Positions 1-64,000 of a DNA stretch of 64,000 nucleotides are shown here, piece by piece (the stretch's first letter is position 1; the number at the start of each line of letters is the position of its first letter). Origin of the DNA: an uncultured Gemmatimonadales bacterium (GTDB taxonomy: Bacteria > Gemmatimonadota > Gemmatimonadetes > Gemmatimonadales > JACORV01); the NCBI GenBank assembly GCA_963835535.1, contig CAWIFL010000002.1, positions 649,011 through 713,010 on the forward strand, read 5' to 3'. The translations under genes and the position numbers were made by a program. The notes under the pieces were generated by a model, which did no database searches, was not told the DNA's origin, and worked only from the letters and a program-made list of their open reading frames with translations.

Positions 1-1
1 G

Positions 2-433
2 GTGGCGCGGCTGGACGAGGGGAGCGACGTGGTCATCGCGTCGCGCTACCTCCCCGAGTCCCGCGTCGTGGGCCTCTCGCATTACCGCGCATTCCTCAGC
101 TGGGGAGCGGCGCGACTCTTCCGGCTCGTCTGCCCGGTGCCCGGGGTGCGCGACTACACCTGCGGCTACCGGGCCTACCGCGCGTCGGTGCTGCGCGACG
201 CCTTCCGGCGCTGGGGACGCGAGTTCGTGGACCAGCCCGGCTTCTCCTGCATGGTGGACATCCTGCTCAAGCTGAGCCTGACGCCGGTGGTCTTCTCCGA
301 GGTCTCGCTGATCCTGCGCTACGACCGCAAGCCCGGCGCGAGCAAGATGAACGTGCGCCGCACCATCACCCAGACGCTGCGGCTGTTGCTCCGCCGCCGG
401 CTGGGCCGCTACGGGGCGCCGGCGACCCCATGA
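2..433 (+). CDS. GT2 glycosyltransferase, polyprenyl-phosphate mannose/glucose synthase-like; 5' part lies outside the window
   Basis: ORF is open to the window edge. VVIASRY...RDYTCGYRAYR...LRYDRKPGASKM matches the conserved C-terminal half of Dpm1/ArnC-type GT2 enzymes. ATGA stop/start overlap with the next ORF at 430-433. Confidence 0.6.
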   Translation: MARLDEGSDVVIASRYLPESRVVGLSHYRAFLSWGAARLFRLVCPVPGVRDYTCGYRAYRASVLRDAFRRWGREFVDQPGFSCMVDILLKLSLTPVVFSEVSLILRYDRKPGASKMNVRRTITQTLRLLLRRRLGRYGAPATP

Positions 434-1278
434 GGGCTCTGCAGCTCCTGAGCATGGCACTCGCGGCGGTCACCGTCGCGGTTCGGCCGGGTGTGGCTCA
501 GCAGTGCTCCGGTATACGGGGCGGGCGCGCCGCCGCCATCGGCGGCACGTACGTGGCCGGCGAAGCACTCGCGGCGGCCTTCCACCCCGGCGACTGGTGG
601 CAGGGTCCCGTCGGCGGCTTCCGGCTCAGCTGGGTCAACGACGGCGGGAGCCCAGCCGCGAGCCAGGACTATCTGCTTCACGTCACGGCCTCCTACGAGG
701 CGTCCCAGGCGGCAGCGCTGGCTTGGGCGTGGGCCTGCGCGTCGCCGATGACCGCGGCCTGGCTCGGCGCGGCAACGGCCTTCGCGGCCGGGCTTCCCAA
801 GAAGGTCGTGGACGGCTTCCACTCGACCGGGTTCGAGACCGCCAAGAACCTGATGAACGCCGCGGGCGCGCTGCTCCCGGTGGTGCACACGCGGTGGCCG
901 GCGACGAAGGCGGTGAGCCTCAAGGTCTGGTACTGGCCCTCGGCCGAGTTCCGCCACCGGAACGGCGCGGGAGAGCCGAACCTGCTGAGCGACTACGCGG
1001 GCCAGCGCTACTACTTGAGCTTCAATCCGGCGCGCGGCGGCATCGGACCCGCGTGGTGGCCGCGCTGGCTCGGCGTGGCCGTCGGCCACTCGACGCCGGC
1101 GTGGGTGACACAGTTCCCCGCCCAGCACGAATGGTACGCAGCGCTCGATTTGGAGTTGCGCGGCCTGCCGGTGCACACGGCGTGGTGGCCGAAGCTCGCC
1201 GCCGTGCTGGATCAGATCCACTTCCCGCTCCCCGGCGTGCGGCTCCGGGGCGGAACGCTCAGCCCCGGGTTGTTCTAG
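430..1278 (+). CDS. Secreted hypothetical protein (weakly DUF2279-like)
   Basis: N-terminal signal peptide MRALQLLSMALAAVTVAVRPGVAQQ. Coding-like composition. Motifs QDYLLHVTASY and KKVVDGFHSTGFETAKNLMNAAGA recall DUF2279 periplasmic proteins. Function unknown. Confidence 0.45.
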   Translation: MRALQLLSMALAAVTVAVRPGVAQQCSGIRGGRAAAIGGTYVAGEALAAAFHPGDWWQGPVGGFRLSWVNDGGSPAASQDYLLHVTASYEASQAAALAWAWACASPMTAAWLGAATAFAAGLPKKVVDGFHSTGFETAKNLMNAAGALLPVVHTRWPATKAVSLKVWYWPSAEFRHRNGAGEPNLLSDYAGQRYYLSFNPARGGIGPAWWPRWLGVAVGHSTPAWVTQFPAQHEWYAALDLELRGLPVHTAWWPKLAAVLDQIHFPLPGVRLRGGTLSPGLF

Positions 1279-1291
1279 GGCAAATCCCTCG

Positions 1292-2416
1292 CTACGGCGC
1301 GAAGGGCTGCACGGGATCGCCCAGCAGCGCGGCCACGATGCGCCCGGCCGCGCGGCCGTCGCCGTAGGGGTTGCCCTTCCCCGTCATGCGGCGCCGGGCG
1401 CCGGGGTCGGAGAGCAGCTCGTGCGCGGCGGCGGCGATCGTCTGGCGGCGGGTGCCCACCAGCCTCGCGGTACCCCGCTCCACCGCCTCCGGCCGCTCCG
1501 TCACGTCGCGCATCACCAGCACCGGCACGTCGAGACTGGGCGCCTCCTCCTGGATCCCGCCCGAATCGGTGAGGACGAGGTACGCTCGCTTGAGGAGCCG
1601 CACGAAGCTCACGTAGTCGAGCGGATCGAGGAGCGCGACGTTGGGCACGCCGTCGAGGATCGCCCGGACGGGCGCCTGGACGTTGGGATTGAGGTGAACC
1701 GGGTAGACGAGCTGCACGTCCTCGGGATGCGCTTCCGCGATGTCCCGCAGGGCGAGGCAGAGGTCGCGGAACGGCTCCCCGAAGCTTTCCCGGCGGTGCG
1801 CGGTCACCAGGACCAGTCGGCGCGAAGCGCCCGCGAAGCGGGCCAGCAGCGGCGCGAGATCCCCTGGACGCGAGGCCACGTCGAGCAGCGCGTCCACCAC
1901 CGTGTTGCCGGTGACGAGCACGCGCTCGGGCGCCACGCCCTCGGCGAGCAGGTTGGCGCGGGCGCCGGCCGTGGGAGCGAAGCACCAGCGCGCCGCGACA
2001 TCGGCGACGCGGCGATTGAACTCCTCCGGGAACGGCCGCGCGAAGTCGTGGGAGCGAAGCCCCGCCTCCACGTGGGCGAACGGCACTCGCTCGTGGAACG
2101 CGGCGACGGCGGCGGCCATCACGGTCGTCGTGTCGCCCTCGGCCAGGACCCAATCCGGGCGTTCGTCGCGCAGCACGCGCTCCAGGCCCGTGACGGCCGC
2201 GGCCAGCACCTCGCTCAGCGTCTGGCTCGGCCGCATGATGCCGAGGTCGAGATCGGGGTGGATGTCGAAGACCGGGAGCAGCTCGTCGAGCATCGAGCGG
2301 TGCTGGCCGGTGACGCAGACGCGCGAGACGGCGCGCCGGTCGCGGGCCAGGGCACCGAGGATCGGCGCCATCTTCACGACCTCGGGCCGGGTGCCGAGGA
2401 CGGAGAGGATCTTCAT
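1292..2416 (-). CDS. wecB: UDP-N-acetylglucosamine 2-epimerase (non-hydrolysing)
   Basis: 374-aa intact ORF. MKILSVLGTRPEVVKMAPI, VCVTGQHRSML, HVEAGLRS and the GGIQEEAPSL motif are typical of WecB/MnaA. Confidence 0.9.
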   Translation of the reverse strand: MKILSVLGTRPEVVKMAPILGALARDRRAVSRVCVTGQHRSMLDELLPVFDIHPDLDLGIMRPSQTLSEVLAAAVTGLERVLRDERPDWVLAEGDTTTVMAAAVAAFHERVPFAHVEAGLRSHDFARPFPEEFNRRVADVAARWCFAPTAGARANLLAEGVAPERVLVTGNTVVDALLDVASRPGDLAPLLARFAGASRRLVLVTAHRRESFGEPFRDLCLALRDIAEAHPEDVQLVYPVHLNPNVQAPVRAILDGVPNVALLDPLDYVSFVRLLKRAYLVLTDSGGIQEEAPSLDVPVLVMRDVTERPEAVERGTARLVGTRRQTIAAAAHELLSDPGARRRMTGKGNPYGDGRAAGRIVAALLGDPVQPFAP

Positions 2417-2429
2417 GAAGGCCTGGCCG

Positions 2430-3512
2430 TCAGTACTCCAGCGGCAATCCCACCTGCCGGCCGTCGCGGGCCGACTGGTAGATCGCGATCAGCAGCTCCA
2501 GCGAGCGCAGCCCTTCCCGCCCGTCCGTCTCCGCCGGCGCCTCGCCGCGCAGGGCCTTGATCACGTTGTCGTAGTAGAGCGCGTGGCCATGGCCGTAGAT
2601 CGAGCTGGGCTGGTAGCTCGCCTCCTGCCACTTCGCGTCGTCCTCGGCGTCGGGCTCCTTGAACTCCCAGTGCTCGATCTTGTTCACCGCGACGCCGCCC
2701 AGCCGCACCGTGCCCTTCTCCCCGAGGATCGTGACCGAGCCCTCGAGGTTCTTGGGGTAGGTGCACATCGTGACGTTGATCGAGCCCAGGGCGCCGTTGC
2801 GCCAGCGGATGGCGGCGACGCCCGTGTCCTCCACCTCGATGCGGCGCGCGAGGGTGGCGGTGTAGGCGTACACCGACTCGACCGGGCCGATGAGCCACTC
2901 CAGGAGGTCCACGTAGTGGCTGGCCTGGTTCATGAAGGCGCCGCCGTCGAACTCCCAGGTGCCGCGCCACTTTGCCGAGTCGTAGTACTCCTGCGGCCGG
3001 GTCCAGAAGACGTTGCAGGTGACCGTGTAGATGCGCCCGAACCGGTTCTTCGCGATGGCGCGCTTGACGAGCCGCACGGTGGGGTTGAGCCGGTTCTGCT
3101 TGACGACGAAGAGCTGGACCCCCGCCTTGTCGCACACCTCGACCATCCGCTTTCCGTCGTCCCAGCGGGTGGCCATCGGCTTCTCGGTCATCACGTGCCG
3201 GCCTGCCTGGGCCGCCTGGATCGCCTGTGCGGGGTGGAGGCCTGAGGGCGTCGCGAGCACGACCAGCTCTGCGTCCGACTTGGCGAGGAGGGCGTCGAGG
3301 GATGCGAAGCCGGGCGCGCCTGTCTTTTCCTGCGCCGCGGCGAGCGCCTTGGGCTCAATGTCGCAGACCGCCACCAACTCCGCGTCAGCCTTGTGGGCCT
3401 CGAGCGCGTCGAAGTGGCTCTTGGAGATCCGGCCGCAACCCACGAGCGCGACGCGGATCCGGCGGCCCCCGGGGACCGGCTTACGGACAAGCGAAGCCGA
3501 AGTTGTAGTCAT
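2430..3512 (-). CDS. Gfo/Idh/MocA-family NAD-dependent sugar oxidoreductase (WbpB/WlbA-like)
   Basis: Rossmann start RIRVALVGCGRISKSH, the MTEKPMA motif and the characteristic C-terminal alpha/beta domain. ATG at 3512 is preferred over the TTG at 3521 used by the ORF track. Confidence 0.8.
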   Translation of the reverse strand: MTTTSASLVRKPVPGGRRIRVALVGCGRISKSHFDALEAHKADAELVAVCDIEPKALAAAQEKTGAPGFASLDALLAKSDAELVVLATPSGLHPAQAIQAAQAGRHVMTEKPMATRWDDGKRMVEVCDKAGVQLFVVKQNRLNPTVRLVKRAIAKNRFGRIYTVTCNVFWTRPQEYYDSAKWRGTWEFDGGAFMNQASHYVDLLEWLIGPVESVYAYTATLARRIEVEDTGVAAIRWRNGALGSINVTMCTYPKNLEGSVTILGEKGTVRLGGVAVNKIEHWEFKEPDAEDDAKWQEASYQPSSIYGHGHALYYDNVIKALRGEAPAETDGREGLRSLELLIAIYQSARDGRQVGLPLEY

Positions 3513-3563
3513 GGCCAGCAATGGTAACGCGCCACCCCCGCGCCCCGCGAGGGCGTGCCGCTC

Positions 3564-4136
3564 TCACCCTTCCAAACGGAAGTGGGCGGACTCGGGACGC
3601 GCCAGCCATTCGGCGAGGGTCTGGGCGCTCCGGTCCTTGTCGGAGACGATCGGGTTCTTCTCGGGCCACTCGATGCCGAGGGCCGGGTCGTCCCAGCGAA
3701 TGCCGGACTCGCCCGGCTGGTTCCAGATGCTCGTGCAGAGATACTCGACATCGGCCACGTCGGAGAGGACGCAGAAGCCGCGCGCGAAGGAAGCCGGCGC
3801 CCATACCATGCGCGGGCGGGTGTCGTCGAGCGTGGTGGCGAAGTGCCTGCCCAGCGTCGGAGAGCCCTTCCGGAGATCCACCGCCACGACGCAGGCCGCG
3901 CCGCGCGCGACGCGCATCAGCTTCCCCTGCGGCGGGTCGAACTGGAAGTGCAGCCCGCGGATCGTGCCGCGGCGGGAACGGGAGAGGTTCACCTGGACGA
4001 ACGCGTCCGGGAGCCCGGCGGCGCGATAGACGTCGCTGCGGAAGACCTCGGCGAAGAAGCCGCGGTGGTCGTCGAACGTCTCTGGCGTCACGACCAGCAC
4101 GCCGGCGATGGGAGTCTGCTCGACGGTGATCCTCAT
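3564..4136 (-). CDS. rfbC: dTDP-4-dehydrorhamnose 3,5-epimerase
   Basis: 190-aa ORF with DHRGFFAEVFR and RGLHFQ..PQGKLMRV cupin motifs typical of RmlC. Confidence 0.9.
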   Translation of the reverse strand: MRITVEQTPIAGVLVVTPETFDDHRGFFAEVFRSDVYRAAGLPDAFVQVNLSRSRRGTIRGLHFQFDPPQGKLMRVARGAACVVAVDLRKGSPTLGRHFATTLDDTRPRMVWAPASFARGFCVLSDVADVEYLCTSIWNQPGESGIRWDDPALGIEWPEKNPIVSDKDRSAQTLAEWLARPESAHFRLEG

Positions 4137-4201
4137 GGGCCGGTTATGTTAGCGTCCCGGAGCGGTGGCGCAAACCCCCTGCCTCTTCGGTACTTACCTG
4201 C

Positions 4202-4256
4202 CTCTTGACGGGGCCGGTGCCGCGCCCCAAGTTTGCTTTACCTTGCAGAGTACTTT
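4202..4256 (+). promoter_or_regulatory. Candidate promoter/5' element of exporter gene 1 (block shared with 21116-21170)
   Basis: CTCTTGACGG (4202-4211) contains a -35-like TTGACG that ends exactly 32 nt before TTG 4243. It is followed by TGCAGAGTACTTT (4244-4256). The same two boxes, with the same 32-nt spacing, precede the paralogue at 21157. Confidence 0.4.
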
Positions 4257-4278
4257 GTACAACACGGCAAGCCACCCC

Positions 4279-6926
4279 ATGCGGGTGCTCCAGAGCGCCT
4301 GGCGCTTCACCCGGCGCCCGATGATCACTCTGGCCGCGATGGAGCTTGCCTCGACGCTCCTGGGCGCTGCGGCTGGGCCCCTGACCCCTAACCCCTATCC
4401 CCTAACCCCTGTCTTTCTCGCCGCCCAGCAGCCCGCCGGAGTGTCGGACCAACAGCTCCAGCAATACCTCCAGCAGCCGGGCATCGCCGACCAGCTGCGC
4501 CAGCGCATCCAGCAGAGCGGCCTCTCGGCCGACGAGATCCGCTCACGCCTCCGGGCCGCGGGTTACCCCGACAGCGCCATGAACGCCTACCTCGCCCCCG
4601 GTGCGGCGGGGGTGCAGGCGCCCGCGCCGACGCTCGAGACGCTCCGCGCCGCCACGGCGCTGGGGCTGGGGACGTTCGGGCCCTCGCCCGACACGCTGAA
4701 CGCGCTCCGCCGGGTCGTGGCGCTCTCGCAGGGGGACTCGATCCTCCTCGACTCCCTGGGCTTCGAGATCGGCCGCGACTCGATCCCCGGCCGGATGGGG
4801 AGCGACGGCGTGATGCGCCTCGACACGGCCGCGGCGCTCCGGATCTCGGCGTGGCTCAAGCGGCCCAAGGTCTTCGGCCTCGACGTCTTCAGGCGCACGA
4901 CGACGCAGTTCAGTCCGGTCGCCTCCGGGCCGGTGGACGCCGGCTACCGCCTCGGGCCGGGGGACGACCTGATCCTGATCCTCACCGGAGACGCGGACGT
5001 CGTCGAGGAGCTGCCCGTCACGCGCGAGGGGTTCGTGGTGATCCCGCAGGTAGGGCGCGTGCCGGTCGCGAACCTCACCCTGGGCGAGCTGCGGACGCTG
5101 CTCGCGACGCGGCTGGCGCGCGTGTACTCCGGCGTGAGGACGGGGACGATCCGCTACGACGTGACCGTCTCGCGGGTGCGGATGAACCAGGTGTTCGTGG
5201 ACGGCGAGGTGGTGCGGCCCGGCTCCTACCCGGTGAGCGCGCTCGGCACCGTGATGAACGCGCTCTACCTGGCGGGGGGCCCGACCGAGGCGGCCGACTT
5301 CCGCGACGTGCGCGTCATGAGGGGCGGCGCCGTGATCCAGCAGCTCGACCTCTACGACTACCTGGTCCGCGGGAACACGCGCGGCGACATCCGGCTCGAG
5401 CAGGGCGACGTGGTCTTCGTGCCGCCGGTCCAGCGGCGCGTGCAGGTCACGGGCGCCGTGCTGCGGCCGGGCTTCTACGACCTGGCCGACACGGAGGACC
5501 TGGGCGCCCTGATCCACTACGCCGGCGGGCTGCTGCCCAATGCGGATCAGGGACGGGCGCACATCGAGCGCATCCTCCCGGAGGCCCAGCGGCAGGCGGG
5601 CGGGCGCGATCGCGTGGCGATGGACGTGAACGATCTCGCCGGGGTGCTCCGGAGGGGGGGGCGGGGGGCGGCACGACGCCTCACTTCCGGCTGGAGCCCG
5701 GCGACCGCGTCACGATCTTCCCCGTCACCGAGGCCGTCCGGGGCGAGGTCACGCTGCGGGGGAGCGTCTGGAAGCCCGGCCCCTACGCCGTGGAGCCGGG
5801 GATGACGCTCTCGCGCCTCCTCGCCGAGGCGGGCGGCCTCAAGCCCGACGCGTATCTCGATCGAGCGCACGTCGTGCGCCTGATGCCGGATTCGACGCGG
5901 CGGCTGATCACCGCGGATCTGCGCTCGCTCCTCGGGCCCGGAGGGGCGATCCTGCCGAATCCGCCGGCGGCCGACGACCCGCAGCTCGCGGAGAACGACG
6001 AGGTGACGGTCTTCGCCACGCCGGAGTTCCGGCCGCCGCGCGAGATCCGGGTCTTCGGCGCCGTGCAGCACCCCGGCACCTATTCCTTCCGGGACTCGAT
6101 GACGGTGCGGGACGCCGTCATTCTCGCGGGCGGGCTCGGCGACGACGCGTATCTGCTCGAGGCGGAGATCTCGCGCCTGCCGCAAAGCCCGACGGACACC
6201 TCCGCGCTCGCCCAGATCATCCACGTCCCGCTCGACTCGAGCTACGTGATCGATCCGACGTCATACGTGCGGCGCGTCACCGCGCCGCAGGGGTCGAATC
6301 CGGTCCTGCAGCCGTCCGACTACGTCTTCGTCCGGCGGGTGCCGGGGCTGGAGCCGCAGCGGACGGTGGTCGTCACGGGCCAGGTGCGATTCCCCGGCCA
6401 CTACGCGCTGACGAGCCGGGACGATCGGCTGGCGGACGTCCTGCGCCGCGCGGGGGGCGTGACGACGAACGCGTACGTGCACGGCGCGCAGTTCTTCCGC
6501 TCGTTGGGCCATGCCGGCCGGATCGGCATCGACTTCGAGGGGGTGCTGAAGGACCAGCGCAACCGGGACAACCTGCCGCTCTTCGGCGGCGACTCGATCT
6601 ACGTGCCGGAGTACCAGCCGATCGTGAGCGTCGAAGGGGCGGTGAACAGCCCGGTCGCGGTGGCGTACGAGCAGGGGCGCGGGACGGGCTTCTACATCGA
6701 GCGGGCGGGCGGGTTCACGCGCCACGCGGACAAGGGGCGGACGTACGTGATCCAGCCCAACGGCTCGGTGTTCACGCGGAGCGCCACGCCCGAGCCGGGG
6801 GCCAGGGTCGTGGTGCCGGAGACGCCGCCGGGCGAGCGCACCAACTGGATACAGATCCTGTCCAGCGTAGGCCAGCTCCTGGTGAGCACGGTGACGCTGG
6901 CGATCCTGGCCAAGCAGGTGCTGTAG
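4279..6926 (+). CDS. Outer-membrane polysaccharide export protein (OPX/Wza-family, Poly_export + multiple SLBB repeats), paralogue 1; interrupted by one frameshift as assembled
   Basis: Two overlapping ORFs (4165-5805 and 4851-6926) together align end to end with the 21157-23832 paralogue. The frame switches inside the G8/G6 tract at 5654-5668. Repeated SLBB-like motifs are present (GAVxxPGxY, D...LxxAGG). C-terminal hydrophobic helix NWIQILSSVGQLLVSTVTLAILA. Alternative start at TTG 4243. Confidence 0.8.
4385..4410 (+). repeat. 7-bp tandem repeat (CCCCTAA/CCCCTAT) x3.7 inside the exporter-1 coding region
   Basis: Direct reading gives cccctaa cccctat cccctaa cccct, which encodes PLTPNPYPLTP just after the predicted signal/anchor segment. 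Confidence 0.85.
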
Positions 6927-6934
6927 CGGCCGTC

Positions 6935-8563
6935 CTAGCGGAGAGCGTACCTCACGCTCAGGATGACGTTCAGGTTGAAGGCGTCGTGCTGGAAGTATCG
7001 GTTGAACTCGTAGACAGCACCCACGTGGGCCAACACGTCGTAGCGGCCGAGGAAGGCGAGGCGCTCGACGGCCAGCTCGTGCTGGACGTCGAAGGCGTGC
7101 GGGATGGCCTGACTCGGCTGCGCGTTGCCTCCCTGTTGAGCCTGCAGGATCCGGGTCCACGAGAAGGTCCAGCGGCCGGTCGGGCGAGTAGGAGTCCACG
7201 GCCACGACCGACGCCCGCGCCGCCCGGTCCGCGGACGGACCCGAGCACTTGGCCCAGCTCAGTGTGGCCCTGTGTCGGCACGTCTCACGTGCGTGTAGAA
7301 CGGTCGACGGTGGCGCGACCCTGCGCCAGCACCGAGGGCTGCGTGTTCTGCAGCTTCCGCCCGCACGGCAAGCAGCCGGTTCCCGGCCCGCCGCATCACC
7401 TTGCGGAAGCCGATCGTGTAGCCGCCGTCGTGATCGGGTTCCTCGATGATATCGCGGAGATTCATGTTGTAGTCTTCGCGGCCATACTCGCCGTAGACCT
7501 CGAACCCGCTGTGCGGCAGCACCCAGCGGAAGTAGGCCGAAGCCAGCTGGTAGTCGATTTCCCTTGAGGCTGGCGTTGAGTGCCCCCTGATACCGCAGCA
7601 CCTTCAGGAGGTCGGCATGGAGGAGGCCGCCGGCCGGCCAGGGCTGGTGGGAGAAGCGCGTGACTCCAAGCTCCAGACCCGGGAGCCAGCGGGAGGTGAG
7701 GTTCAAGTTGATCCCGGTAGCGTACCTGACGCCGGCAGAGGCTGTCTCCGGCGAGAAGGCGGACTGGCTCGAGCCGTCCCCAGAGCATCCGGACGTGGAC
7801 GCGAAGAAGCCAGAGGTCCAGCGGATGAGCTGTTCCCGACGAAGGCTTGCGGGAAGCCCGCCGCGTTGTTGCCGAGGACGATCGGGAACTCGGTGGCGGG
7901 GCCCCAGTACTGATTCGCGGTGGTCACGCCTGCCGCGAGGGGACCCCAGTCGAGCCGGGCAGTGGACTGCCCGGGATCCACCCGCGCATAGGCGCCGCTT
8001 CCGAACCGCTGCGGCAGGTCAATCTGGTCGGGCAGCACGCCATCCGCGTAGGCGAGCGTTCCCGTCTCGCCGTTGGGCATCAGGGGGAAGCCGGCGTTCT
8101 GCGCGACGAACGCCATGGGGGCGACGGTCAGCGACAGCACACCCCACCGCAACGCCACGCCCGCCTGGCCGGCGAGCGTGAGGCCCCGCCCCGCCCAGAT
8201 CGGGCCGTCGTTGTAGCCATACGGGAACGTCGAGTTGTACCGCACACTCGCGGTCGGGGCCACCCAATCCACGGAGATGCCCTTCGCGGCCCGCGGCGTC
8301 AGGTCGTAGCGATCAGCCCAGGGATGGAGCGTGTCACGGGGCATGAGCCGGTCCAGCTCGGCCGGTGAGAACGCCCGGACGCCCCACGGATACGGCGCGA
8401 CCTCGCCCAGGGTCTGGAGATAGCGGAGGTAATTCTCCAGCTCGCCGCCGGCGAAGATCTCGGAGCGCCCGCCCACGCTCGGTGCGCCTTGGGCGGCGGC
8501 GGAGCGCGTGGCAGCTGCGATCGCCAGGCTGAGGAGAATCGCGGCGGGAACTGGACGAATCAC
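6935..8563 (-). pseudogene. Wzi-family (capsule assembly) outer-membrane beta-barrel, paralogue 1; at least 6 frame changes as assembled
   Basis: The N-terminal ORF 7703-8563 has a signal peptide (MIRPVPAAILLSLAIAAATRSAAAQG) and the QYWGPATEFPIVLGNNAAGFP motif. I followed homology to the 9696-11332 paralogue by hand through successive frames, with shifts near 7845, 7770, 7560, 7280, 7215 and 7165. It runs to the C-terminus ...VYEFNRYFQHDAFNLNVILSVRYALR, with the stop at 6935-6937. Confidence 0.65.
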
Positions 8564-8614
8564 GGCGTGAGCTTACTTGACCCCCCAGATGCGCGTCAAC
8601 ATCTTGACTCGCGC

Positions 8615-9676
8615 ATGGACCCCGACAAGCTCACCCTGCCGGCGCTGGTGGCCGGCATCCTCTCCCGCTGGCGCACCGTGGTCAGGGTGACGGTCGCGAT
8701 CGCCGTGCTCGCCCTGGTCCTCTCGTTCGTCCTGCCGCCCGGCTACGAGAGCCAGGCGACGTTCGTCACGAGCGACACCCAGATCCAGCTCCCCAACGGC
8801 CTCTCCGACCTGGCGAGCGGGCCCGGAGTGTCGGGCATCGTCTCGCAGCTGGGCCTGGGCGGAAGCAAGGACCCTTCGACCTCCCCGGCGTTCTACGAGC
8901 AGCTCCTGGGCAGCCGCGAATTGCTGACGCGGCTCGTGCTGTCGCCGTTCCCGGACCCGCGCAAGACGACGGCGGACAGCTCGGATCTCCTCTCCATCCT
9001 GCGGATCAGGAACGAGGATCGCGAGCGCGCGATCGAGATCGGGATCAAGCGCGCCAAGCGGGCGATGAAGGTCGGCGTGGATCCGCGGACGAGCTTCGTC
9101 TCCGTCACCGTCAGCACCCCGTGGGCGCCGCTCAGCGCCGAGGTGGCGAACCGGATCGTGGACCTGGTGAGCGCGTTCAACGGCGCGCAACGGCAGTCCC
9201 GGGCCCGGGCGCGGCGGATCTTCCTCGCGGGCCGCGTCGACAGCGCGCAGGCCGAGGTGAGCGCGGCCGAACGGGGGCTGAGCGATTTCTACGAGCGGAA
9301 CCGGCTGTGGCGCAGCTCGCCCGCGCTCATCGTCCGGGAGGCGAGCCTCCGGCGGCAGGTGGAGATGGCCGGCGAGCTGTACCTCTCGATCCGGCAGCAG
9401 TTCGAGGGCGCCCGCATCGACGAGGTCAACACCACGCCGGTGATCACCGTCGTGGACGCCGCCGTGCCGTCGCACCAGCCGCTGTGGCCCCGCCGTGTCG
9501 CCATCGTCGTCACGGCCGCTTTCGCGGGGCTCTGGCTCGGGCTGCTCTGGGTGGCGCTGCGCGTGCTCGCGGGCCACTGGGCGGCGAGCCACCCGGCGGA
9601 CGCCTCGTCCCTCCGCGATGCGATGGCCCGCACGTGGCGCGAAGCCGGCGAGACGCTGCGCCGGCGGCACGCGTAG
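8615..9676 (+). CDS. Polysaccharide co-polymerase / chain-length determinant (Wzz-like, no kinase domain)
   Basis: ATG at 8615 (MDPDKLTLPALVAGILSRW). N-terminal TM segment, long coiled-coil-like periplasmic region and a C-terminal TM segment (RRVAIVVTAAFAGLWLGLLWVAL). No Walker-A or Tyr-rich tail. Confidence 0.75.
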   Translation: MDPDKLTLPALVAGILSRWRTVVRVTVAIAVLALVLSFVLPPGYESQATFVTSDTQIQLPNGLSDLASGPGVSGIVSQLGLGGSKDPSTSPAFYEQLLGSRELLTRLVLSPFPDPRKTTADSSDLLSILRIRNEDRERAIEIGIKRAKRAMKVGVDPRTSFVSVTVSTPWAPLSAEVANRIVDLVSAFNGAQRQSRARARRIFLAGRVDSAQAEVSAAERGLSDFYERNRLWRSSPALIVREASLRRQVEMAGELYLSIRQQFEGARIDEVNTTPVITVVDAAVPSHQPLWPRRVAIVVTAAFAGLWLGLLWVALRVLAGHWAASHPADASSLRDAMARTWREAGETLRRRHA

Positions 9677-9695
9677 CCGCTCCACCGCCGTTCCC

Positions 9696-11332
9696 ATGCC
9701 GCTCACCCCCCGGGCGCTCCTTCTCGCCGGCGCGGCCGTGCTTCCGCGCCGCGCGCCGACGCTCAGGGCATCCCGTGGAGCCGCCTCGTCACCATCGGCG
9801 GCGAGGCCGACGATCGCGCCCGCGCCGCCCAGCTCCTCGGCGACACGACGCCGGGGTACCTGCTGCGCAGCGCCTCGACGCTCACCCCCGCGCTGCCGGG
9901 CGATACCACGCGGCCGCGGTGGGCGCTGCTGCTCCCCGAGGTCACGACCATCGCGAACTCGACGATCCCCTTCTCCCTCAACGACGGCTCGCTGTGGGCG
10001 GGTCGCGGGTGGAACGAGCGGGTTCGCTTCGGATTCCGGCTCGAGTCGGGGAGCTTCTTCCTGGTCGTCGCGCCGGAGGTCGTCGCCAGCCAGAACCTCC
10101 CCTACCCGATGCCCGATCCGGCCACGATCCCTCGTCAGCCGCCGGATCGGAACGCGCTGGCCAACCCCTGGCACCTCGATCCGTCCATTGACGCGCCGCT
10201 GCGCTTCGGATACACGGGCTTCTGGTCGGTGGACCCGGGCCAGACCGCGCTCGGGCTGCACGCGGGCGCCCTCACGGTCGGCGCCGGCACCGAGAACGAG
10301 TGGTGGGGCCCCGGCATTCAGAACGCCATCGTCCTGAGCGACAACGCCGCCGGCATCCCGCGGCTGTTCGTGCGCACCACGCGCCCGATCCGCACGCCCA
10401 TCGGCGACGTGGAAGGCGACTGGTTCCTGGGGGGCCTCACGGAGTCCCGCTATTTCGACACGCACCACTCCGACGCCTGGCGCTCGATCTCGGGGATCGC
10501 CCTCCTCTGGCATCCCCTCTTCGAGAGAGACCTGTCGCTCGGCATCGAGCGCACGGTGTACGCGCCGCTCGATACCTGGACCCAGCTCCCCGGGCGCATC
10601 TTCGACGTGCTCCTGGGCAGCGGCCGGCGCGCGGCCCCGTCCCCCGACACGGGCTACGTCGCCGCCCGGGACCAGATCTTCGCCCTCTTCGGGCGCTGGG
10701 TCTTTCCGAAGGACCACCTCGCCGTGCACGTCGAGTGGGCCCGCACGGTGCTGCCGTCTTCCCTCGCCGACCTGCTCACCGACCCCAACTACTCGCAGGG
10801 GTACACGCTGGGCCTCGAGTGGGGGGCTCCAGTCCACAGCGGTCGGGACCTCATCCGGTTGCAGGCGGAGGAGACGTACCTGGAGAAGAGCCCGGCGTAC
10901 CGCGACCGGCCGGAGGCGAGCTTCTACACCAGCAGCGCGGTGCCGCAGGGCTACACGCAGGACGGAAAGGTGATCGGGGCCGCGATCGGGCCAGGCGCTT
11001 CCGGCCAGTGGCTCGGGATCGACTACATCGCCCCGAAGTGGCTCGTCGGCGTCTTCGGCGGGCGGATCCGCTGGGACGACGATGCGCTGTACTCGTTCCC
11101 TACGCCGATCACGGCCACCGACGTCAACAAGTGGTGCGCGCACGACGTGTCGCTCTACGGCGGAGCCCGAGCGGCGGTCCAGAGCCCCTGGGGCCGGTTG
11201 AGCGTGTCCGTCACGCGGGGCGAGCGGCTGAACCTCTTCTTCGACAACCTCACGCAGTGCGACCCGAACCCCAACCAGAACCTCATCCTCGACGCGCGGA
11301 ACACCACGCTCGAGGTGCGCTTCACGCCGTGA
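9696..11332 (+). CDS. Wzi-family outer-membrane beta-barrel, paralogue 2; probable frameshift in the signal-peptide region
   Basis: The ENEWWGPGIQNAIVLSDNAAGIPRLFV motif is typical of Wzi. ATG 9696 gives MPLTPRALLLAGAAVL... in one frame. The mature protein (..ADAQGIPWSRLVTIGG..) continues in the frame of ORF 10109-11332. The switch lies near 9735-9765. Confidence 0.7.
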
Positions 11333-11339
11333 CGTCCGG

Positions 11340-12716
11340 ATGACGGCCTCCACCCTCACCGCCGGAGCGGCGCCGGCACCAGGGGCCGGGGCCGACGGGC
11401 TCGGCTGGGCGCTGGGCGCCTTCATCTGGCTCCTCCCCTTCCACATCCTCGCGATGGCCCTGCTGTTCGGTTTGTTCGGGGTCAGCGCGACCGTGGTGCG
11501 GGTGCTCTCGGCGTGGAAGGAGATGCTCGCGGCCGCGCTCATCGCGTTCGTGGTCGTGCGGGCGCTCGCGGGAAGCAGGCCGAGGCTCACGGTCCGGGCA
11601 GCCGATCCGGTCCTTGCCGCGCTCGGGCTCCTGGCGCTGGTGTACTTCCTCGGCGCGGGAGTGTGGTTCGGATACGACATCCCGCTCGGCGCGCAGGCCC
11701 TCGGGCTGAGGGACGCGGCGGGATTCTGCCTGCTCTACTTCGTCGGGCGCTGCGCCCCCCGGATCGCGGACGACCCTCGCTACCTGCGCGCCATCGTCGC
11801 GGTGGGGGTCGTGACGAGCGTCATCGCGATATTCGAGCGCCTGCTCGTGACTCCTGAGGCGCTCGTGCTCCTGGGCGCGACGCGGTACATCAAGGACTTC
11901 CTGGGGCTCGGGATCACGACCAGCCACAACCCGTACGGGCTCCCGGACAGCTACTGGACCATCCTCGGCAGCCACCTCGTCCAGCGGGCCGGCTCGACCT
12001 ACCTGTCGAGCCAGGGCTTCGCGGTGCAGTTCCTGGTCATACTCCCGGCGGCCACGATCGCCCTGTTCACGGCGCAGCGGCGCCGGGGATGGGCGCTCGC
12101 CGCCTGTGCCGTCCTCTGGGCGGGCCTGTTGCTCTCGATCACCAGGGTGACGACGCTCGCGTGCGTGATCCAGCTGTTCGTGCTGGCGGCGCTGTACGAC
12201 CGCTGGGGCACGGTGGTGCGTGGCGCCGCCATCGTCACGGCGGTGCTGGCGGCCGCCCTCGTCGCCGTCCCCGGCTTCGCCACCCTGGTCCTGGAGACGC
12301 TGACGTGGCAGAGCGCGAGCAGCATCTCCCATCTCGAGATCTGGGGCATGGGGCTCGCGCAGCTCCTCGAGCACCCGCTCGGCCTGGGGCTCGGGGCGGG
12401 CAGCCTGGCGGCCGCCCGCTTCGGCCTTCCCGTCATCGCCGGCGACAATCAGTACCTGACCTACTCCACGACGCTGGGCCTGCCGGGGCTGCTCCTGTAC
12501 GCCGCCGTTCTCGTCACGCTTCTCGCGGCGGGGTTGCGGGCATTCCGGACGGCCGCCACGGCGAGCGCCCGGGATTACGGCGCGCTGGTCGCGGTCGCGG
12601 CCTTGGGCATCGCGATCAATGGGATCACCACGGACCTGATCTCGAATGCGTTCCTCTCGTACACCTTCTTCTGGCTCGCCGGCACGGCGGTGAGCGCGAT
12701 CCGGGACCGGGTGTGA
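11340..12716 (+). CDS. O-antigen ligase/polymerase-family integral membrane protein (Wzy-like)
   Basis: 458-aa polytopic ORF with at least 10 hydrophobic segments. It has a Wzy_C-like loop (GSTYLSSQGFAVQFL..., LLLSITRVTTLACVIQL) and a periplasmic loop with WG..LAQLLEHPLGLGLGAG. Confidence 0.7.
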   Translation: MTASTLTAGAAPAPGAGADGLGWALGAFIWLLPFHILAMALLFGLFGVSATVVRVLSAWKEMLAAALIAFVVVRALAGSRPRLTVRAADPVLAALGLLALVYFLGAGVWFGYDIPLGAQALGLRDAAGFCLLYFVGRCAPRIADDPRYLRAIVAVGVVTSVIAIFERLLVTPEALVLLGATRYIKDFLGLGITTSHNPYGLPDSYWTILGSHLVQRAGSTYLSSQGFAVQFLVILPAATIALFTAQRRRGWALAACAVLWAGLLLSITRVTTLACVIQLFVLAALYDRWGTVVRGAAIVTAVLAAALVAVPGFATLVLETLTWQSASSISHLEIWGMGLAQLLEHPLGLGLGAGSLAAARFGLPVIAGDNQYLTYSTTLGLPGLLLYAAVLVTLLAAGLRAFRTAATASARDYGALVAVAALGIAINGITTDLISNAFLSYTFFWLAGTAVSAIRDRV

Positions 12717-13914
12717 GCGCGCCGGACGGGTGCCGAACCGGGGACAACTCCTCCGAGGCGCCGCCCGCTGGATCGCGCCCGGGCACGAGTGCCACCGGGT
12801 CGCGCGTCGCATTCGACGATTCCTACGGCCGGCTCGTGGCGATCGGCACGGGCGTCTACATCCGGAGCCTGTCCGCGGCGCTCGAGTCCCTCGTGGGCCA
12901 GCGGTTCGTGCGTGTGACGGAGCCGGTTCGCGCGGCGGCCCAAGAGCGCACGGCGCACGCCCCGCGAGCAATTCGACACGCTGATGAGGGACCTCTGGTG
13001 GCACCAGGCGGGCGCCGAGGTCGCCGCGCGGCGGCGAGGCGCCGCGCTGCTGCACATGCCCGTCGGGTTGGGGCCCCTCGCGGGCAGTCTGCCGATCGTC
13101 ACCACCGTCCACGACGTGATGCCGATCCGCTTCGCGAAGCTGTTCCGTCCGTGGTACCGGTGGTATGCGGGCGTGGTGATGCCACGACTTGGCGCGCCGG
13201 GCGCGTGCCGTCATCACCGTCTCCGAGGCCGCGAAGCAGGAGATCGTCGAGTGGTTCCGCGTCGCGCCCGAGCGGATCACCGTGATCCCCCACGGCATAG
13301 ACCCGGCGTTCGTGCCGCTCGCGGCCGGCGATCCGCAGGCCGCCGAGGTGAGGCAGCGGCATGACCTCCCGGCGGATTTCATCCTCGCGGTAGGGTCGGT
13401 GGAGCCCCGGAAGAACCTCCAGCGCCTGCTGGAGGCGGTGCACCTCCTCCGAGACCGCCCCGGGACTCGCGATGTCCGGCTCGTGCACGCGGGTCCCGAG
13501 GGGTGGCGGACGGAGGAGATCGCGGCGGCGGTGCGAAGGCTGTCGCTGGACGGCGCCGTGCGCTTCCTGGGCCACGTCCCGGCCGCGGACCTGCGCGTGC
13601 TGTTCGGCGCCGCACGCGCCTTCGTGTACCCGTCGCTCTGGGAGGGGTTCGGGATCCCCGTGCTCGAAGCGATGGCCTGCGGGTGCCCGGTCGTGGCCTC
13701 GGGCGTGGGGTCCATCCCCGAGGTGGCCGGCGGAGCAGCGCTCCTCGTGGACCCGGAATCGGTGGAGGACATCGCGGCGAGCATTGCGTCCGTGTGGAAC
13801 GGCGACCCGGTGCGCGCGGACTTGGTCCGCCGCGGCCTCGAGCGGGCCCGGAGCTTCACCTGGGATCGCGCCGCGCGCGCGACCGTCGCGGTCTATGATG
13901 CGGCCCTGGCCTGA
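12713..13914 (+). CDS. GT4 glycosyltransferase; two frameshifts as assembled
   Basis: The C-terminal ORF 13189-13914 carries the GT4 signature (PSLWEGFGIPVLEAMACGCPVV). The N-terminal parts lie in two other frames (RVAFDDSYGRL..GTGVYIRSL; LHMPVG...IVTTVHDVMPI). Shifts lie near 12940 and 13188. GTG 12713 overlaps the upstream stop (GTGTGA). Confidence 0.7.
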
Positions 13915-14416
13915 AGCGGCCGCGGCGCTCGCCGCGCTCCTGCTGGCCGCCGGGTGCACGAGCTTCGACCCTTCCGGCCAGCCGGTGCCGGACATCACCG
14001 GCACCTACGCGACGACGATCAGCCTCACGTTGCGCAACGAGTTCGAGACCCGGACCGATACGCTGGCCGCGAGGCTCACCCTCAGGGGCCTCGGATACCG
14101 CGGGCTGTTCACGGGAACGTACGCGATCCCGCCGGGCGATTCGGGGACCGTCGCCGGCACCGAGTCCTTCGACGGCACGTTCATCATTGACACCCTCGGG
14201 CCCCCGCCCAAGCCGATCGCCGCCGTCCAGTCCATCCGGGCGCTCTACCCCTGGTGCGATTGGGCCCTCCTCGGGCTTCCGCCCATCCGGGGCGCGCTTG
14301 CCGGCGACACGGTCCGCGCCACCGTCGGCCCCTCCGTGCCCTGCAGCTACCAGGTCAACGGCGGGACCGTGACCGTGAACACCACCGTGGCGTTCAGTCT
14401 TGCAGGGGTGCGGTAG
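13895..14416 (+). CDS. Small putative lipoprotein, unknown function
   Basis: ATG at 13895 in the frame of ORF 13472-14416. Lipobox-like signal MMRPWPEAAAALAALLLAAGC. Gly/Thr-rich, beta-rich mature part. No family recognised. Confidence 0.5.
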   Translation: MMRPWPEAAAALAALLLAAGCTSFDPSGQPVPDITGTYATTISLTLRNEFETRTDTLAARLTLRGLGYRGLFTGTYAIPPGDSGTVAGTESFDGTFIIDTLGPPPKPIAAVQSIRALYPWCDWALLGLPPIRGALAGDTVRATVGPSVPCSYQVNGGTVTVNTTVAFSLAGVR

Positions 14417-14420
14417 GCGG

Positions 14421-15386
14421 GTGAGGCTCGTCCCCATCGGGGTCGCCGTCGTCAACTGGAACGGGCGGGACGACACGCTCGCGTGCCTGGAGTCGCTTCT
14501 CGCGGCCGACCCTCGTCCGGCGCGCGTCGTCGTCGTGGACAACGCCTCCAGCGACGGCTCGGCCGCGGCGATCTCCGACTGGATCCGGAGCCACGGGGTG
14601 GCCGGCTTCGACGTGTTCGCTGCCGGCTCCAACGTCGGCTTCGCGGCGGCCTGCAATCTCGCGCTGGATCGCCTCGGCGCCGTCCCCGACCTGAAGCACT
14701 TCTTCCTGCTGAACAACGACGCGACCGTGGATCCGCGGTGCTTCGCCGAGATCGAGGCTGCGTCGTCGGGGGCGCCGGCGACGGGGATCCTGGGCGTGAC
14801 GATCCTGGAAGCCGGAAGTCGGCGCCCCTGGTACGCCGGAGGCCGGGTGGCGCGGTGGCGGGCGTTCGGACGGAACCTCCGGAAGGTGCCGCGCGACGGC
14901 CGTCCACTGGTGCCCACGGAATACGTCAGCGGCTGCGCGATGCTGATCTCGCGGACCGCATGGCTCGCGCTGGGCCCGCTCCCGGAGTGCTACTTCATGT
15001 ACTTCGAGGACGCGGAGTACTGCCTGCGAGCGGCCGCGGCGGGCCTCGCTGTGGCGTACGCGCCCAGGGCCGTGGTCAACCATCGAGTCGCAGGCACCGT
15101 CGAGCGCGGGGCCGTGGCCTGGGCGCTGGGTGAGTACCGGTTCGCGAGATCGCGCGCCCTGTTCGCGCGCCGCAACTTGCGCGGCGCGGTCAGGTGGAGT
15201 GCGCTCGCCTACCTGGTCGTGGTCGGCTTCGCCAAGGCCGCGCTCAGGACGCTCCGCGGGCGCCCTGCCCGCGCCTGGACGGCGTATCGCGGCACCTGGG
15301 CCGGGCTATTGGCGGTAGAAGGTCAGGGCCAGGCCGGCCGTGCCGCCGGTCAGGGTCCCGACCAGAGTGGTGTCCCCCACCAGTAG
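14421..15386 (+). CDS. GT2 glycosyltransferase (rhamnosyltransferase-like)
   Basis: IGVAVVNWNGRDDTLACLESL, VVVVDNASSDGS, FLLNNDA and YFMYFEDAEYCLR motifs. GTG 14421 is preferred as the start. The last ~80 nt overlap the convergent gene and read as low complexity, so the true 3' end may be earlier. Confidence 0.75.
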   Translation: MRLVPIGVAVVNWNGRDDTLACLESLLAADPRPARVVVVDNASSDGSAAAISDWIRSHGVAGFDVFAAGSNVGFAAACNLALDRLGAVPDLKHFFLLNNDATVDPRCFAEIEAASSGAPATGILGVTILEAGSRRPWYAGGRVARWRAFGRNLRKVPRDGRPLVPTEYVSGCAMLISRTAWLALGPLPECYFMYFEDAEYCLRAAAAGLAVAYAPRAVVNHRVAGTVERGAVAWALGEYRFARSRALFARRNLRGAVRWSALAYLVVVGFAKAALRTLRGRPARAWTAYRGTWAGLLAVEGQGQAGRAAGQGPDQSGVPHQ

Positions 15387-15968
15387 CCCGCTGAAGCTGT
15401 AAGTCGCACCCCCCGCCGTAAGCGTCAGCGCCACCGTCGTGTCCGATCGCGTGCCGGTGACCGAGGCGGGACTGGCGGGTGGAGCGATGCTGCCGGTTCC
15501 GGCCACGGAGCCGTTGCTGTCGGTGAGATCCAGGATGATCCGCGCGGAATCCTGAGATGCCGCCCACCTCCCCGTCAGCGAGGCGGCGGAATCGAGCTGG
15601 AGCGTCACCGGAATGCGCAGGCTGTCGGTCGGAACGACGATCGAGATGCTCGCGCTGTAGCTCCCCGGCGCGAGGCCGGCAGGCCGCCCGCCCACGTGCA
15701 GGAAGAAGGGCACGGTATCGCCGGTCGCGGCGAGCAGGAACCAGTTTGCGCTGACGTACGCGTGCCATCGGGCCGAAACGACCGTGTCGAGGCCGATGCT
15801 GATGTACTGGTCCGGAAGCAGCGTCGCACCGAGGCGGCCATGGAACGCCAGGCTCTCGGGCGTGACGATCAGTCGCGGCGCCCGCGTGTCCGGGACGCGC
15901 GCCTCCGTGCCGAGGCGGCAGCCGGACGTGACCGCCGCGAGCAGGAGCAGCCGAGCGAGTCGCCTCAC
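15306..15968 (-). CDS. Putative lipoprotein, unknown function
   Basis: MRRLARLLLLAAVTSGC lipobox-like signal. Thr/Ser/Gly-rich, beta-rich sequence. No family recognised. Confidence 0.5.
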   Translation of the reverse strand: MRRLARLLLLAAVTSGCRLGTEARVPDTRAPRLIVTPESLAFHGRLGATLLPDQYISIGLDTVVSARWHAYVSANWFLLAATGDTVPFFLHVGGRPAGLAPGSYSASISIVVPTDSLRIPVTLQLDSAASLTGRWAASQDSARIILDLTDSNGSVAGTGSIAPPASPASVTGTRSDTTVALTLTAGGATYSFSGLLVGDTTLVGTLTGGTAGLALTFYRQ

Positions 15969-17297
15969 GCGATCGCCCTCTCACGCACCGGGTGCCCCAC
16001 CCACCACATCGCCGCGCCGAGGAGGACCGCGTCAAGCGTGACCCTGAGCGTCCAGGCCAGGGCGGCCCCCGCGACGCCGTACGCTTCGATCAGCACCCAC
16101 GCCGCCGCCGCGTACAGCGGCAGCTCGATGAGGTGGAACATGGCCGGGATGTCGGGGCGGCCCCTGGCGAGGAGATACGCCGAGGGGAGGTACGCGAGCC
16201 CGTTGACGAGCACGCCGCCGGCCAGGATCGCGAGCGCCGTCGCCCCATTCGCGGCGTAGGCGTCGCCCAGCCACACGCTGAGCAGCGGATGCGCGAAGAG
16301 CGCGGCGAGGCCGGTGGGGAGCGCCAGGGCGGGAAGCAGGTACCAGAGCGCCCGTCCGACCAGCCGCTCGCTCTCGCGGCCCCCCCCTGCTCCGCTCTGC
16401 GCGGCACTCGCGCTCACGAGCGGGAAGAGCGCGCCCGCCAGGCTGGCCGGGACGATCGAGATCCGGATGATGGCCTCGAACGGCGCGGTGTAGTAGGCCA
16501 CGGCCGCCACGCCCGCGAGCGACGCGAGCAGGAACCGCTCGAGGTAGCCCAGGACTGGCGCGATGGCGTTCGAGACGCTCACCCAGCCGCCGTAGGCCAG
16601 CAAGCGGCCGAAGCACCGCCCAGCTCGGCCGCAGCTCCCAGCGGAACTCCGGCAGCGAGCGCCGGATCGCCACGGCCAGCGCCCAGCACGCCGCGATGCG
16701 GGTGGCCAGCAGCAGGAGCACGATCGTGGCGAGGCTGGCGCCGAGCGGCGCGGCGATGGCGGGTATGGCGAACCCCGCCACGGCCAGCGGGCCCCGCACC
16801 AGGTTGCCGAGATCGAACCGCTGCGCCCCCTCGAGGATCCCCCTGAGGCTCGCGGAGAGCACCACGAACGGGACCGAGGCGGCGAGCGCGATCAGCGCGA
16901 GGTGCGCCTCGCGATGCAGCGCGGCCGGGATGCCGAGGGCGCTCGTGAGCCATCCGCTCGCCAGCGCGAGAGCGACCCCGCCGATCACCCCGAGCCCGGT
17001 CTGGCTCGCGACCGTGAGGCCGGCCACGCGCCGCAGCTCGGCGTGCTTCCCCAGAGACAGATACTCGGCCACGTACTTGGTGGTCGCACGGCCCAGGCCG
17101 AGGTCGAGCGCCACGGCGGAACCCAGGATCGCCCAGATCAGGCCGAGCAGTCCGAACCGGGGTGCGCCGAGGTAGCGCGTGGCGATGGGGATCGCCGCGA
17201 CACCTACCAGGAGGGGGACGGCCTGGCCCAGCAGGTTGTAGAGGGTGTTCCGCGCGAGGGCGCGGCCGTGCTCAGCAGTGCTGCTCGACGTAGTCAT
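15965..17297 (-). CDS. Wzx-type polysaccharide flippase (MOP superfamily) 1; one frameshift as assembled
   Basis: The N-terminal ORF (from 17297) reads ARNTLYNLLGQAVPLLVGVAAIPIATRYLG..FGLLGLIW. The C-terminal ORF 15965-16603 continues the TM pattern. The frames join near 16600-16612. Confidence 0.7.
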
Positions 17298-18423
17298 CCA
17301 GGCGCGCCACGAACGCGTCCCACGAGTAGAGCCGCGAGCGCTCGATCCCGGCGGCTCCCATCCGCCGCGCGGCCTCGGGGTTCCCCGCGAGCCACGCCAT
17401 CCGCTCCGCGAACGCCTCCACCTTGGGCTCGAGCAGGAATCCGGTGACGCCGTCCTGCACCGTCTCGGTCGGACCGGCCCGGTTCACGGCGAGCACCGGC
17501 TTCCCGTAGGCCATCGCCTCGACGGGGACCATTCCCCACGGCTCGCTCAGCGACGGGAACACGAGCGCATAGCAGCGGTCGTACAGGCGCTCGATCTCGG
17601 CAGCGCCCGGGTCGAGCCGGAACTCGATCGCCGGCTCCTTGGACGCGAGCGAGCGCAGCGAGCGCAGGTAAGCGCCGTCCATGCGGTCCACGTCGCCGGC
17701 GATGACCAGCCGCCAGGGCGTGTCCGGGTTCAGACGCCGGAACTCCAGGAACGCCCCGATCGCCAGCTCGGCGTTCTTGGTCCACTTCACGCGACTCAGG
17801 AAGAGGAAATACGGCTCCGACGTCAGCGTCGGCCGCACCCGCGCGGGATCCACTCCCGGATGCAGGACCTCCACCCGGTCGGGCGCGCAGAGGCCCGCGC
17901 TGACTACCTGGCGGCGGACCTCCTCGCCATTCACGAACACGTGCTGGTAGTGCCGCCACGCACGCCGCGTGGCCCGGTGGTAAATGCCCCGGTACAGCGC
18001 CAGCGGCAGGCGATAGAGCGGGCGCTGCTCCAGGAGCGTCTCCCGGTACACGGGGTCGTAGACGGGCCGCACGAGCGTGTGGCAGTAGCAGATGACGGGT
18101 TTGGCGTGATTGCGGAACGTGATGAAGTCGCCCAGGCCCTCCGAGGAGACGACGAGTGCGTCGAACGTCGAAGGATCGAGCTTCTCCGCGGCGATGGTGG
18201 CGGCTCCGGTGAGCGCCTTGCCGAGCGTGCGCTTCACCGAGACGCGGTGCAGCTCGACCACCCGTTCCAGGTTCCGAAACTCCGGGAACGTCCCGTCGTA
18301 GTCCACGTGGCTGGTGTAGATCACGTACTCGTGGCGGCTGCGCGTCGCCATCTCGAGGATGCACCGCTCGGCCCCGGACCGCAGGTGCACCCATGGATAG
18401 TACAGCGCGACGCGTTTCGTCAT
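17272..18423 (-). CDS. GT4 glycosyltransferase
   Basis: Intact 383-aa ORF. C-terminal GT4 signature FPSLSEPWGMVPVEAMAYGKPVLA..GPTETV. Confidence 0.8.
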   Translation of the reverse strand: MTKRVALYYPWVHLRSGAERCILEMATRSRHEYVIYTSHVDYDGTFPEFRNLERVVELHRVSVKRTLGKALTGAATIAAEKLDPSTFDALVVSSEGLGDFITFRNHAKPVICYCHTLVRPVYDPVYRETLLEQRPLYRLPLALYRGIYHRATRRAWRHYQHVFVNGEEVRRQVVSAGLCAPDRVEVLHPGVDPARVRPTLTSEPYFLFLSRVKWTKNAELAIGAFLEFRRLNPDTPWRLVIAGDVDRMDGAYLRSLRSLASKEPAIEFRLDPGAAEIERLYDRCYALVFPSLSEPWGMVPVEAMAYGKPVLAVNRAGPTETVQDGVTGFLLEPKVEAFAERMAWLAGNPEAARRMGAAGIERSRLYSWDAFVARLDDYVEQHC

Positions 18424-19520
18424 GCGTGATACACCCGGTCCACGATGGAGGCGGTCCGCTCCCAGGAGAACCGCGCGGCGTTGGCGAAGCCACGGCGCAC
18501 CAGGTCGCCTCTCAGGGTGCTGTCATCGAGCACGCGCTCGAGCTGCGCGGCCAGCTCCTCCGGCGCGTTCGGGTCGAACGGGAGCGCCGCGTCGCCGTAC
18601 ACCTCGGGCAGCGCCGCCGCGTTGGAGCAGACGACGGGGCACCCGCAGCTCATCGCCTCGAGCACGGGCATGCCGAATCCCTCGAAGAGCGAGGGGAAGA
18701 CGAAGGCCGCCGCGGTGTTGTACAACCCGACCAGGGCCTCGGTGTCAACGGACTCGAGGTGGTGGACGACGCCGCCCAGCCCCTTCTCTGCCACGAACCG
18801 GAACACGTCTCCAGCTTCCCATCCCCGCCGCCCGACGAGGACGAGGTGCAGGTCGTCGCGGCGGCGCGCACGCACCATCTCGTACGCCCTCAGCAGCGTG
18901 ACCAGGTTCTTGCGGGCCTGGATAGCGCCGACGTAGAGGAGGAACTCGAACGCAAATCCGGTCCGCCGCCGGGCCTCGGCCCGGCCCTCCGCGTCCAGCG
19001 GCCGGAAGACGCTCCGGTCGGCGGCGCAGGGCGTGACCGTGATCTGCCCCTCGTCCACGCCGTACCGATCCGCGATCGAGCGCCTGGAGAATTCCGACAG
19101 CGTCAGTAGGTGATCCGCGTGCCGCGCCGCGAACCGCGTCAGCCACGTCATGCGCGCCCGCTCCACCGGGGCGTAGGCGCGAGGGAGGTCCAGGAACGCG
19201 AGATCGTGAATAGTGACCACCTTCCTCGCCCGGAAGGCGGGGAAGAAGTTGAACGGGACGTGCAGCACGTCGAGGTCCAGCCGGCTGCAATAATACGGTA
19301 TCTCGACGGCGCGCTGCCAGTAGACGGATCGCGCCGCAAGCGGCAGGTGGGTCAGCCGGTCCCCCGGGAGGCGTTGCCGCCCTGCCAGACGGTACGAGAA
19401 CACGTAATACTCGTCGTCCGGCCGCGCGATCGTTGAAAGGTGCCTCAGGATGTTCTCGAAGTAAAGCTCGTTGCCGCCGTGGCGCACACCGACGAAGTGG
19501 GCGTCCACACCGATGCGCAT
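18420..19520 (-). CDS. GT4 glycosyltransferase
   Basis: Intact 366-aa ORF beginning MRIGVDAHFV. FPSLFEGFGMPVLEAMSCGCPVV signature. 4-nt overlap with the downstream GT4. Confidence 0.8.
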   Translation of the reverse strand: MRIGVDAHFVGVRHGGNELYFENILRHLSTIARPDDEYYVFSYRLAGRQRLPGDRLTHLPLAARSVYWQRAVEIPYYCSRLDLDVLHVPFNFFPAFRARKVVTIHDLAFLDLPRAYAPVERARMTWLTRFAARHADHLLTLSEFSRRSIADRYGVDEGQITVTPCAADRSVFRPLDAEGRAEARRRTGFAFEFLLYVGAIQARKNLVTLLRAYEMVRARRRDDLHLVLVGRRGWEAGDVFRFVAEKGLGGVVHHLESVDTEALVGLYNTAAAFVFPSLFEGFGMPVLEAMSCGCPVVCSNAAALPEVYGDAALPFDPNAPEELAAQLERVLDDSTLRGDLVRRGFANAARFSWERTASIVDRVYHA

Positions 19521-19533
19521 CAGTCTCCCGGTC

Positions 19534-21090
19534 CTACGCCGCGCCGCGGCGGCGGACCACGGCCGGGATCGTGAGGAGGAGGATCTTGAGGTCCAGCCAG
19601 AGGGACCAATCGCGCAGGTACTCGGTGTCCAGGGCCACGACCTCCTCGAAGTCCACGATGTCGCTGCGGCCGCTCACCTGCCAGAGGCCGGTGATCCCGG
19701 GCTTCATGCCGAGGCGACCGAAGTGGTGGATCTCGTAGTAGTCGAGGTCGCTCTCGAAGAAGGGCCGCGGGCCGACGAGGGACATCTCTCCCTTGAGGAC
19801 GTTCCAGAGCTGCGGCAGCTCGTCGAGGCTCCAGCGCCGCAGCCACGCGCCGACGCGCGTCACCCTCGGGTCCTCGATGATCTTGAAGAGCCGCGGGTCG
19901 CCGGAATGGTTGAGATGGGCGAGCTTCCCCTTCAGGCCATCGGCGCCGTCCTGCATCGTCCTGAGCTTCCACATCCTGAACGGCCGCCCGCCGATCCCCG
20001 CGCGCCTCTGGGTGAAGAACACCGGGCCCCTGGAGCCGAGCTTGATGGCCACGGCGAGCACGGCGAAGACCGGAGAGAGAATCAACAGGCCGAGGGCGCC
20101 GGCCAGGAAGTCCATGGCACGCTTCACCAGGAACTGTTGGGCCTTGAGCGTCTGGCCGACCAGCTCGACCAGCGGCAGGCCGCGCTTCCAGACGACGACC
20201 GGGCTCACGCCGGGGACTTCGAAGACCGGCGGCACGGCGAAGATGTGGCACCCCGACGTCACGGCGTGGTCCACCACCTCGCGCAGTGTCGCCCGGTCCA
20301 CGGCGCCGCACAGCACCACCGTCTCGACCCGACGCTCGTGGATGATGCCGGGGAGCATCGCCACGTGGCCGAGGGATTCGGGATGCGCGGGCGCCGCCAC
20401 GTCCACGAAGCCCAGGACCGCGTGCTCGGAGCGGTGGGCGAAGGCCCGCTGGTTGCCGACGCTGCGGCAGGCGGCCGCGGGCCCGACCAGGACGGTGCGC
20501 GAAGACGCCGGCTGCCGGCCGATGATGCGGGCGTCCACGGCCTCGAGCGTGAGGCGGAAGACCGCAACCACGGCCCAGAGGGTCAGGGTGGTGACCGCGT
20601 ACTGCGCAGCCACGAGCGCGAGGCCATGGCCCCAGAATGGCGCCCAGAGCGGCAGGGCCGAAGCGAGCGCGCACCCGAGGAGGAGGCGGGTCGGGTCTCG
20701 CCTGTGGTCGCCGGCGCCGTAGTTGCCCGTGACCACGAGACCGGCCAGGAGCGCCGCGGCAAATTGCCACCCCCCGAACGCCGCGTCAGGGTAGAGCGAG
20801 CGGACGGGGGCGGCGAGAGCCGGCCCCAGCGCGGCACGCTCGCCGACCAGACGGTACAGCGCCCGAACCGCCCAGAACGCCGCGAGATCGGAGACGGCGA
20901 GGACGATCACCCGCGCCACCTCGCGCACCAGGTGCCGGCGCAGGATGCGGGGCGCCCGGCGCTGCAGCCCCATCTTGAGGTGGCCGGCGCCGTCTTCGCG
21001 TTCGGTTACGAGGGTCAACTCGGCCAGGTCCGCCTCACGGAGGGACGCCAGTAGGGTTTCGGCGCGTTCAAAGCTAACTTCCGCTGCCAC
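19534..21090 (-). CDS. Polyprenyl-phosphate hexose-1-phosphate transferase (WbaP/CpsE/EpsB-type initiating enzyme)
   Basis: The C-terminal catalytic domain reads KRAMDFLAGALGLLILSPVF...GSRGPVFFTQRRAGIGGRPFRMWKLRTM...DELPQLWNVLKGEMSLVGPRP. An N-terminal TM bundle plus a central Rossmann-like region are present. The true start may be internal (MGLQRR...). Confidence 0.85.
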   Translation of the reverse strand: MAAEVSFERAETLLASLREADLAELTLVTEREDGAGHLKMGLQRRAPRILRRHLVREVARVIVLAVSDLAAFWAVRALYRLVGERAALGPALAAPVRSLYPDAAFGGWQFAAALLAGLVVTGNYGAGDHRRDPTRLLLGCALASALPLWAPFWGHGLALVAAQYAVTTLTLWAVVAVFRLTLEAVDARIIGRQPASSRTVLVGPAAACRSVGNQRAFAHRSEHAVLGFVDVAAPAHPESLGHVAMLPGIIHERRVETVVLCGAVDRATLREVVDHAVTSGCHIFAVPPVFEVPGVSPVVVWKRGLPLVELVGQTLKAQQFLVKRAMDFLAGALGLLILSPVFAVLAVAIKLGSRGPVFFTQRRAGIGGRPFRMWKLRTMQDGADGLKGKLAHLNHSGDPRLFKIIEDPRVTRVGAWLRRWSLDELPQLWNVLKGEMSLVGPRPFFESDLDYYEIHHFGRLGMKPGITGLWQVSGRSDIVDFEEVVALDTEYLRDWSLWLDLKILLLTIPAVVRRRGAA

Positions 21091-21115
21091 GAGCGGCTAC
21101 TGACATTGCGCGCCT

Positions 21116-21170
21116 CTCTTGACGGATGGGGTGACGTGAAGCACATTCACTTTGCCATGCAAAGTACTTT
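21116..21170 (+). promoter_or_regulatory. Candidate promoter/5' element of exporter gene 2 (block shared with 4202-4256)
   Basis: CTCTTGACGG (21116-21125). Its TTGACG ends 32 nt before ATG 21157. TGCAAAGTACTTT follows at 21158-21170. It lies in a 66-bp divergent intergenic region. Confidence 0.4.
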
Positions 21171-23832
21171 TTCGCGCCCGATCGTGTTCCTGGTGGCCCT
21201 GGAGCTGGGGTTGACAGCTTCTCGGGGGCGGCTGGGTGGTCGCTACACCCTACACCCTACACCCTATCACCCTCGCCTTTGGCCGCCCAGCAGATCCCTA
21301 CTAGGCCCGCCAACGTCTCCGACCAGCAGCTGCAGCAGTACACCCAGCAGCCGGGGATGGGGGCCCAGATCCAGCAGGCGATCCAGCAGAGCGGCCTGAC
21401 GCCGGACCAGATCAGGGCGCGCCTGCGCGCGGCGGGATACCCCGAGAACCTGATTGACCAGTACATGCAGGCCCCGGCGGCCGGGCAGGCGGTGCCGAAC
21501 CCCACAGCGCAAATGCTGAGAGCGGTGTCGGCTTTGGGCATCGGCACCTTTGGAGCGCTTCCCGATACGCTTGCCGCCCGCCGCGACTCGATCTTCCTGA
21601 CGCGCGACGATTCCCTGCTCCTCGACTCCCTCGGCTTCACGATCGGCGTGGACTCGATCCCGACCAGGCGGGATACGCTCGGCTTCCTGCGCATAGACTC
21701 GCTGGCCACGTTCCGGTTGGCGGAGCGGGTGCACCGCCTGCGAGTCTTCGGCCTCGACGTCTTCCGGCGCACGACGACGCAGTTCAATCCCGCGGCCACC
21801 GGGCCTGTGGACCCCGACTACCGGCTCGGGCCGGGTGACCAGCTCGTGCTGATCCTCACCGGGGATGTGGAGACGGGTGTCGAGCTACCCGTCACACGGG
21901 AGGGCTTCATCGTCATCCCGCAGGTGGGGCAGCTCTACGTGGCCAACCTCACGATGGACCAGCTCCGGGACCTGCTCTACTCGCGGCTGGGACGGGTGTA
22001 CTCGGGGGTCAAGCGCGGGGCAGGCGCGACCACGCACTTCCAGGTCGCCGTGTCGCAGGTCAGGGTGAATCAGATCTTCGTGACCGGCGAGGTGGCGCGG
22101 CCCGGCGCATTCTCGGTGAGCGCTCTGGGCACGGTGATGAACGCGCTTTACGCCGCGGGCGGGCCGACCGAGCACGCCGACTTCCGTGGGGTGAAGGTGA
22201 TGCGGGCCGGGAAGGCGGTCGCGACGCTCGACCTTTACGACTATCTGCTGTCGGGGAACACTCGCAACGACGTCCGGCTCGAGCAGGGCGACGTGGTCTT
22301 CGTGCCACCCGTGAGCCGTCGCGTGGAGATCCGGGGCCAGGTGATGCGGCCGGCGCTGTACGATCTGGCCCAGGGGCAAGACCTCCGCGAATTGATCCAG
22401 ATGGCCGGCGGACTTCTGCCGCAGGCGTACACGGGGCGTGCGCAGATCGAGCGAATTCTCCCGCCCGACCAGCGGCCGCCGGGGGGCCGGGACCGCACCG
22501 TGGTGGACGTGGATCTCGCGGCTGCGCTGGGTCCCGGTGCCCCGTCCGTCCAGCTGGAGCCGGACGACCGGATCACGATCTTCGGCGTGAGCGTTCCGGT
22601 CAGGAACCGCGTCGTCGTCAAGGGCGACGTGTGGCGGCCGGGGGCGTACCAGGTCGATTCGGGGATGAAGCTGACCCAGCTCATCGCGGAGGCCGGAGGG
22701 CTGAAGCCCGACGCGTATCTGGACCGCGCGCACATCGTGCGATTGAACCCGGATTCGACTCGGGTCCTGATCCCGGTCAGCCTCGTGGGCATCCCGCCCC
22801 AAGGCGCGCCGGACTCCGGGCCCGCCGACACCCTACACCCTACACCCTACACCCATCTTGCCCCTACTGGGCATATCGCGTTCGATCCAGATCTCCAAGA
22901 GTTCGACGAAGTTACAGTCTATTCACGCACGGCCTTCCGCCCGACGCGGCAGATCGTGGTGTACGGCAACGTCCAGCATCCCGGCTTGTTCGCGTTCACC
23001 GACTCCCTGACCTTGCGGGACGCGGTGATGATGGCCGGGGGCTTGAGGGACGACGCGTACCTGTTGGAGGCGGAGATCTCGCGGATCCCCGAGCATCGGA
23101 CGGAGGGGGAGCTGGCCCGCGTGATCCAGGTCCCGCTCGATTCCAGCTACGTGTTCGACCCGACCGGCTACCTCAGCCGGCCGGCCGGGTCGGCCGCTCG
23201 GTCGCCCCGGCTCGAGCCGTACGACAACATCTTCATCAGGCGGGTCCCGGGCTGGGACCTCCAGCGGAACGTCTACATCACGGGCGAAGTGAAGTTCCCC
23301 GGCCGGTACACGCTCACGCGTCGCGACGAGAAGTTGCTGGATGTCCTCGACAGGGCCGGCGGGCTCACGCCGGACGCGTACATCGGCGGGGCGCAGTTCT
23401 ATCGAGCGCAGGGGAATGCGGGCCGCGTCGGCATTGACCTGAACAGGATCCTGAAGGACTCGACGTACAGGGACAACATGATCCTGTTCGCCGGCGACTC
23501 GCTGTACGTGCCGCAGTACCAGCCGGTGGTCTCGGTGGAAGGCGGCGTCAACAGCCCGGTGACGGTCGCCTATGTGCCCGGGCAGGGTACGTCGTACTAC
23601 ATTGACCGGGCGGGCGGGTTCTCGCGGCGCGCGGACAAAGGGCGGACCTACGTGGTGCAGCCCAACGGCTCGGTCGAGCGCGCGCAGCGCCACGCCGCAG
23701 CCGGGGGCGCGCGTCGTGGTGCCCGAGGTGCCGCCGGGTGAGGAGAGGACCAACTGGGCCGGGATTCTGAGCGCCGTCGCGACCATCCTCACCAGCGCGC
23801 TGACGATCGTGCTGGTGGTCCAGCGCCTGTGA
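21157..23832 (+). CDS. Outer-membrane polysaccharide export protein (OPX/Wza-family, multi-SLBB), paralogue 2; two frameshifts as assembled
   Basis: The main ORF 21279-23741 is collinear with paralogue 1. The N-terminus (MQSTFSRPIVFLVALELGLTAS) lies in another frame, with the switch at the G5 run 21224-21228. The C-terminal helix (NWAGILSAVATILTSALTIVLVV) lies in ORF 23572-23832, with the switch in the GC-dinucleotide run 23678-23685. Confidence 0.8.
21243..21270 (+). repeat. 7-bp tandem repeat (CTACACC) x3 perfect plus 1 imperfect unit in the 5' coding region of exporter 2
   Basis: Direct reading gives ctacacc ctacacc ctacacc ctatcac. It shares an identical 22-nt stretch (acaccctacaccctacacccta) with 22828-22849. 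Confidence 0.85.
22828..22855 (+). repeat. 7-bp tandem repeat (ACACCCT) x3 perfect plus 1 imperfect unit in the interior of exporter 2
   Basis: Direct reading gives acaccct acaccct acaccct acaccca, which encodes DTLHPTPYTH. The aligned position in paralogue 1 has no equivalent insert. Confidence 0.85.
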
Positions 23833-23963
23833 CGCCGGAGGCGTGAGCCGGCCGCCTTCGCCGTGCAGATGAGTTGGGACGATCATGGTACGGCACACAT
23901 CTCCGTCGAGCCGGCTTAGAACCGAAAATCGCCGGCCCGTCGGGCTTAGGGCCTGCCAGGCAT

Positions 23964-24854
23964 CTAGCGGAAGACGAAGTAGAACAGCCGGCCGTACACT
24001 TCCCGCCAAGCCAGTTCCGTCAGTCTGAGCGCCTCCGCCGTCGGCAGAAAATCGAGCACGCTGAAGGCGCGGTGCGCCGACACCTGAAAGTCCACCGGAA
24101 AAGGCACCACCGTCATCCCGGCGCCCTCGAAGAGGCGCCGGGCACGTGCCATGTGGTAAGCGGAGGTCACCAGGAGAACGCGCGGAGCGGTCGCCCGGTC
24201 TGCCGGCGCCGAAAGCCGGCCCCGCAGGAGCGTCGCCACGGCCAGCGCCTCTTCCGCGGTGTTCGTGACACGACCGGTGGTCAAGATGCCGCCGGCGGGC
24301 ACTCCCATCTCCTTGGCATAGCCGGCAAGGACCTCGCCCTCCGGCTCGGCCTGGGGTCTCCCCGGCACCAGGCCATTGGTGAACACCAGCAGCGGCGCCT
24401 TCCCCGCCTTGAACAGCTCCACGCCGCCGAAGAAGCGATCGGGATCCTCCCATTCGCTGATGGCGGCTTTGCCCGGAGCCACAATGCGCCCCCCGCTCAA
24501 TACGACGATGGCGTCGGCCCCGGGCGCGTTCGTGGCCGGTATCCTCTCCGCCGATCCTTCCACCGCCCGGATCACCAGCGCGCTCACCAGAGGCGTGCTG
24601 CTCAGCCACAACAGCGCGAGGCCGGCCCAGATCAGAGCCCGGCGGCGCATCCAGAGTCCGGCCAGCACCAGGAACAGCGTGATGCCGACCGGCAGGAAGA
24701 AGACGGGGAGGGCTCTGTGGAGGTAGATCAGGTTCCCGTCACCTGCTTGTAGACGCTGAGAGTCTGGGCAGCGATGGCCTCCCAACCGTATCGCTCGCGC
24801 TGCAGCTGGCGCGCGTTCCGTGCCATCCAGGCCCTGGTATCGCCCTCGAGACAT
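23964..24854 (-). CDS. DUF218 (YdcF/ElyC/SanA-like) membrane-anchored protein; start uncertain
   Basis: N-terminal TM segments (LPVFFLPVGITLFLVLAGLWMRRR, LIWAGLALLWL) followed by the DUF218 core (DAIVVLSGG..., VLLVTSAYHMARA). The ATG at 24854 would overlap the upstream GT4 by 127 nt, so the real start is probably nearer 24740. Confidence 0.7.
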   Translation of the reverse strand: MSRGRYQGLDGTERAPAAARAIRLGGHRCPDSQRLQAGDGNLIYLHRALPVFFLPVGITLFLVLAGLWMRRRALIWAGLALLWLSSTPLVSALVIRAVEGSAERIPATNAPGADAIVVLSGGRIVAPGKAAISEWEDPDRFFGGVELFKAGKAPLLVFTNGLVPGRPQAEPEGEVLAGYAKEMGVPAGGILTTGRVTNTAEEALAVATLLRGRLSAPADRATAPRVLLVTSAYHMARARRLFEGAGMTVVPFPVDFQVSAHRAFSVLDFLPTAEALRLTELAWREVYGRLFYFVFR

Positions 24855-25903
24855 CGCGCCACCGCTGTCGCGATTGCGGCGGCGTCCCTAGGCAGCACCA
24901 GGTAGCCGGTTACTCCGTCCTCGATCATCTCCGACAGCCCCCCTACTCGGGTCGACACCACGGGAATGCCGGCGGCGTAAGCCATGGCTGTGCTCCCGCT
25001 CTGGGATGCCGTCACATAGGGTTGCACCAGCACATCTGTCGCCGAGACATACGCCTGGAGATCGGCCAGCGGCAGGTAGCGCACGTCGAGGATACAGTTC
25101 TGCGCGCCACAGCTGCGGTCCAGGCGCGCTTCGACCTCTTCCTTGCTGCCCGCGAGTATCGAGCCCGCGATCACGAAGAACGTCTCAGGTTGCAGCCTGC
25201 GAATGAGGGGCAGCGAGTCAATGAAGTACTCCAGGCCCTTGTAAGGCCGGATGTGGCCCAGGAAGCTGATGACGCTCCTGCCCGCGGCGCGTCGTCTCAC
25301 CTGCGCGAGGAGACCCTGGTTCGCCGGGCACGCCGCGAACAGCGGTCCGTAGTCGCCGTGGGGGATGACCGATATCTTGCCGGCGCTGATACCCGCCCGG
25401 TCCACGATCTCCCGCCGGGTATACTCGCTTAAGGCTATCACGTGGTCGACCTGCTGGTAGATCCGCGTGAAGGACCTCACGTGCCCCGGCTTGAACTCCT
25501 GCGGAAAGGGGTTGTGGGCCGTGTAGACGACCTTACGTCCCATCAGGCGAAGGGTCCGGATCACCCACCGATCGACCGCCGGCCAGGGTGCCCACATGAC
25601 GTGAACGAGCGTGATGCGCCTGATCAGCACGTACGACAGCAGCATCACCCAGTCGAGAGGGTACTCAAGCGCCCGCAGCGCTCTCCGCACAACGGCGGAT
25701 GTCGTGATCCGTCCCGCCGCCCACGCCACGAGGAAGAAGGGGCGTATGACTCGCAAGCGCGGGGGATCAGGAAGCCCCTCGTAGGGAAATCTGGTGGTGG
25801 CGTAAACGACGGCCGCGCCGTTCCGTGCCAGATGCGACAGCAGGCAGAAATTGTAGTTCGCGGAGAACAGAGCGGGGTCCACCACCAAGTAGCTGGGAGT
25901 CAT
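24728..25903 (-). CDS. GT4 glycosyltransferase
   Basis: ATG 25903 (MTPSYLVVDPA) forms an ATGA overlap with the upstream stop. C-terminal QPYVTASQSGSTAMAYAAGIPVVSTRVGGLSEMI signature. The rest of the 565-aa ORF upstream is antisense read-through. Confidence 0.75.
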   Translation of the reverse strand: MTPSYLVVDPALFSANYNFCLLSHLARNGAAVVYATTRFPYEGLPDPPRLRVIRPFFLVAWAAGRITTSAVVRRALRALEYPLDWVMLLSYVLIRRITLVHVMWAPWPAVDRWVIRTLRLMGRKVVYTAHNPFPQEFKPGHVRSFTRIYQQVDHVIALSEYTRREIVDRAGISAGKISVIPHGDYGPLFAACPANQGLLAQVRRRAAGRSVISFLGHIRPYKGLEYFIDSLPLIRRLQPETFFVIAGSILAGSKEEVEARLDRSCGAQNCILDVRYLPLADLQAYVSATDVLVQPYVTASQSGSTAMAYAAGIPVVSTRVGGLSEMIEDGVTGYLVLPRDAAAIATAVARCLEGDTRAWMARNARQLQRERYGWEAIAAQTLSVYKQVTGT

Positions 25904-27102
25904 GTCTGTGGGGACGGAGCGCGGTGATCCAGCTGCGTACCGAGGATCGCCGACAGGCGGGCCACCCCCGCGGAGAACGAAAAGCGCTGCACGTAGAGAG
26001 TCTGAATCCGTCGGCGCGTCGCAAGGTCCGGCGGCGCCAGTCGCACGCGCTCCAGCGCGGCGACACACTCGTCCGGCCAGCGAAACACCTGGAGCAGCGG
26101 ACTCGGAAGCAGGTCCGCGTACCCACGCGCCGATACCGCGTGACTGACGACCGGCAAGCCGCAGCGCAGGCCGTCGCTCACCCGCAACTTCAACCCGCTG
26201 CCCAGGCGGAACGGCGCGACGTAGACATCGGCGTGCCGGACGACGGCATCCATCTCCCCGGGATCCGGCACCAGGCGGACACCGGCCTGCGCCACCAACC
26301 GTCGGACCTTGCTGGTCGGCGCACGCCCGGCCACAGTCACCATCACGTCCGGCACCCGGGCCTTGAGCCGCGGGTAGATTTCCGTGAGGAACCAAGCCAC
26401 ACCGTCCACGGTCTGCGCATCGCACAACGATCCCGTGGTCACGACATGGAATGGCCGCCTGTCCGGCGACTCCACATCCGGCGTGGTTGGCGACAATCTG
26501 TCGAAGCGGGCAAAGGTCCCGAGGACCTCCGTGGCCCGGCCTTCTGCCATCCCATACAAGTCACGCAGGCGCTCCTGGTCCTCACGGGTCATCGCCAAGT
26601 TGATGGAGCTGTGGTGCACGGCCATCCGCTCGTTCTTCCTGATGACGTGGACGAGCCGGGGACGGAGGAGGACATTCGATTCAGTGCTGGCGATGTAGTC
26701 AACTTCCACGTTATGATGCACCGTCACCACGGGAATGCCCATACCAGCCAAGCGGGGGGCGAAACGGCCGATTCGCGAGCGGTCGAGCAGGGCGAGCGCA
26801 GGAAGCTCCTCGGCGGCCGAGAGCCACCGGTCCACGAACGGAGACAGCAAGTCGTAACCGCGCGCTGTGGCGAGCCACCACACCTTCTGCCAGGTGCTGC
26901 GACGCGGGACCACGACGTACCGGCCGGCGGGCCTGGGCAAGGGGACACTTTGCAGCTCCTCTCGTCCGATGATCGTCAGGCAGGCTCCATACAGGTAGCT
27001 CATGGCCTGCAGCAGCGCCACGGTATGCTGCACGCCTCCGCCGCCCGAGGTTCCGGACGCCGTGAGGAACCAGACCGCCCCCCCCCGATGCACGTCAGGC
27101 AC
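25900..27102 (-). CDS. GT-B fold glycosyltransferase (GT1/GT4-like)
   Basis: 400-aa ORF. The C-terminal half reads VVTTGSL...VDGVAWFLTEIYPRL...VTVAGRAP...DVYVAPFRLGSGLKLRVSDGLRCGLPVVS, typical of Glyco_trans_1-type domains. Confidence 0.6.
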   Translation of the reverse strand: MPDVHRGGAVWFLTASGTSGGGGVQHTVALLQAMSYLYGACLTIIGREELQSVPLPRPAGRYVVVPRRSTWQKVWWLATARGYDLLSPFVDRWLSAAEELPALALLDRSRIGRFAPRLAGMGIPVVTVHHNVEVDYIASTESNVLLRPRLVHVIRKNERMAVHHSSINLAMTREDQERLRDLYGMAEGRATEVLGTFARFDRLSPTTPDVESPDRRPFHVVTTGSLCDAQTVDGVAWFLTEIYPRLKARVPDVMVTVAGRAPTSKVRRLVAQAGVRLVPDPGEMDAVVRHADVYVAPFRLGSGLKLRVSDGLRCGLPVVSHAVSARGYADLLPSPLLQVFRWPDECVAALERVRLAPPDLATRRRIQTLYVQRFSFSAGVARLSAILGTQLDHRAPSPQT

Positions 27103-28435
27103 GGAGCCTCGCCAGGACCCTGGCGAACACGTCCTTCTCCGCTGCCGTCACCCAAGCGACCCGCCAGCGAAACCCGGTCCTCCCGTGCACGTAGGCGAGT
27201 GTCAGAACAGTCATCAGGATGCCTCCGAGGACGTTCCCCATCGCCAGCCCCTTCGCCCCCTCGAGCCTCCCCAGGATCACATAGCAGGCGAGCGTTCCCA
27301 GCGCCGAAGGCAGCACCGCCAGGAAAAAGACCTCCTGGATCCGGTGGACAACGGTGCCATAGGAAATGAGCGGTCGGAAGGTGTTGTACAAGCACAGCCC
27401 CGCGACGATGTAGAACCCCAGCGTGTAGATCTCTTCGACGTCTCTTCCGACAACGATCTGGATCGCAAGCCGACCCAGGAGGGCATACGCCACCAAAACC
27501 GCGAGGCTCACGAGGAAGCAGTACTTGACGAAGAGGAACGTGATCTCATCCTGGCGCCGCGCGTCCTGGGTGTGGCTGAGCCCCAACGTCGCGTTGTACT
27601 GGAGGATCTGGGGCACGACCTTGGTGAAGTTCCCCATCTGCAGGGCGATGTTGTAGTTCCCCACGGTGCGGAACGGTGCCCCCAGCCAGCCGAGGATCAG
27701 GAGGTCCGCCCGGTAGATGACGTTGGTCATGACGCCGATCAGGTGTGACCAGAGCGAGAAGCCGACCAGGCTCTCCAGGATCAACCGGCGGCTGCCAGAG
27801 CCGCCGAGAACGCCACGCAGGGGGAAGATCCTCCTCGCGTATCCGGCCGTCAGCGCCAGGCCGACAAACGCGACCGCCGCGTTCTTCACCGAAACGTAGA
27901 GCGCGGTGGGCACCAGGAGCGCCCCCGCCGACACGGTGATGTTGGTCACCGAGGACACCAGGTTCACCCTGGTGAGCATCGCCTGGCGGAAATCCACGTT
28001 GAGCAGGGTCGTGAATGGCTCGGCCACGTACAACAGCATGATGGATAGGGCGTTCACGGCCAGAACCAGGAGCATGGCGGGATCGTCATACCTGCGATAC
28101 AGGAAGAGGCCGATCCCCACGCTTAGGACCAGGACCACGAGGCACTTCGCGAGCGCGAACAGCACGAACGCTCGCATGTACTCGCGGATCCGCCCCTTGA
28201 CCTTCTCGTAGTCGCGCAACAGGACGGCGCTCACGCTCACGTTCAGCATGTTGAAGATCACGCCGTAGCTCAGGACGACGGACAGCATCCCGTACTCCTG
28301 CCGCGTGAGCGAGCGCACAATCAGCGTCGTCACGACCAGGACCGTGATGACATCGAGCGCCCGCTGGATCCCCATGTTCAGGATGGACAGCCCGACATTG
28401 TCGCGAAGGGACGGGCGCGTCCCGGCGTCCGTCAT
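27095..28435 (-). CDS. Wzx-type polysaccharide flippase (MOP superfamily) 2
   Basis: Intact polytopic ORF of about 12 TM segments. ATG 28435 (MTDAGTRPSLRDNVGLSILN) forms an ATGA overlap with the upstream acetyltransferase stop. Confidence 0.75.
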   Translation of the reverse strand: MTDAGTRPSLRDNVGLSILNMGIQRALDVITVLVVTTLIVRSLTRQEYGMLSVVLSYGVIFNMLNVSVSAVLLRDYEKVKGRIREYMRAFVLFALAKCLVVLVLSVGIGLFLYRRYDDPAMLLVLAVNALSIMLLYVAEPFTTLLNVDFRQAMLTRVNLVSSVTNITVSAGALLVPTALYVSVKNAAVAFVGLALTAGYARRIFPLRGVLGGSGSRRLILESLVGFSLWSHLIGVMTNVIYRADLLILGWLGAPFRTVGNYNIALQMGNFTKVVPQILQYNATLGLSHTQDARRQDEITFLFVKYCFLVSLAVLVAYALLGRLAIQIVVGRDVEEIYTLGFYIVAGLCLYNTFRPLISYGTVVHRIQEVFFLAVLPSALGTLACYVILGRLEGAKGLAMGNVLGGILMTVLTLAYVHGRTGFRWRVAWVTAAEKDVFARVLARLRA

Positions 28436-29070
28436 GTCCCGCCGGCGGACCGGTTCTCCCACCGGCCCGTGAGATGGTTGTAACGCTTGACGATCGCTGC
28501 GGGATTGCCAGCGACCACGCAGTAGTCAGGCACGGGCACGGTGACGACGGCGTTGGCCCCGACGACGACGTTGCGCCCGAGGGTCACGCCGCCGAGCACG
28601 CAGGCGCCGCGCCCGATCCAGCTCCCCCGTCCGATCCGGATCGGTCCGGTGCTAAAAGGCTGCTGCTCCTTGATCGGCCTGTGAATGTCATCGTAGCCGT
28701 GATTCCCGTTGATGAGCTGGACGAAGGCCGCGAACAGGCAATCATCTTCGATCACGATTTCGTCGAAGGAGGCGACGACGTGCGCGAACCCGTTCGCGAA
28801 CCGGACGTTCTTGCCGATGACGAGCCGGCTCGCAGGCGTCGCCAGCAGGTGCGTGTACTCATCGAACTGGCAGTTGTCGCCGATCGAGATGTTTTCCGGG
28901 CACGAGATCTTCACGCTTCTCGGAATGACAGGGCCGTAGTGCCTCCCCCACCCGATGTTGTCTCCGTAGGCTCCGAAGATCCGTCGGTAGTACGGAAGGA
29001 ACACGAGGCGATACGGAACCCGGAGCAACCGATTGCCGATCCGTCGCGCCAGGCTGTTCGTCAGGAACAC
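28432..29070 (-). CDS. Hexapeptide-repeat (LbH) O-acetyltransferase
   Basis: Left-handed beta-helix repeats: IGDNCQF, IGKNVRF, IGRGSWIGRGACVLGGVTLGRNVVVGANAVV. Confidence 0.8.
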   Translation of the reverse strand: MFLTNSLARRIGNRLLRVPYRLVFLPYYRRIFGAYGDNIGWGRHYGPVIPRSVKISCPENISIGDNCQFDEYTHLLATPASRLVIGKNVRFANGFAHVVASFDEIVIEDDCLFAAFVQLINGNHGYDDIHRPIKEQQPFSTGPIRIGRGSWIGRGACVLGGVTLGRNVVVGANAVVTVPVPDYCVVAGNPAAIVKRYNHLTGRWENRSAGGT

Positions 29071-29117
29071 GGGAACCCGCTCGGTTTGGGGGTCGAGGCG
29101 TCCACATGCACGGCCTT

Positions 29118-29951
29118 CTACATCGCCTTCGAGAACACCAGCACCCTGGTACTAACGTCCGCAGGCAAGACCTTGGCAAGCGAGTAGTCAAGCGCCGAGC
29201 ATGCACGATCGAGACTGCGCCACCGCAGCCGATCCACCATGAGCTTGAGGATCGCGTAGTAGGCCTGGAACTTAAAGACACTCACCAGCGTCATGCTCCG
29301 CCGCTCGAACTCGCGAACGATCTCTTTGAAGTAAAAATGGTTGACGTGCGCTCCCGGATGGTGATTGTACGGCTGAGCTTTCCACCGAAGGGTCTTCCAA
29401 TTGACGTCGTGCAGAACTGAATATCCGCCAAAGACCGACGGCACGATGACCAGGCAGAGGCCGCCGCATGGGAGCATGGTGCCGATCCGGTCCAGCCATA
29501 GCCGATACTCGACAATGTGCTCGAGGACCGAGTCCAGCAGAACTACCGAGAAACATCCGTCGAGGTCAATGTCCGGAAAACGGCCCGAGATGAAGTGGAT
29601 GTTGCGCAAGCCTTCGGCATCGGCCAGCACCGCTCCGCATCGGATGGCGTCCCCGTCGACATCCAGACAGACGAACTCCCTCGGGCATTGCCTGGCCAAC
29701 TCGCGCGTCACGCTCCCTGTTCCGCCGCCAATGTCAAGAACCGGGAGGGCGATGTCGCAGCCGTGGACCTGACGCACCAGGAATTCGACCTTCTTCCTCT
29801 GTATGTAATTGAGCGTAGGCGCGAACAAGGCCTGTAGCTGCTCATCGCTGAGCGAGGATATCGACCAGCCATAGACGCGAGTCCACGGCGCGGCGACGTT
29901 CTTCTCCTGCAGAATGCGGCGGATCTCACCCAATGCGGCGGACGCTCTCAT
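29118..29951 (-). CDS. Class I SAM-dependent methyltransferase
   Basis: SAM motif I VLDIGGGTGSVTRELA, with downstream acidic and motif II/III residues. ATG 29951 forms an ATGA overlap with the upstream stop. Confidence 0.75.
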   Translation of the reverse strand: MRASAALGEIRRILQEKNVAAPWTRVYGWSISSLSDEQLQALFAPTLNYIQRKKVEFLVRQVHGCDIALPVLDIGGGTGSVTRELARQCPREFVCLDVDGDAIRCGAVLADAEGLRNIHFISGRFPDIDLDGCFSVVLLDSVLEHIVEYRLWLDRIGTMLPCGGLCLVIVPSVFGGYSVLHDVNWKTLRWKAQPYNHHPGAHVNHFYFKEIVREFERRSMTLVSVFKFQAYYAILKLMVDRLRWRSLDRACSALDYSLAKVLPADVSTRVLVFSKAM

Positions 29952-30823
29952 CTGCAAGCACCGTTCATGGCCATCGGAGCCTCGATCCGGCACACTGCGT
30001 CCCATCGCAGCGTCTCTCCCTTGCCCAGTCGGGCCATGGGATAGGCGCTCGGCGAAAAGACGCGAGCGAGCCTGCCCCGCCATGGGCGCCGCTCACCGCG
30101 GTACCACAATGCCTCCCTGAAGAGCGGCACCGCCAGCAGCGGAGCGCTCACGATCCGTGGCAACGACCGCGTACCGAACCACCGGGAGCACAGCTTGATC
30201 ACTTCCCTATCCCAGGACCCCGGCAGCATCCGGAGGTGGAGCGTCCAGGCGCCGTCGCCATCGCGGAGATAGACGTGAGCCCTCATGCGGGCCGGCACGG
30301 TCGCTCCGACGGCCACGACGCGCACGGAGAAGCGGTCGTTTCCGACGGAGGCCTCTTCAACCGGGTACTGGTAGTGCACGCGACTCTCGGCGTACGGCAG
30401 GGCGCGGCCGGCGATATATCCCCTGGGGAACCAGGAGGCTAGAAATCGATAGCGCAGGACGAAATCCATCAGCGTGGTGTCTTCCAGGCAGGTCAGCGTG
30501 CACGTCCGGCGGAACGCGCGCGGCCCCTCCAGCCGCTCCGCAAGCTCCAGTCGAACCATCCCCTCCCGCAGTCGCACGATCTGGAGCAGATCGCGACCAT
30601 CGCCCCTGGTCGTTGCCTGCTCCTCGAGCAACTCGTACCGGTACCCGACGCCGTCCTCCAGGGAGTAGAACGCCGACGAGTCGGCGAACTCGACGCCCCA
30701 GGGTAGAATGGCGTTCTGGCCGTCCACGGACAGCTCCCGGAGGGCCCTCCCCCCGTAGACCGGGCCGGAAAACTCCGGCAACGGAGGAGCCGCGCGCGTC
30801 TCGGCAGCGCCGCCGGCCGTCAC
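29948..30823 (-). CDS. Hypothetical protein, no recognisable family
   Basis: 291-aa ORF with GTGA and ATGA coupling to both neighbours, coding-like composition, no signal peptide and no TM segment. Confidence 0.55.
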   Translation of the reverse strand: MTAGGAAETRAAPPLPEFSGPVYGGRALRELSVDGQNAILPWGVEFADSSAFYSLEDGVGYRYELLEEQATTRGDGRDLLQIVRLREGMVRLELAERLEGPRAFRRTCTLTCLEDTTLMDFVLRYRFLASWFPRGYIAGRALPYAESRVHYQYPVEEASVGNDRFSVRVVAVGATVPARMRAHVYLRDGDGAWTLHLRMLPGSWDREVIKLCSRWFGTRSLPRIVSAPLLAVPLFREALWYRGERRPWRGRLARVFSPSAYPMARLGKGETLRWDAVCRIEAPMAMNGACR

Positions 30824-31734
30824 TCCAGGCTCCCACCGACGAGCAGCTGCGCGTACCGCAGCCAGGCCTTGCCGTTGCCCTTCCAGAGCGCGATGGACCT
30901 CCTAAGGGCCGTTTTGGCGAGATCACGGTCGCCCGCCAGGGCCGCCCGGTGAGCCAGCCAGCGGTACTTCTCCGAGAGGTTCTTGGTCATGCCCGTCCGC
31001 TCGTAGAGAGCCGCATGCTTCGCGTAGCATCGATGGAATCCTTCGAGCGCCCCGGGCGAGGTGCCGATCCTCGCCCTGCCGTGCTTGTGATGCAGAGCCA
31101 GCACTTCCTGCGCCAGATCCACGTCGTACCCGGCCTCGGCGATTCGCGTCCACATGTCCCAGTCCTGACAGCTCGGCAGGCTTTCGTCGAACCATCCCGC
31201 CCTCTCCAGCACCGCGCGTCGGACAACGACCGTGGGCGAAGGGACGAAGCACGCATCCAGCAGTTCCGCGAGGACGCACCCGCGGTGGGCGGCGCGGTAC
31301 CGCTCCAGGACGGTGCCGTCCTCGTCCACGGCGTCCGCCCATGCATAGACCAGTCCCAGCCGTTCCCCCGAGGCCCGCACCACCGCCGCCTGCCGCTCGA
31401 GCTTGGCCGGCAGCCATTCGTCATCATCGTCCACAAAGGCGACCAGCTCCCCCTGCGACTCCGCGATGCCCCGGTTCCGGCAATACTGGGCGCCCCGGTT
31501 CTCCTTGTTTCTCAGGAACCGCAGCGGAAAGTCCCTAGAGAACTGCGCCTCGACGCGCTCGTAGGCCTGGCGGTCCGCCGATGCGTCGTCAACGACCACG
31601 ACGTCGAAGTCCCTGAATGACTGGCGCCGGATGGACTCGAGCAGGCGCGCCAGGAAGTCCGCACGGTTGAAGCTCGGGATCACGACGCTGAACAGGCTCA
31701 CGGAAGCACCCCGAGACGCAGACGGACCGTGCAT
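30820..31734 (-). CDS. GT2 glycosyltransferase
   Basis: FSVVIPSFNRADFLARLLESI, VVVVDDASAD and VAFVDDDDEW (DxD) motifs. Alternative start at GTG 31701, which forms a GTGA overlap with the upstream stop. Confidence 0.8.
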   Translation of the reverse strand: MHGPSASRGASVSLFSVVIPSFNRADFLARLLESIRRQSFRDFDVVVVDDASADRQAYERVEAQFSRDFPLRFLRNKENRGAQYCRNRGIAESQGELVAFVDDDDEWLPAKLERQAAVVRASGERLGLVYAWADAVDEDGTVLERYRAAHRGCVLAELLDACFVPSPTVVVRRAVLERAGWFDESLPSCQDWDMWTRIAEAGYDVDLAQEVLALHHKHGRARIGTSPGALEGFHRCYAKHAALYERTGMTKNLSEKYRWLAHRAALAGDRDLAKTALRRSIALWKGNGKAWLRYAQLLVGGSLE

Positions 31735-33269
31735 CGCGCCGACGGCTCCCGCGCGACCAGGACCTGCAGCGGCCCGCCCCAGTAATACTCCCGGGTCGGC
31801 TGAATCTCCATGGGCACCGAGAACTCCACGACCGCACCGCCGCGGACGACGAAGGTGCGCTCGTCCCGGCGCAGCACCTGGTCGAACAGGTAGCGCGCGA
31901 AGGGCTTCCCCGCACCGAGCATCAAGTCCTGCACGACGATTCCATCGTCCGCGAAGCGGAACCGCCGCACCAGAAGCCCCCGCAGCGTCAGAACCACCAA
32001 GCAGTTGCCCAAGAAGAGCGACCACAGGCGTCCGTCCCGCAACAGCCGGCGGCGCCCCCTTCGCTCGATCGCCGGTAGGGGAATGCCGGCCGAGGAGTAC
32101 AGCGTGGAACCAAACTGCTCGCCACCGTACGAGGGAGTGACTCGCTTCCCGTTCCACACCACGTACGGAAACGGCAAGTCGTTCGTCCAGTAACCGCCTC
32201 CCCCGCCCCAGCCTCCGCCCGGCCGCGATACGACCGCCTCATAGCTGCGGGTGCGCGACACCAAGAAGTCGCGGTCCCGGTAGCCGGCCGGCGGCGGGGC
32301 CTGCTCGCGGGGAGGCGCCCCGTCGAGCACGTCCGCGGCCTTCCCCAAGAAGACGCCCAGAAACGGGAGGTAGTCGAAGTAGTTGTTGTAGGCGTACCAT
32401 CCCGGGAACCGGGGATCGCCGGCCGCCTCCGAAGGCGGATATCCTTCCTCGACTTCGTTCAGCACCAGCGGGAAGCTCCCATCGGAACGCCGGTGACCTT
32501 CCAGGTAGGCTACGCATCGCGCGAGGGCCGACAAGTGGCGGGGGGTCCCGAACTGCCGGTACGCGATCGCGAGGAGGCAGGCGAGCGCCCCGTAGCCGAA
32601 CGACTGCTCTTGTCCCCGCCCCACGTAGAGCGTGTCGCCCGTCCGAAGAACGAAGGGCTCGATGAAGTTCGCCGCGTGGCGGAAGCGGTCCAGGAAGAAC
32701 GGCTCCCCCCCAAGCGCGTGGATCTCCGCGACCAGGACGGCCGAGAAGCAATGGTACTGGAAGCTGCGCACGTTCGGCTGGTCGCAAATCAGCCCGGACC
32801 GCGACTGGCAGCGGCGGAGGACGTCGGCCGCCGCGCGCGACGCCTCGGCGGTCTCGATGCCGGCCAGGTGGCGCGTGCACGATCGCAGGAGCGCCCAGTT
32901 CGTTACGGGCGTGCCTCGAAACCGGAGCGGTAGCGCAAGTTCCTTCACTGCCTGATCGCCGGTCGTCCGGTACAGAGAGCACCAGGCGTACTTGTTGAAC
33001 TCCCAATGGAAGGACGGATCCTCCTTGTCCTTCTCGCGGTAGAGGTCGAACAGCCGCGGCACCAAGGAGGCATATGGCGAGCCCGGCTGCCCGAGCAGTA
33101 GCGCCGAGAACGATTCGCCGTAGAAGGAGCGCGCGGGCAGCTTCCCATGCGAGAGCAGCACGCCGTGGAGGTAGCTCGCTATGCCATCGGACAGACCGCG
33201 AAGGCGCCGGGCGAGGCCGACGGGCGCCGCCCAATCTTCCGCCGGAGCCATCGGTGGAGGCCCGGTCAT
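31698..33269 (-). CDS. Hypothetical 523-aa cytoplasmic protein, possibly alpha/alpha-toroid plus beta-sandwich (heparinase II/III-like)
   Basis: ATG 33269 forms an ATGA overlap with the upstream stop. No signal peptide. Helical N-terminal two-thirds with SDGSFPLVLNE and WYAYNNYFDYLPFLG, and a beta-rich C-terminal third. The family assignment is only an impression. Confidence 0.4.
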   Translation of the reverse strand: MTGPPPMAPAEDWAAPVGLARRLRGLSDGIASYLHGVLLSHGKLPARSFYGESFSALLLGQPGSPYASLVPRLFDLYREKDKEDPSFHWEFNKYAWCSLYRTTGDQAVKELALPLRFRGTPVTNWALLRSCTRHLAGIETAEASRAAADVLRRCQSRSGLICDQPNVRSFQYHCFSAVLVAEIHALGGEPFFLDRFRHAANFIEPFVLRTGDTLYVGRGQEQSFGYGALACLLAIAYRQFGTPRHLSALARCVAYLEGHRRSDGSFPLVLNEVEEGYPPSEAAGDPRFPGWYAYNNYFDYLPFLGVFLGKAADVLDGAPPREQAPPPAGYRDRDFLVSRTRSYEAVVSRPGGGWGGGGGYWTNDLPFPYVVWNGKRVTPSYGGEQFGSTLYSSAGIPLPAIERRGRRRLLRDGRLWSLFLGNCLVVLTLRGLLVRRFRFADDGIVVQDLMLGAGKPFARYLFDQVLRRDERTFVVRGGAVVEFSVPMEIQPTREYYWGGPLQVLVAREPSARCTVRLRLGVLP

Positions 33270-34321
33270 TCGGGAGGCCTTCCCGCGCGGCGCCGCACGC
33301 GAGCGATCGCGTCCAGCCACTTCTTCTTCCAGTCCTGGTAGCCGTGGTGTCGCACCACGTACTCGCGGGCCCGCACGGAGAAGACCGCGTGCGCGGCTCG
33401 AATCGTGGGGAGCCGGTCCGCAAACTTCTGCGCTACAGTTTCCCAGGGGCCACCCACAACGAATTCCGGGATCTCGCGCGCGATATCCGGTCCGGCGCCG
33501 ACCGACGTCATCACGATGGGCGTGCCGCACGCCATGGCCTCGAGCGCCACGATGCCGCACCCTTCGAAACGGCTAGGAAGGAGCAAGACGCTGTAACGGG
33601 TGTAATACGAAGGCAGCTCCTCGTTGGGGACGTTGCCGAGCCAGCCAAGCCGGGAGTCGCGCGGCCGGACCGAGGTCACGCAGTCGATGGGTACGCCAGC
33701 GTCGGCCAGCTTCCCGAGGATGTCAAACCCCTTCCCGAAGTAGTCGGAAGAACCGACGAACAGACACCGCTGGCTCTTCGGGATGTCCGGAGCGGGTCGG
33801 AACCGTTCCACATCTATGGCGTTGTCTATGACCATGTCCACGTGGACGCCCTGCTCTTCGAGCACGCGCGCGAGGGTGCGCGAGACCGCGACCACGTATT
33901 TCCCGCTGGCCCCGATCTTCTGCTGGTCCGCCAGCCGCATCAGCCCGCGGTACCTGCGCTCGGCGATCCAGGGACGCAACGCCCTGGCATATCCGAAGTA
34001 GCAACCGTGAAAGGTGTTGACCGCCGCCGGGTGGCGCACGCCGAAGCTGAACTCGCCGTTGCAGATGACCACGTCAGTGTTCGCCGAGTGATGCCGGGCA
34101 AAGTGACGGGCCAGCAAGCGGTTGAGCCCAAAGAGCCTCTTCTTCAACCGAACCAACGCTCCGCCGCCGATGGCCTCCTGGCTTATGACTCGAGTCTCGA
34201 ACCCCTCCTGGTCCAGCATCGCGACCAGCATCGCGTTCACCGTCTCGACGCCGCCGTGATACCTGGCGTGAGGCGTCAGAACGGCCACCGATGGACGTCT
34301 CGCGGACGGCTCCGGGATCAT
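33266..34321 (-). CDS. GT4 glycosyltransferase
   Basis: ATG 34321 (MIPEPSARRPSVAVLTP) forms an ATGA overlap. C-terminal LLPSRFEGCGIVALEAMACGTPIVMTSVGAGPDI signature. Confidence 0.8.
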   Translation of the reverse strand: MIPEPSARRPSVAVLTPHARYHGGVETVNAMLVAMLDQEGFETRVISQEAIGGGALVRLKKRLFGLNRLLARHFARHHSANTDVVICNGEFSFGVRHPAAVNTFHGCYFGYARALRPWIAERRYRGLMRLADQQKIGASGKYVVAVSRTLARVLEEQGVHVDMVIDNAIDVERFRPAPDIPKSQRCLFVGSSDYFGKGFDILGKLADAGVPIDCVTSVRPRDSRLGWLGNVPNEELPSYYTRYSVLLLPSRFEGCGIVALEAMACGTPIVMTSVGAGPDIAREIPEFVVGGPWETVAQKFADRLPTIRAAHAVFSVRAREYVVRHHGYQDWKKKWLDAIARVRRRAGRPPE

Positions 34322-35280
34322 CGGAGGCCCCAGCGCCGCAGCGCCTGGCCCACGTAGTGCCTCGCCAGGCGCCCGACCACGTGTGCCGCGACGAAACGAC
34401 CCTGCATGTACAGGATGGGCGCCCGTATGCCCAGCCGGTCGCGAATCACGCCGCGATGCCTCCGGAGCACCTTCCAGTTGTTCCGGCAGGCCCTCCATTC
34501 ATATCCGATCGGGGTCGTAGAGGCGCGGCAACCGCCTCCGTCCCGGGTTCGCGTGAGGTCCACTAGGACCGGACGGACGCAGGCGATCATCCGGAATCCC
34601 GCGGCGATCGCCTTCAGCTGGAAATCGGTTTCGTCCCGGTAGCCGCTGGTTCCGAGCGTCTCGTCGTAGCTCACCCTGTCGAGCACGGCCCGGCGCATCA
34701 GCATCACCCCGCAAGCCAGCGGCGTGACGACCGAGGCCGGAAACGTCGTAGCGGCGAGCACGCTTCGCGAACAAAGCTCCAGCGTGTGCCGGTGGAACAG
34801 CGGCGGCGCCCCAGCCGCGGACGCGGCGATCGACGGCAGCCCGTCGAGCACCGCCGACTCCGGAAGGATGTGGAGCGGCGCTGCGATATCGGCGTCCTGC
34901 GCCTCCATCTCCCGTGACATGATCACCAGCCCCTCGTCTGGCACCGGCAGCATGTCGTCATCTGCGAAGAACACCAGCGGCGCCGTCGCTTCGCGCGCGC
35001 CCGCGTTCCGCGCGGCGGATGGCCCCAGATTCGTTGGGAGATGAACGCATGTTAGGTGCATGCCCCGTCGCGCCTCATCCTCGAGCCACTGCCGCGACCC
35101 ATCGGTGCTACCGTCGTTGACCACGATGACGCGACGAACCTCCGGTCGTCGGAGGTAGAAGGCCGCGACTCGCGGCAATGCCCACAGCCGGTTGTAGGTG
35201 GGAATTACGACGTCTATGACGCCCGCCAGGCCCGTGTTCACCCCCTGCGGCGCAGTGCGGTGCTCGTCCCGATGGGCCAT
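34318..35280 (-). CDS. GT2 glycosyltransferase
   Basis: IDVVIPTYNRLWAL, VIVVNDGSTDGS and FFADDDM motifs. Intact 320-aa ORF. Confidence 0.8.
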   Translation of the reverse strand: MAHRDEHRTAPQGVNTGLAGVIDVVIPTYNRLWALPRVAAFYLRRPEVRRVIVVNDGSTDGSRQWLEDEARRGMHLTCVHLPTNLGPSAARNAGAREATAPLVFFADDDMLPVPDEGLVIMSREMEAQDADIAAPLHILPESAVLDGLPSIAASAAGAPPLFHRHTLELCSRSVLAATTFPASVVTPLACGVMLMRRAVLDRVSYDETLGTSGYRDETDFQLKAIAAGFRMIACVRPVLVDLTRTRDGGGCRASTTPIGYEWRACRNNWKVLRRHRGVIRDRLGIRAPILYMQGRFVAAHVVGRLARHYVGQALRRWGLR

Positions 35281-35284
35281 CGCA

Positions 35285-36037
35285 CTAGATGAGGTGCTTC
35301 CTGAGGCCGTGCCACGCGTAGCTGACCATCATCCGCGCCGACGCGACGAGGCCGAGCCCCTCCCGTCTTCGATAGATGCCCCAGGTCATTAGATACCCGC
35401 GCACCTTGTTCGCGGAGAGCGAATTGGCCCGCACGCGATAGATCGTCAGCGGCTCCGGCATGCCATAGGCCCTGTGCCCTTCGTGGAGAATCTCCAGCCA
35501 CAGCGCATAGTCATGGGACCGGCGCAAGTCAGGGAAGAACCGGGGTCCGAGCACGTTCCTGTCAAGCATGACAGTCGAGCATCCGATGGCATTCGTCCCC
35601 AGCAGGGACTTGTAGCTCACCTGCAACGGCGGACGGAACACGCGACCGGACAAAACACCGTCTTCCGAGGACTTCTCGTAGGCGGTGTAGCTGAGAGCGG
35701 CCCCCGTCACCTCCATGAGGGCAAGCTGCCGGGCGAGCTTCTCGGGCCTCCAGAGGTCATCCGCGTCGAGAAAGGCGACAAACCTGCCCTGCGCCAGCTT
35801 CAACCCGTGGTTGCGCGCGGCGGCTCCGCCTCGCGGGTGAGCCAGACGTTCCAGGCGCACCCGGGGATCCTCCCCACTATGCTCGAGCGCGATCGCCGCC
35901 GAGTCGTCTCGGGACCCGTCATCTATAACCAGCAGCTCCCAATCCCTGAACGTCTGCCCCTGGACCGATCGTATCGCCACGTCCAGCCAGCGACCGGCGT
36001 TGTGGCACGGGGTAATGACGGAAACCAGGGGCGTCAT
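35285..36037 (-). CDS. GT2 glycosyltransferase
   Basis: ATG 36037 (MTPLVSVITPCHNAGRWLDVAIRSV). LLVIDDGSRDDS and FLDADDLW motifs. As assembled, the upstream gene reads into it without a stop. Confidence 0.75.
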   Translation of the reverse strand: MTPLVSVITPCHNAGRWLDVAIRSVQGQTFRDWELLVIDDGSRDDSAAIALEHSGEDPRVRLERLAHPRGGAAARNHGLKLAQGRFVAFLDADDLWRPEKLARQLALMEVTGAALSYTAYEKSSEDGVLSGRVFRPPLQVSYKSLLGTNAIGCSTVMLDRNVLGPRFFPDLRRSHDYALWLEILHEGHRAYGMPEPLTIYRVRANSLSANKVRGYLMTWGIYRRREGLGLVASARMMVSYAWHGLRKHLI

Positions 36038-37049
36038 GACCCCCGCCCCCAACACCACGGTCACGATGATAATGGGCAAGTAAGCGATCATCACTCCCAG
36101 CGATCCGTCCAGCGATCCCCGCGCGACCAGTACGGCGAGGGGCAGCAACCAGCAGAGATTGATGACGCCGACCGAGATGGTGACCGGCCGGTGCGCGCCC
36201 CACAACTGGGCCGCGTGCTGGTAGGCGTGGCTCCGGTGCGCCTCGTAGAACCTGTCGCCCCGCGCCACACGGCGAATCAGCGTCACCGTAGCGTCTACCA
36301 CGAAGACACCGAGCAGTACCGCCCAGCTCCAGAAGAGCCGGGGCGCCAGCCAGCCCGCCTGCAGCGAGAGCGCCGCCAGCATCAGCCCGAGAAAGCCGCT
36401 GCCGGAATCGCCCATGAAAATCTTCGCCGGGGGCCAGTTCCAGACCAGAAAACCCGCGGTCGCCGCCGCCAGCACCAGCGGGACAAGCCACTGTGAAGAT
36501 CCCGGGGCCGCGATGAGGGCAGACAGCACGCCGCCCAAGCAGACCGTGATCCCCTCGACGCCGGCGATGCCGTCTATGCCGTCCATGAAGTTGGTGAGGT
36601 TGAGCAGCCACACCAGGTACAGGGCTGCGAGAACGTAGCCGACAAAGCCGAAGTGGTGCTCCGACCCGAGCAGCGGGACGGGCGGCATACCGCCCAGCCA
36701 CACTAGGATCCACCCAGCGGCGACGAAAGGGCGCCAGCAGGCGCCACTGCGGCGCGATGTGCCGATGGTCGTCCACCGCGCCGATCGCGGCGACGATCGC
36801 CCCTCCGCCCGGAAGGCCCCACACCACGGACCAGTCCTCGAGGCCCATCCACCCCAGCACCGGCAGTGCGGCCAGCGTGGTCAGCGCGATGGCGATCCCG
36901 CCGCCGCGCGGCGTCGGCCGCGTGTGCGAGCTGCGCGCGTTGGGGAGATCCATCACCTCGCGGCGGACGGCGTAGCGCTGCGCCGCGCCGGCCAGGAGCC
37001 AGCTCAATGCCGCCGCCGCGGCGCCAAGGAACAGCCAGTGAAGACTCAC
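36038..37049 (-). CDS. Polyprenyl-phosphate N-acetylhexosamine-1-phosphate transferase (WbpL/WecA/MraY family, GT4-PNPT); one internal frameshift and no stop as assembled
   Basis: GTG 37049 forms a GTGA overlap with the epimerase stop. The N-terminal part carries MDLPNARSSHTRPTPRGGGIAI. After a frame switch near 36725-36735 it continues NLTNFMDGIDGIAG...FMGDSGSGFLG. Confidence 0.75.
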
Positions 37050-38042
37050 GCCGACGGCATCCGCCGGGCCCGAAACCAGGCCGCGGTCGCGGCCAGACCC
37101 GCTGACAGGCTGTGCGGCGGGACGTACCCGGTTCTCCTCAGCCGCGTCGAGTCGAGGACCAGCGAACCGGTCAGACCGTCCATGCCGTTCGCACTTATCC
37201 CGATAGGCACCACTCGCGAAACAAGCTCCGCGATCACTCCCCCCAGTCGCAGCAGCGCCGGCGGCACGGCCACCAGGCGGGCCGGGACATCGAGGGCCTG
37301 CGCGACCGCCCGCACGAGAAGCGGCGTGGACACGATCTCGGGGTCCGCAACCACGTACGTGCCCTCCGACCTCCCGTCGGCCAGAACCGCGAGCAGCGCC
37401 GCAACGAGGTTGCCGACGAACAGCATGCTGCGCTGGTTCCTGACGGCGCCCACGGGGATCGGAAGCCCACGGTCCACGACCTGGAACAAGCCGAAGCAGG
37501 TTGCCCTTCATGCCCGGCCCGTATACGAGCGGAGGGCGGAAGATCAGCGCTCTCATCCCGGCGCCGGCGGCCACTTCACGCACCAGGCCCTCGGCCTCCA
37601 GCTTGCTCACGCCGTACGCGCTGACCGGCGCCGGCGCCGTCGCTTCGTTGACGGGCCGCTCACTCTTCCCGCACGTCGCGGCGATAGAGCTCATGAAGAG
37701 GAAATGCCGCACGCCAGCGCGCTCCGATTCCTCGAGCAGCGCCCGCGTGCCCTCCACGTTGACGCGCCGGAATTCGTCGGACCTGAGGGCGTCCCGGATC
37801 ACGACGTGGACCGCACCCGCCAGGTGGACGACGGTACGCACGCCGTCCAGCGCAGCGCCGAGCGCGGCGCGATCGAGCAGATCCCCGGAGACGGCCGCGA
37901 CACCCGCCGGAAGTGACGTGGCGGGTGGCAGCACGAGCGCGCGCACCCTCATCCCGGAGCCGACGAGCGCCCGCGAGACGTGCTGGCCGATGAAGCCGGT
38001 GGCGCCCGTGACGAGCACAACGTCACCGCCGTCGCCTGCCAC
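37046..38042 (-). CDS. NAD-dependent sugar epimerase/dehydratase (extended SDR); one frameshift as assembled
   Basis: VLVTGATGFIGQHV, SSIAA and YGVSKLEAE motifs in the first frame. The C-terminal 147 aa (FQVVDRGLPIPVGAVRNQRSMLFVGNL...) lie in ORF 37046-37489. The switch is near 37483-37493. Confidence 0.75.
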
Positions 38043-38043
38043 G

Positions 38044-39048
38044 TCAGCTCCCACCCCCTGTCGGGCGCCCCGCTTCGAGCGCCTCCCGAATCCAGGCGGC
38101 CGTCTGGTCAACGCCCTGCTGGAGTGTGTAAGGGAGCGGGCCGCAGATCTCCTGCGTCGCCGACAGATCCAGCTGGTAAGCCGTCAACACGTTGTTAAGT
38201 CGGAATGTGTTGAACGGGAATCGACGAGCTCCGGCGAGGTTCAGAAGGTCCCCGACGTGCGCGGCCGTCCTGGCGACCATCAGGGGCATGGTACGGATCG
38301 GCGGGCCGCCGAGAGCGAGCCTAAACCGCTCCGCCCAATCTTCAATCGCGAGCGGCTCGTAGTCGGCGAGATAGAACACCCGGCGATGGATCCTCGCCGG
38401 CGGCGCCTCGGCCAGTCGCAGGTATTGGTGCACGACGTTGCCGATGTAGCCGTAGGATTTGCGGGTCGGCCCTCTGCCGACGTGGAAGTAGCGTCCGTCG
38501 CGCAGCATCCGGAAGAAGCGCAGATAGTGCGGGTTCATTCGCGCGCCCCAGATGGTCGTGGGACGCACCAGGCACCAGGGCACACCTCCGCCGTCGCCGG
38601 CGCGGACGATCTGCTCGGTGCGCACCTTGCTCCGGCCATACTGCGTGGTCGGGCAGTAATCCCCGTCGTGCGCCGCACGGTAGCCGATCCGGCACACCAG
38701 CTGCGTGGACGTGCACACGAACCGGCGCACGCCCGGCGTTGCGCCGATCGCCGCCACCAGGTGCTCGACACCGGCGATGTTGGCGGCGTATCCTGTTTCG
38801 AGATCGGCGTGCTCGTCGAGATCGGTCCGTGCGGCGAGGTGAAAAATGACTTCCGGTTGGAACCGCTGCAGTTGACCCGTCAAGCCAGGGAGGTCGAGCA
38901 GGTCGCAGTCACGCTGCTCCACGCCCTCGATCGGCGTGTGACCAGTCCGCCTGTCGAGCCCGAGAACCTGATCGCCGCGGCGCGCCAGAGCGTCCGCGAG
39001 GTGACTCCCGATGAAGCCTGAGGTACCGGTCACCAGCACCCTGGTCAT
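38044..39048 (-). CDS. NAD-dependent sugar epimerase/dehydratase (extended SDR)
   Basis: ATG 39048 (MTRVLVTGTSGFIGSHLADAL). YGRSK catalytic motif. First gene of the long minus-strand operon. A GGGGAG Shine-Dalgarno-like element lies 13 nt upstream. Confidence 0.8.
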   Translation of the reverse strand: MTRVLVTGTSGFIGSHLADALARRGDQVLGLDRRTGHTPIEGVEQRDCDLLDLPGLTGQLQRFQPEVIFHLAARTDLDEHADLETGYAANIAGVEHLVAAIGATPGVRRFVCTSTQLVCRIGYRAAHDGDYCPTTQYGRSKVRTEQIVRAGDGGGVPWCLVRPTTIWGARMNPHYLRFFRMLRDGRYFHVGRGPTRKSYGYIGNVVHQYLRLAEAPPARIHRRVFYLADYEPLAIEDWAERFRLALGGPPIRTMPLMVARTAAHVGDLLNLAGARRFPFNTFRLNNVLTAYQLDLSATQEICGPLPYTLQQGVDQTAAWIREALEAGRPTGGGS

Positions 39049-39202
39049 GTGGTCGGTAATCTCCCCTGACGAGGCCGTCTGCGTCGCTCGTTCGCCGAGA
39101 AGTATAGCAGTCGCAGGCGGTTGCGAAAACCTCGCCACCGACCGAACTTAGGGGCCAGCCGCGGCAAAGAGCCGCGTCACTTTCCGACTATGCGGAGGAT
39201 GA
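39049..39202. promoter_or_regulatory. Divergent intergenic region between the minus-strand operon and the plus-strand GME-like gene
   Basis: 154 bp lacking a credible ORF. GGAGGA lies 5 nt before ATG 39203. A TATACT -10-like hexamer on the minus strand (39101-39106) lies ~50 nt upstream of ATG 39048. No convincing -35 element. Confidence 0.3.
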
Positions 39203-40193
39203 ATGTCCGTGGAACGCGTCTTGATAGCGGGAGGAGGAGGGTTCATCGGCGGGCACCTCGCCGCTGAATTGCGCCGCCGGGGATGCGCCGTCCGAGCCGT
39301 GGACATCAAGCCAATCGAAGAGTGGTATCAGGTCTTCGACGATGTGGAGAACGTCGTCGCCGACCTCAAGCTCCGGGAGGCATGCGAGCGTGCCTGTCGC
39401 GGCGTCGACACCGTGTATCAGCTCGCGGCCGACATGGGAGGCATGGGCTTCATCGAGAACAACAAGGCGCTGTGCATGCTCTCAGTGCTCATCAACACCC
39501 ACATGCTCCAGGCGGCCCGCGCGGCCGGGGTCAGCCGGTACTTCTACTCCTCTTCGGCGTGCGTGTACAACGCAGACAAGCAGACGCTCGACCAACGTCG
39601 TGCCTCTCAAGGAGGAAGACGCCTATCCCGCGATGCCCGAGGACGGCTACGGGTGGGAGAAGCTCTTCTCGGAGCGGATGTGCCGGCATTTCCGCGAGGA
39701 CTTCGGCTTCCCACGCGCGTGGCCCGGTTCCACAACGTCTACGGCCCGCTTGGCACGTGGGACGGCGGACGGGAGAAGGCTCCCGCGGCGATTTGCCGGA
39801 AGGTCATTCACGCGCTGGAGAACCGGCGAGAACGGCATCGAGATCTGGGGCAGCGGGGAGCAGACGCGTTCGTTCATGTACATCGACGACTGCATCAAGG
39901 GCATCCTGCAAATTACGGCCAGCGACATCATCGAGCCCATCAACCTCGGATCCAACGAGCTCGTCACGATCAACCAGCTCGTGGACATCGTCGAGGACAT
40001 CGCCGGCGTGAAACTCGAGCGCCGCTACAACCTCGCGGCCCCGAAGGGCGTCAACGGACGCAACTCCGACAACACGCGCATCAAGAAGCTCCTGGGATGG
40101 GAGCCGTCCATTCCCCTGCGCACGGGCATGGAAACCACTTATCGCTGGATTCACGACGAATACGTGAAAGCCAACGGCGCCAAGCGTTCGTGA
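39203..40193 (+). pseudogene. GDP-mannose 3,5-epimerase homologue; three frameshifts as assembled
   Basis: Segments in alternating frames together reproduce the GME pattern: RVLIAGGGGFIGGHL, LAADMGGMGFI, SSSACVY | NVVPLKEEDAYPAMPEDGYGWEKL | RVARFHNVYGPLGTWDGGREKAPAAICRK | IEIWGSGEQTRSFMYIDDC...GRNSDN. Switches lie near 39590, 39712 and 39820. Confidence 0.75.
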
Positions 40194-41461
40194 CGGCGCA
40201 GGCGCAGGCGACGCCGGCGGCCGCCACGCGGCCGCCTCGCCCGAAGACCATCGTTCTCCTCTGCCAGCATTTCTTCCCCGAGATGATCTCGACGGGGATC
40301 CACATGACGGAACTGGCCGTCGCCCTCACGCGACTGGGCTGGGCCATCAGCGCCGTCTGCGCCCAACCACGCCTGCTGGTCGCAACCAACAACGCGCGCG
40401 TCCCGACCCAAATGACATACCAAGGCATCAGGATAGCCAGATCCGGCGCCTTGGGTTCACATGACGGCCTCGCGAGCCGGCTGCTCTTCGCGATGACGTT
40501 TTCGCTGACCAGCATCGTGCAGGTCCTCCGTGTCGGGCGCGGGGCGCGGGGCGTCGTCCTGACAACCAACCCTCCTTTCCTTGGCTTGGCGGCGTGGCTG
40601 ATCAGCAAGATGCGTTTCTTACCCTACGCGCTCATTGTCTACGATGTCTACCCGGAGATCGCAGTTCGCCTCGGCGTGGTCCGAGCCGGGTCCTTCCTGG
40701 AGCGCCTGTGGGAGCATCTGACTCGGGCCGTGCTGAACGAGGCCGCCGCAGTGATCGTGATCGGCCGGGACATGGAACCGATCATCGCGGCCAAGATGCG
40801 ACCCGACCGCCGAGAGCGCATTCGACTCATCCCGAACTGGTCGGACGACCACGTCGTCGCTCCGATGCGGCCGGAGGAGAACCCGTTCATTCAGGAGCAT
40901 CACCTTCACGGGCGGTTTGTCGTCCAGTACGCCGGTCGAATGGGGCGCACGCACAACCTCGAGCCGCTGGTCGCGGCAGCCGATCTGCTGCGTGACGAGG
41001 GCATAGTCTTCCAGTTCATCGGCGATGGGGCAAAACGTAGTGACCTGCTCACGCTGTGTCGCGTCCAGGGCTTGTCAAACGTCGTGTTCCTTCCCTACCA
41101 GCCGATGGAGCGGCTGCGCGAGATGCTGGCAGCCGCTGACGTCTCCGTGGTATGCCTGGAGCGCCAGTTCACCGGACTCTCGGTGCCCAGCAAGACCTAC
41201 GGCGTGATGGCTGCGGGAAGGCCAATCCTCGCCTTCCTCGATCCGGAGAGCGAGATAGGACGAACAATCGTGGAGAACAACTGCGGTGTGGTGCTTCGGG
41301 ATCCCACTGGCACGCAAGTGGCTTCTATCGTCCGCGAGCTGAAGCAGAATCGTGCCCGACTCGAGCGAATGGGGCAGAACGGCCGATCCGCGTTTCTGGC
41401 GAACTACACGCTCAGTCTCGCAGCCCAGCGGTACGATGCCTGCCTATCCGCCGTGCTCTGA
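40190..41461 (+). CDS. GT4 glycosyltransferase (WcaI-like)
   Basis: GTG 40190 forms a GTGA overlap with the GME stop. It begins KTIVLLCQHFFPEMISTGIHMTELA. The C-terminal part reads VSVVCLERQFTGLSVPSKTYGVMAAGRPILA. Confidence 0.7.
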   Translation: MTAQAQATPAAATRPPRPKTIVLLCQHFFPEMISTGIHMTELAVALTRLGWAISAVCAQPRLLVATNNARVPTQMTYQGIRIARSGALGSHDGLASRLLFAMTFSLTSIVQVLRVGRGARGVVLTTNPPFLGLAAWLISKMRFLPYALIVYDVYPEIAVRLGVVRAGSFLERLWEHLTRAVLNEAAAVIVIGRDMEPIIAAKMRPDRRERIRLIPNWSDDHVVAPMRPEENPFIQEHHLHGRFVVQYAGRMGRTHNLEPLVAAADLLRDEGIVFQFIGDGAKRSDLLTLCRVQGLSNVVFLPYQPMERLREMLAAADVSVVCLERQFTGLSVPSKTYGVMAAGRPILAFLDPESEIGRTIVENNCGVVLRDPTGTQVASIVRELKQNRARLERMGQNGRSAFLANYTLSLAAQRYDACLSAVL

Positions 41462-42658
41462 CCTGCCATTTGCAGCGGCGGGCCGTAGCACCTCTCGGTA
41501 CAGGGTCTCAAGCCGTGACACCACCGCAGGAAGCGTGTAGTCCCGAACGAGGATCTCTCGGCCTGCCGCCCCAAAGCGTGCGCGCAAGCCGGGATCATCA
41601 AGCAGGCGCCGCAACCCGCTAGCCATCGCCTTGCTCTCGCACGGGACAACGATCGCGGCTCGATCCCGAAATGCTGGCGCCAGCTGGCAGCCTTCTGAGA
41701 GAAGCATCGGCCGAGATGCGGCGCAAGCCTCCAGAACCACCATCCCGAAGGAATCGTAGCGGCTTGGCAGCGCGAACACATCCGCGTCGATCATGGCTTC
41801 GATTACCTCCCTATCGTCGTGTAGCGGGCCCGTCATCACGATGGATCGCCCCCGCGCAGCGCGAGCAATCATCTCTCGCAGTTGCCCTGCGAGCCCATGA
41901 TCGGGGCCAACGAGCACGAGCACCGCATCCGCAGCCTGGAGCTCGCAGAAAGCTCGCAGGAGCACGTCGGGCCCCTTCGTCAGCTCGAGCCGCCCAAGGA
42001 ACAGGACCATGCGGCTCTCCGGCGCAATGCTGTGACGGGCGCGAAATCGCCCGCGCTCGGGAAGCGGCTCAAGACGCGTGAGATCGAGCCCATTGGGCAC
42101 GACAACGGAGCGCTCCCGGCTCACTCCCGCTTGCGCGAAAAGCTCCCTCTCGCTTTCCGTATCAGCGATGAAGCGGGAAGCGCCCTCAAGCAGCGGCCGT
42201 CCTAGCCATCGGTCGTAGACTCGCTTGAGCCGCTGACTCCGCTCTCCAGGCCGAAGGGTTCCGTGTGGCTGAAGCAGGTATGGCACTCCAGCTCTCCGCG
42301 CAGCCCGAGCGGCTGCGTAGGCGAGGAACGATCGGAACTCATGTAGATGCAGGAGGTCGTGCACCCTCAGTTCGGCCTCCAGCCGCCGCGCGGCTCCATG
42401 GACGTAGTGTGGACCGAAGCTCCCTGGCCACCAAGGAATCGTCGACGTCCGGAGGTAGACCACCCGAACTCCGTCCTCGGTAATGCGCTCCTCCGTACCA
42501 GGAAAGAGTGACGTGCGCCGATCTCTGCGATTGGTGCAGATGTACGTGACTTGATGTCCGCGAGCCACCAGCGCTCGGGCGTTGGCCTGCGCGACTCGTA
42601 CGGAGCCGCCGAGGTTGTCTCCGGCACCGAAGCCGAGAGCCTCAAAAAGTATGCGCAT
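41444..42658 (-). CDS. GT4 glycosyltransferase
   Basis: Intact 404-aa ORF beginning MRILFEAL. Signature DADVFALPSRYDSFGMVVLEACAASRPMLLSEG. Its 3' end overlaps the convergent gene by 18 nt. Confidence 0.8.
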   Translation of the reverse strand: MRILFEALGFGAGDNLGGSVRVAQANARALVARGHQVTYICTNRRDRRTSLFPGTEERITEDGVRVVYLRTSTIPWWPGSFGPHYVHGAARRLEAELRVHDLLHLHEFRSFLAYAAARAARRAGVPYLLQPHGTLRPGERSQRLKRVYDRWLGRPLLEGASRFIADTESERELFAQAGVSRERSVVVPNGLDLTRLEPLPERGRFRARHSIAPESRMVLFLGRLELTKGPDVLLRAFCELQAADAVLVLVGPDHGLAGQLREMIARAARGRSIVMTGPLHDDREVIEAMIDADVFALPSRYDSFGMVVLEACAASRPMLLSEGCQLAPAFRDRAAIVVPCESKAMASGLRRLLDDPGLRARFGAAGREILVRDYTLPAVVSRLETLYREVLRPAAANGRSEHGG

Positions 42659-42931
42659 GTCGGTGGGCTGGCCGCGCTATCTAGCAGGCAATGTACGGAA
42701 AATGCGCCGCTTGACTTCGCCGGCGTCCGCGAGCGCCAGGTGGTAGTCCGCCGGAACGCCGATCTCCAGGTGCGGTGAGGAACCGGTCAAGGCGCGCACC
42801 TCCGCGATATCCGCACAGCGGCGCGCAACGCACGCGGAAGCCGTTCCGCGCTCACACGGCCGCCAGCGTGAAACCAACACACCCCACGCCAATGACGGCG
42901 ACCTGCGTCGTGTTGTTGCTCGCGTCCGGAC

Positions 42932-44098
42932 TCATGACGCTCCCGTGGCGCCGGCCCGGGCCAGCAGCTCGGCGTAGACGTGACGAAGAACCTCCACCTC
43001 GCGCTCGACCCCGAACTCGGGCGCCCGAGCCCGTCCGGCCTGGGACAGTCGCCCCCACAACGCGGCGTCTCGCAGCAGGCGCACCACTCCCGCGGCGATG
43101 GCTGCGGGGTCCTTGGGTGGGACCACCAGCCCGTCCTCGCCGTGCCGGACGATCTCCGGCACCACGGCCACGTTCGTCGTCACGAAGGGCGTGCCGACCA
43201 GCCACGCCTCGAGGAGTACCCGGGGCAGGCCGTCGTAGCCAGGGTCTGACGGGAACACGAACACGTCCAGCTGCGCCATCGCGCTGCGCCCCTCTGGCAC
43301 CCACCCCACGAAATCCACCCGGTCCCGAACCCCCATGTCACCCGCAAGCGCCTCGAGCGACGGGCGGTAGGAACCATCCCCCACCACGCGGAAGCGCACC
43401 TCCGGGACCGCCTGGACGATGGCCGGAGCGGCCCGCAGCAGGTGCTGCACCCCCTTTTCCGGGATGAGCTCCCCGATTGTGCCCACGACGGGCTGATCGC
43501 GCCGCAGTCCCTGACGCGGGGCGTCGCCCGCATCCAGTTCTACGCCGCTGTATAGCACCTGCACCTGATCCGGGGCGTACCCGAATTCCTCGATCAGCTC
43601 ACGCCTCGTCGCCCCGGAGATAGCCAGCACCCGGTCGATGCGGCGTCGCGCCAAGCCGATGCCGGCACGGTAGAGACGCGCCTTCCACGCCGACGTGTGC
43701 GCCACGAGATAGCCGATTCCCGACGACACTACCACCGGCACGCCAGCCAGTCGCGCCGCCACGCTACCGAGGATATCCCCCTGGACCATCACCGAATGCA
43801 CGATGTGGGGACGCTCGGCCTTGAACAAACGCCGCAGCGCAGCGATCGCGGGCACGTAGAGCAACGCCGGAGACCGCAGTGCACCGACGTGGATTAGCCG
43901 CACGTGAGGCCAGGGCGCCAACGCGGCCTCGACCCGCTCAGGCTCGCGCGAAAAGTATGCCAGAGACAGATCGTAGCAGTCCGCCGTGAGGTGCCGGATC
44001 CATCCCCGAAGTATGTCAAAGCCCCCGCCACGCGCTACCAGGGGGGAAACCACCCAAATGACCTTGAGCCGCGACACGGGCGCGAAATCTACGGCCAT
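42932..44098 (-). CDS. GT4 glycosyltransferase
   Basis: LKVIWVVSPLVARGGG at the N-terminus. FVFPSDPGYDGLPRVLLEAWLVGTPFVTTNV signature. ATG 44098 is preferred over 44152. Confidence 0.75.
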   Translation of the reverse strand: MAVDFAPVSRLKVIWVVSPLVARGGGFDILRGWIRHLTADCYDLSLAYFSREPERVEAALAPWPHVRLIHVGALRSPALLYVPAIAALRRLFKAERPHIVHSVMVQGDILGSVAARLAGVPVVVSSGIGYLVAHTSAWKARLYRAGIGLARRRIDRVLAISGATRRELIEEFGYAPDQVQVLYSGVELDAGDAPRQGLRRDQPVVGTIGELIPEKGVQHLLRAAPAIVQAVPEVRFRVVGDGSYRPSLEALAGDMGVRDRVDFVGWVPEGRSAMAQLDVFVFPSDPGYDGLPRVLLEAWLVGTPFVTTNVAVVPEIVRHGEDGLVVPPKDPAAIAAGVVRLLRDAALWGRLSQAGRARAPEFGVEREVEVLRHVYAELLARAGATGAS

Positions 44099-44161
44099 CC
44101 ACTCGAGGACACCAGCGGAGCGACGATTGCAATACGATTCTCGGCGACCCACATTTCACGC

Positions 44162-45619
44162 GTGGGCACGCAAGATCTCGCGCTCCCTAGGGTCCAGGCC
44201 GGTCTGGGGGCCGACAGCCCCGGCGGTCGCCTCACGACCAAGGCGACCGCCGGTTATCTCGCGGGCAGTGCGCTTGTGGCTGCGTTGGGCGCAATGGTCC
44301 ACTCCGGTCCGCAAACCGACGCTCTGGTCGCCGGTGCGTTCCTCGCCGCATTGCCCTGGCTGCTGGCAGCCAGCACCGAGTCGCTGCTGGTTCTCACCGT
44401 GCTCGCGCTCCCGTTCGACACGTGGAAGATCTGGTCGGTGCTGTCCGCTACGAATGTGCTTATCACGATCGTGGTTCTCCGGATGGTCTTCGACGCCGCG
44501 CGCGGGGTGCGCCGGTTGCGGCCGAGTTTCGCGTACCGGCCACTCCTTGCGGTGGGCTTCGCCGTCGTCGCATCGACCGCGTTGGCCGCGGATCGCGCCA
44601 GCGCCGCCCGCCTTCTTGTGTCGGTGTTCGGGGCCGGTGGCTTCGCCGTGGCTCTTGTGAACTACGCTGACCGCCCACAGGTACGCGAGCGTCTGCTCGA
44701 TGCCCTCTTTGCAGCCAGTCTCGTGATGAGCACGACGGCGATTGTACAGTTCATTGCGTACCAATACGGGCGGGAATTGTGGGCCCCCTCTGCGGCGTAC
44801 TATGTGTACAATCTCGGCAGCTACCAGATCAAGGCGAGCGGCCTGTTCAACGCGCCCGGCAACCTTTCGGCCTACCTTCTGCCTGGCGTCGCGTGCGGCT
44901 TGGTCTTGTGGGGCCGACCACTGCCCGGCGTTCAACGTGCGATTCGCAATATCGCCACCGTGCTCTGCGTCGCGGCATCCGCACTCACCTTCACACGCGC
45001 GTCGCTGCTGACAATCGCAGTTCTTGGCACCGGCATCGCCATTGCGAAGTTATCCAGCCGGCTGCGCCATGTGTGGACGGCAGTGCTCACCGCGATCACA
45101 CTGTCCGCGGTCGCAGCGATTGTTGCCGGCCCGAGGTTGATTGCGTTCCTCACCGCAATGAGTCCGTTCTCTGTCTATAGCCGTGCGAGTATCTACCTAG
45201 GTGCGCTCGACAGCTTCCGAGCGCACCCGGTCTTCGGCACGGGACTCGGCGCGCAGGTTCACCAGAACTGGACGAATCCGGAGTTGTACGACCTCGCCTC
45301 CTCGGTAACATCCCAGGACATTGGCGCGAACACCGTCGCCCCGCGCGATACGCACAGCACGCCGCTGCAGATCGCCGTCGACATGGGGATAGTCGGGCTG
45401 CTTGCCTACGGGTGGCTGTTTGCTGCGACGTTCCGCCGCGGAGTCCGCGCTGTACGAGCGCCGGATCAGGACGATCGGGCCGTGGCGGCGGCGATGCTGG
45501 CCGCCACCCTCGGCACGCTCTTTGTGCTTCTCTTCAACGATGGTGTGGCGATGAAGCCACTGTGGATGATGCTCGGGTTGCTGTGGACCCTGGCACCCGG
45601 GGCATCAACCGCCTCCTGA
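44162..45619 (+). CDS. O-antigen ligase/polymerase-family membrane protein (Wzy-like) 2
   Basis: Polytopic ORF with a Wzy_C-like segment (ALTFTRASLLTIAVLGTGIA) and a periplasmic loop containing HPVFGTGLGA. The start (GTG 44162) is uncertain. The upstream part of ORF 43904-45619 is antisense to the GT4. Confidence 0.7.
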   Translation: MGTQDLALPRVQAGLGADSPGGRLTTKATAGYLAGSALVAALGAMVHSGPQTDALVAGAFLAALPWLLAASTESLLVLTVLALPFDTWKIWSVLSATNVLITIVVLRMVFDAARGVRRLRPSFAYRPLLAVGFAVVASTALAADRASAARLLVSVFGAGGFAVALVNYADRPQVRERLLDALFAASLVMSTTAIVQFIAYQYGRELWAPSAAYYVYNLGSYQIKASGLFNAPGNLSAYLLPGVACGLVLWGRPLPGVQRAIRNIATVLCVAASALTFTRASLLTIAVLGTGIAIAKLSSRLRHVWTAVLTAITLSAVAAIVAGPRLIAFLTAMSPFSVYSRASIYLGALDSFRAHPVFGTGLGAQVHQNWTNPELYDLASSVTSQDIGANTVAPRDTHSTPLQIAVDMGIVGLLAYGWLFAATFRRGVRAVRAPDQDDRAVAAAMLAATLGTLFVLLFNDGVAMKPLWMMLGLLWTLAPGASTAS

Positions 45620-46691
45620 CCGCCTCCGCAGCCTCGGGAGCAGAGGGCCAACTCGCCTGCGAAACGTCGCCGCCACGGCCTGCAGTTGCTCACGCTGCAA
45701 CTCGTAGAACACCGCCCAGCTTGCCGTCAGTCCGAGCATCACGACAGCGACGCCAATGAGTGTCCGGCTCCGGTTTGGAGCCGACTTGCGAGTTGGGACC
45801 AGCGCCGGCTCTATCACCGTGAGCACAGGCGACTCGTCGGCCTCCCTGATGCGGGCCAGCTCCAGCTCCCGGCTGAGTGAGAGGTAGAGGTCCTGTCTGA
45901 TGTCCAGCTGTCGCCTCAGCCGCCCCTCCTCGAACCGTAGGGCCGGCGATTTGTCGAACGACCGGTTCCGCTCGTAGAACCCGCGCAGCGCGGCCTCGGC
46001 CTCGGTGAGGGCACCCTCAGCCTCGTGCACCCGCGATTCCGTGAAGACCCGGCGGCTCTTCGCCTGGGACTGCCGAGAGTCCCGGTTGAACAGCAGCAGG
46101 CGGTGCACGAACTCGTCGGCTATGCCGGCGGCGAGGGCTGGCTTGGCCGCGACCACGGTGAGACGCACTACACCGGTCGGGCGGTCAACCGAGAACGTCG
46201 GTGAGCCCGCGCAGCGTATTGGCTGCGCGCTCCAGGCGTCGGGGGAGCGGTTCCGTGCCGGGCTCCAGGTAGTCCACCAGCGTGGCGGAGTCCGATGCCT
46301 CGCCCGCCTGCCCGCGCATGAGCCCTCCGAACCGGGTCTGCAGGACGCCGTAAACGATGGGTGTACTGCGCAGCAAGTCGCCGTAGAACTGCGGAGTCTG
46401 CCCCGGCTCGGCTGCGCCGACCGTGATCCCGGCCACCGCCGCCAGGCCGGCCAGGGTGGAGCTGGCGCTGCCGGCGCGCGTCTCCGGCACGAAACTGGTC
46501 ACCGCCCTGTAGCTGTTGGGCGTCAGGAGCACGAAGACAAGGGCGACGACGGACGCCGCTGCCGCGACCCCGATCACGGCGCGCCACCGACGGGCCAGCG
46601 CCACAGCCACGTCCACGAGGAGCGGGTCTCGATCCACACCAGCTGCAGTCCCGTTGGCCATGTCTACCTCAACCCTCGTTGCGCTGCTCAC
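45605..46691 (-). CDS. Polysaccharide co-polymerase (Wzz-like) 2; one frameshift as assembled
   Basis: ORF 46185-46691 holds the N-terminal TM segment and Wzz-like start. ORF 45605-46168 holds the coiled-coil region FYERNRSFDKSPALRFEEGRLRRQLD, similar to paralogue 1, plus the C-terminal TM segment. The frames join near 46165-46190. Confidence 0.7.
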
Positions 46692-46694
46692 CGT

Positions 46695-47312
46695 CTAGCG
46701 GCGCTCGCCCACCACCCGCGCGGGGATGCCAACGGCGATGGCGTACGGAGCGAGATCCTTGGTGACGATCGCCCCGGCGCCCACCACAGCGCCCGTCCCG
46801 ACCGTCACCCCACCCAAGACTACGACCCCCACACCGAGCCACACGTCGTCGCCGACGATAACGTCGGCTTCTTCAAACCCTTGCTCGCGGATCAGCCGAG
46901 CCCGGTCCTTGTACCGATACTGGCCGCCGACCAGTGAGACGAACTGGGCAATGCGGACGTCGTGCCCGATCTGTATCCGCCGACTACTGCGGATGTTGAC
47001 GTGAGCCCCGATGTAGACGTCGTCGCCGATCTCCACTACGGCCCCTTCGTCGACTGCGATCTCACACCCCTGCATCACGGCACTCCGATCGCCGACCCTC
47101 AGCGTCCCATCGGCAAGAACGGTAACGCTCCCGAGCCCACGCAACGTGGATCCGCGACCGAGCTTCAAGATGGCGCCGTGGTTGAGAAGGAGCGACGTGG
47201 ACCACGCGACGCGGCTTCGTCGCGCCGGGAATGTAGCAGCGAGCGCCACTTTCTTGAACGCACCCCGAGCACGACGTGCGAACGGGGCGAGCAGGAATGA
47301 AGGCCCGGCCAT
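46695..47312 (-). CDS. Hexapeptide-repeat (LbH) acetyltransferase
   Basis: Repeats IGDDVYIGAHVNI, IGHDVRIAQFVSL and VGDDVWLGVGVVVLGGVTVGTGAVVGAGAIV. Confidence 0.8.
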   Translation of the reverse strand: MAGPSFLLAPFARRARGAFKKVALAATFPARRSRVAWSTSLLLNHGAILKLGRGSTLRGLGSVTVLADGTLRVGDRSAVMQGCEIAVDEGAVVEIGDDVYIGAHVNIRSSRRIQIGHDVRIAQFVSLVGGQYRYKDRARLIREQGFEEADVIVGDDVWLGVGVVVLGGVTVGTGAVVGAGAIVTKDLAPYAIAVGIPARVVGERR

Positions 47313-47319
47313 CGGCGCG

Positions 47320-49014
47320 TCAGTCTAGCGCCGCGTCATCGTGCATACGAGCGGCCAAGAACGGTGTGCCCTCGACGATCCCGCGGCACACGGCGTCGAG
47401 GTTCGCGTCTTTCCCTTCGTCCAATTCGGACAGGGACGCATAGCGCAGCTCTGGGAGATTCCCAACGGACTCGTAGCGCACCTGGTGGAGTGAAATCGAT
47501 GCGCGGAAAATGGCGTAATACGCATAGCGACGCCATGCCTCGATGCGGGCAGCGTCACCCTTGGCGATCCGGCCCGACAAGACCGCGTCAAGCGCTGCGC
47601 GATACTCCTCGCGCGTCGCGGGTTCTATGGAGAGCCCCAGGCCACGGTAGTAAACGTCGCCCGCCAGAATCACGGGAACGCCCCGCACGCCCATCTCGAT
47701 CCCGGTCGTCGAGCCGTACACGAGACCGCAGTCTGCCAGGCTCATCAGCACGTAGGAGCTCGCGCCGCTCTCTGGGGGCACAACGATCACGTTGGGGGGC
47801 AGCGTCGGGAATCGTTGCCGCAGCAACTCGACCACCGAATCGCGTCCCGCTCCGGGGAGGATCACCTCCGCAGGGTGAACCCGAATGACGAGCTGCGCCT
47901 CCGGCCGCTCCGCAAACGCACCCACCGTTTCCACGATCCAATCCGCCATGCCGCCGAACCCAATGTCCCGCTCGAACAGGGTGGAGTCCCAGGTGATGTT
48001 CGGGAAGAGCACGGCGAGCCGCCTCGAGCGGTCGATGGCAAACTCGGCGCAGATCGCCTCGGCCGAGGACTCCAGGTTCGGGAAGTAATTGAGGAGGTAT
48101 CCCCCGCCCGTCGCGCGCTCGGCCAGATACCGGTCCAGGCGCTCGCTCTCCTCGCGGGTCAGCGGCTGGTTCGCAAACTGCGGCCAGTAGGCCGGATCCG
48201 CCACATCGGTGGCGCGATCATGCCGGAAAAAGAATGTCTCCGGCCGGAAGCCGACTTCCCAGGTGATCACATGAACGCGGCGGCGCTCCGCCGCCTCGAC
48301 CATGATCCATTCCGGGGCAAATAGGCCGTTCAACAGCACCACGGCATCCGGCCGGCGCCGGTCCAGCAGCAACTCGCACGCGTCCACCAGCCACACAGCC
48401 GAAACCAGCCACTCGCGATAGGTGGCGAGCGATTCCGGGTCTGCCGTGATCTTGTCAGTGCGCAGGAAGTGCGCCACCGAATGCCGCGTTAAGCGGCCGA
48501 TCGCATAGCCGCGATACTCCATGCCGGGGTAGTCCGGCGGGGCGAGCGCATCCACCAACGCCTGCGCCCGTTTCCGCGCTCCGGGAGGGAGTAGCTGGCC
48601 GAGCCACTCGGTGTCATGGCCGACCAGACGATGGCCGTGACTAGCGTACAGATGGCAGGCCCGACACACCCAGTGGCTGAGACGGGGGTAGTTGCCAGTG
48701 TTGCAGCTTCTCTTGAGCACACGATCGCAGCCCAGGACGGCCACGGAATGGCCGCGGCGCTGCAAGCTCCAGGCCAGAGTCGTGACCATCGCCACCTGGT
48801 CGCGCTCCTGCCGCGTCGCGAAGAACAGCACCCGCTTCCCGCCCGCGCCGGCCGTCGGGGGGGGTGCCCCACGCCGCAAGCGTCGCAGTTGCCGGAAGTA
48901 CGCGGTCTCGAGCCACGGCAGCGCGAGACGGGCGCGCCACCAGAGGAACAGGCCCAGCCGCCATGCCGCAGGGACCCGGCCGCGGAAGAACGCCTTGAGG
49001 CGCCGCACGCTCAT
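47320..49014 (-). CDS. Capsule-polysaccharide-biosynthesis-type GT-B enzyme (KpsS/KpsC, PF05159-like) 1
   Basis: ATG 49014 (MSVRRLKAFF). RVLFFATRQERDQVAM...GHSVAVLGCD, a Cys cluster (SCNTG...HWVCRAC) and IRVHPAE in the C-terminal Rossmann half. The family call comes from overall pattern only. Confidence 0.45.
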   Translation of the reverse strand: MSVRRLKAFFRGRVPAAWRLGLFLWWRARLALPWLETAYFRQLRRLRRGAPPPTAGAGGKRVLFFATRQERDQVAMVTTLAWSLQRRGHSVAVLGCDRVLKRSCNTGNYPRLSHWVCRACHLYASHGHRLVGHDTEWLGQLLPPGARKRAQALVDALAPPDYPGMEYRGYAIGRLTRHSVAHFLRTDKITADPESLATYREWLVSAVWLVDACELLLDRRRPDAVVLLNGLFAPEWIMVEAAERRRVHVITWEVGFRPETFFFRHDRATDVADPAYWPQFANQPLTREESERLDRYLAERATGGGYLLNYFPNLESSAEAICAEFAIDRSRRLAVLFPNITWDSTLFERDIGFGGMADWIVETVGAFAERPEAQLVIRVHPAEVILPGAGRDSVVELLRQRFPTLPPNVIVVPPESGASSYVLMSLADCGLVYGSTTGIEMGVRGVPVILAGDVYYRGLGLSIEPATREEYRAALDAVLSGRIAKGDAARIEAWRRYAYYAIFRASISLHQVRYESVGNLPELRYASLSELDEGKDANLDAVCRGIVEGTPFLAARMHDDAALD

Positions 49015-49024
49015 TCCCGCGCCC

Positions 49025-50511
49025 TCATCGGCGGGCGCCGAAAAGGCGATGCCCGGCGAAGCGGGCACAGGCCCCCAGCAGCGTCTCGTCGTCGTGGCCG
49101 ACCAGGCGAGAGAGCGCGCGCGGGGGACCGGAGACCGCCTCGCGGCACTCAAGCACGCGGTCGCGTTCCGCGTCCCTGCGCTGCGCCAGGCGCCGCGTCA
49201 CGGCCGCCTTCGGCCCGGCGACGAGGCGCGCAACCAGTGCCGCGACCGATCGGACCTGCAAGCGCCGCCCAGCCCGGCGCGCCTCGCGGTGGCAGTATGC
49301 GCCCGCGTCCGCTCGCAGCCGGCCCCGGAGCGCCCGCGCGGCCTCGGGCGGCGGGGCAGCCGCCGCGGCACGCTCCTCCAACACGCGCCACACCCGCTTC
49401 GACGCCTGGCCGTCAATCGGCCCCAAGTAGGCCTCAACGAACGCCATCCGGTCACGCTCCTGTGCCTTGGTCGGCAGCCTCGGCTCAACGTCTCGCAGAC
49501 GGCGCCCCAGGTCCTCGGCGGAGACGGCGACCTCAATGCAACCGTCCAGTTCGTGGTAGGGGAGCAGGAGTCCCTTGACCCGCTGGACGGCGTCGGTCCA
49601 GAACGTGTACACGACCCGCTTGCCCGCAGCCATCGCCTCCGCGAGCGCCGTCGTCTGGAAACCCACGACGACGTCGCTGGAAACGATCAGCTCCCGCGTG
49701 TCTGCGTCCCCGGGGAGGAGCGTCACTCGCGGCACGCCGTCGATCCGCCGATGAATCCCCTCCAGCATCTCGGCGTTGTGCTGGGGATGGGGCTTCATGA
49801 GCACCTCCACCCGCCCTTCCGCAGCGACGTTGCGGAGAACTGCCTCGGTCTCGCGATACATCGCCTCCCAAGGCCGGTGCGCAGCGCCGAGCCCCCGCTC
49901 CTCGTCGTAGGCGTCGAGGTCGTAGCACAGGAAGAGAACGCGGTGCCCCCCCCCGCCGCGCGCCGCGGCCAGCGCTCCGGATGCCGATAGTAGTCGAAGC
50001 GCGGCTGCCCGGCCACCGCAACCTGCTCAGGCTCCGCACCGGCCGCCACCCAGAACACCTTCGACTTCTCGCAGCACGTGGTCATCCAGTCGCCCTTGAA
50101 GGGGAACCACCGGCGCATCTCCCCGGCGTGCTTGGCCAGCGAGGTGGCGGAGACACCCGTCTCCTTCTGGACGACCACGAAGGGCACTCCCAGCTCGCGG
50201 CAGGCGTCGATCACGTCGCGGATGTAGAAGAACGTATCCGATGGCGAGACGAACAGCTCGAAAGGGAAGACGCGATAGAGGTCCCGCAGGAGCTCAAAGG
50301 CCAGCGTCCGGTAGCGCGTGCGCGCTTCCGCGTATTCCGCCGCGTGGTAGCGAGCGAGGTCGCTGCCCCACACGTCCCGCGGGAAAAAGCGCTCCGCCAC
50401 CCGGGCGAAGTACATCGGTGACACAGTGCGGATCACGTGCCGCCCGTCGTCCGCGAGCTGCAGCTCCACGATGTCCTGCGCGAAGTGATGGTCCAGGATG
50501 AGAACGTTCAT
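49025..50511 (-). CDS. Capsule-polysaccharide-biosynthesis-type GT-B enzyme (KpsS/KpsC-like) 2; frameshift in a C9 run
   Basis: The N-terminal ORF starts at ATG 50511 (MNVLILDHHF...SPSDTFFYIRDVIDACRELGVPFVVVQKE). The C-terminal ORF 49025-49861 contains VLMKPHPQ. The frames join exactly at the C9 run 49946-49954 (...RRAAGGG | HRVLFLCYDLDAY...). Confidence 0.45.
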
Positions 50512-50518
50512 GGCCACC

Positions 50519-52039
50519 TCAAGAACGCGCGGGAGCGACCCGCAACCCCACGAGCGAACGCAACAGCGCGCGCTCCGGCGCGTCGGTCCCGATGGTGACA
50601 AAGAGCGCGGCTGCCAAGACCAACGCCCCGCCGCCGTACGCCGCCGCGAGCACCAACGTGTCCGCCGGGCGCACGATGCTGAGGCCGCCAACCACTGCTG
50701 CGCCGATCAGCGCTGGCGGGTACGCCCTCACAAGCACCTGCTGGGCCAGCTCCTTCACACCGATGTCTAGGGTCCGCAGGCACAGCCGGAGGTAGAGGAC
50801 CGACGAGACCGAGTTGCCGACCAGAGTCCCCCACAGCACGCCGGCGATGCCCAGCCACGGGGTTGCCACGATGCTGATCAGTAGGTTCAGCCCGGTCGTC
50901 CAAACGGCGATGCGCACGATGGCGGCGATGCGGTCCATCCCTACCATCAGGTTCCAGCCGACCTGGACCAGCCCGAAGTACAGCGTGTAGACCAGCATCA
51001 GGCGGACTAGGCCGGCGTCCACGGTGAACGCCGGGCCCAGCCAGAGCCGCAACAGGGGGCGTGCCAACACCATGATCACCAGCGAGATGGGCACGGAGAT
51101 CGCCACGGAGTACTTCGTCGCCGTCATAAACAGCTTGCGCAACTGCGGCCGGTCGCCGACGGCGTAGAGCGCCGACGCCCCGGGCATGACCACCGAGCTG
51201 ATGAAGCCGGTGGCGATCAGGGCGAGGGCATGGAACCGAGCAACGACATCGTAGTGGGTCAGCGCAGTCGTGGTCATCATCACGCCGAGGATGGCCTTGT
51301 CCATCTGATTGTATACCAGCCCGTTGATGCGCAACAGCAGCATCTGGCCGGAGACCCGGGCCATCCGCATCACTGCCGGTCCCGACACCTGGCGGGAAAG
51401 GCGCAGCGACGGCAGCAGACGTCGCGCGGCGACACTCGCCGCCAGCAAGTTCGCACCCGACAGCACGAGTACCACGACCCCGAGCATTACGGCCCCCGCT
51501 CCGTTCCGAAGTGCGACCACGGCCGCCACGGCGAAGATCGTGGAGCGGGCCGCGTCGAAGGCCGCCAGCAGGTCGTAACGTTGAAGCCCTTCGATTACGC
51601 CGAGGACAGCCATGGCAGGGAATTCGATGAGCGACTGCAGCGCCATGATCGTCAATAGCACTTCGGCCGTGCGGACGAGCTCGGGCGGGATGTTGAAGGT
51701 CCGCGTAAGGAAGGCGTACGCGAAGACGAGGACGAGGAGCGCCGCGACGACGGCGATAGCGGCGAAGGCCGCCAGCGCCGCACTGAAGAGCACGTTCACG
51801 CGGTCTGTCTCGCCTCGCGCGTGGTGCTCCGCGATTTGCTTGACGAGGGCCCCTTGGATGCCCAATGAGAACAGAGAAAGGTAGCCCGCCACCGAAAACG
51901 AGAGTACGAGGACCCAGACCCCGTAGAGCGCGGCGCCGAGAGACCGGATCAGGAAGGGCGTGAGGATCACGCTGACGGCCATGCGCCAGACGAAGCCGAG
52001 CATCGTGAGCACGGAATTGCTCGCCACCCGCCTCAGCAC
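50519..52039 (-). CDS. Wzx-type polysaccharide flippase (MOP superfamily) 3
   Basis: Intact 506-aa polytopic ORF, beginning MLRRVASNSVLTMLGFVWRMAVSVILTPFLIRSLGAALYGVW. Confidence 0.75.
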   Translation of the reverse strand: MLRRVASNSVLTMLGFVWRMAVSVILTPFLIRSLGAALYGVWVLVLSFSVAGYLSLFSLGIQGALVKQIAEHHARGETDRVNVLFSAALAAFAAIAVVAALLVLVFAYAFLTRTFNIPPELVRTAEVLLTIMALQSLIEFPAMAVLGVIEGLQRYDLLAAFDAARSTIFAVAAVVALRNGAGAVMLGVVVLVLSGANLLAASVAARRLLPSLRLSRQVSGPAVMRMARVSGQMLLLRINGLVYNQMDKAILGVMMTTTALTHYDVVARFHALALIATGFISSVVMPGASALYAVGDRPQLRKLFMTATKYSVAISVPISLVIMVLARPLLRLWLGPAFTVDAGLVRLMLVYTLYFGLVQVGWNLMVGMDRIAAIVRIAVWTTGLNLLISIVATPWLGIAGVLWGTLVGNSVSSVLYLRLCLRTLDIGVKELAQQVLVRAYPPALIGAAVVGGLSIVRPADTLVLAAAYGGGALVLAAALFVTIGTDAPERALLRSLVGLRVAPARS

Positions 52040-52842
52040 GCCAGAGCCCCCCGCTTCCTCAATATGATCGTTCGCAGAAACATCCCCGGGACCGCTTCGC
52101 GAGACTCCTCGTCCTTCGCCACGTCCACGTCGCCTCGGCCCGCGAGCCAGCCCGCGTAGTCGTGATTGTAGATCCTGAAGTCGGCGCCGAGGTGCTCGAT
52201 CCCGGGTGGCTCAGACGGGTTCCGGTACTCCACGAGCACAACGTAGGCGCCGCTCACCCGCAGCAGTTCCTCGAGGCCCCGACGCGCATCCGACGCGGGG
52301 AGATGCATGATCAATGCGGACGTGAACACGACGGAGAACGAAGCGGTGCGGAACGGCAGCGCATACGCGCTGGCGCCCGCGAGCAGAGCCCGCCCGGGCG
52401 CCGAAGCGCAGCGGAGCGCGGCGACCCCGACGTCGATGCCGACGAGCTGTGCCGTGGGGACGCGCTCGGCGAGCAGCGCAAGGTTCGCGCCGAAGTTGCA
52501 GCCGACCTCAAGCACCGACGTCGGGGCGAGCGCAACGAGGTCATCCACCAGGGCGAGGCGCCGTCGGTCCGCGGCGTAGCCGCGGCGATTGCGCTCTGCC
52601 CACGCCGTCGCTGACCGCCTCCACACTGCCTCATCCTCACCCGCTCGCAGGCTGACGCCCACCCACGCGGCAATCCCGGCCTTCGCCGCACGGGCAGCGG
52701 CGCTGACGAAGAGCGTCTCCCCGGCGTAGGCCAGGGCCTCGCCGAGCCCGAGTGGGCGCCGGCAGAGCGCGTATAGGAAACGGTACGCGCGGCGCAGCGG
52801 CGTGATGCGCCGAAGACGGTCGCGCAGCGGTGCGGGCAGCAC
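52033..52842 (-). CDS. Class I SAM-dependent methyltransferase
   Basis: SAM motif I VLEVGCNFGANLALLA, with downstream IDVG and VVFTSALIMHL. Confidence 0.65.
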   Translation of the reverse strand: MLPAPLRDRLRRITPLRRAYRFLYALCRRPLGLGEALAYAGETLFVSAAARAAKAGIAAWVGVSLRAGEDEAVWRRSATAWAERNRRGYAADRRRLALVDDLVALAPTSVLEVGCNFGANLALLAERVPTAQLVGIDVGVAALRCASAPGRALLAGASAYALPFRTASFSVVFTSALIMHLPASDARRGLEELLRVSGAYVVLVEYRNPSEPPGIEHLGADFRIYNHDYAGWLAGRGDVDVAKDEESREAVPGMFLRTIILRKRGALAC

Positions 52843-53024
52843 GGTCCTACCCCGGGGCCCGGAGGGTGCGGCAGCCGGAGTTCTGCCGGATTAGGCGTTC
52901 GAACATCGTGTCCCGGCCGATGCGCGTCGAGACCTTGCGCGGCAGTCGAGTCGAGGTCGTGCGCGCCTGCGCCGGCGCTACCACCCGTCGTGCCGCGCTC
53001 ACCGCCGACCCCACCAGAGAAGCA

Positions 53025-53915
53025 TCACGCCTTGGCCCAGAGACTGGGCACGACGACCGCCTCGGGAAGATCCCGCAGCGCAGCGATCAGCGCCGTCTTG
53101 ATGTCGGGCCAGCCCGGTGGCGGCGGGCTGGAGGCGAAGGAGAGGTCCTCCTCGAGGTGCGCCATCGTGTCGACACCGAACACAATGTGGTCCGCCGGCC
53201 CGTCCAGGGCGAAGCGGAACGCCGCCTCCGCGGGAGAGATGCCGAACCGCACACAGACCCGCTGGAACGCCTTCACGAACGGCCGCGCATGCGCCAGGCG
53301 GTCCGGAACGCTGGCGGGCTCCATGACGACCAGACCCTGGCAGAACGGCGACCGTGCGTACACGCGGGTACCGCGCTCGCGCGCCCGGTCGAACACACCG
53401 GAAGCCGCGAACCGCCGGTCGAAAACCGAATACGGCAACTGCACGATGTCCTGGCCGGGGAGGAGGGCGTCGAACTCGCTCGGGAAGTAGATCGACGCCC
53501 CCACGTGCTGGCAGAGACCCCCGTCACGGGCCGCGAGCAGGGCCGCGACCATTGCGGGGTCCGCGCCGTACTGCGGCGTGTGGAACAGGATGCCGAGCGG
53601 CGACTCGGCGCTCCGCGCCAGGCGCGTGCGGCTCGCCAGGACCTCACTCGCGACCAGGCGGGGGAGGTGGTCGGGGTGCGCCGAGAGGAGCGGCAGCAGT
53701 TTCGTGGTCAGCGGCACCCCTGGTGAGACGGCGCTGCCGATGAGTTCTTCGGCCACGCCGTAGGCCGCGGCCGTGTCCAGCCCGAGCCCGGCCCGTTCCG
53801 CTGCCCGCAGCATTTCGACGCACTCCGCACGCGTCGGGGCCCGCTTCGCGTTAAGTCCGTAGCGGGTGCGGTCATGCCCTCCGAAGGCCGCAGTTCCGAG
53901 GCACAGCCGTCGCAT
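53025..53915 (-). CDS. Aldo/keto reductase family oxidoreductase
   Basis: ATG 53915 (MRRLCLGTAAFGG). LDTAAAYG motif and TIM-barrel-like periodicity. Confidence 0.65.
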   Translation of the reverse strand: MRRLCLGTAAFGGHDRTRYGLNAKRAPTRAECVEMLRAAERAGLGLDTAAAYGVAEELIGSAVSPGVPLTTKLLPLLSAHPDHLPRLVASEVLASRTRLARSAESPLGILFHTPQYGADPAMVAALLAARDGGLCQHVGASIYFPSEFDALLPGQDIVQLPYSVFDRRFAASGVFDRARERGTRVYARSPFCQGLVVMEPASVPDRLAHARPFVKAFQRVCVRFGISPAEAAFRFALDGPADHIVFGVDTMAHLEEDLSFASSPPPPGWPDIKTALIAALRDLPEAVVVPSLWAKA

Positions 53916-53991
53916 CACGCCGTCATCTCCTCCTCCAATCGGGTGGCGGCCCCCCTCGGCGCGCCGCGCTCCGGATCCAAAGCGCCCGGAC

Positions 53992-55049
53992 TCACGCCTC
54001 CCGTACGAGGGGCCAGGACAGAGGCGTACCCCGCGCGATGTCGCACGCCGCCGCCTTGCCGATGACCCCGTCCAAAAACCGGGGGGCCAATCCGTACCCC
54101 GGGCGGATCGATCGAACGTTCCTCGCCGTGAACCGCTGCCCCGCTGCCACATCCTCGACGACGTACAGGGACCGTCGGAGCACGACACTCCCTTCCTCAG
54201 CGACTCCCGGTCCGAACGTCGCACGCCCCAGCATCCCCTCCGCCCGGCGCACCTCGCGCACCAGCTCCCCGAGCTCCGCGGGCTCAAGCGAGAAATGGCT
54301 GTCCACACCCCCGTCCGAGCGCCGCAGCGTCAGGTGCTTCTCCACCAGGCAGGCGCCCAGCGCGACCGCAACCACCGGCGCTAGGTGTCCGCCGCTGTGG
54401 TCGGACAGCCCAACGAGACAGCCCGTCTCGGCGGCGAGCACGGGGATGCTGCGCAGGTTCATCGAGTCGTCGGGAGCGGGATAACTGCTCGTGCACTTGA
54501 GGATCACCACGTCAGCGACCCCTGTTTCGCGCAATACGTCGACCGCGTGCACGATCTCGTCGCGCGTCGCCATCCCCGTCGAGAGGATGACGGGCTTTCG
54601 CGTCTTCGCGACCACCCGCAGGAGTGCGTCGTCCACCAGCTCGAACGACGCGATCTTGTACGCCGGAGCCTCCAGGGCCTCCAGAAACTCCACCGCCGTG
54701 GCGTCGAACGGCGTTGAGAAGATCTCCATGCCGAGGCCGCGGGCCTCAGCGAAAAGCTCCGCGTGCCACTCCCACGGCGTGTGCGCCTCGCCATACAGAT
54801 CGTAGAGCGTCCGCCCCCCCACGGCCCGCCCCCGGGGACGACGAAGTCTGGCTTGGCGCAATCTATCGTAAGAGTGTCCGGCGTATACGTCTGCAGCTTG
54901 ATCGCGTCCACTCCCGCAGCGGCCGCGGCGCGGACGAGCTCAAGCGCGCGCTCGCGGCTTCCGTTGTGGTTGCCGGAAAGCTCGGCAACCAGGAAGGCTG
55001 GTCGCCCGTGGCCCACCGTCCGCTGGCCTATGCTAACCGTGTGTTCCAT
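53992..55049 (-). CDS. pseI: Pseudaminic acid synthase-like nonulosonate synthase (NeuB family); frameshift in a C7 run
   Basis: FLVAELSGNHNGS, DAIKLQTYTPDTLT | TLYDLYGEAHTPWEWH, YKIASFE, PVILSTGMAT, LKCTSSYPAP, GLSDHS and a C-terminal SAF domain. The two ORFs join at the C7 run 54813-54819. Confidence 0.8.
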
Positions 55050-55083
55050 ATCATGCCCGTCGTCCCCAAGAGAGCGAGAACAC

Positions 55084-57111
55084 CTAGTTCAATCGCTTGA
55101 ATGCCGCGTGACATACCGGTCCTTTCAGAAGGCTGATCGCATTCCGACCATTTTCGCACTCTGCGATCAACCCGAATACCGGATCAAGCGCCTCAAAGTA
55201 CCGATCTACAATCGAGCCGGTGTGTTCGACGCAGACATACACAGAGTCCGCCGCCAGGAATCCCTTCTTGAGCATCTCTTGCGTGAGCAAGGTCTTGTAA
55301 GCGAGTGCATTGGCGCTTTGGATAGTAAAGCCGGCCAGGGCGGGCAAGCCCCAGTGACTGATCCTGAGCCCATGCGTGTCCGCCAATTGTTGCCACCGCT
55401 TTCTGACCTGCAGCCCCATCTTGGTGATGGTCTCCCAGGACTTCGTTCGCTCCATCACATCCAGGGTCGCCAGGGCGGCAGTCGGGCCGATGCGCTCGGT
55501 CCAGAACGTGCTGCTGATGAAGGTCTCTTGGGCGGCTTCCATGACTTCACGTTTGCCAATGCACGCTGTGATGGCGTAGCCGTTGCCAAGTGCCTTGCCG
55601 AACATGGCCATATCGGGCTGTACACCGTGTTTCTTGTGCAGGCCACCGAAGGTCTCGCGGAAACCTGACGTGCATTCGTCAAAGATCAGGACAATGCCTT
55701 TGTCCGTGGCCAGCTTGCGGATCTTTTCAAGGAAGCCATCTTCCGGCGCAACGTTGCGGGACACCTCCATCATGATCACGCCGATGTCGTGCTCACGCAT
55801 CAGGCCTTCAAGTTCTGGGAAACTGTTGTAGCGGAACGGCAGCACACTGCCACGGAGGCTCCGAGGAACACCCTTAGGTTGCAGGCCCGGCAACAGATGG
55901 CCGGCGAGGTTCTCTTCGTCCCCCAGGTTGGCGGCAAGATACCAGTCATGCCAGCCGTGGTAGCCGCAAATGGCCACCTTGTCTTTTCCGGAAGCCGCAC
56001 GTGCGATCCGGATGGCGATCGCATTGGCCTCGCCGCCCGAGCGTGCCAATCTCACCATGTCGGCCCAAGGATGCATGGCGACCAAACGTTCGGCCAAATA
56101 GACCTCCTCCGGGCAGTTGAGGGTGGACATGTTGCCGGCGGCAACGGTGCGCTGCACAGCTTCGTCCACTTCCGGATGGCCGTAACCGAGGATATTCGTG
56201 CCGATGCCCATGATCGACATGTCAGTATATTCGCGCCCATCCATATCCCAGACCTTGCAGCCTTTGGCTTTGCTGAAGTAGGCGGGCCATTGTTCTGGCA
56301 AGAACATTTCGGCACGCTTTGATAGCAGCATGTTGCCACCCGGAATCACCCTTTTGGCGCGCTTCCAGAGTTTCTGTCCGGTACTCATCATCGCTCCTTC
56401 GTTGCGACTCAAGCGTTGATTGGCGGCAAAAAGGTCGGGCCTAGCCTTGCGTAATCGCATGACTTCAAGCCAAGAGAAGTCTGTGCGCAGCGCGAAACTC
56501 TCGTAGACGGCCTTGATGACCGCAAGGTCCTCCGGCTCATCGACCGTCCAGCGTTCGCCGGAACAGTCCTCCGTGTGGGAGATGTTGAGGATGCGGAATT
56601 GGCCGGATTCCCGGATATAGGTGGTGACATGCTCGCGTTCGTGCGGCTGGCCTGCCCTTTGCCACGCGGTTCGCAGGGCAGCGAATGTGAATGCCTCGGT
56701 ATCGAGACCATCCGGATAGGTGGGCGGGTTGGTATTGCAGGCGTAATCGGCGCCGCCAGCCTTCAACGGGGCAATGACGCTATCGACAATCTGAGGGTCT
56801 ATTAGCGGACAGTCGCCTGTGATGCGTACCACGATATCCGGCTCACGGACTGCGGCAGCCTGGTAATAGCGATCCAGCACATCGTCTTCGCTGCCCCGAA
56901 AGACGCTGTAGCCAAGCCTGCGAACGTGATCAACCAGCGGCTGGTTGCGAGGGTCTTGTGTGGTGGCGACCACGATCTGGTCGATCTGTTGCGATCTGGC
57001 CAGTCGTCTGAGCAACAACTCAATCATCGGCACCCCACCAATGGGTTGCATGACCTTGCTGGGGAAACGAGTTGACCCCATGCGAGCTTGGACGATGGCA
57101 AGGACTTTCAC
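55084..57111 (-). CDS. Fusion protein: SpsF/CMP-type cytidylyltransferase (N-terminal ~240 aa) plus class-III PLP aminotransferase, glutamate-1-semialdehyde aminomutase-like (C-terminal ~430 aa)
   Basis: The N-terminal domain reads MKVLAIVQARMGSTRFPSKVM...RITGDCPLID. The C-terminal domain reads ARSGGEANAIAIRIARA, DECTSGFR and MAMFGKALGNGY (PLP lysine). Intact 675-aa ORF in the lower-GC block. Confidence 0.75.
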   Translation of the reverse strand: MKVLAIVQARMGSTRFPSKVMQPIGGVPMIELLLRRLARSQQIDQIVVATTQDPRNQPLVDHVRRLGYSVFRGSEDDVLDRYYQAAAVREPDIVVRITGDCPLIDPQIVDSVIAPLKAGGADYACNTNPPTYPDGLDTEAFTFAALRTAWQRAGQPHEREHVTTYIRESGQFRILNISHTEDCSGERWTVDEPEDLAVIKAVYESFALRTDFSWLEVMRLRKARPDLFAANQRLSRNEGAMMSTGQKLWKRAKRVIPGGNMLLSKRAEMFLPEQWPAYFSKAKGCKVWDMDGREYTDMSIMGIGTNILGYGHPEVDEAVQRTVAAGNMSTLNCPEEVYLAERLVAMHPWADMVRLARSGGEANAIAIRIARAASGKDKVAICGYHGWHDWYLAANLGDEENLAGHLLPGLQPKGVPRSLRGSVLPFRYNSFPELEGLMREHDIGVIMMEVSRNVAPEDGFLEKIRKLATDKGIVLIFDECTSGFRETFGGLHKKHGVQPDMAMFGKALGNGYAITACIGKREVMEAAQETFISSTFWTERIGPTAALATLDVMERTKSWETITKMGLQVRKRWQQLADTHGLRISHWGLPALAGFTIQSANALAYKTLLTQEMLKKGFLAADSVYVCVEHTGSIVDRYFEALDPVFGLIAECENGRNAISLLKGPVCHAAFKRLN

Positions 57112-57205
57112 GCCAGCAACTGTGGGGTCCCGCCCGCCGATACCCTGGGTTGCACGGTTGAGTCTCCCATCCTCAACGAGTCTTGAGGTCGGACATTGGA
57201 TCGCA

Positions 57206-57889
57206 TCACCCAGCTGCAGGGTCCGCGCTCAGGGCACCGATGACACTCATGAAATGCCCAAGGTCGGGAATGCAATACCGCGCCTCATAGCCCGGCTTCG
57301 CCTCAGCGTTCCTGTGCGCCCCCGTGAGCACGCGGACCGTATTCATCCGGACTTCGCGCAGGCCAACAAAGTCCTTCGCCGGGTCATCTCCAACGTAGGT
57401 CATGTCCGCCCAGTCGCATCTCTCGGCCTCGCGAATGCGCTCAAAGCAATAGGTTGAAGGTTTAGCATACTGGATGCCATAACGATGAGTAATGAAGATC
57501 CGGCGGAACAGGGGCGCGATTGCCAGAGCTTCAATCTTGTGTTGCTGCACAATCTTGTGGCCATCAGTGACAACATAGAGTGGGTGGCCTTTCAGCTTTG
57601 GCAGCAAGTCCCTTGCATCTGGATAGAGCGACAGGTGTGGCGTATGATGCCGATACGCCCGCACGCATTTGTGCACCAAGCTTCTGCTATAACGACCACG
57701 CGATTCCAGCCAACGATCAAAGATCGCGCCGCGACCTTCACGATCTAGCACATCCAGCATAAAATGAAACGACGCGTCGAGGTCCCAGCCGAACAGGGCA
57801 CGACCGAAAGCCGCGACAGATCTCAGGCCGCTTTCCACGTATGCGCGTTCATCATAAAGCGTATCGTCAAGATCAAAAATCAGAACCAT
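57206..57889 (-). CDS. HAD-superfamily hydrolase/phosphatase
   Basis: ATG 57889 (MVLIFDLDDTLYDE, the DxDxT motif I). VVTDGH (motif II-like) and YVGDDPAKDF (motif IV-like). Confidence 0.7.
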   Translation of the reverse strand: MVLIFDLDDTLYDERAYVESGLRSVAAFGRALFGWDLDASFHFMLDVLDREGRGAIFDRWLESRGRYSRSLVHKCVRAYRHHTPHLSLYPDARDLLPKLKGHPLYVVTDGHKIVQQHKIEALAIAPLFRRIFITHRYGIQYAKPSTYCFERIREAERCDWADMTYVGDDPAKDFVGLREVRMNTVRVLTGAHRNAEAKPGYEARYCIPDLGHFMSVIGALSADPAAG

Positions 57890-59792
57890 AGATATGAATA
57901 TCGTCGGGGACGCGGACTTGACGCACCTCGCCAGAAATGCGGTCAAAGGGATAATCACCCAAATCTGCCCCACTGGTTTCAAGCAGGCTCCAGTAGAACA
58001 CGTCAAGCCCCGCCGCAATAGACGCCGTGGATGCACCACCAAAGCGCGTGTTACATTCGATGACGTGAATACCCTTGTGTAAATCCACCATCGCCTGCAC
58101 AACCACGGGGCCACGCACCTTCAGGGCCTGCACCACCACTCCAATCGCCGCTTCAATATCCGTATCGCGGAAGGTCGTTGTGACCTGTGACTCACCAGAC
58201 AGAACGAGGTCACGAGTGCGCAGCACGAGGGCCTTCACCTGATGGGAACGGGTTGCCCAAGCATCAATACTGATTTCGATACCTTCAAGGAACGGCTGAT
58301 AGATCGCGTCCTCCAACCTCGCGCCGTGCGCAAGTGCGGCCGCTCGGTCAAGATTGAGGCCAATTGACCGGGCACCGGCCCCATAACGCTCCTTCGCCAC
58401 ATATGGCCCCTTACCCACTTCATCAGGGTGCAGGCCCGCCGGGACGAAGGGCAACCCTCTAGCCAGGCCAAACTGCGCAAAGGCGAGCTTGTCACGGCAT
58501 GTCTCGACGCTTTCAACAGGCGAGACAACAACCTCAACGCCTTCTGCGGCAAACCGTTCTCGATTCCGGGACCAGAAAAGTAGCTCGTCATCCCGTGTTG
58601 GAATAACAACATGGATCTTGCGTCGCTTGCATCCGGCTACAAGCACCTCAATGGCAGCATCATCGAATCTTGGCGTGCGCCAGAACCCGTCAGCCACGTA
58701 GCGCGCTAGTGCGTTGTGATCGAGATCGCCGGCGATAACCTGGCTGCTAGGACTGACCCTCCGTGCGGCCTTCTGTACCGCCCGGACAAGCGGGATCTTC
58801 CTAGATGCACAGGTTACCAAGACGTTACCCAACGGCGCCGCCGCCACCTCACTGGCAGTAAGTCTTCCCATTTCATGAGCAATGACTTCCTGAATCCCAC
58901 TCTCAAGATCGTATTCAGGCACCCAGCCGACCGCCTTGCGGTATGCGGTCATGTCAGCCTGTGACGCTTCGAAGGGAATGTCAGAATTCTCTTCCCGCAC
59001 CTTCATGTTGGGGAAATGTGTGCGTAGGATGTCAACCACGTCCTGGACCGTGCGAGCACGTCCCGTACCAAGATTGAGAATACCTGCGACTGCATCGGCG
59101 TCCGCCAACCGAATCAAGCCTTCCGCCGAGTCCTTGGCGTACACGTAGTCAAACATGCCTTCTGGTCGGTAGACCGTAATTGACTCACCGGCGAGCAGCG
59201 CCCGGACCCAGCGCGAAATCACATCCCGTGAGTTGCGCCCGTAGCCACGATAAATTCGCGCACAGGCCGTCGTAAATGACTCGGCGCAAAACCTATCCAG
59301 AAAACGCAATTCAATTTCATGCGCGAACTTGGCCATACCAGTCAGATTGCGCGGCAGGACAGGGGCCGATTCCCTCAACGAAACAGGTGCGGTTTGCGGC
59401 CCATCAAACTGATACTGCGCTTGATCATAGATGAGGTAACTGGACGCGAAAACGACCCGCTTCAGAGACGGCACGCCCTTGGCGATGGTCATCAAGTGAT
59501 GGCTGAGCCGCACATTGTGCCAGTAGTTCTCTTCCCAGAAGCCATATGTCTCGGTGGAGCGTTCAAAGGTGGCGGCCAAATGGATGAACACATCGGGGGC
59601 AAAGGCCTCTAATTCACCCTTGGTTATCAGATTAAGGTCACCCTGGCGATAGCGTACCTCCTTAGCGAAGCCGGCGGGACGCGGCTTCAAGTCACCCACA
59701 AGAACCTTGGCGCCACGCGCGAGCAGCCGTGGGATCATTTCCAACCCGATTACCCCAGCACCACCGCTAACGAAGACTCGTTTGTTTTCCAT
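57873..59792 (-). CDS. Fusion protein: atypical extended-SDR domain (N-terminal ~310 aa) plus ATP-grasp ligase domain (C-terminal ~320 aa)
   Basis: The N-terminal domain has RVFVSGGAGVIG and FASSYLIY, but the YxxxK position reads PRNLTGMAK. The C-terminal domain has VLVTCASRKIPLV..., IPTRDDELLF, CRDKLAFAQF, YVAKERYGAGARSIG, QPFLEGIEISIDA and VIECNTRFGG, an ATP-grasp pattern. Confidence 0.7.
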   Translation of the reverse strand: MENKRVFVSGGAGVIGLEMIPRLLARGAKVLVGDLKPRPAGFAKEVRYRQGDLNLITKGELEAFAPDVFIHLAATFERSTETYGFWEENYWHNVRLSHHLMTIAKGVPSLKRVVFASSYLIYDQAQYQFDGPQTAPVSLRESAPVLPRNLTGMAKFAHEIELRFLDRFCAESFTTACARIYRGYGRNSRDVISRWVRALLAGESITVYRPEGMFDYVYAKDSAEGLIRLADADAVAGILNLGTGRARTVQDVVDILRTHFPNMKVREENSDIPFEASQADMTAYRKAVGWVPEYDLESGIQEVIAHEMGRLTASEVAAAPLGNVLVTCASRKIPLVRAVQKAARRVSPSSQVIAGDLDHNALARYVADGFWRTPRFDDAAIEVLVAGCKRRKIHVVIPTRDDELLFWSRNRERFAAEGVEVVVSPVESVETCRDKLAFAQFGLARGLPFVPAGLHPDEVGKGPYVAKERYGAGARSIGLNLDRAAALAHGARLEDAIYQPFLEGIEISIDAWATRSHQVKALVLRTRDLVLSGESQVTTTFRDTDIEAAIGVVVQALKVRGPVVVQAMVDLHKGIHVIECNTRFGGASTASIAAGLDVFYWSLLETSGADLGDYPFDRISGEVRQVRVPDDIHIYGSDF

Positions 59793-59800
59793 CTCTCCAT

Positions 59801-60352
59801 TTACCGTTCGTATGAACTGATGCAGCCATGCACGATCGAATCCACAGGCTGGCCATCGATTATCACGTGATGCCTTAGCGTTCCTTCTCGGCGAAAGCCC
59901 GCAGCCTCCAGCACAGCGATATGATGAGTGCGCGTCGCATAGGTTTCCGTGAAGATGCGCTCTAGTCCCAAGTCTTCAAAAGCAAGGGTCTTCATCAGCT
60001 TGAGGAATGGAGCAAAGTACCGCGTATAGTCACCTTTCCTGCCGGCCAGAAGCGGGTTCAACAGGAATGAGACTTCGGCTCGACGATGCTCCCAAGCGAT
60101 ATGTACAAGCGCGCCATATCCGATAGCAACCTCATTCTCCAGATAGATAAGAAGAATATTCCTTGGCCGCGGCACGTCCATTTCCGGCCAGACATAGGTA
60201 TCGTAGTACTCGCGTTGCTGATCAGGGGTAATGACCTCTGACTGCCGTAGGACACTCATCTGCGCGTTTCGCCACTGCCGAATGCTCTCGATATCGCTCG
60301 GCTGCACAGCCGCGAGAGCAAGCGCGCCATCTTGCAGCTTCCGCCTCGGCAT
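59801..60352 (-). CDS. GNAT N-acetyltransferase, PseH-like
   Basis: ATG 60352. LAAVQPSDIESIRQWRNAQMSVLRQSEVITPDQQREYY resembles the PseH/FlmH N-terminal signature. A GNAT core follows (IGYGALVHIAWEHRRAEVSFLL). Confidence 0.6.
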   Translation of the reverse strand: MPRRKLQDGALALAAVQPSDIESIRQWRNAQMSVLRQSEVITPDQQREYYDTYVWPEMDVPRPRNILLIYLENEVAIGYGALVHIAWEHRRAEVSFLLNPLLAGRKGDYTRYFAPFLKLMKTLAFEDLGLERIFTETYATRTHHIAVLEAAGFRREGTLRHHVIIDGQPVDSIVHGCISSYER

Positions 60353-60632
60353 ACATCTGTAGCTTCTTAGAGATTGCCCGTCCACATTGCTCCTCCAGCA
60401 CTTGGCACGTCCCGTCACGTGTCACTATACCTGCCACGTGCTCGCGCGGCGGATACAATGCGCGTCAGCGCCCCACAGCTGGCCGCCGCGGCGTGGCATC
60501 CTGACACGTCACCGAACTGTCGTATCGGCATGCGAGCTGAACTGCGCCCGCCCAAACGGCGCCCCATGGTCCGGTACCCGCCGACCTTTGCTGCGGCCAA
60601 GCTGCTTGTGGTCTGCGACCTAGCTGCTGCCC

Positions 60633-61823
60633 TCAGTGCCCGGCTGGCACTGGGGCTACGCGGCGCATCACGACCGTCAGCGCGTCGCACACGCGCGCGA
60701 CATCGGTGTCCTTCATCGCGTGGTACATCGGAATGCTGATCTCGTGCTCGTACCACCATTCGGCGTGCGGAAATTGCTGCGGGCCGTACCGCGCGAGATA
60801 GAATGGCTGCTTGTGGATCGGGATGTAGTGGACCTGCCCGCCAACACCCAGCCCCGCTAGATCGGACAGGACCTGCGCGCGGCGCTCGACGAGGACCGGG
60901 AACAGGTGATAGGCGTGCGTGCGGCCGGTCGGCTCCGCCTGCAATCCGATCCCCCGCACGCCCGCGAACGCTTCCCGGTACCGTGCCGCGATCGCACGCC
61001 GACGAGCCAGCCCAGCCTCAAAGCGCAGCAACTGGCTGGTACCGAGCGCCGCGAGGATGTCCGGCATCCGGTAATTGAAGCCGAGACGCTGCATCTCGTA
61101 CCACCAGGGACCCTCATGCCACTGCAGCCGCTGCGAGTCGCGCGTGATCCCGTGCGTGCGCAGCATCCGTGCCCGCTCAGCAAGATCCGCCCGGCTGGTC
61201 ATCACCGCCCCGCCCTCGCCGGTCGTGATGTGCTTGACCGGATGGAAGCTGAGCGTGGCGAACGCCGACGTGCTGGCGTCACCCACCTTCCTTACGCGGC
61301 CCTGTGCGTCCGTCCATGTGGCGCCGGGAGCATGGCAGGCATCCTCGATCAGTTCCACGCCGTAGCGCGAGCACAGCTCGCCGACCCGCACTAGGTCGCA
61401 CGGAAGGCCCGCGTAATGCACCACCACTACCGCCCGGAGGCGTCCCGGGCCCCGGTAGTCAGCGAGCAGCTCCTCGAGCGCTTGCGCCGACAGAAGACCT
61501 GTGTCCGGTTCCACGTCCACGAACGCGACGTCCGCGCCGCAGTATAGCGCGGCGTTGGCCGAAGCCACAAAGGTGATCGGTGGAACGACGACGACATCAC
61601 CGGGACCGATGCCGAGGGCCAGCATTCCGACGTGCAAGGCAGCAGTGCCCGAGCTCACGGCCACAGCCTCCTCAGCGCCGAACCGCTGGCACAGTGCCGT
61701 CTCGAATTGCCCAACGGCCGGGCCCTGCGTCAGCCAGTCGCCCCGCAGCACCCGAACCACCGCTTCGATGTCATCGTCGTCAATATGGTGATGCCCGTAT
61801 GGGATCACCGGCCCGTCAGTCAT
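60633..61823 (-). CDS. pseC: DegT/DnrJ/EryC1-family PLP aminotransferase, PseC-like (UDP-4-keto-6-deoxy-hexose transaminase)
   Basis: Intact 396-aa ORF. IPYGHHHIDDDDIEAVVRVLRGDWLTQGP, SSGTAALH, the SFHPVKHITTGEGG lysine motif and LRTHGI. Confidence 0.8.
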   Translation of the reverse strand: MTDGPVIPYGHHHIDDDDIEAVVRVLRGDWLTQGPAVGQFETALCQRFGAEEAVAVSSGTAALHVGMLALGIGPGDVVVVPPITFVASANAALYCGADVAFVDVEPDTGLLSAQALEELLADYRGPGRLRAVVVVHYAGLPCDLVRVGELCSRYGVELIEDACHAPGATWTDAQGRVRKVGDASTSAFATLSFHPVKHITTGEGGAVMTSRADLAERARMLRTHGITRDSQRLQWHEGPWWYEMQRLGFNYRMPDILAALGTSQLLRFEAGLARRRAIAARYREAFAGVRGIGLQAEPTGRTHAYHLFPVLVERRAQVLSDLAGLGVGGQVHYIPIHKQPFYLARYGPQQFPHAEWWYEHEISIPMYHAMKDTDVARVCDALTVVMRRVAPVPAGH

Positions 61824-62821
61824 GCGTCAATTGGCTCCGTCTCCGCTGGATCGAGGCCGAGCTCTACCAGCATGGCGCGCATCCGCTCTACGCTGAGCCA
61901 CTCCGTGTTCCGGTCGGAGGCGTACTCGAAGCGGTCCGGTACTCGCGGTGCGTCTTCATAGTTGCTCCCGTCCCAGTAATCCAGCTGGGGACAAACAACA
62001 AAGTGGTGCGGAAACTCGACGGTGCGAGGCGCGTCATCTGCCGGGATCATCAGCTCGTGTAGTTTCTCGCCCGGGCGAATGCCGACTTCGAGGATGTCGC
62101 AACCGGGAGCGACTGCCTCCACGAGGTCGAGGATCTTCATGGACGGGATCTTGGGCACGAACAGCTCACCACCGTGCATCGTGCGCGCCGCCATCAGGAC
62201 GAAGTCCACGCCGTGATCGAGGGTGATCCAGAATCGTGTCATGCGACGGTCGGTCACCGGGATTACCCCCGTCTGGCGCTGCTTGAGGAAGTAGGGGATC
62301 ACGCTGCCGCGGCTTCCCATGACGTTCCCGTATCGCACCACCGAAAAGCGGGTATTACGAGAGCCCACGTAGCTCTGCGCCGTGACGAACAACTTGTCCG
62401 AAACGAGCTTGCTCGCTCCGTACAGATTGATGGGCATCGCCGCCTTGTCAGTCGAGAGCGCCACGACACGCTCCACCCCGCAGTCAATGGCGGCGTCGAT
62501 CACGTTCATGGCGCCGTGCACGTTGGTCTTGATGCACTCGAACGGATTGTACTCCGCGATCGGCACGTGTTTCAATGCCGCCGCGTGGATCACTGTGTCG
62601 ATCCCGTGCATTGCGCGCATCAACCGGTCACGGTCACGGACGTTGCCGATGAAGAAGCGCAGCCGGGGGTCCGAGAACTCGCCAGCCATCTCGTACTGCT
62701 TGAGTTCGTCGCGGCTGTAAACCACGATGCGCTCAGGATCGTGCTCGCCCAGCATCCGGCGCACGAACGCCCTGCCGAACGACCCGGTACCGCCGGTGAC
62801 GAGGATCTGGTTCATGCTCAT
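61820..62821 (-). CDS. pseB: UDP-N-acetylglucosamine 4,6-dehydratase (inverting), PseB/FlaA1-like
   Basis: ILVTGGTGSFGRAF, HAAALKHVP, LSTDKAAMPINLYGASKL and VRYGNVMGSRGSVIP. 4-nt overlap with pseC. Confidence 0.85.
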   Translation of the reverse strand: MSMNQILVTGGTGSFGRAFVRRMLGEHDPERIVVYSRDELKQYEMAGEFSDPRLRFFIGNVRDRDRLMRAMHGIDTVIHAAALKHVPIAEYNPFECIKTNVHGAMNVIDAAIDCGVERVVALSTDKAAMPINLYGASKLVSDKLFVTAQSYVGSRNTRFSVVRYGNVMGSRGSVIPYFLKQRQTGVIPVTDRRMTRFWITLDHGVDFVLMAARTMHGGELFVPKIPSMKILDLVEAVAPGCDILEVGIRPGEKLHELMIPADDAPRTVEFPHHFVVCPQLDYWDGSNYEDAPRVPDRFEYASDRNTEWLSVERMRAMLVELGLDPAETEPIDA

Positions 62822-62831
62822 GAAGACCGGA

Positions 62832-64000
62832 CTAACCGTGAAGCGGGATCGCGTCGCGCGAGCGCTGCCCGTCGACTGTGCCGGAGCCCACCGCCTCCCC
62901 GCGCGCCCGGTCAAGATCAGGGAATAGCTTCCTCAACGATGCGGCCACATCACTATCATTGCCATCGCGCAGTGCATGTTCCCACGCCTCGACCCGGCTG
63001 CTCATCGTCGTGCCGCCGCAGCCGCCGTCGGTGAATACGAGACGCACTTTCGGGATCGCGGTCGGGCGGGTCTGCTCGTCGGGCGAGAGCAGCTGTTCAT
63101 GGAGCCGCTCTCCAGGGCGGAGACCGGTGTACACGATCCTGCCTCCGTCCCTATTGTCTAACCCAGCCAAGTGCAACAAGTTCTTCGCGAGGTCCTCGAT
63201 TCGCACCGGCTCACCCATCTCAAGCATCGCAATGCTCCCGCGCACCTCCGGCAAGAGCGAGGCTTGCAGGATCAACTGCACGGCCTCCTGGATCGTCATG
63301 AAGTACCGGGTCGCCTCGGGGTCCGTGACGGTCAGCGGCCTGCCGCTCTCCAGCTGCCTCTTGAAGATGGGGAGCACGCTTCCGTTGCTGCCAAGCACGT
63401 TGCCGAACCGGACGGCCGCGTACGTCGTGCCCTGGTGCCGTTGCCTGCAGCTCCAACACGACGAGTTCGGCGAGGCGCTTCGTCGCACCCATCACGCTCA
63501 CGGGCTGAACGGCCTTGTCGGTGCTCACGAGAACGAACTTGTCCGTGCCGTGGCGGCCCGCAGCGTCCGCCACCCGCCACGTGCCGATCACGTTGTTGCG
63601 GATAGCCTCGCGCTGGTTGCACTCCATCATCGGCACGTGCTTGTAGGCGGCGGCGTGATAGACTCGCTCCGGCCGGTGCTCGCGGAACACCCTCTCCACT
63701 GCCGCCGGATCAACGATGTCGCCGATCACCGGGACAAGGGTGAGATCGCGGGTGCTTCTCGCGCAACTCCATCCCGATGTAGAACAGATCCGTTTCGGCC
63801 TGGTCAAACAGCACCAGCGTCCCGGGGCCGTGAAGGGCAACCTGACGCGCCAGCTCCGAGCCAATGGAGCCCGCAGCGCCAGTGATCAGGACCCGCCGGC
63901 CCCGCAGGTCCGCAGCCAACTCGGGCAGAGTGAGCTGCACCGGCTCCCGCCCGAGCAGATCCTCGATTCGGACATCGCGGAGCTGATTGATACGGACGTC
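62832..64000 (-). CDS. CapD/WbpM/PglF-type polysaccharide biosynthesis dehydratase, C-terminal catalytic part; 5' end beyond the window; two frameshifts as assembled
   Basis: VLITGAAGSIGSEL, HAAAYKHVPMME, STDKAVQPVSVMGATKR and VRFGNVLGSNGSVLP are spread over three frames. Switches lie near 63748 and 63445. Confidence 0.7.

Follow-up and report, generated by a model that had tools for sequence, protein, structure and literature searches.

The window, that is, the whole 64-kb stretch of DNA that was analysed, encodes a single 675-residue protein (55084..57111, minus strand), in which an N-terminal SpsF/FlmC-type cytidylyltransferase (CT) domain is fused to a C-terminal class-III (fold-type I) PLP aminotransferase (AT3) domain. 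We tentatively propose that this CT-AT3 fusion is bifunctional, both tailoring and activating the sugar in a variant of the pseudaminic acid (Pse) pathway. It would link CMP activation to the exchange of a hydroxyl for an amino group and its N-acylation, probably at C8; we give this reading somewhat less than an even chance. The main clue to the role of the AT3 domain is a near-obligate oxidoreductase partner, either an aldo-keto reductase (AKR) or a Gfo/Idh/MocA enzyme, which the earlier note on this DNA had missed. Pseudaminic acids are surface sugars that play a part in virulence, phage recognition, and the assembly of flagella. Most of the enzymes that tailor them are uncharacterised, and CT-AT3 with its oxidoreductase is among the most widespread uncharacterised additions to the Pse pathway. 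A literature search for the Pfam pair CTP_transf_3 and Aminotran_3 found no papers, and databases at present label these proteins as “aminotransferase class III-fold enzyme” or “GSA aminomutase.”

The open reading frame runs over 675 codons from a GTG start (57109-57111) to a TAG stop (55084-55086) without an internal stop codon. As the earlier note had described, it is uninterrupted and carries both catalytic signatures, and all of the quoted motifs were found (ARMGSTRFPSKV at residues 9-20, FDECTSGFR at 477-485, and FGKALGNGY at 504-512). The two-domain assignment also holds, as both domains scored above their Pfam cutoffs: CTP_transf_3 (PF02348) matched residues 5-172 (E 2e-30, 106.6 bits against a cutoff of 22.6) and Aminotran_3 (PF00202) residues 277-580 (E 1e-39, 136.5 bits against 30.5). 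The CT domain comprises residues 1-232 (56416..57111), followed by an inter-domain linker of approximately residues 233-243 (56383..56415) and the AT3 domain of residues 244-675 (55087..56382), all on the minus strand. The AlphaFold2 model of the fusion has a mean pLDDT of 91.4 and a pTM of 0.69. Its sole internal dip, with block means of 68 and 80 at residues 231-250, encloses the linker and marks the domain boundary. In other taxa where CT and AT3 are split genes, the break point coincides with the linker position. The public annotation of the protein (P0001, 647 residues, 100% identical) begins at M29, which removes the nucleotide-binding loop; comparison with homologues supports the GTG at 57111 as the probable start instead.

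The fusion in this window is an ordinary member of its family. The best 120 database homologues are 72-78% identical, nearly all exactly 675 residues long, and contain both Pfam domains. Fusions remain collinear down to 32% identity, and collinear homologues of about 675 residues occur in more than 10 bacterial phyla. A genome scan returned 541 relatives, and 4395 relatives with E < 1e-30 were found among representatives clustered at 50% identity. A survey of fused and split arrangements, which the earlier note had suggested, found both domains in one ORF at 64 of the 80 best genomic loci and as separate genes at the other 16; in Bacteroidota and archaea, the split genes for CT and AT3 are found next to each other. 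The genes follow the canonical order PseB-PseC-(GNAT)-AKR-[CT-AT3]-PseG-PseH-PseI. Among the 39 loci having 10 kb on both sides, AKR was a neighbour in 36, PseI in 35, PseB and PseC in 31 each, and PseG in 24, while GNAT1 was detectable in 14 only. In 63 of 67 loci, the gene directly upstream of CT is that of the AKR. Minimal clusters, of which L033 is one, contain nothing beyond the Pse enzymes, GNAT1, AKR, and CT-AT3. Culturable carriers include Marinobacter persicus, Pseudosulfitobacter pseudonitzschiae SMR1 (plasmid pSMR1-1), Neptuniibacter caesariensis MED92, and Lacisediminimonas profundi.

In the AT3 domain, D478 (55678-55680), the aspartate at the pyridine nitrogen, K506 (55594-55596), the PLP lysine, both encoded on the minus strand, and T535 are invariant among 43 fusions down to 32% identity. 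The domain shares its fold and PLP-binding motifs with HemL and the GSAM-like transaminases FumI, GenB, and PctV. By Foldseek, the best structural match is FumI (6hbs, TM 0.89), ahead of GSAM; the TM scores to FumI and GSAM of 0.83-0.89 come from structural alignments at 23-28% identity only. FumI acts on a terminal CH3-CH(NH2)- group carried by a polyol chain. By sequence, the best PDB matches are GSAMs at about 140 bits. The description “GSA-aminomutase-like” in the earlier note therefore stands at the level of the fold only, because the HemL models TIGR00713, PRK00062, and PRK06209 score far below their cutoffs (185.1 against 527.3, 207.3 against 398, and 239.3 against 486 bits). Judged by these profiles, the AT3 domain is not HemL, and its genomic context is sugar biosynthesis, whereas that of HemL is tetrapyrrole synthesis.

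In other organisms, AT3 relatives are fused to AKR (P0144, P0176, and P0178) or to Gfo/Idh/MocA (GFO-AT3, P0235), and triple fusions occur as GFO-CT-AT3 (P0170) and GNAT-CT-AT3 (P0211 and P0231), the GNAT in the latter being of the extra GNAT1 type, not PseH. On a haloarchaeal plasmid, GFO, CT, and AT3 are neighbouring genes, and a CT-AKR fusion adjoins CT-AT3 in L040. The fusions of AT3 relatives to AKR, Gfo/Idh/MocA, and the extra GNAT point to tailoring of a nonulosonate in the order OH, C=O, NH2, and NHAc, from which we infer an amination step by AT3. The same oxidoreductase/transaminase logic underlies WbpB/WbpE and KdnB/KdnA (Kdo8N), in which a dehydrogenase and a transaminase replace a hydroxyl of a sugar by an amino group, in some cases with an N-acetyltransferase acting next. 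In the WbpB/WbpE pair, a Gfo/Idh/MocA-type oxidoreductase carries out the oxidation before transamination, and P0170 and P0235 have Gfo/Idh/MocA fused to AT3. WbpE, however, belongs to the DegT family, not to class III, and we know of no fused cytidylyltransferase in either system.

In the proposed pathway, a partner NAD(P)-oxidoreductase would oxidise one of the nonulosonate's secondary hydroxyls, and AT3 as a PLP-dependent transaminase would turn the resulting ketone into an amine. The usual partner would be the AKR encoded directly upstream, or a Gfo/Idh/MocA enzyme in some lineages; in this window, the candidates are the divergent AKR on the downstream side of pseI and the upstream SDR domain. 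N-acylation of the new amine would then fall to GNAT1 in many clusters and to a FemAB-like enzyme in some; in this window, the ATP-grasp ligase would take this role. The product may be an 8-amino-8-deoxy-Pse derivative (a 5,7,8-triamino-3,5,7,8,9-pentadeoxynonulosonate). The fused CT domain would make the CMP-sugar donor in place of PseF, activating this derivative for transfer to O-antigen or capsule; the amination itself could take place on the free or on the CMP-linked sugar.

C8 is the likeliest amination site by analogy with the Acinetobacter baumannii EpaA/EpaB system and with Tenacibaculum. The structural match to FumI, with its action at the end of a polyol chain, points the same way. 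A natural 8-amino-3,5,7,8,9-pentadeoxy-manno-nonulosonate occurs in the O-antigen of Flexibacter/Tenacibaculum maritimum (PMC3210612); the paper on its O-antigen cluster names no genes for this sugar (PMC9796276). The more specific idea that AKR (or Gfo/Idh/MocA) and CT-AT3, with or without GNAT1, constitute a pathway to 8-amino-8-deoxy-pseudaminic acids, with the fused CT as a gatekeeper that activates the aminated sugar only, is conceivable, and we hold it to be rather improbable. If true, triamino sugars, so far known from the one O-antigen of T. maritimum, would be widespread surface decorations, carried by Proteobacteria, Chlorobi, Cyanobacteria (Prochlorococcus, Synechococcus), SAR11, Leptospira, Bacteroidota, CPR bacteria, and haloarchaea. 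Assigning a function to CT-AT3 would set right a large number of annotations, could reveal which genes make the 8-amino nonulosonate of this fish pathogen, and could provide an enzyme for the chemoenzymatic synthesis of CMP-activated amino-Pse derivatives.

Instead of amination, the AT3 domain and the oxidoreductase could serve a stereo-inversion at an existing stereocentre, giving a Pse stereoisomer without extra nitrogen, such as 8-epi-Pse or an acinetaminic-type sugar, for which the CT would be specific. The routes would be PLP-dependent epimerisation or deamination/re-amination at the nitrogen-bearing C5 or C7, or keto-reduction at C8. We consider this alternative unlikely, with roughly one chance in six in its favour. 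A precedent is the prophage-encoded EpaA (CTP_transf_3 and Aldo_ket_red), an SpsF-type CT fused to an AKR. EpaA and EpaB (SDR) jointly turn Pse5Ac7Ac into 8-epi-Pse5Ac7Ac, as demonstrated by NMR (PMC12053666). By domain architecture, on which alone the comparison is based, CT-AT3 resembles the EpaA kind in joining CTP_transf_3 to a nonulosonate-tailoring enzyme, and the AKR domain of EpaA is of the same kind as the near-obligate neighbour of CT-AT3. CT-AT3 is not a member of this kind, however: EpaA has the AKR fused to the CT, whereas CT-AT3 has Aminotran_3 in that place and the AKR as a separate gene. No EpaB-type SDR is conserved with the CT-AT3 family, and the outcome of EpaA/EpaB is epimerisation, whereas that predicted for CT-AT3 is amination. 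A search of phage records for EpaA-like CT-AKR proteins gave no match. Epimerisation at C8 does not need a PLP enzyme, as two oxidoreductases suffice in EpaA/EpaB. The class-III fold does include racemases and epimerases, among them the PDB matches 9wrf, 6gio, and 2zuk. The papers on AciA-D do not describe the domains of AciA, AciC, or AciD. The absence of GNAT1 from most loci also favours stereo-inversion, as it indicates that an extra acetylation is not universal. Yet the fusion of AT3 to the extra GNAT1 rather than to PseH, and likewise to Gfo/Idh/MocA, would make little sense if no new amine were formed.

The surroundings of the fusion in the window belong to a Pse cluster, with PseB, PseC, and PseI above or near the cutoffs of their models. 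On the minus strand, we found PseB, the inverting UDP-GlcNAc 4,6-dehydratase (61820..62914; TIGR03589, 510.8 bits against 407.75), the aminotransferase PseC (60633..61823; TIGR03588, 466.6 bits against 423.5), a GNAT N-acetyltransferase resembling PseH and the cassette GNAT1 only weakly (59801..60418), an SDR(epimerase)-ATP-grasp fusion as an accessory tailoring enzyme (57873..59792; Pfam Epimerase, PylC-like_N, and ATP-grasp), and a HAD-family phosphatase (57206..57889), the likely start of which is M76 of the listed ORF, overlapping the stop of the upstream gene. On the other side of CT-AT3 on the same strand lie the pseudaminic acid synthase PseI (53992..55049; TIGR03586, 370.9 bits on the C-terminal part), an AKR (53025..53945; Pfam Aldo_ket_red, residues 134-390 of the ORF), and a methyltransferase resembling the Pse-associated methylase (52033..52842; TIGR03587, 57 bits, below the cutoff). 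The pseI gene is in two frames owing to a 1-nt deletion in a homopolymer run (C7 at 54814-54820), and adding one G yields a 352-residue protein. The AKR is a candidate for the oxidoreductase partner. It does not adjoin the fusion and has diverged from the cassette AKR (79 bits to that of L033). The position of its 5' end is uncertain; the ORF as listed extends to 54308 and overlaps pseI. The 64-kb window contains neither PseG nor a clear PseH; with PseG missing and pseI frameshifted as assembled, the pathway may be incomplete or inactive in the source organism.

The accessory genes of the window invite another explanation, in which AT3 aminates a small non-sugar metabolite, which an ATP-grasp, GNAT, or FemAB enzyme would join to N5, N7, or the carboxylate of Pse, possibly with later trimming by a phosphatase, while the CT activates the finished nonulosonate. 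In Campylobacter jejuni, the Cj1435-Cj1438 system works in such a side-chain-supplying manner, with an aminotransferase, a ligase of the ATP-grasp type, and a HAD phosphatase. The SDR-ATP-grasp fusion and the HAD phosphatase directly upstream of CT-AT3 fit this scheme, as do the genes for ATP-grasp, Epimerase, and Inositol_P phosphatase in L081 and those for an APH-type kinase, an HD domain protein, and an SDR beside a stand-alone AT3 in L056. Furthermore, stand-alone AT3 homologues with about 70% identity reside in catabolic-looking operons of Devosia and Flavimaricola without Pse genes, next to Amidohydro_2, a DHDPS-family enzyme, GntR, and an ABC transporter. The clade is thus not restricted to nonulosonate biosynthesis, which is compatible with a small-molecule substrate. 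We nevertheless rate the supply of a side chain as improbable, at about one chance in seven. Conservation with the fusion is seen for the AKR but not for the genes of ATP-grasp and phosphatase, which the minimal clusters lack. As conserved partners of CT-AT3, we rejected the SDR-ATP-grasp and HAD genes, which are absent from nearly all of the 80 loci; the unfused ATP-grasp and Epimerase pair with its phosphatase in L081 is a loosely similar accessory set.

The CT domain matched PDB 6OEW (“Cytidylyltransferase”) with 139 bits over residues 1-232 and Caulobacter crescentus FlmC (CCNA_02946) with 41% identity over 228 residues (E 6e-45), the homology to FlmC extending across the whole domain. B. 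subtilis SpsF is of the same type as FlmC. The putative nucleotide-binding residues R10, S13, R15, and K19 (57055-57084) and the acidic residues D100 (56812-56814), D191, and D195 (56527-56541), all on the minus strand, are invariant on alignment of the 43 fusions, down to 32% identity. We presume their roles, a nucleotide loop R-x-x-S-x-R-x-P-x-K and metal-binding acids, by analogy with KdsB. FlmC was required as the sixth enzyme for reconstitution of the Caulobacter Pse pathway, likewise devoid of a canonical PseF, in E. coli, and completed it despite “no homology to PseF” (PMC7591256). In contrast to CT-AT3, FlmC is a stand-alone protein of 238 residues without an aminotransferase domain, and the reconstituted pathway needs neither an AKR nor a class-III aminotransferase. 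On the strength of the identity to FlmC, it is well supported that the N-terminal domain is an SpsF/FlmC-type CTP:nonulosonate cytidylyltransferase doing the job of PseF, in line with the earlier suggestion of a stand-in for the missing enzyme. A second cytidylyltransferase was not found in the 64-kb window, where 52850-53086 was considered and rejected (13.6 bits, insignificant). The fused CT is also the only one in the complete clusters of L033 and plasmid pSMR1-1 (PseB, C, G, H, and I present), and 62 of the 74 clusters having a CT match have no other within 10 kb.

Could the CT domain instead act on another substrate, or be a CMP-sugar-binding module for AT3, with PseF encoded elsewhere? 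We regard this as quite improbable, at about one chance in ten. Neither the canonical PseF model (TIGR03584) nor the NeuA model matched the isolated N-terminal domain at E <= 1e-5, where only KdsB-type models appeared, and weakly (77 bits against a cutoff of 255), and the view of the genome is limited to 64 kb. About a dozen loci have a second SpsF-type CT, located after pseI in L003, L004, L021, L030, L035, L036, and L066, so that the fused CT there need not be the only activating enzyme, and L040 has two CT-containing fusions. Against this stand the function of the homologue FlmC in the reconstituted pathway, the scarcity of other CTs in the clusters, and the invariance of the putative nucleotide- and metal-binding residues in diverse fusions, which argues against a degenerate binding module. 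Finally, an artefactual merger of two neighbouring genes by a sequencing or assembly indel is effectively refuted: several apparent indel frameshifts occur in the window (pseI, a second PseB-like gene, a transferase-like gene, and wzz), but more than 100 homologues from independent assemblies are collinear and equally long (675 residues), the linker length is conserved, and most genomic loci have both domains in one ORF.

Genuine as the fusion is, the substrate channelling that the earlier note had read from it is not supported as stated. It does not follow from the fusion, since the domains are separate genes at a fifth of the loci; the pTM of 0.69 gives no fixed inter-domain geometry; and the same aminotransferase has other fusion partners in other organisms.

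A similar gene set has been described in group I of the Aeromonas flagellin glycosylation islands, pseB-pseC-AKR-pseF-class III aminotransferase-pseG-(pseH)-pseI (PMC7874193). Judged from gene order and description, not from sequences, it has the order of the canonical CT-AT3 loci, and it shares with L033 a Pse context with Maf and flagellin. It differs in that its description gives pseF and the aminotransferase a gene each, and its AKR and aminotransferase have no assigned function. The Aeromonas glycans are known as masses only, e.g., 403 Da in AH-1 (PMC4691044), and assigning a function to CT-AT3 would explain such undefined flagellin glycan masses. We rejected the flagellin islands PA1088-PA1091 of P. 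aeruginosa and CD0241-CD0244 of C. difficile as nucleotidyltransferase-aminotransferase relatives; PA1088 is a methyltransferase, and synthesis of CDP-threonine is predicted for PA1090, an enzyme of the CD0242 type (PMC11833859). Some subgroups of Aeromonas group I also contain HAD hydrolase and methyltransferase accessory genes (PMC7874193).

The fusion is encoded on the minus strand (55084..57111) as a single uninterrupted frame of 675 residues with a GTG start, joining a cytidylyltransferase domain (CT, residues 1-232) to a class-III aminotransferase domain (AT3, residues 244-675). The CT domain contains ARMGSTRFPSKV at residues 9-20, and the AT3 domain carries the motifs FDECTSGFR (residues 477-485) and FGKALGNGY (residues 504-512). 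With both Pfam domains far over the gathering threshold, CTP_transf_3 at residues 5-172 (E 2e-30) and Aminotran_3 at residues 277-580 (E 1e-39), the two-domain fusion that the earlier note had read from these motifs is real. The AlphaFold2 model, built from 43 homologues, has a mean pLDDT of 91.4, and its sole internal dip, at about residues 231-250 between the two Pfam domains, marks the linker. The pTM of 0.69 is the kind of value expected when each of two domains is well folded but neither is held in a fixed position relative to the other. Substrate channelling, also proposed in that note, is neither supported nor excluded. The public version of the protein (P0001, 100% identical, 647 residues) starts at M29 (57025-57027), and so lacks the nucleotide-binding loop with its invariant R10, S13, R15 and K19; the start favoured by the homologues is the GTG at 57109-57111.

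The protein is a typical representative of a very large family that carries generic annotation and has not been characterised functionally, not even for a single fused member. The best 120 database homologues share 72-78% identity, are nearly all exactly 675 residues long and have both Pfam domains. Among 1.84 billion cluster representatives, 4395 matched below E 1e-30, and about half of the top 150 matches are fusions of about 680 residues, with identity down to 33%. Scanning one genome per species yielded 541 relatives, and both domains reside in one ORF in 64 of the best 80 loci. Fusions of this single-ORF kind were seen in Alpha-, Beta-, Gamma- and Deltaproteobacteria (including SAR11 and SAR116), Chlorobi, Verrucomicrobia, Leptospira, Gemmatimonadota, Chitinophagaceae, Saccharibacteria, one Acidimicrobium MAG and the cyanobacteria Moorena, Synechococcus and Prochlorococcus. 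Separate adjoining genes are found in Mucilaginibacter, Sphingobacterium, Pedobacter and Cryptobacteroides, one Lachnospiraceae genome, one Kaiserbacteria MAG, one Methanobrevibacter MAG and, as neighbouring genes, on a Halorussus plasmid. Across 43 aligned fusions with identity down to 32%, R10, S13, R15, K19, D100, D191 and D195 of the CT domain are invariant, as are D478, K506 and T535, among others, of the AT3 domain. The catalytic residues of the CT domain have not been lost, and this conservation suggests that both halves are under selection as enzymes.

Gene order is strikingly constant in the related loci, PseB-PseC-(GNAT1)-AKR-CT-AT3-PseG-PseH-PseI, where AKR is an aldo-keto reductase and GNAT1 an acetyltransferase distinct from PseH of the pseudaminic acid (Pse) pathway. 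Of 39 loci with 10 kb on either side, 36 have AKR, 35 have PseI, 31 have PseB, 31 have PseC and 24 have PseG; GNAT1 could be detected in just 14. AKR lies immediately upstream of CT in 63 of 67 loci. A split form of the arrangement is found in group I flagellin glycosylation islands of Aeromonas, pseB-pseC-AKR-pseF-class III aminotransferase-pseG-(pseH)-pseI, in which the AKR and the aminotransferase were given no function (PMC7874193). Aeromonas AH-1, bearing an undefined 403-Da Pse-like glycan (PMC4691044), is assigned to the small-island class of the island study, Group I or III, with the subgroup not stated. Legionella pneumophila serogroups 6 and 12 have adjoining "GSA aminomutase" and "acylneuraminate cytidylyltransferase" genes together with PseG and AKR (PMC3694923). 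In Vibrio and Moritella, an SpsF-like CT fused to AKR "may be replacing NeuA" (PMC7371886).

The aminotransferase had been called GSA-aminomutase-like, which holds at the level of the fold only: HemL models, whose cutoffs are 398-527 bits, reach only 185-239, and solved GSAMs show 24-28% identity in structural alignments. By structure, the aminopentol aminotransferase FumI ranks first (TM 0.89), ahead of GSAMs, an omega-transaminase, PctV and GenB3. The best hint of function lies in the domain fusions that relatives carry, namely AKR-AT3 (P0144, P0176, P0178), Gfo/Idh/MocA-AT3 (P0235), Gfo/Idh/MocA-CT-AT3 (P0170) and GNAT-CT-AT3 (P0211, P0231). The fused AKR matches the AKR of the cassette, and the fused GNAT resembles GNAT1 by sequence match, not PseH. 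On the Halorussus plasmid, a Gfo/Idh/MocA gene occupies the AKR slot ahead of the CT and AT3 genes, and a FemAB-family protein (TIGR04421) takes the usual GNAT1 position in locus L003 (7811-8884). Two unrelated oxidoreductase families thus appear to interchange beside AT3, with an N-acyltransferase dedicated to it. In the simplest reading, the oxidoreductase would convert a hydroxyl to a ketone, AT3 would transaminate the ketone to an amine, and the N-acyltransferase would acylate the new amine. The slot between PseC and AKR/AT3 varies among loci; in Rhodoferax (7317-9854 of L056), an HD-domain protein, an SDR and an APH-type kinase precede a stand-alone AT3, within 10 kb of which no SpsF-type CT was found.

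The hydroxyl aminated by such a module may be that of C8, for which two published facts speak and, as a weaker point, a likeness to FumI, whose substrate is a polyol chain ending in CH3-CH(NH2)-, a group that would resemble C9-C8 of 8-amino-Pse. Firstly, the prophage genes epaA and epaB of A. baumannii convert Pse5Ac7Ac to its 8-epimer, as found by capsule NMR; EpaA is a CTP_transf_3 and Aldo_ket_red fusion and EpaB an SDR (PMC12053666). Experiment therefore backs the combination of an SpsF-like CT with an AKR, be it as a fusion or as a pair, as a C8-tailoring and activating unit. EpaA is likened to CT-AT3 by domain architecture only, and proteins of the CT-AT3 kind are best described as nonulosonate-tailoring enzymes fused to an SpsF/FlmC-type cytidylyltransferase, a kind for which EpaA is the example with a characterised function. 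Stereo-inversion, adding no new nitrogen, remains a rival to amination. Secondly, a natural 8-amino nonulosonate, 5-acetamido-7-(3-hydroxybutyramido)-8-amino-3,5,7,8,9-pentadeoxy-nonulosonic acid of manno configuration, occurs in the O-antigen of Flexibacter (Tenacibaculum) maritimum (PMC3210612), and nothing was known of its genes according to a 2022 study (PMC9796276). That the family makes up the route to 8-amino-pseudaminic acids that has so far been lacking, and that such sugars are widespread, is a tentative and rather doubtful extension of the C8 proposal.

The window locus serves O-antigen or capsule synthesis and is centred on a Pse. Its minus-strand genes encode, in order, PseB (TIGR03589 above cutoff), PseC (TIGR03588 above cutoff), a GNAT, a 639-residue SDR(epimerase)-ATP-grasp fusion, a HAD phosphatase whose gene overlaps the latter (pair within 57206-59792), CT-AT3, PseI (53992-55049), AKR, a methyltransferase akin to a Pse-associated methylase and a Wzx-like flippase; a hexapeptide acetyltransferase, Wzz fragments, an O-antigen ligase/polymerase-like protein and GT4 glycosyltransferases lie further downstream. 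The SDR-ATP-grasp and HAD genes, which are outside the conserved core of related loci, may form an amide-forming tailoring module; in locus L081, a comparable set of separate genes (ATP-grasp, epimerase, inositol-phosphatase-type phosphatase, PIG-L deacetylase) comes after the CT-AT3 gene. That AT3 supplies an aminated side chain for ATP-grasp, GNAT or FemAB enzymes remains a second rival. Against oxidation, transamination and acylation of the Pse stand the displaced and divergent AKR of the window, the failure to find PseG in the 64 kb, where PseB, PseC and PseI do occur, and the frameshift in pseI as assembled; a clear PseH was likewise not found in the window. The infrequency of GNAT1 also counts against it, as do stand-alone homologues, sharing about 70% identity with the AT3 domain of the window protein, that lie in operons of Devosia and Flavimaricola without Pse genes nearby (L076 7800-12800, L079, L073). 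Flanking genes there encode an Amidohydro_2 protein, a DHDPS-family enzyme, a GntR regulator and an ABC transporter; in Devosia L076 the products include a DHDPS-family lyase, a GntR/FCD regulator and a peptide/opine-type ABC transporter beside Amidohydro_2 and a ureidoglycolate-lyase-like protein. Together with Amidohydro_2-AT3 fusions (P0173, P0216), these operons suggest that the AT3 clade also has a part in the apparent catabolism of sugar acids or amino compounds, and the Devosia and Flavimaricola proteins may be a catabolic branch of it.

The CT domain is not a canonical PseF, as PseF and NeuA models gave no match to it and only weak KdsB-type matches were obtained. It is of the SpsF/FlmC type, and the closest structure solved, 6OEW, was deposited simply as "Cytidylyltransferase". 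FlmC, the non-canonical Pse cytidylyltransferase of Caulobacter and sixth enzyme of a reconstituted Pse pathway, whose sequence is part of the synthetic operon supplied with PMC7591256, shares 41% identity with the CT domain over 228 residues (E 6e-45). The complete clusters of Marinobacter (L033, a flagellar context with Maf and flagellin) and Pseudosulfitobacter plasmid pSMR1-1 (a polysaccharide context) hold every Pse enzyme but PseF and no other CT, and a second cytidylyltransferase was not found in the 64-kb window. Because of the FlmC homology and these clusters, the CT domain quite probably replaces PseF, as the earlier note had proposed. That it is not the Pse-activating enzyme remains a third rival, and the caveat lies in about a dozen loci with an extra stand-alone SpsF-type CT after pseI, e.g., L003 (14683-17675), L035 (16880-19862), L004, L021, L030, L036 and L066, and in a second CT domain in L040. 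After the extra CT there usually come a Gfo/Idh/MocA oxidoreductase and a DegT aminotransferase, in this order in L003 and with the Gfo/Idh/MocA gene confirmed in L035, and the three make up a second set of CT, oxidoreductase and aminotransferase in the same cluster. In L040 (3337-7067), from a Chitinophagaceae MAG, a 566-residue CT-AKR fusion of EpaA-like architecture lies directly upstream of CT-AT3, so that the tandem genes encode two cytidylyltransferase domains.

The pseI gene of the window is in two frames owing to a 1-nt deletion in the homopolymer at 54814-54820 (C7 on the plus strand, G7 in the gene), and one added G restores the full 352-residue PseI; the frameshift is either a sequencing error or real and possibly a phase-variable inactivation. 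Three further genes are apparently split over overlapping or adjacent ORFs that differ in frame, a second PseB/FnlA-like dehydratase (62832-63864), a gene like [quoted passage not shown] (49025-50691) and a Wzz chain-length determinant in a Wzz and a GNVR half (45605-46691). Four disrupted genes within about 20 kb suggest an indel-prone assembly or a decaying locus. The G+C content falls to 57-63% at about 54000-60000, spanning the CT-AT3, HAD, SDR-ATP-grasp and GNAT genes, compared with 65-73% over most of the remaining window, which suggests horizontal acquisition of part of the cluster.

What the first reader, a model, noticed from the sequence alone, without database searches (positions are those of the whole stretch)
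57873..59792. SDR::ATP-grasp fusion in which the SDR catalytic Tyr position reads Thr
- The N-terminal extended-SDR domain keeps the GxxGxxG NAD site (SGGAGVIG) and the Ser region (FASSY).
- The P-x-x-x-Y-G-x-x-K catalytic motif appears as PRNLTGMAK. The domain may therefore be a nucleotide-sugar binding module rather than an oxidoreductase.
- It is fused to a complete-looking ATP-grasp ligase.
- This looks like a recognition-module-plus-ligase architecture for N-acylating a nucleotide-linked amino sugar.
Basis: partly seen in the sequence, partly recalled or inferred. Interest (0 to 1): 0.65.

Follow-up and report, generated by a model that had tools for sequence, protein, structure and literature searches.

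The report
Tyr-less SDR fused to sugar-acylating ligase
This gene fuses a sugar-nucleotide-type dehydrogenase domain that has lost its catalytic tyrosine to an intact ATP-dependent ligase, and it belongs to a widespread, uncharacterised four-gene cassette that stands where the usual acetyltransferase and UDP-hydrolase genes sit in operons making the bacterial sialic-acid mimic pseudaminic acid.

Summary
ORF 57873-59792 (-) encodes 639 aa: an extended-SDR domain, a short flexible linker, then an ATP-grasp domain. GxxGxxG, Asp34, HLAA, Ser118 and Lys155 are kept. The catalytic Tyr position is Thr151.

No Tyr was seen at this position in any relative examined. It is T/I/V in 120 close relatives and T/C/I/V wherever the motif was found among 150 distant ones. 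The fusion is real: about 640-aa homologues are abundant and occur in many phyla.

The gene sits in a conserved cassette, GNAT - SDR* - ATP-grasp - HAD, inside pseB-pseC-...-pseI-pseF operons that lack PseH and PseG. All pairwise fusions of GNAT, SDR* and ATP-grasp occur, as do split forms.

Stand-alone relatives of the ATP-grasp, usually with the HAD, occupy the acetyltransferase's place in two settings: PseH-less Firmicute Pse islands and PglD-less bacillosamine-type loci. The latter is the logic of Neisseria PglB2, which makes a 4-glyceramido sugar.

Most likely the ligase half N-acylates the C4 amine of the UDP-amino sugar (N7 of Pse). The role of the SDR* half is unresolved. It is the most conserved part of the operon, also exists alone, and lacks two canonical UDP-clamp arginines. 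It is not simply a PseG substitute.

The parts
57873..59792 (-). Whole ORF, 639 aa: SDR*::ATP-grasp fusion (stop codon included)
58854..59792 (-). SDR* domain (aa 1-313): extended-SDR fold, NAD motifs kept, catalytic Tyr absent
   Evidence: Pfam PF01370. Foldseek matches to GalE, TunA, MoeE5 and GME with target-normalised TM-score 0.7-0.84. Model confidence (pLDDT) mostly 80-97.
59745..59765 (-). GxxGxxG dinucleotide-binding motif (G10-G16, GGAGVIG)
   Evidence: G10, G13 and G16 are invariant in 120 relatives
59436..59444 (-). S117-S118-Y119. S118 aligns with the SDR catalytic Ser/Thr. Y119 is a family-specific invariant Tyr one residue later.
59328..59354 (-). PRNLTGMAK: the YxxxK site with Thr151 (codon 59340-59342) in place of Tyr; Lys155 kept
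58827..58853 (-). Inter-domain linker (aa 314-322), low model confidence
   Evidence: pLDDT below 50 at residues 314-319; pTM 0.60
57876..58826 (-). ATP-grasp ligase domain (aa 323-639): PylC-like N-domain plus ATP-grasp core
   Evidence: Pfam. 2pn1 matches with E 1.7e-13 by sequence and target-normalised TM-score 0.82 by fold. It aligns end to end with stand-alone ligases.
58044..58058 (-). E579-C-N581-T-R583: ATP/Mg-binding E-x-N-x-R motif of ATP-grasp enzymes
   Evidence: E, N and R are invariant in alignments A1 and A4
59801..60385 (-). GNAT acetyltransferase, the obligatory upstream partner. It is only weakly PseH-like (29 bits against a cutoff of 93).
   Evidence: immediately upstream in 81/81 loci
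57206..57889 (-). HAD-IA (CTE7-type) phosphatase, the downstream partner. It overlaps the 3' end of the fusion by 17 nt.
   Evidence: immediately downstream in 78/81 loci
60633..61823 (-). PseC aminotransferase (TIGR03588, 466.6 bits, above cutoff)
61820..62914 (-). PseB inverting 4,6-dehydratase (TIGR03589, 510.8 bits, above cutoff)
55084..57111 (-). Cytidylyltransferase (CTP_transf_3) fused to a class-III aminotransferase
53992..55049 (-). PseI pseudaminic acid synthase (TIGR03586, 370.9 bits), reading frame broken beside a G-run

Best explanation
The ORF is one polypeptide of a conserved four-part cassette, GNAT - SDR* - ATP-grasp - HAD. This cassette sits between pseC/pseF and pseI in a widespread variant of the CMP-pseudaminic-acid operon that lacks canonical PseH and PseG.

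The ATP-grasp half is taken to be a carboxylate-amine ligase.
- It uses ATP to activate a carboxylic acid as an acyl phosphate.
- It transfers that acyl group to the C4 amine of UDP-4-amino-4,6-dideoxy-beta-L-AltNAc, the PseC product. This nitrogen becomes N7 of Pse.
- It therefore does the job that acetyl-CoA-dependent PseH does in the standard pathway.
- The acid is probably phosphorylated. 3-Phosphoglycerate is the leading candidate, giving a 7-N-glyceroyl group as in Neisseria GATDH and Tannerella Pse5Am7Gra.
- The neighbouring HAD phosphatase would then remove the phosphate.
- The SAM methyltransferases common in related operons may methylate the acyl group.
- The GNAT either caps or acetylates the new side chain, or provides a parallel N-acetyl route.

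The SDR* half is a dinucleotide-binding extended-SDR domain that cannot use the canonical Tyr chemistry. It most likely binds the sugar intermediate or a cofactor and works physically with both the GNAT and the ligase. Whether it only holds substrate or has a non-canonical catalytic role is unknown.

Shown here: domain anatomy, Tyr loss, cassette conservation, the fusion permutations, and substitution for PseH/PglD by genomic context.

Inferred: the ligation itself, the identity of the acid, the order of steps, and the role of SDR*.
For: Anatomy.

Cassette:
- In 81 loci from at least ten phyla, the GNAT is immediately upstream in 81/81 and the HAD immediately downstream in 78/81.
- PseI is present in 68-71 loci, PseC in 62-64 and PseB in 55-59.
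- Compact operons with overlapping genes, pseB-pseC-pseF-(MT)-GNAT-fusion-HAD-pseI, leave no room for PseG or PseH.
- PseG was never common among the 225 unassigned neighbouring ORFs scanned. Only locus L002 has a divergent PseG-like domain.

Functional linkage by fusion and by split operons:
- GNAT::SDR* fusions.
- GNAT::ATP-grasp fusions.
- Split operons.

Ligase role:
- In Geobacillus, Aneurinibacillus and Peptococcaceae flagellin islands, a stand-alone ATP-grasp of this family plus HAD accompanies PseB, PseC, a bona fide PseG (282-295 bits), PseI and PseF. No GNAT/PseH is present.
- Published analysis independently notes that Geobacillus islands lack PseH (PMC5109656).
- In 80 metagenome loci, more distant stand-alone relatives sit beside DegT aminotransferases (32 loci), PglC-like phosphoglycosyltransferases (31) and PglF-like dehydratases. 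A HAD is next door in 36 of the 62 loci with room for one. One locus has a phosphoglycosyltransferase::ATP-grasp fusion.
- This reproduces the architecture of Neisseria PglB2 (ATP-grasp/phosphoglycosyltransferase), which makes 4-glyceramido GATDH instead of diNAcBac (PMC11130364 and PMC6959607).

Precedent for ligating a phosphorylated partner and then removing the phosphate with a HAD: C. jejuni Cj1438C and Cj1435 (PMC11800397).
Against: - Only one free amine exists on the PseC product, yet both a GNAT and a ligase are always present. Their division of labour is unexplained.
- The glyceroyl assignment rests on analogy and on the HAD partner.
- The window's own operon lacks the two methyltransferases common elsewhere.
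- The ligase works without SDR* in other lineages, so SDR* is not needed for substrate recognition in general.
- SDR* is more conserved than the ligase, exists alone, and by alignment lacks the equivalents of GalE Arg231 and Arg292. These points fit an independent activity better than a passive UDP-sugar holder.
- The step that removes UDP in the PseG-less operons is not accounted for.
- The operon's pseI is frameshifted in this window, so the pathway may be inactive here or the assembly may be in error.
Confidence: 0.55

Rival explanations
1. The SDR* domain is the functional replacement of PseG. Using tightly bound NAD+ and a relocated base (for example the invariant Tyr119), or a non-redox mechanism, it releases UDP from the acylated sugar. 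The fusion would then be a bifunctional acyl-ligase/nucleotidase.
For: - PseG is missing from 80 of 81 cassette-type loci, including operons with no spare coding room.
- SDR* occurs only in Pse contexts. It is absent from all 84 bacillosamine-type loci examined, where the sugar stays nucleotide-linked.
- It is the most conserved part of the operon.
- The NAD motifs, Ser118, Lys155 and the family-specific Tyr119 are invariant or nearly so.
Against: - In Nitrospiraceae locus L179, a bona fide PseG (210.5 bits, cutoff 153.55) lies directly upstream of a stand-alone SDR* in the same operon.
- Rhizomicrobium locus L002 has the full cassette plus a PseG-like domain.
- A GNAT::ATP-grasp locus (L177) has neither SDR* nor PseG within 9 kb.
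- PseG absence tracks GNAT presence better than SDR* presence.
- I know of no SDR-fold nucleotide-sugar hydrolase.
Confidence: 0.12
2. The SDR* domain is a non-catalytic adaptor. It binds NAD structurally, dimerises like other SDRs, and scaffolds the GNAT and the ligase into one complex. It may or may not hold the UDP-sugar.
For: - The Tyr position varies among T, C, I and V, so it has no chemical role.
- The domain is found fused to either partner, GNAT or ATP-grasp.
- The SDR fold normally binds NDP-sugars.
Against: - It shows the highest sequence conservation in the operon, with about 59 invariant residues in 310, including many charged residues around the active-site region.
- Free-standing forms exist.
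- The ligase functions without it in Firmicute islands.
- By alignment the canonical UDP-clamp arginines are missing.
- The linker is flexible and the model predicts no confident domain interface.
Confidence: 0.25
3. The ligase adds an amino acid, possibly phosphoserine that the HAD then dephosphorylates, and the GNAT acetylates its alpha-amine. The product would be an N-acetyl-aminoacyl group on N7, analogous to the N-acetyl-alanyl legionaminic acid of Vibrio.
For: - The strict co-occurrence of GNAT and ligase (81/81) is explained if they act in sequence.
- The GNAT belongs to the RimJ/RimL-type Pfam families PF13302/PF13420 rather than being a true PseH. By my own knowledge these enzymes acetylate alpha-amines.
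- In rhizobial and roseobacter loci a formyltransferase takes the GNAT's place.
- Leg5Ac7AcAla is a known natural product (PMC7371886).
Against: - Most stand-alone ligase loci have no capping enzyme.
- Firmicute Pse islands have the ligase and HAD without a GNAT.
- The only characterised product linked to an ATP-grasp of this architecture is glyceramido.
Confidence: 0.2

Closest known systems
Neisseria PglB2 (ATP-grasp / phosphoglycosyltransferase) of the pilin O-glycosylation pathway
   Same: - An ATP-grasp domain takes the place of the acetyltransferase that normally N-acylates a UDP-4-amino-4,6-dideoxy-HexNAc.
- Stand-alone relatives of the ligase studied here sit beside the same aminotransferase, dehydratase and phosphoglycosyltransferase genes. 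One is fused to a phosphoglycosyltransferase.
- HAD hydrolase and formyltransferase genes are also reported in N. oralis pgl loci (PMC6959607).
   Different: - PglB2 works on the D-gluco (bacillosamine) sugar, which stays UDP-linked, and it is fused to a transferase rather than to an SDR.
- Direct sequence similarity to PglB2 was not tested here.
- As far as the papers read show, PglB2's role rests on genetics and mass spectrometry, not on an in vitro ligase assay.
Canonical PseH / PseG steps of CMP-pseudaminic acid biosynthesis
   Same: The cassette holds the same operon position, between pseC/pseF and pseI, and receives the same upstream intermediate. PseB, PseC and PseI in the window all score above NCBIfam equivalog cutoffs.
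   Different: - No PseG is present.
- The GNAT scores 29 bits against PseH's cutoff of 93.
- Acylation is ATP-dependent rather than acetyl-CoA-dependent.
- Two extra activities are present, SDR* and HAD.
C. jejuni Cj1438 C-terminal amidoligase plus Cj1435 HAD phosphatase (capsule GlcA amidation)
   Same: An ATP-dependent amide-forming enzyme is paired with a HAD phosphatase that removes a phosphate from the ligated partner during sugar decoration (PMC11800397).
   Different: - The polarity is reversed: there the sugar supplies the carboxylate and the partner the amine.
- The HAD has no specific similarity to the one here.
- That reaction acts on the growing polymer, not on a nucleotide sugar.
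Extended SDR nucleotide-sugar epimerases and dehydratases (GalE, TunA, MoeE5, UXS, GME)
   Same: The fold (target-normalised TM-score 0.7-0.84), GxxGxxG, Asp after beta-2, the HLAA motif, the catalytic Ser and the Lys are all shared.
   Different: - The catalytic Tyr is replaced by T/C/I/V.
- The GalE Arg231 and Arg292 equivalents are absent.
- There are family-specific invariant motifs: ASSY, PRN before the helix, and TFERSxE after HLAA.
Tyr-less or atypical SDRs: CapE/FnlA-type enzymes with MxxxK, and NmrA/HSCARG-type sensors (from my own knowledge, not tested here)
   Same: These are precedents showing that an SDR fold can lose the Tyr and either remain catalytic through other residues or become a nucleotide-binding regulator.
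   Different: No sequence relationship to those groups was tested. Neither group is fused to an ATP-grasp.
PDB 2pn1, 'carbamoylphosphate synthase large subunit (split gene)' from Exiguobacterium (structural genomics)
   Same: It is the closest solved structure to the ligase half: E 1.7e-13, 21% identity, target-normalised TM-score 0.82.
   Different: It is a stand-alone protein of unknown function, so it gives no information on substrate.

Membership tests
Extended SDR (NAD-dependent epimerase/dehydratase, PF01370) | Pfam score above the gathering threshold, and the Rossmann plus C-terminal substrate-domain fold | tested here: met
   65.7 bits against a cutoff of 20.9. Foldseek probability 1.00 to GalE, TunA, MoeE5 and GME.
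Extended SDR (NAD-dependent epimerase/dehydratase, PF01370) | GxxGxxG dinucleotide motif and an acidic residue after beta-2 | tested here: met
   GGAGVIG and D34. The three Gly and D34 are invariant in 120 relatives.
Extended SDR (NAD-dependent epimerase/dehydratase, PF01370) | Catalytic Ser/Thr and Lys of the S-Y-K triad | tested here: met
   S118 and K155 align with them. K155 is invariant and S118 is S in 119 of 120.
Extended SDR (NAD-dependent epimerase/dehydratase, PF01370) | Catalytic Tyr of YxxxK | tested here: not met
   Thr151 aligns with the Tyr in 4 of 5 alignments. The position is T/I/V in 120 relatives, and T/C/I/V wherever the motif was found among 150 distant relatives.
Extended SDR (NAD-dependent epimerase/dehydratase, PF01370) | Arginines clamping the NDP diphosphate (GalE R231 in RDY, R292 in RxGD) | tested here: not met
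   By alignment to 4zrm the equivalents are F214 and the S-D-I-P stretch. This is alignment-based only, and other conserved Arg residues (R179, R182, R194, R197, R209) might compensate.
ATP-grasp carboxylate-amine ligases | ATP-grasp Pfam domains above threshold, with a pre-ATP-grasp N-domain | tested here: met
   PF21360 58.3 bits, PF15632 47.6 bits, PF02655 32.6 bits, all above their cutoffs.
ATP-grasp carboxylate-amine ligases | Conserved ATP/Mg-binding residues (Lys in the central domain, E-x-N motif) | tested here: met
   K467, E579, N581 and R583 are invariant in alignment A1, and their equivalents are invariant in A4. They align to 2pn1.
ATP-grasp carboxylate-amine ligases | ATP-dependent amide-bond formation | not testable with these tools
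   This needs an enzyme assay.
PglB2-type amino-sugar N-acyl (glyceroyl) ligase | The ATP-grasp stands in for the N-acetyltransferase next to a 4,6-dehydratase and a C4 aminotransferase | tested here: met
   True for the family. PseH-less Firmicute islands. PglD-less loci. In the window the gene follows PseB and PseC.
PglB2-type amino-sugar N-acyl (glyceroyl) ligase | Sequence homology to Neisseria PglB2's C-terminal domain | not tested
No Neisseria protein appeared among the 120 best hits of the stand-alone ligase.
PglB2-type amino-sugar N-acyl (glyceroyl) ligase | The product carries a glyceramido group | not testable with these tools
   This needs MS or NMR of the glycan or CMP-sugar.
Carbamoyl-phosphate synthase large subunit (the name many databases give this protein) | Match to the CPSase equivalog models at their cutoffs | tested here: not met
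   The best match is a 'CPS-like' model, PRK12767.1-4, at 151 bits against a cutoff of 390. No CarB model reached E 0.01. The database name is a misnomer.
Canonical Pse pathway (PseH, PseG present) | PseH equivalog (TIGR03585) and PseG equivalog (TIGR03590) in the operon | tested here: not met
   The GNAT scores 29 bits against a cutoff of 93.1. No PseG or GT28 domain was found among the window ORFs scanned between 24 and 64 kb. PseG was never common among the related loci.

The most novel reading that the evidence does not exclude
The GNAT - SDR* - ATP-grasp - HAD cassette is a self-sufficient third route from the PseC product to the PseI substrate. It would replace both PseH and PseG. The missing UDP-release step would be carried out inside the cassette, by the Tyr-less, NAD-binding SDR* with a relocated catalytic residue, or jointly with the GNAT, whose presence anticorrelates with PseG. 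SDR* would then define a new catalytic class of extended SDR.
Probability: 0.15. Interest if true: 0.8.

Novelty: new variant of a known kind. Interest (0 to 1): 0.6.

Why it matters
- Pseudaminic acids decorate flagella, pili, capsules and S-layers. Their N-acyl groups set antigenicity, phage recognition and motility.
- How acyl groups other than acetyl or acetamidino get onto N7 is largely unknown. For Tannerella's 7-N-glyceroyl Pse the gene 'remains elusive' (PMC6120980).
- This analysis points to a concrete, widespread enzyme set, ATP-grasp plus HAD, that takes the acetyltransferase's place in both pseudaminic-acid and bacillosamine-type pathways. That makes the question directly testable.
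- It also defines a large Tyr-less extended-SDR subfamily with the signature ASSY ... PRN[LIVM][T/C/I/V]GxxK. This subfamily is strongly conserved, always travels with the ligase, and has no assigned function.
- It shows that many Pse operons across many phyla lack PseG and PseH. Pathway predictions based on the six canonical genes would therefore miss or mis-call them.
- No paper describing this fusion turned up in the open-access library that was searched.

Tried and rejected
- **SDR* as a simple PseG substitute.** This was attractive until L179 showed a bona fide PseG directly upstream of SDR* and L002 showed a PseG-like domain beside the full cassette.
- **HAD as the UDP/sugar-1-phosphate hydrolase.** Rejected as a general explanation, because the HAD accompanies the ligase in loci where the sugar stays nucleotide-linked and in islands that also have PseG.
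- **The class-III aminotransferase and aldo/keto reductase of the window as core partners.** Rejected: they occur in only 4 and about 15 of 81 loci.
- **Specific homology of the HAD to C. jejuni Cj1435.** None beyond motif I.
- **Viral contigs.** No relative found.
- **Literature.** Searches for ATP-grasp together with pseudaminic, nonulosonic or legionaminic found nothing on this protein. Iyer et al. 2009 and Chamot-Rooke et al. 2007 were not held. The Tannerella paper's supplement had no annotation of the intervening ORFs.
- **Plasmids.** Only stand-alone ligases turned up, no fusions.
- **Organism of the window.** It could not be named: the cluster look-up carried no name and only a 5-kb Logan contig was readable.


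Full report
**1. What is in the sequence**

- The minus-strand ORF 57873..59792 encodes 639 aa.
- Pfam places an NAD-dependent epimerase/dehydratase domain at residues 6-242. A PylC-like N-domain lies at 324-422, and ATP-grasp domains cover 459-609, all above threshold.
- An AlphaFold2 model built on 24 homologues has mean pLDDT 85.4. The only weak stretches are residues 314-319 (the linker) and 473-477. The pTM is 0.60, which fits two well-folded domains with no confidently fixed mutual orientation.
- Foldseek against the PDB returns the ATP-grasp 2pn1 first (target-normalised TM-score 0.82). After that come extended SDRs: GalE, TunA, MoeE5, GDP-mannose 3,5-epimerase and 4,6-dehydratases (0.7-0.84).

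**2. The tyrosine is really gone**

- Pairwise HMMER alignments to solved SDRs put Thr151 on the catalytic Tyr and Lys155 on the Lys in four cases: T. maritima GalE, TunA, B. cereus UDP-GlcNAc 4-epimerase and human UXS. Only the MoeE5 alignment is locally shifted.
- Ser118 aligns with the catalytic Ser/Thr.
- In 120 homologues (57-72% identity) the position is T108/I8/V4, inside an otherwise frozen PRNL-x-GMAK motif.
- Among 150 representatives down to about 33% identity, the motif, wherever it was found, reads PRN[LIVM][T/C/I/V]GxxK and ASSY is retained.
- Tolerance of Ile and Val means the side chain has no acid/base role.
- The glycines of GxxGxxG, D34, HLAA and K155 are invariant, and S118 is S in 119 of 120. 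So are several family-specific residues (Y119, R148, N149, H92), and E77, R78, S79, E159 and E161 nearly so.
- The domain is therefore under strong selection and probably still binds a dinucleotide.
- By alignment to 4zrm, the two arginines that clamp the UDP diphosphate in GalE-type enzymes correspond to F214 and an S-D-I-P stretch. Canonical NDP binding should not be assumed.
- I call this subfamily SDR*.

**3. The fusion is real and common, but it is one of several arrangements**

- The same protein is called on an independent assembly.
- All 120 best hits among 5.8 billion proteins are 632-651 aa with both domains.
- The 80 GTDB species loci span Acidobacteriota, Cyanobacteria, Alpha-/Beta-/Gammaproteobacteria, Bacteroidota (many Hymenobacter), CPR bacteria, Pelosinus, Pelagibacteraceae, Legionella, Gemmatimonadota and Ignavibacteria.
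- SDR* also occurs in other forms:
  - free-standing, about 310 aa;
  - fused behind a GNAT, about 500 aa;
  - in the split operon NeuB - ATP-grasp - GNAT - SDR*;
  - as GNAT::SDR* - ATP-grasp - HAD.
- GNAT::ATP-grasp fusions also exist.
- All three pairwise fusions therefore occur. This is strong evidence that the three proteins work together.

**4. Genomic context**

- In the window the gene lies in one minus-strand operon:
  - PseB and PseC (both above NCBIfam equivalog cutoffs);
  - a GNAT that is only weakly PseH-like;
  - the fusion;
  - a HAD-IA phosphatase overlapping its stop codon;
  - a cytidylyltransferase::class-III aminotransferase;
  - PseI;
  - an aldo/keto reductase;
  - a methylase;
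  - a flippase-like protein.
- This operon sits within a large polysaccharide locus.
- I clustered all ORFs of 81 related loci. The results:
  - GNAT immediately upstream in 81/81;
  - HAD immediately downstream in 78/81;
  - PseI in 68-71, PseC in 62-64, PseB in 55-59;
  - a Methyltransf_23 enzyme in 56 and a TylF-like enzyme in 40;
  - one of two cytidylyltransferase types in most.
- Operons such as L060, L016, L058, L009 and L010 are gap-free, with overlapping stop and start codons. They contain no PseG or PseH.
- NCBIfam scans of 225 unassigned neighbouring ORFs never found PseG as a recurrent family. Only Rhizomicrobium L002 carries a divergent PseG-like domain, fused to PseF.
- By tblastn, the SDR* half is the most conserved piece of the operon. 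Median identities are 65% for SDR*, 57% for PseB, 54% for PseI, 46% for the ATP-grasp half, and 42-44% for GNAT, HAD and PseC.

**5. What the ligase half does**

Two independent comparative lines converge.

(a) Stand-alone ligases in Firmicute Pse islands.
- Stand-alone ligases 43-50% identical to this domain occur with the HAD in flagellin glycosylation islands of Geobacillus thermoleovorans, Aneurinibacillus migulanus and a Peptococcaceae bacterium.
- These islands also hold PseB, PseC, PseF, PseI and a bona fide PseG (282-295 bits against a cutoff of 153.55).
- They hold no GNAT/PseH and no SDR*.
- A published survey had already noted that Geobacillus islands lack PseH (PMC5109656).

(b) More distant stand-alone relatives in bacillosamine-type loci.
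- These are about 30% identical and align end to end. They lie in amino-sugar polysaccharide loci.
- On rhizobial and roseobacter replicons they sit next to a HAD and often a formyltransferase.
- In 80 metagenome loci the HAD is adjacent in 36 of the 62 with room for it.
- The recurrent neighbours there are a DegT aminotransferase (32 loci), a PglC-like phosphoglycosyltransferase (31) and PglF/WbpM dehydratases. SDR*, the cassette GNAT and PseI were never found.
- One locus fuses a WecA-like phosphoglycosyltransferase to the ligase.
- This is a diNAcBac-type pathway without PglD. It is the architecture of Neisseria PglB2, the 'ATP grasp/phosphoglycosyl-transferase' responsible for 4-glyceramido GATDH instead of diNAcBac (PMC11130364, PMC6959607).

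In both settings the ATP-grasp (+HAD) stands where the C4-amine acetyltransferase should be.

- The most economical reading is an ATP-dependent N-acyl ligase acting on the UDP-4-amino sugar.
- The constant HAD partner suggests a phosphorylated acyl donor that is dephosphorylated after ligation. C. jejuni Cj1438C and Cj1435 show this logic for another sugar amide (PMC11800397), although that HAD is not specifically related.
- 3-Phosphoglycerate giving a glyceroyl group fits GATDH.
- It also fits the 7-N-glyceroyl group of Tannerella Pse5Am7Gra, whose gene 'remains elusive' (PMC6120980).
- The one or two methyltransferases beside the cassette would fit methylation of such a side chain.
- All of this is inference. 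No assay exists.

**6. What the SDR* half does is not resolved**

- The recognition-module idea fits several facts: the loss of the Tyr, the SDR fold's usual ligand, and the alternative fusion to either acylating enzyme.
- It sits uneasily with others. SDR* is the best-conserved protein segment in the operon. It exists on its own. The ligase does without it in Firmicutes. The linker is flexible. The canonical UDP-clamp arginines are missing.
- I tested the more exciting idea that SDR* replaces PseG. SDR* is confined to Pse contexts, and PseG is missing from 80 of 81 cassette loci.
- However, in Nitrospiraceae L179 a genuine PseG (210.5 bits) directly precedes a stand-alone SDR* (ASSY, PRNLCGAAK) in the operon PseG - SDR* - MT - ATP-grasp - HAD - PseI. 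L002 also has both.
- The cleaner anticorrelation is between the GNAT and PseG:
  - GNAT present and PseG absent in 82 of 83 loci;
  - GNAT absent and PseG present in 4 of 4 loci.
- That comparison rests on few independent GNAT-less loci and on windows of only ±8-10 kb.
- Who removes UDP in the PseG-less operons therefore remains an open and interesting question.

**7. Comparison with what is known, and novelty**

- The protein is a member of the extended-SDR fold family and of the ATP-grasp superfamily.
- It fails the defining Tyr test of catalytic SDRs.
- It is not a carbamoyl-phosphate synthase, despite that frequent database label (151 bits against a cutoff of 390).
- It works most like PglB2's ATP-grasp domain.
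- The family is abundant in databases but, in the literature searched, unnamed and uncharacterised.
- I rate it a new variant of a known kind: an amino-sugar N-acyl ligase embedded in a new cassette together with a new Tyr-less SDR subfamily.
- Interest is moderate to high for glycobiologists, for three reasons:
  - it makes the origin of non-acetyl N7 acyl groups testable;
  - it exposes a large class of PseG/PseH-less Pse operons;
  - it leaves a strongly conserved domain without a function.

**8. Caveats**

- The window's pseI is broken by a single-base frameshift next to a G7 run. A second gene, a WbpM-like dehydratase, is also split.
- Either the assembly has homopolymer errors or the locus is decaying.
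- The target ORF itself is intact and identical in an independent assembly.
- The cassette region has 57% G+C against about 70% for the rest of the window, which suggests horizontal acquisition.

Noticed in passing
window 53992-55049 (-), break near 54815-54830: The pseI reading frame is split in two by a single-base frameshift beside a run of seven G. The N-terminal 60-odd residues are in one frame and the rest, which scores 370.9 bits to TIGR03586, is in another. This is either a homopolymer sequencing error or a pseudogene.
   Followed up: partly
window 62832-63864 (-): A WbpM/CapD/PglF-like nucleotide-sugar dehydratase is split into two overlapping ORFs in different frames (62832-63488 and 63220-63864). 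I recognised it by eye from the HAAAYKHVP and RFGNVLGS motifs. This is a second apparent frameshift in the same locus.
   Followed up: no
window 55084-57111 (-) and 53025-~53925 (-): A cytidylyltransferase is fused to a class-III (glutamate-1-semialdehyde-aminomutase-like) aminotransferase, and an aldo/keto reductase lies nearby. In related loci the aminotransferase is found in only 4 of 81 and the reductase in about 15 of 81, sometimes with a classical SDR in place of the aminotransferase. This may add an extra amino group to the nonulosonate.
   Followed up: partly
window 54000-60000: G+C falls to 0.57-0.63 here, against about 0.70 elsewhere in the window. This covers the cassette and the cytidylyltransferase and suggests the Pse sub-cluster was acquired horizontally.
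   Followed up: no
window 47320-49152 (-) and 49025-50691 (-): Large ORFs without any Pfam hit lie between the flippase and the glycosyltransferases. The one at 49795-50691 looks like a GT-B/sialyltransferase-like protein and overlaps another long ORF in a different frame. These are candidates for the pseudaminic-acid transferase.
   Followed up: no
L093 7643-10542: A 345-kb marine metagenome contig carries an ATP-grasp followed by a GNAT::SDR* fusion, with no NeuB within 9 kb. Its gene content (GIY-YIG, zf-CCHC, dsRBD, ankyrin, many ORFans) looks like a giant virus.
   Followed up: no
L146 4164-6398: A 744-aa ORF fuses a WecA/MraY-type polyprenyl-phosphate sugar-phosphate transferase to the stand-alone-type ATP-grasp. 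This is an architectural analogue of Neisseria PglB2 built from a different transferase class.
   Followed up: partly
L176 16835-19037: In the Aneurinibacillus migulanus flagellin island, a DUF2172/DUF4910 protein and a formyltransferase lie beside the ATP-grasp/HAD/PseG/PseI genes. By my own recollection this is the same domain family as C. jejuni Cj1295, which is linked to di-O-methylglyceroyl Pse.
   Followed up: no
L002 13803-15566: Rhizomicrobium palustre encodes a PseF fused to a divergent PseG-like domain (TIGR03590, 44 bits, full-length match). It lies next to flagellin genes and the full cassette.
   Followed up: partly
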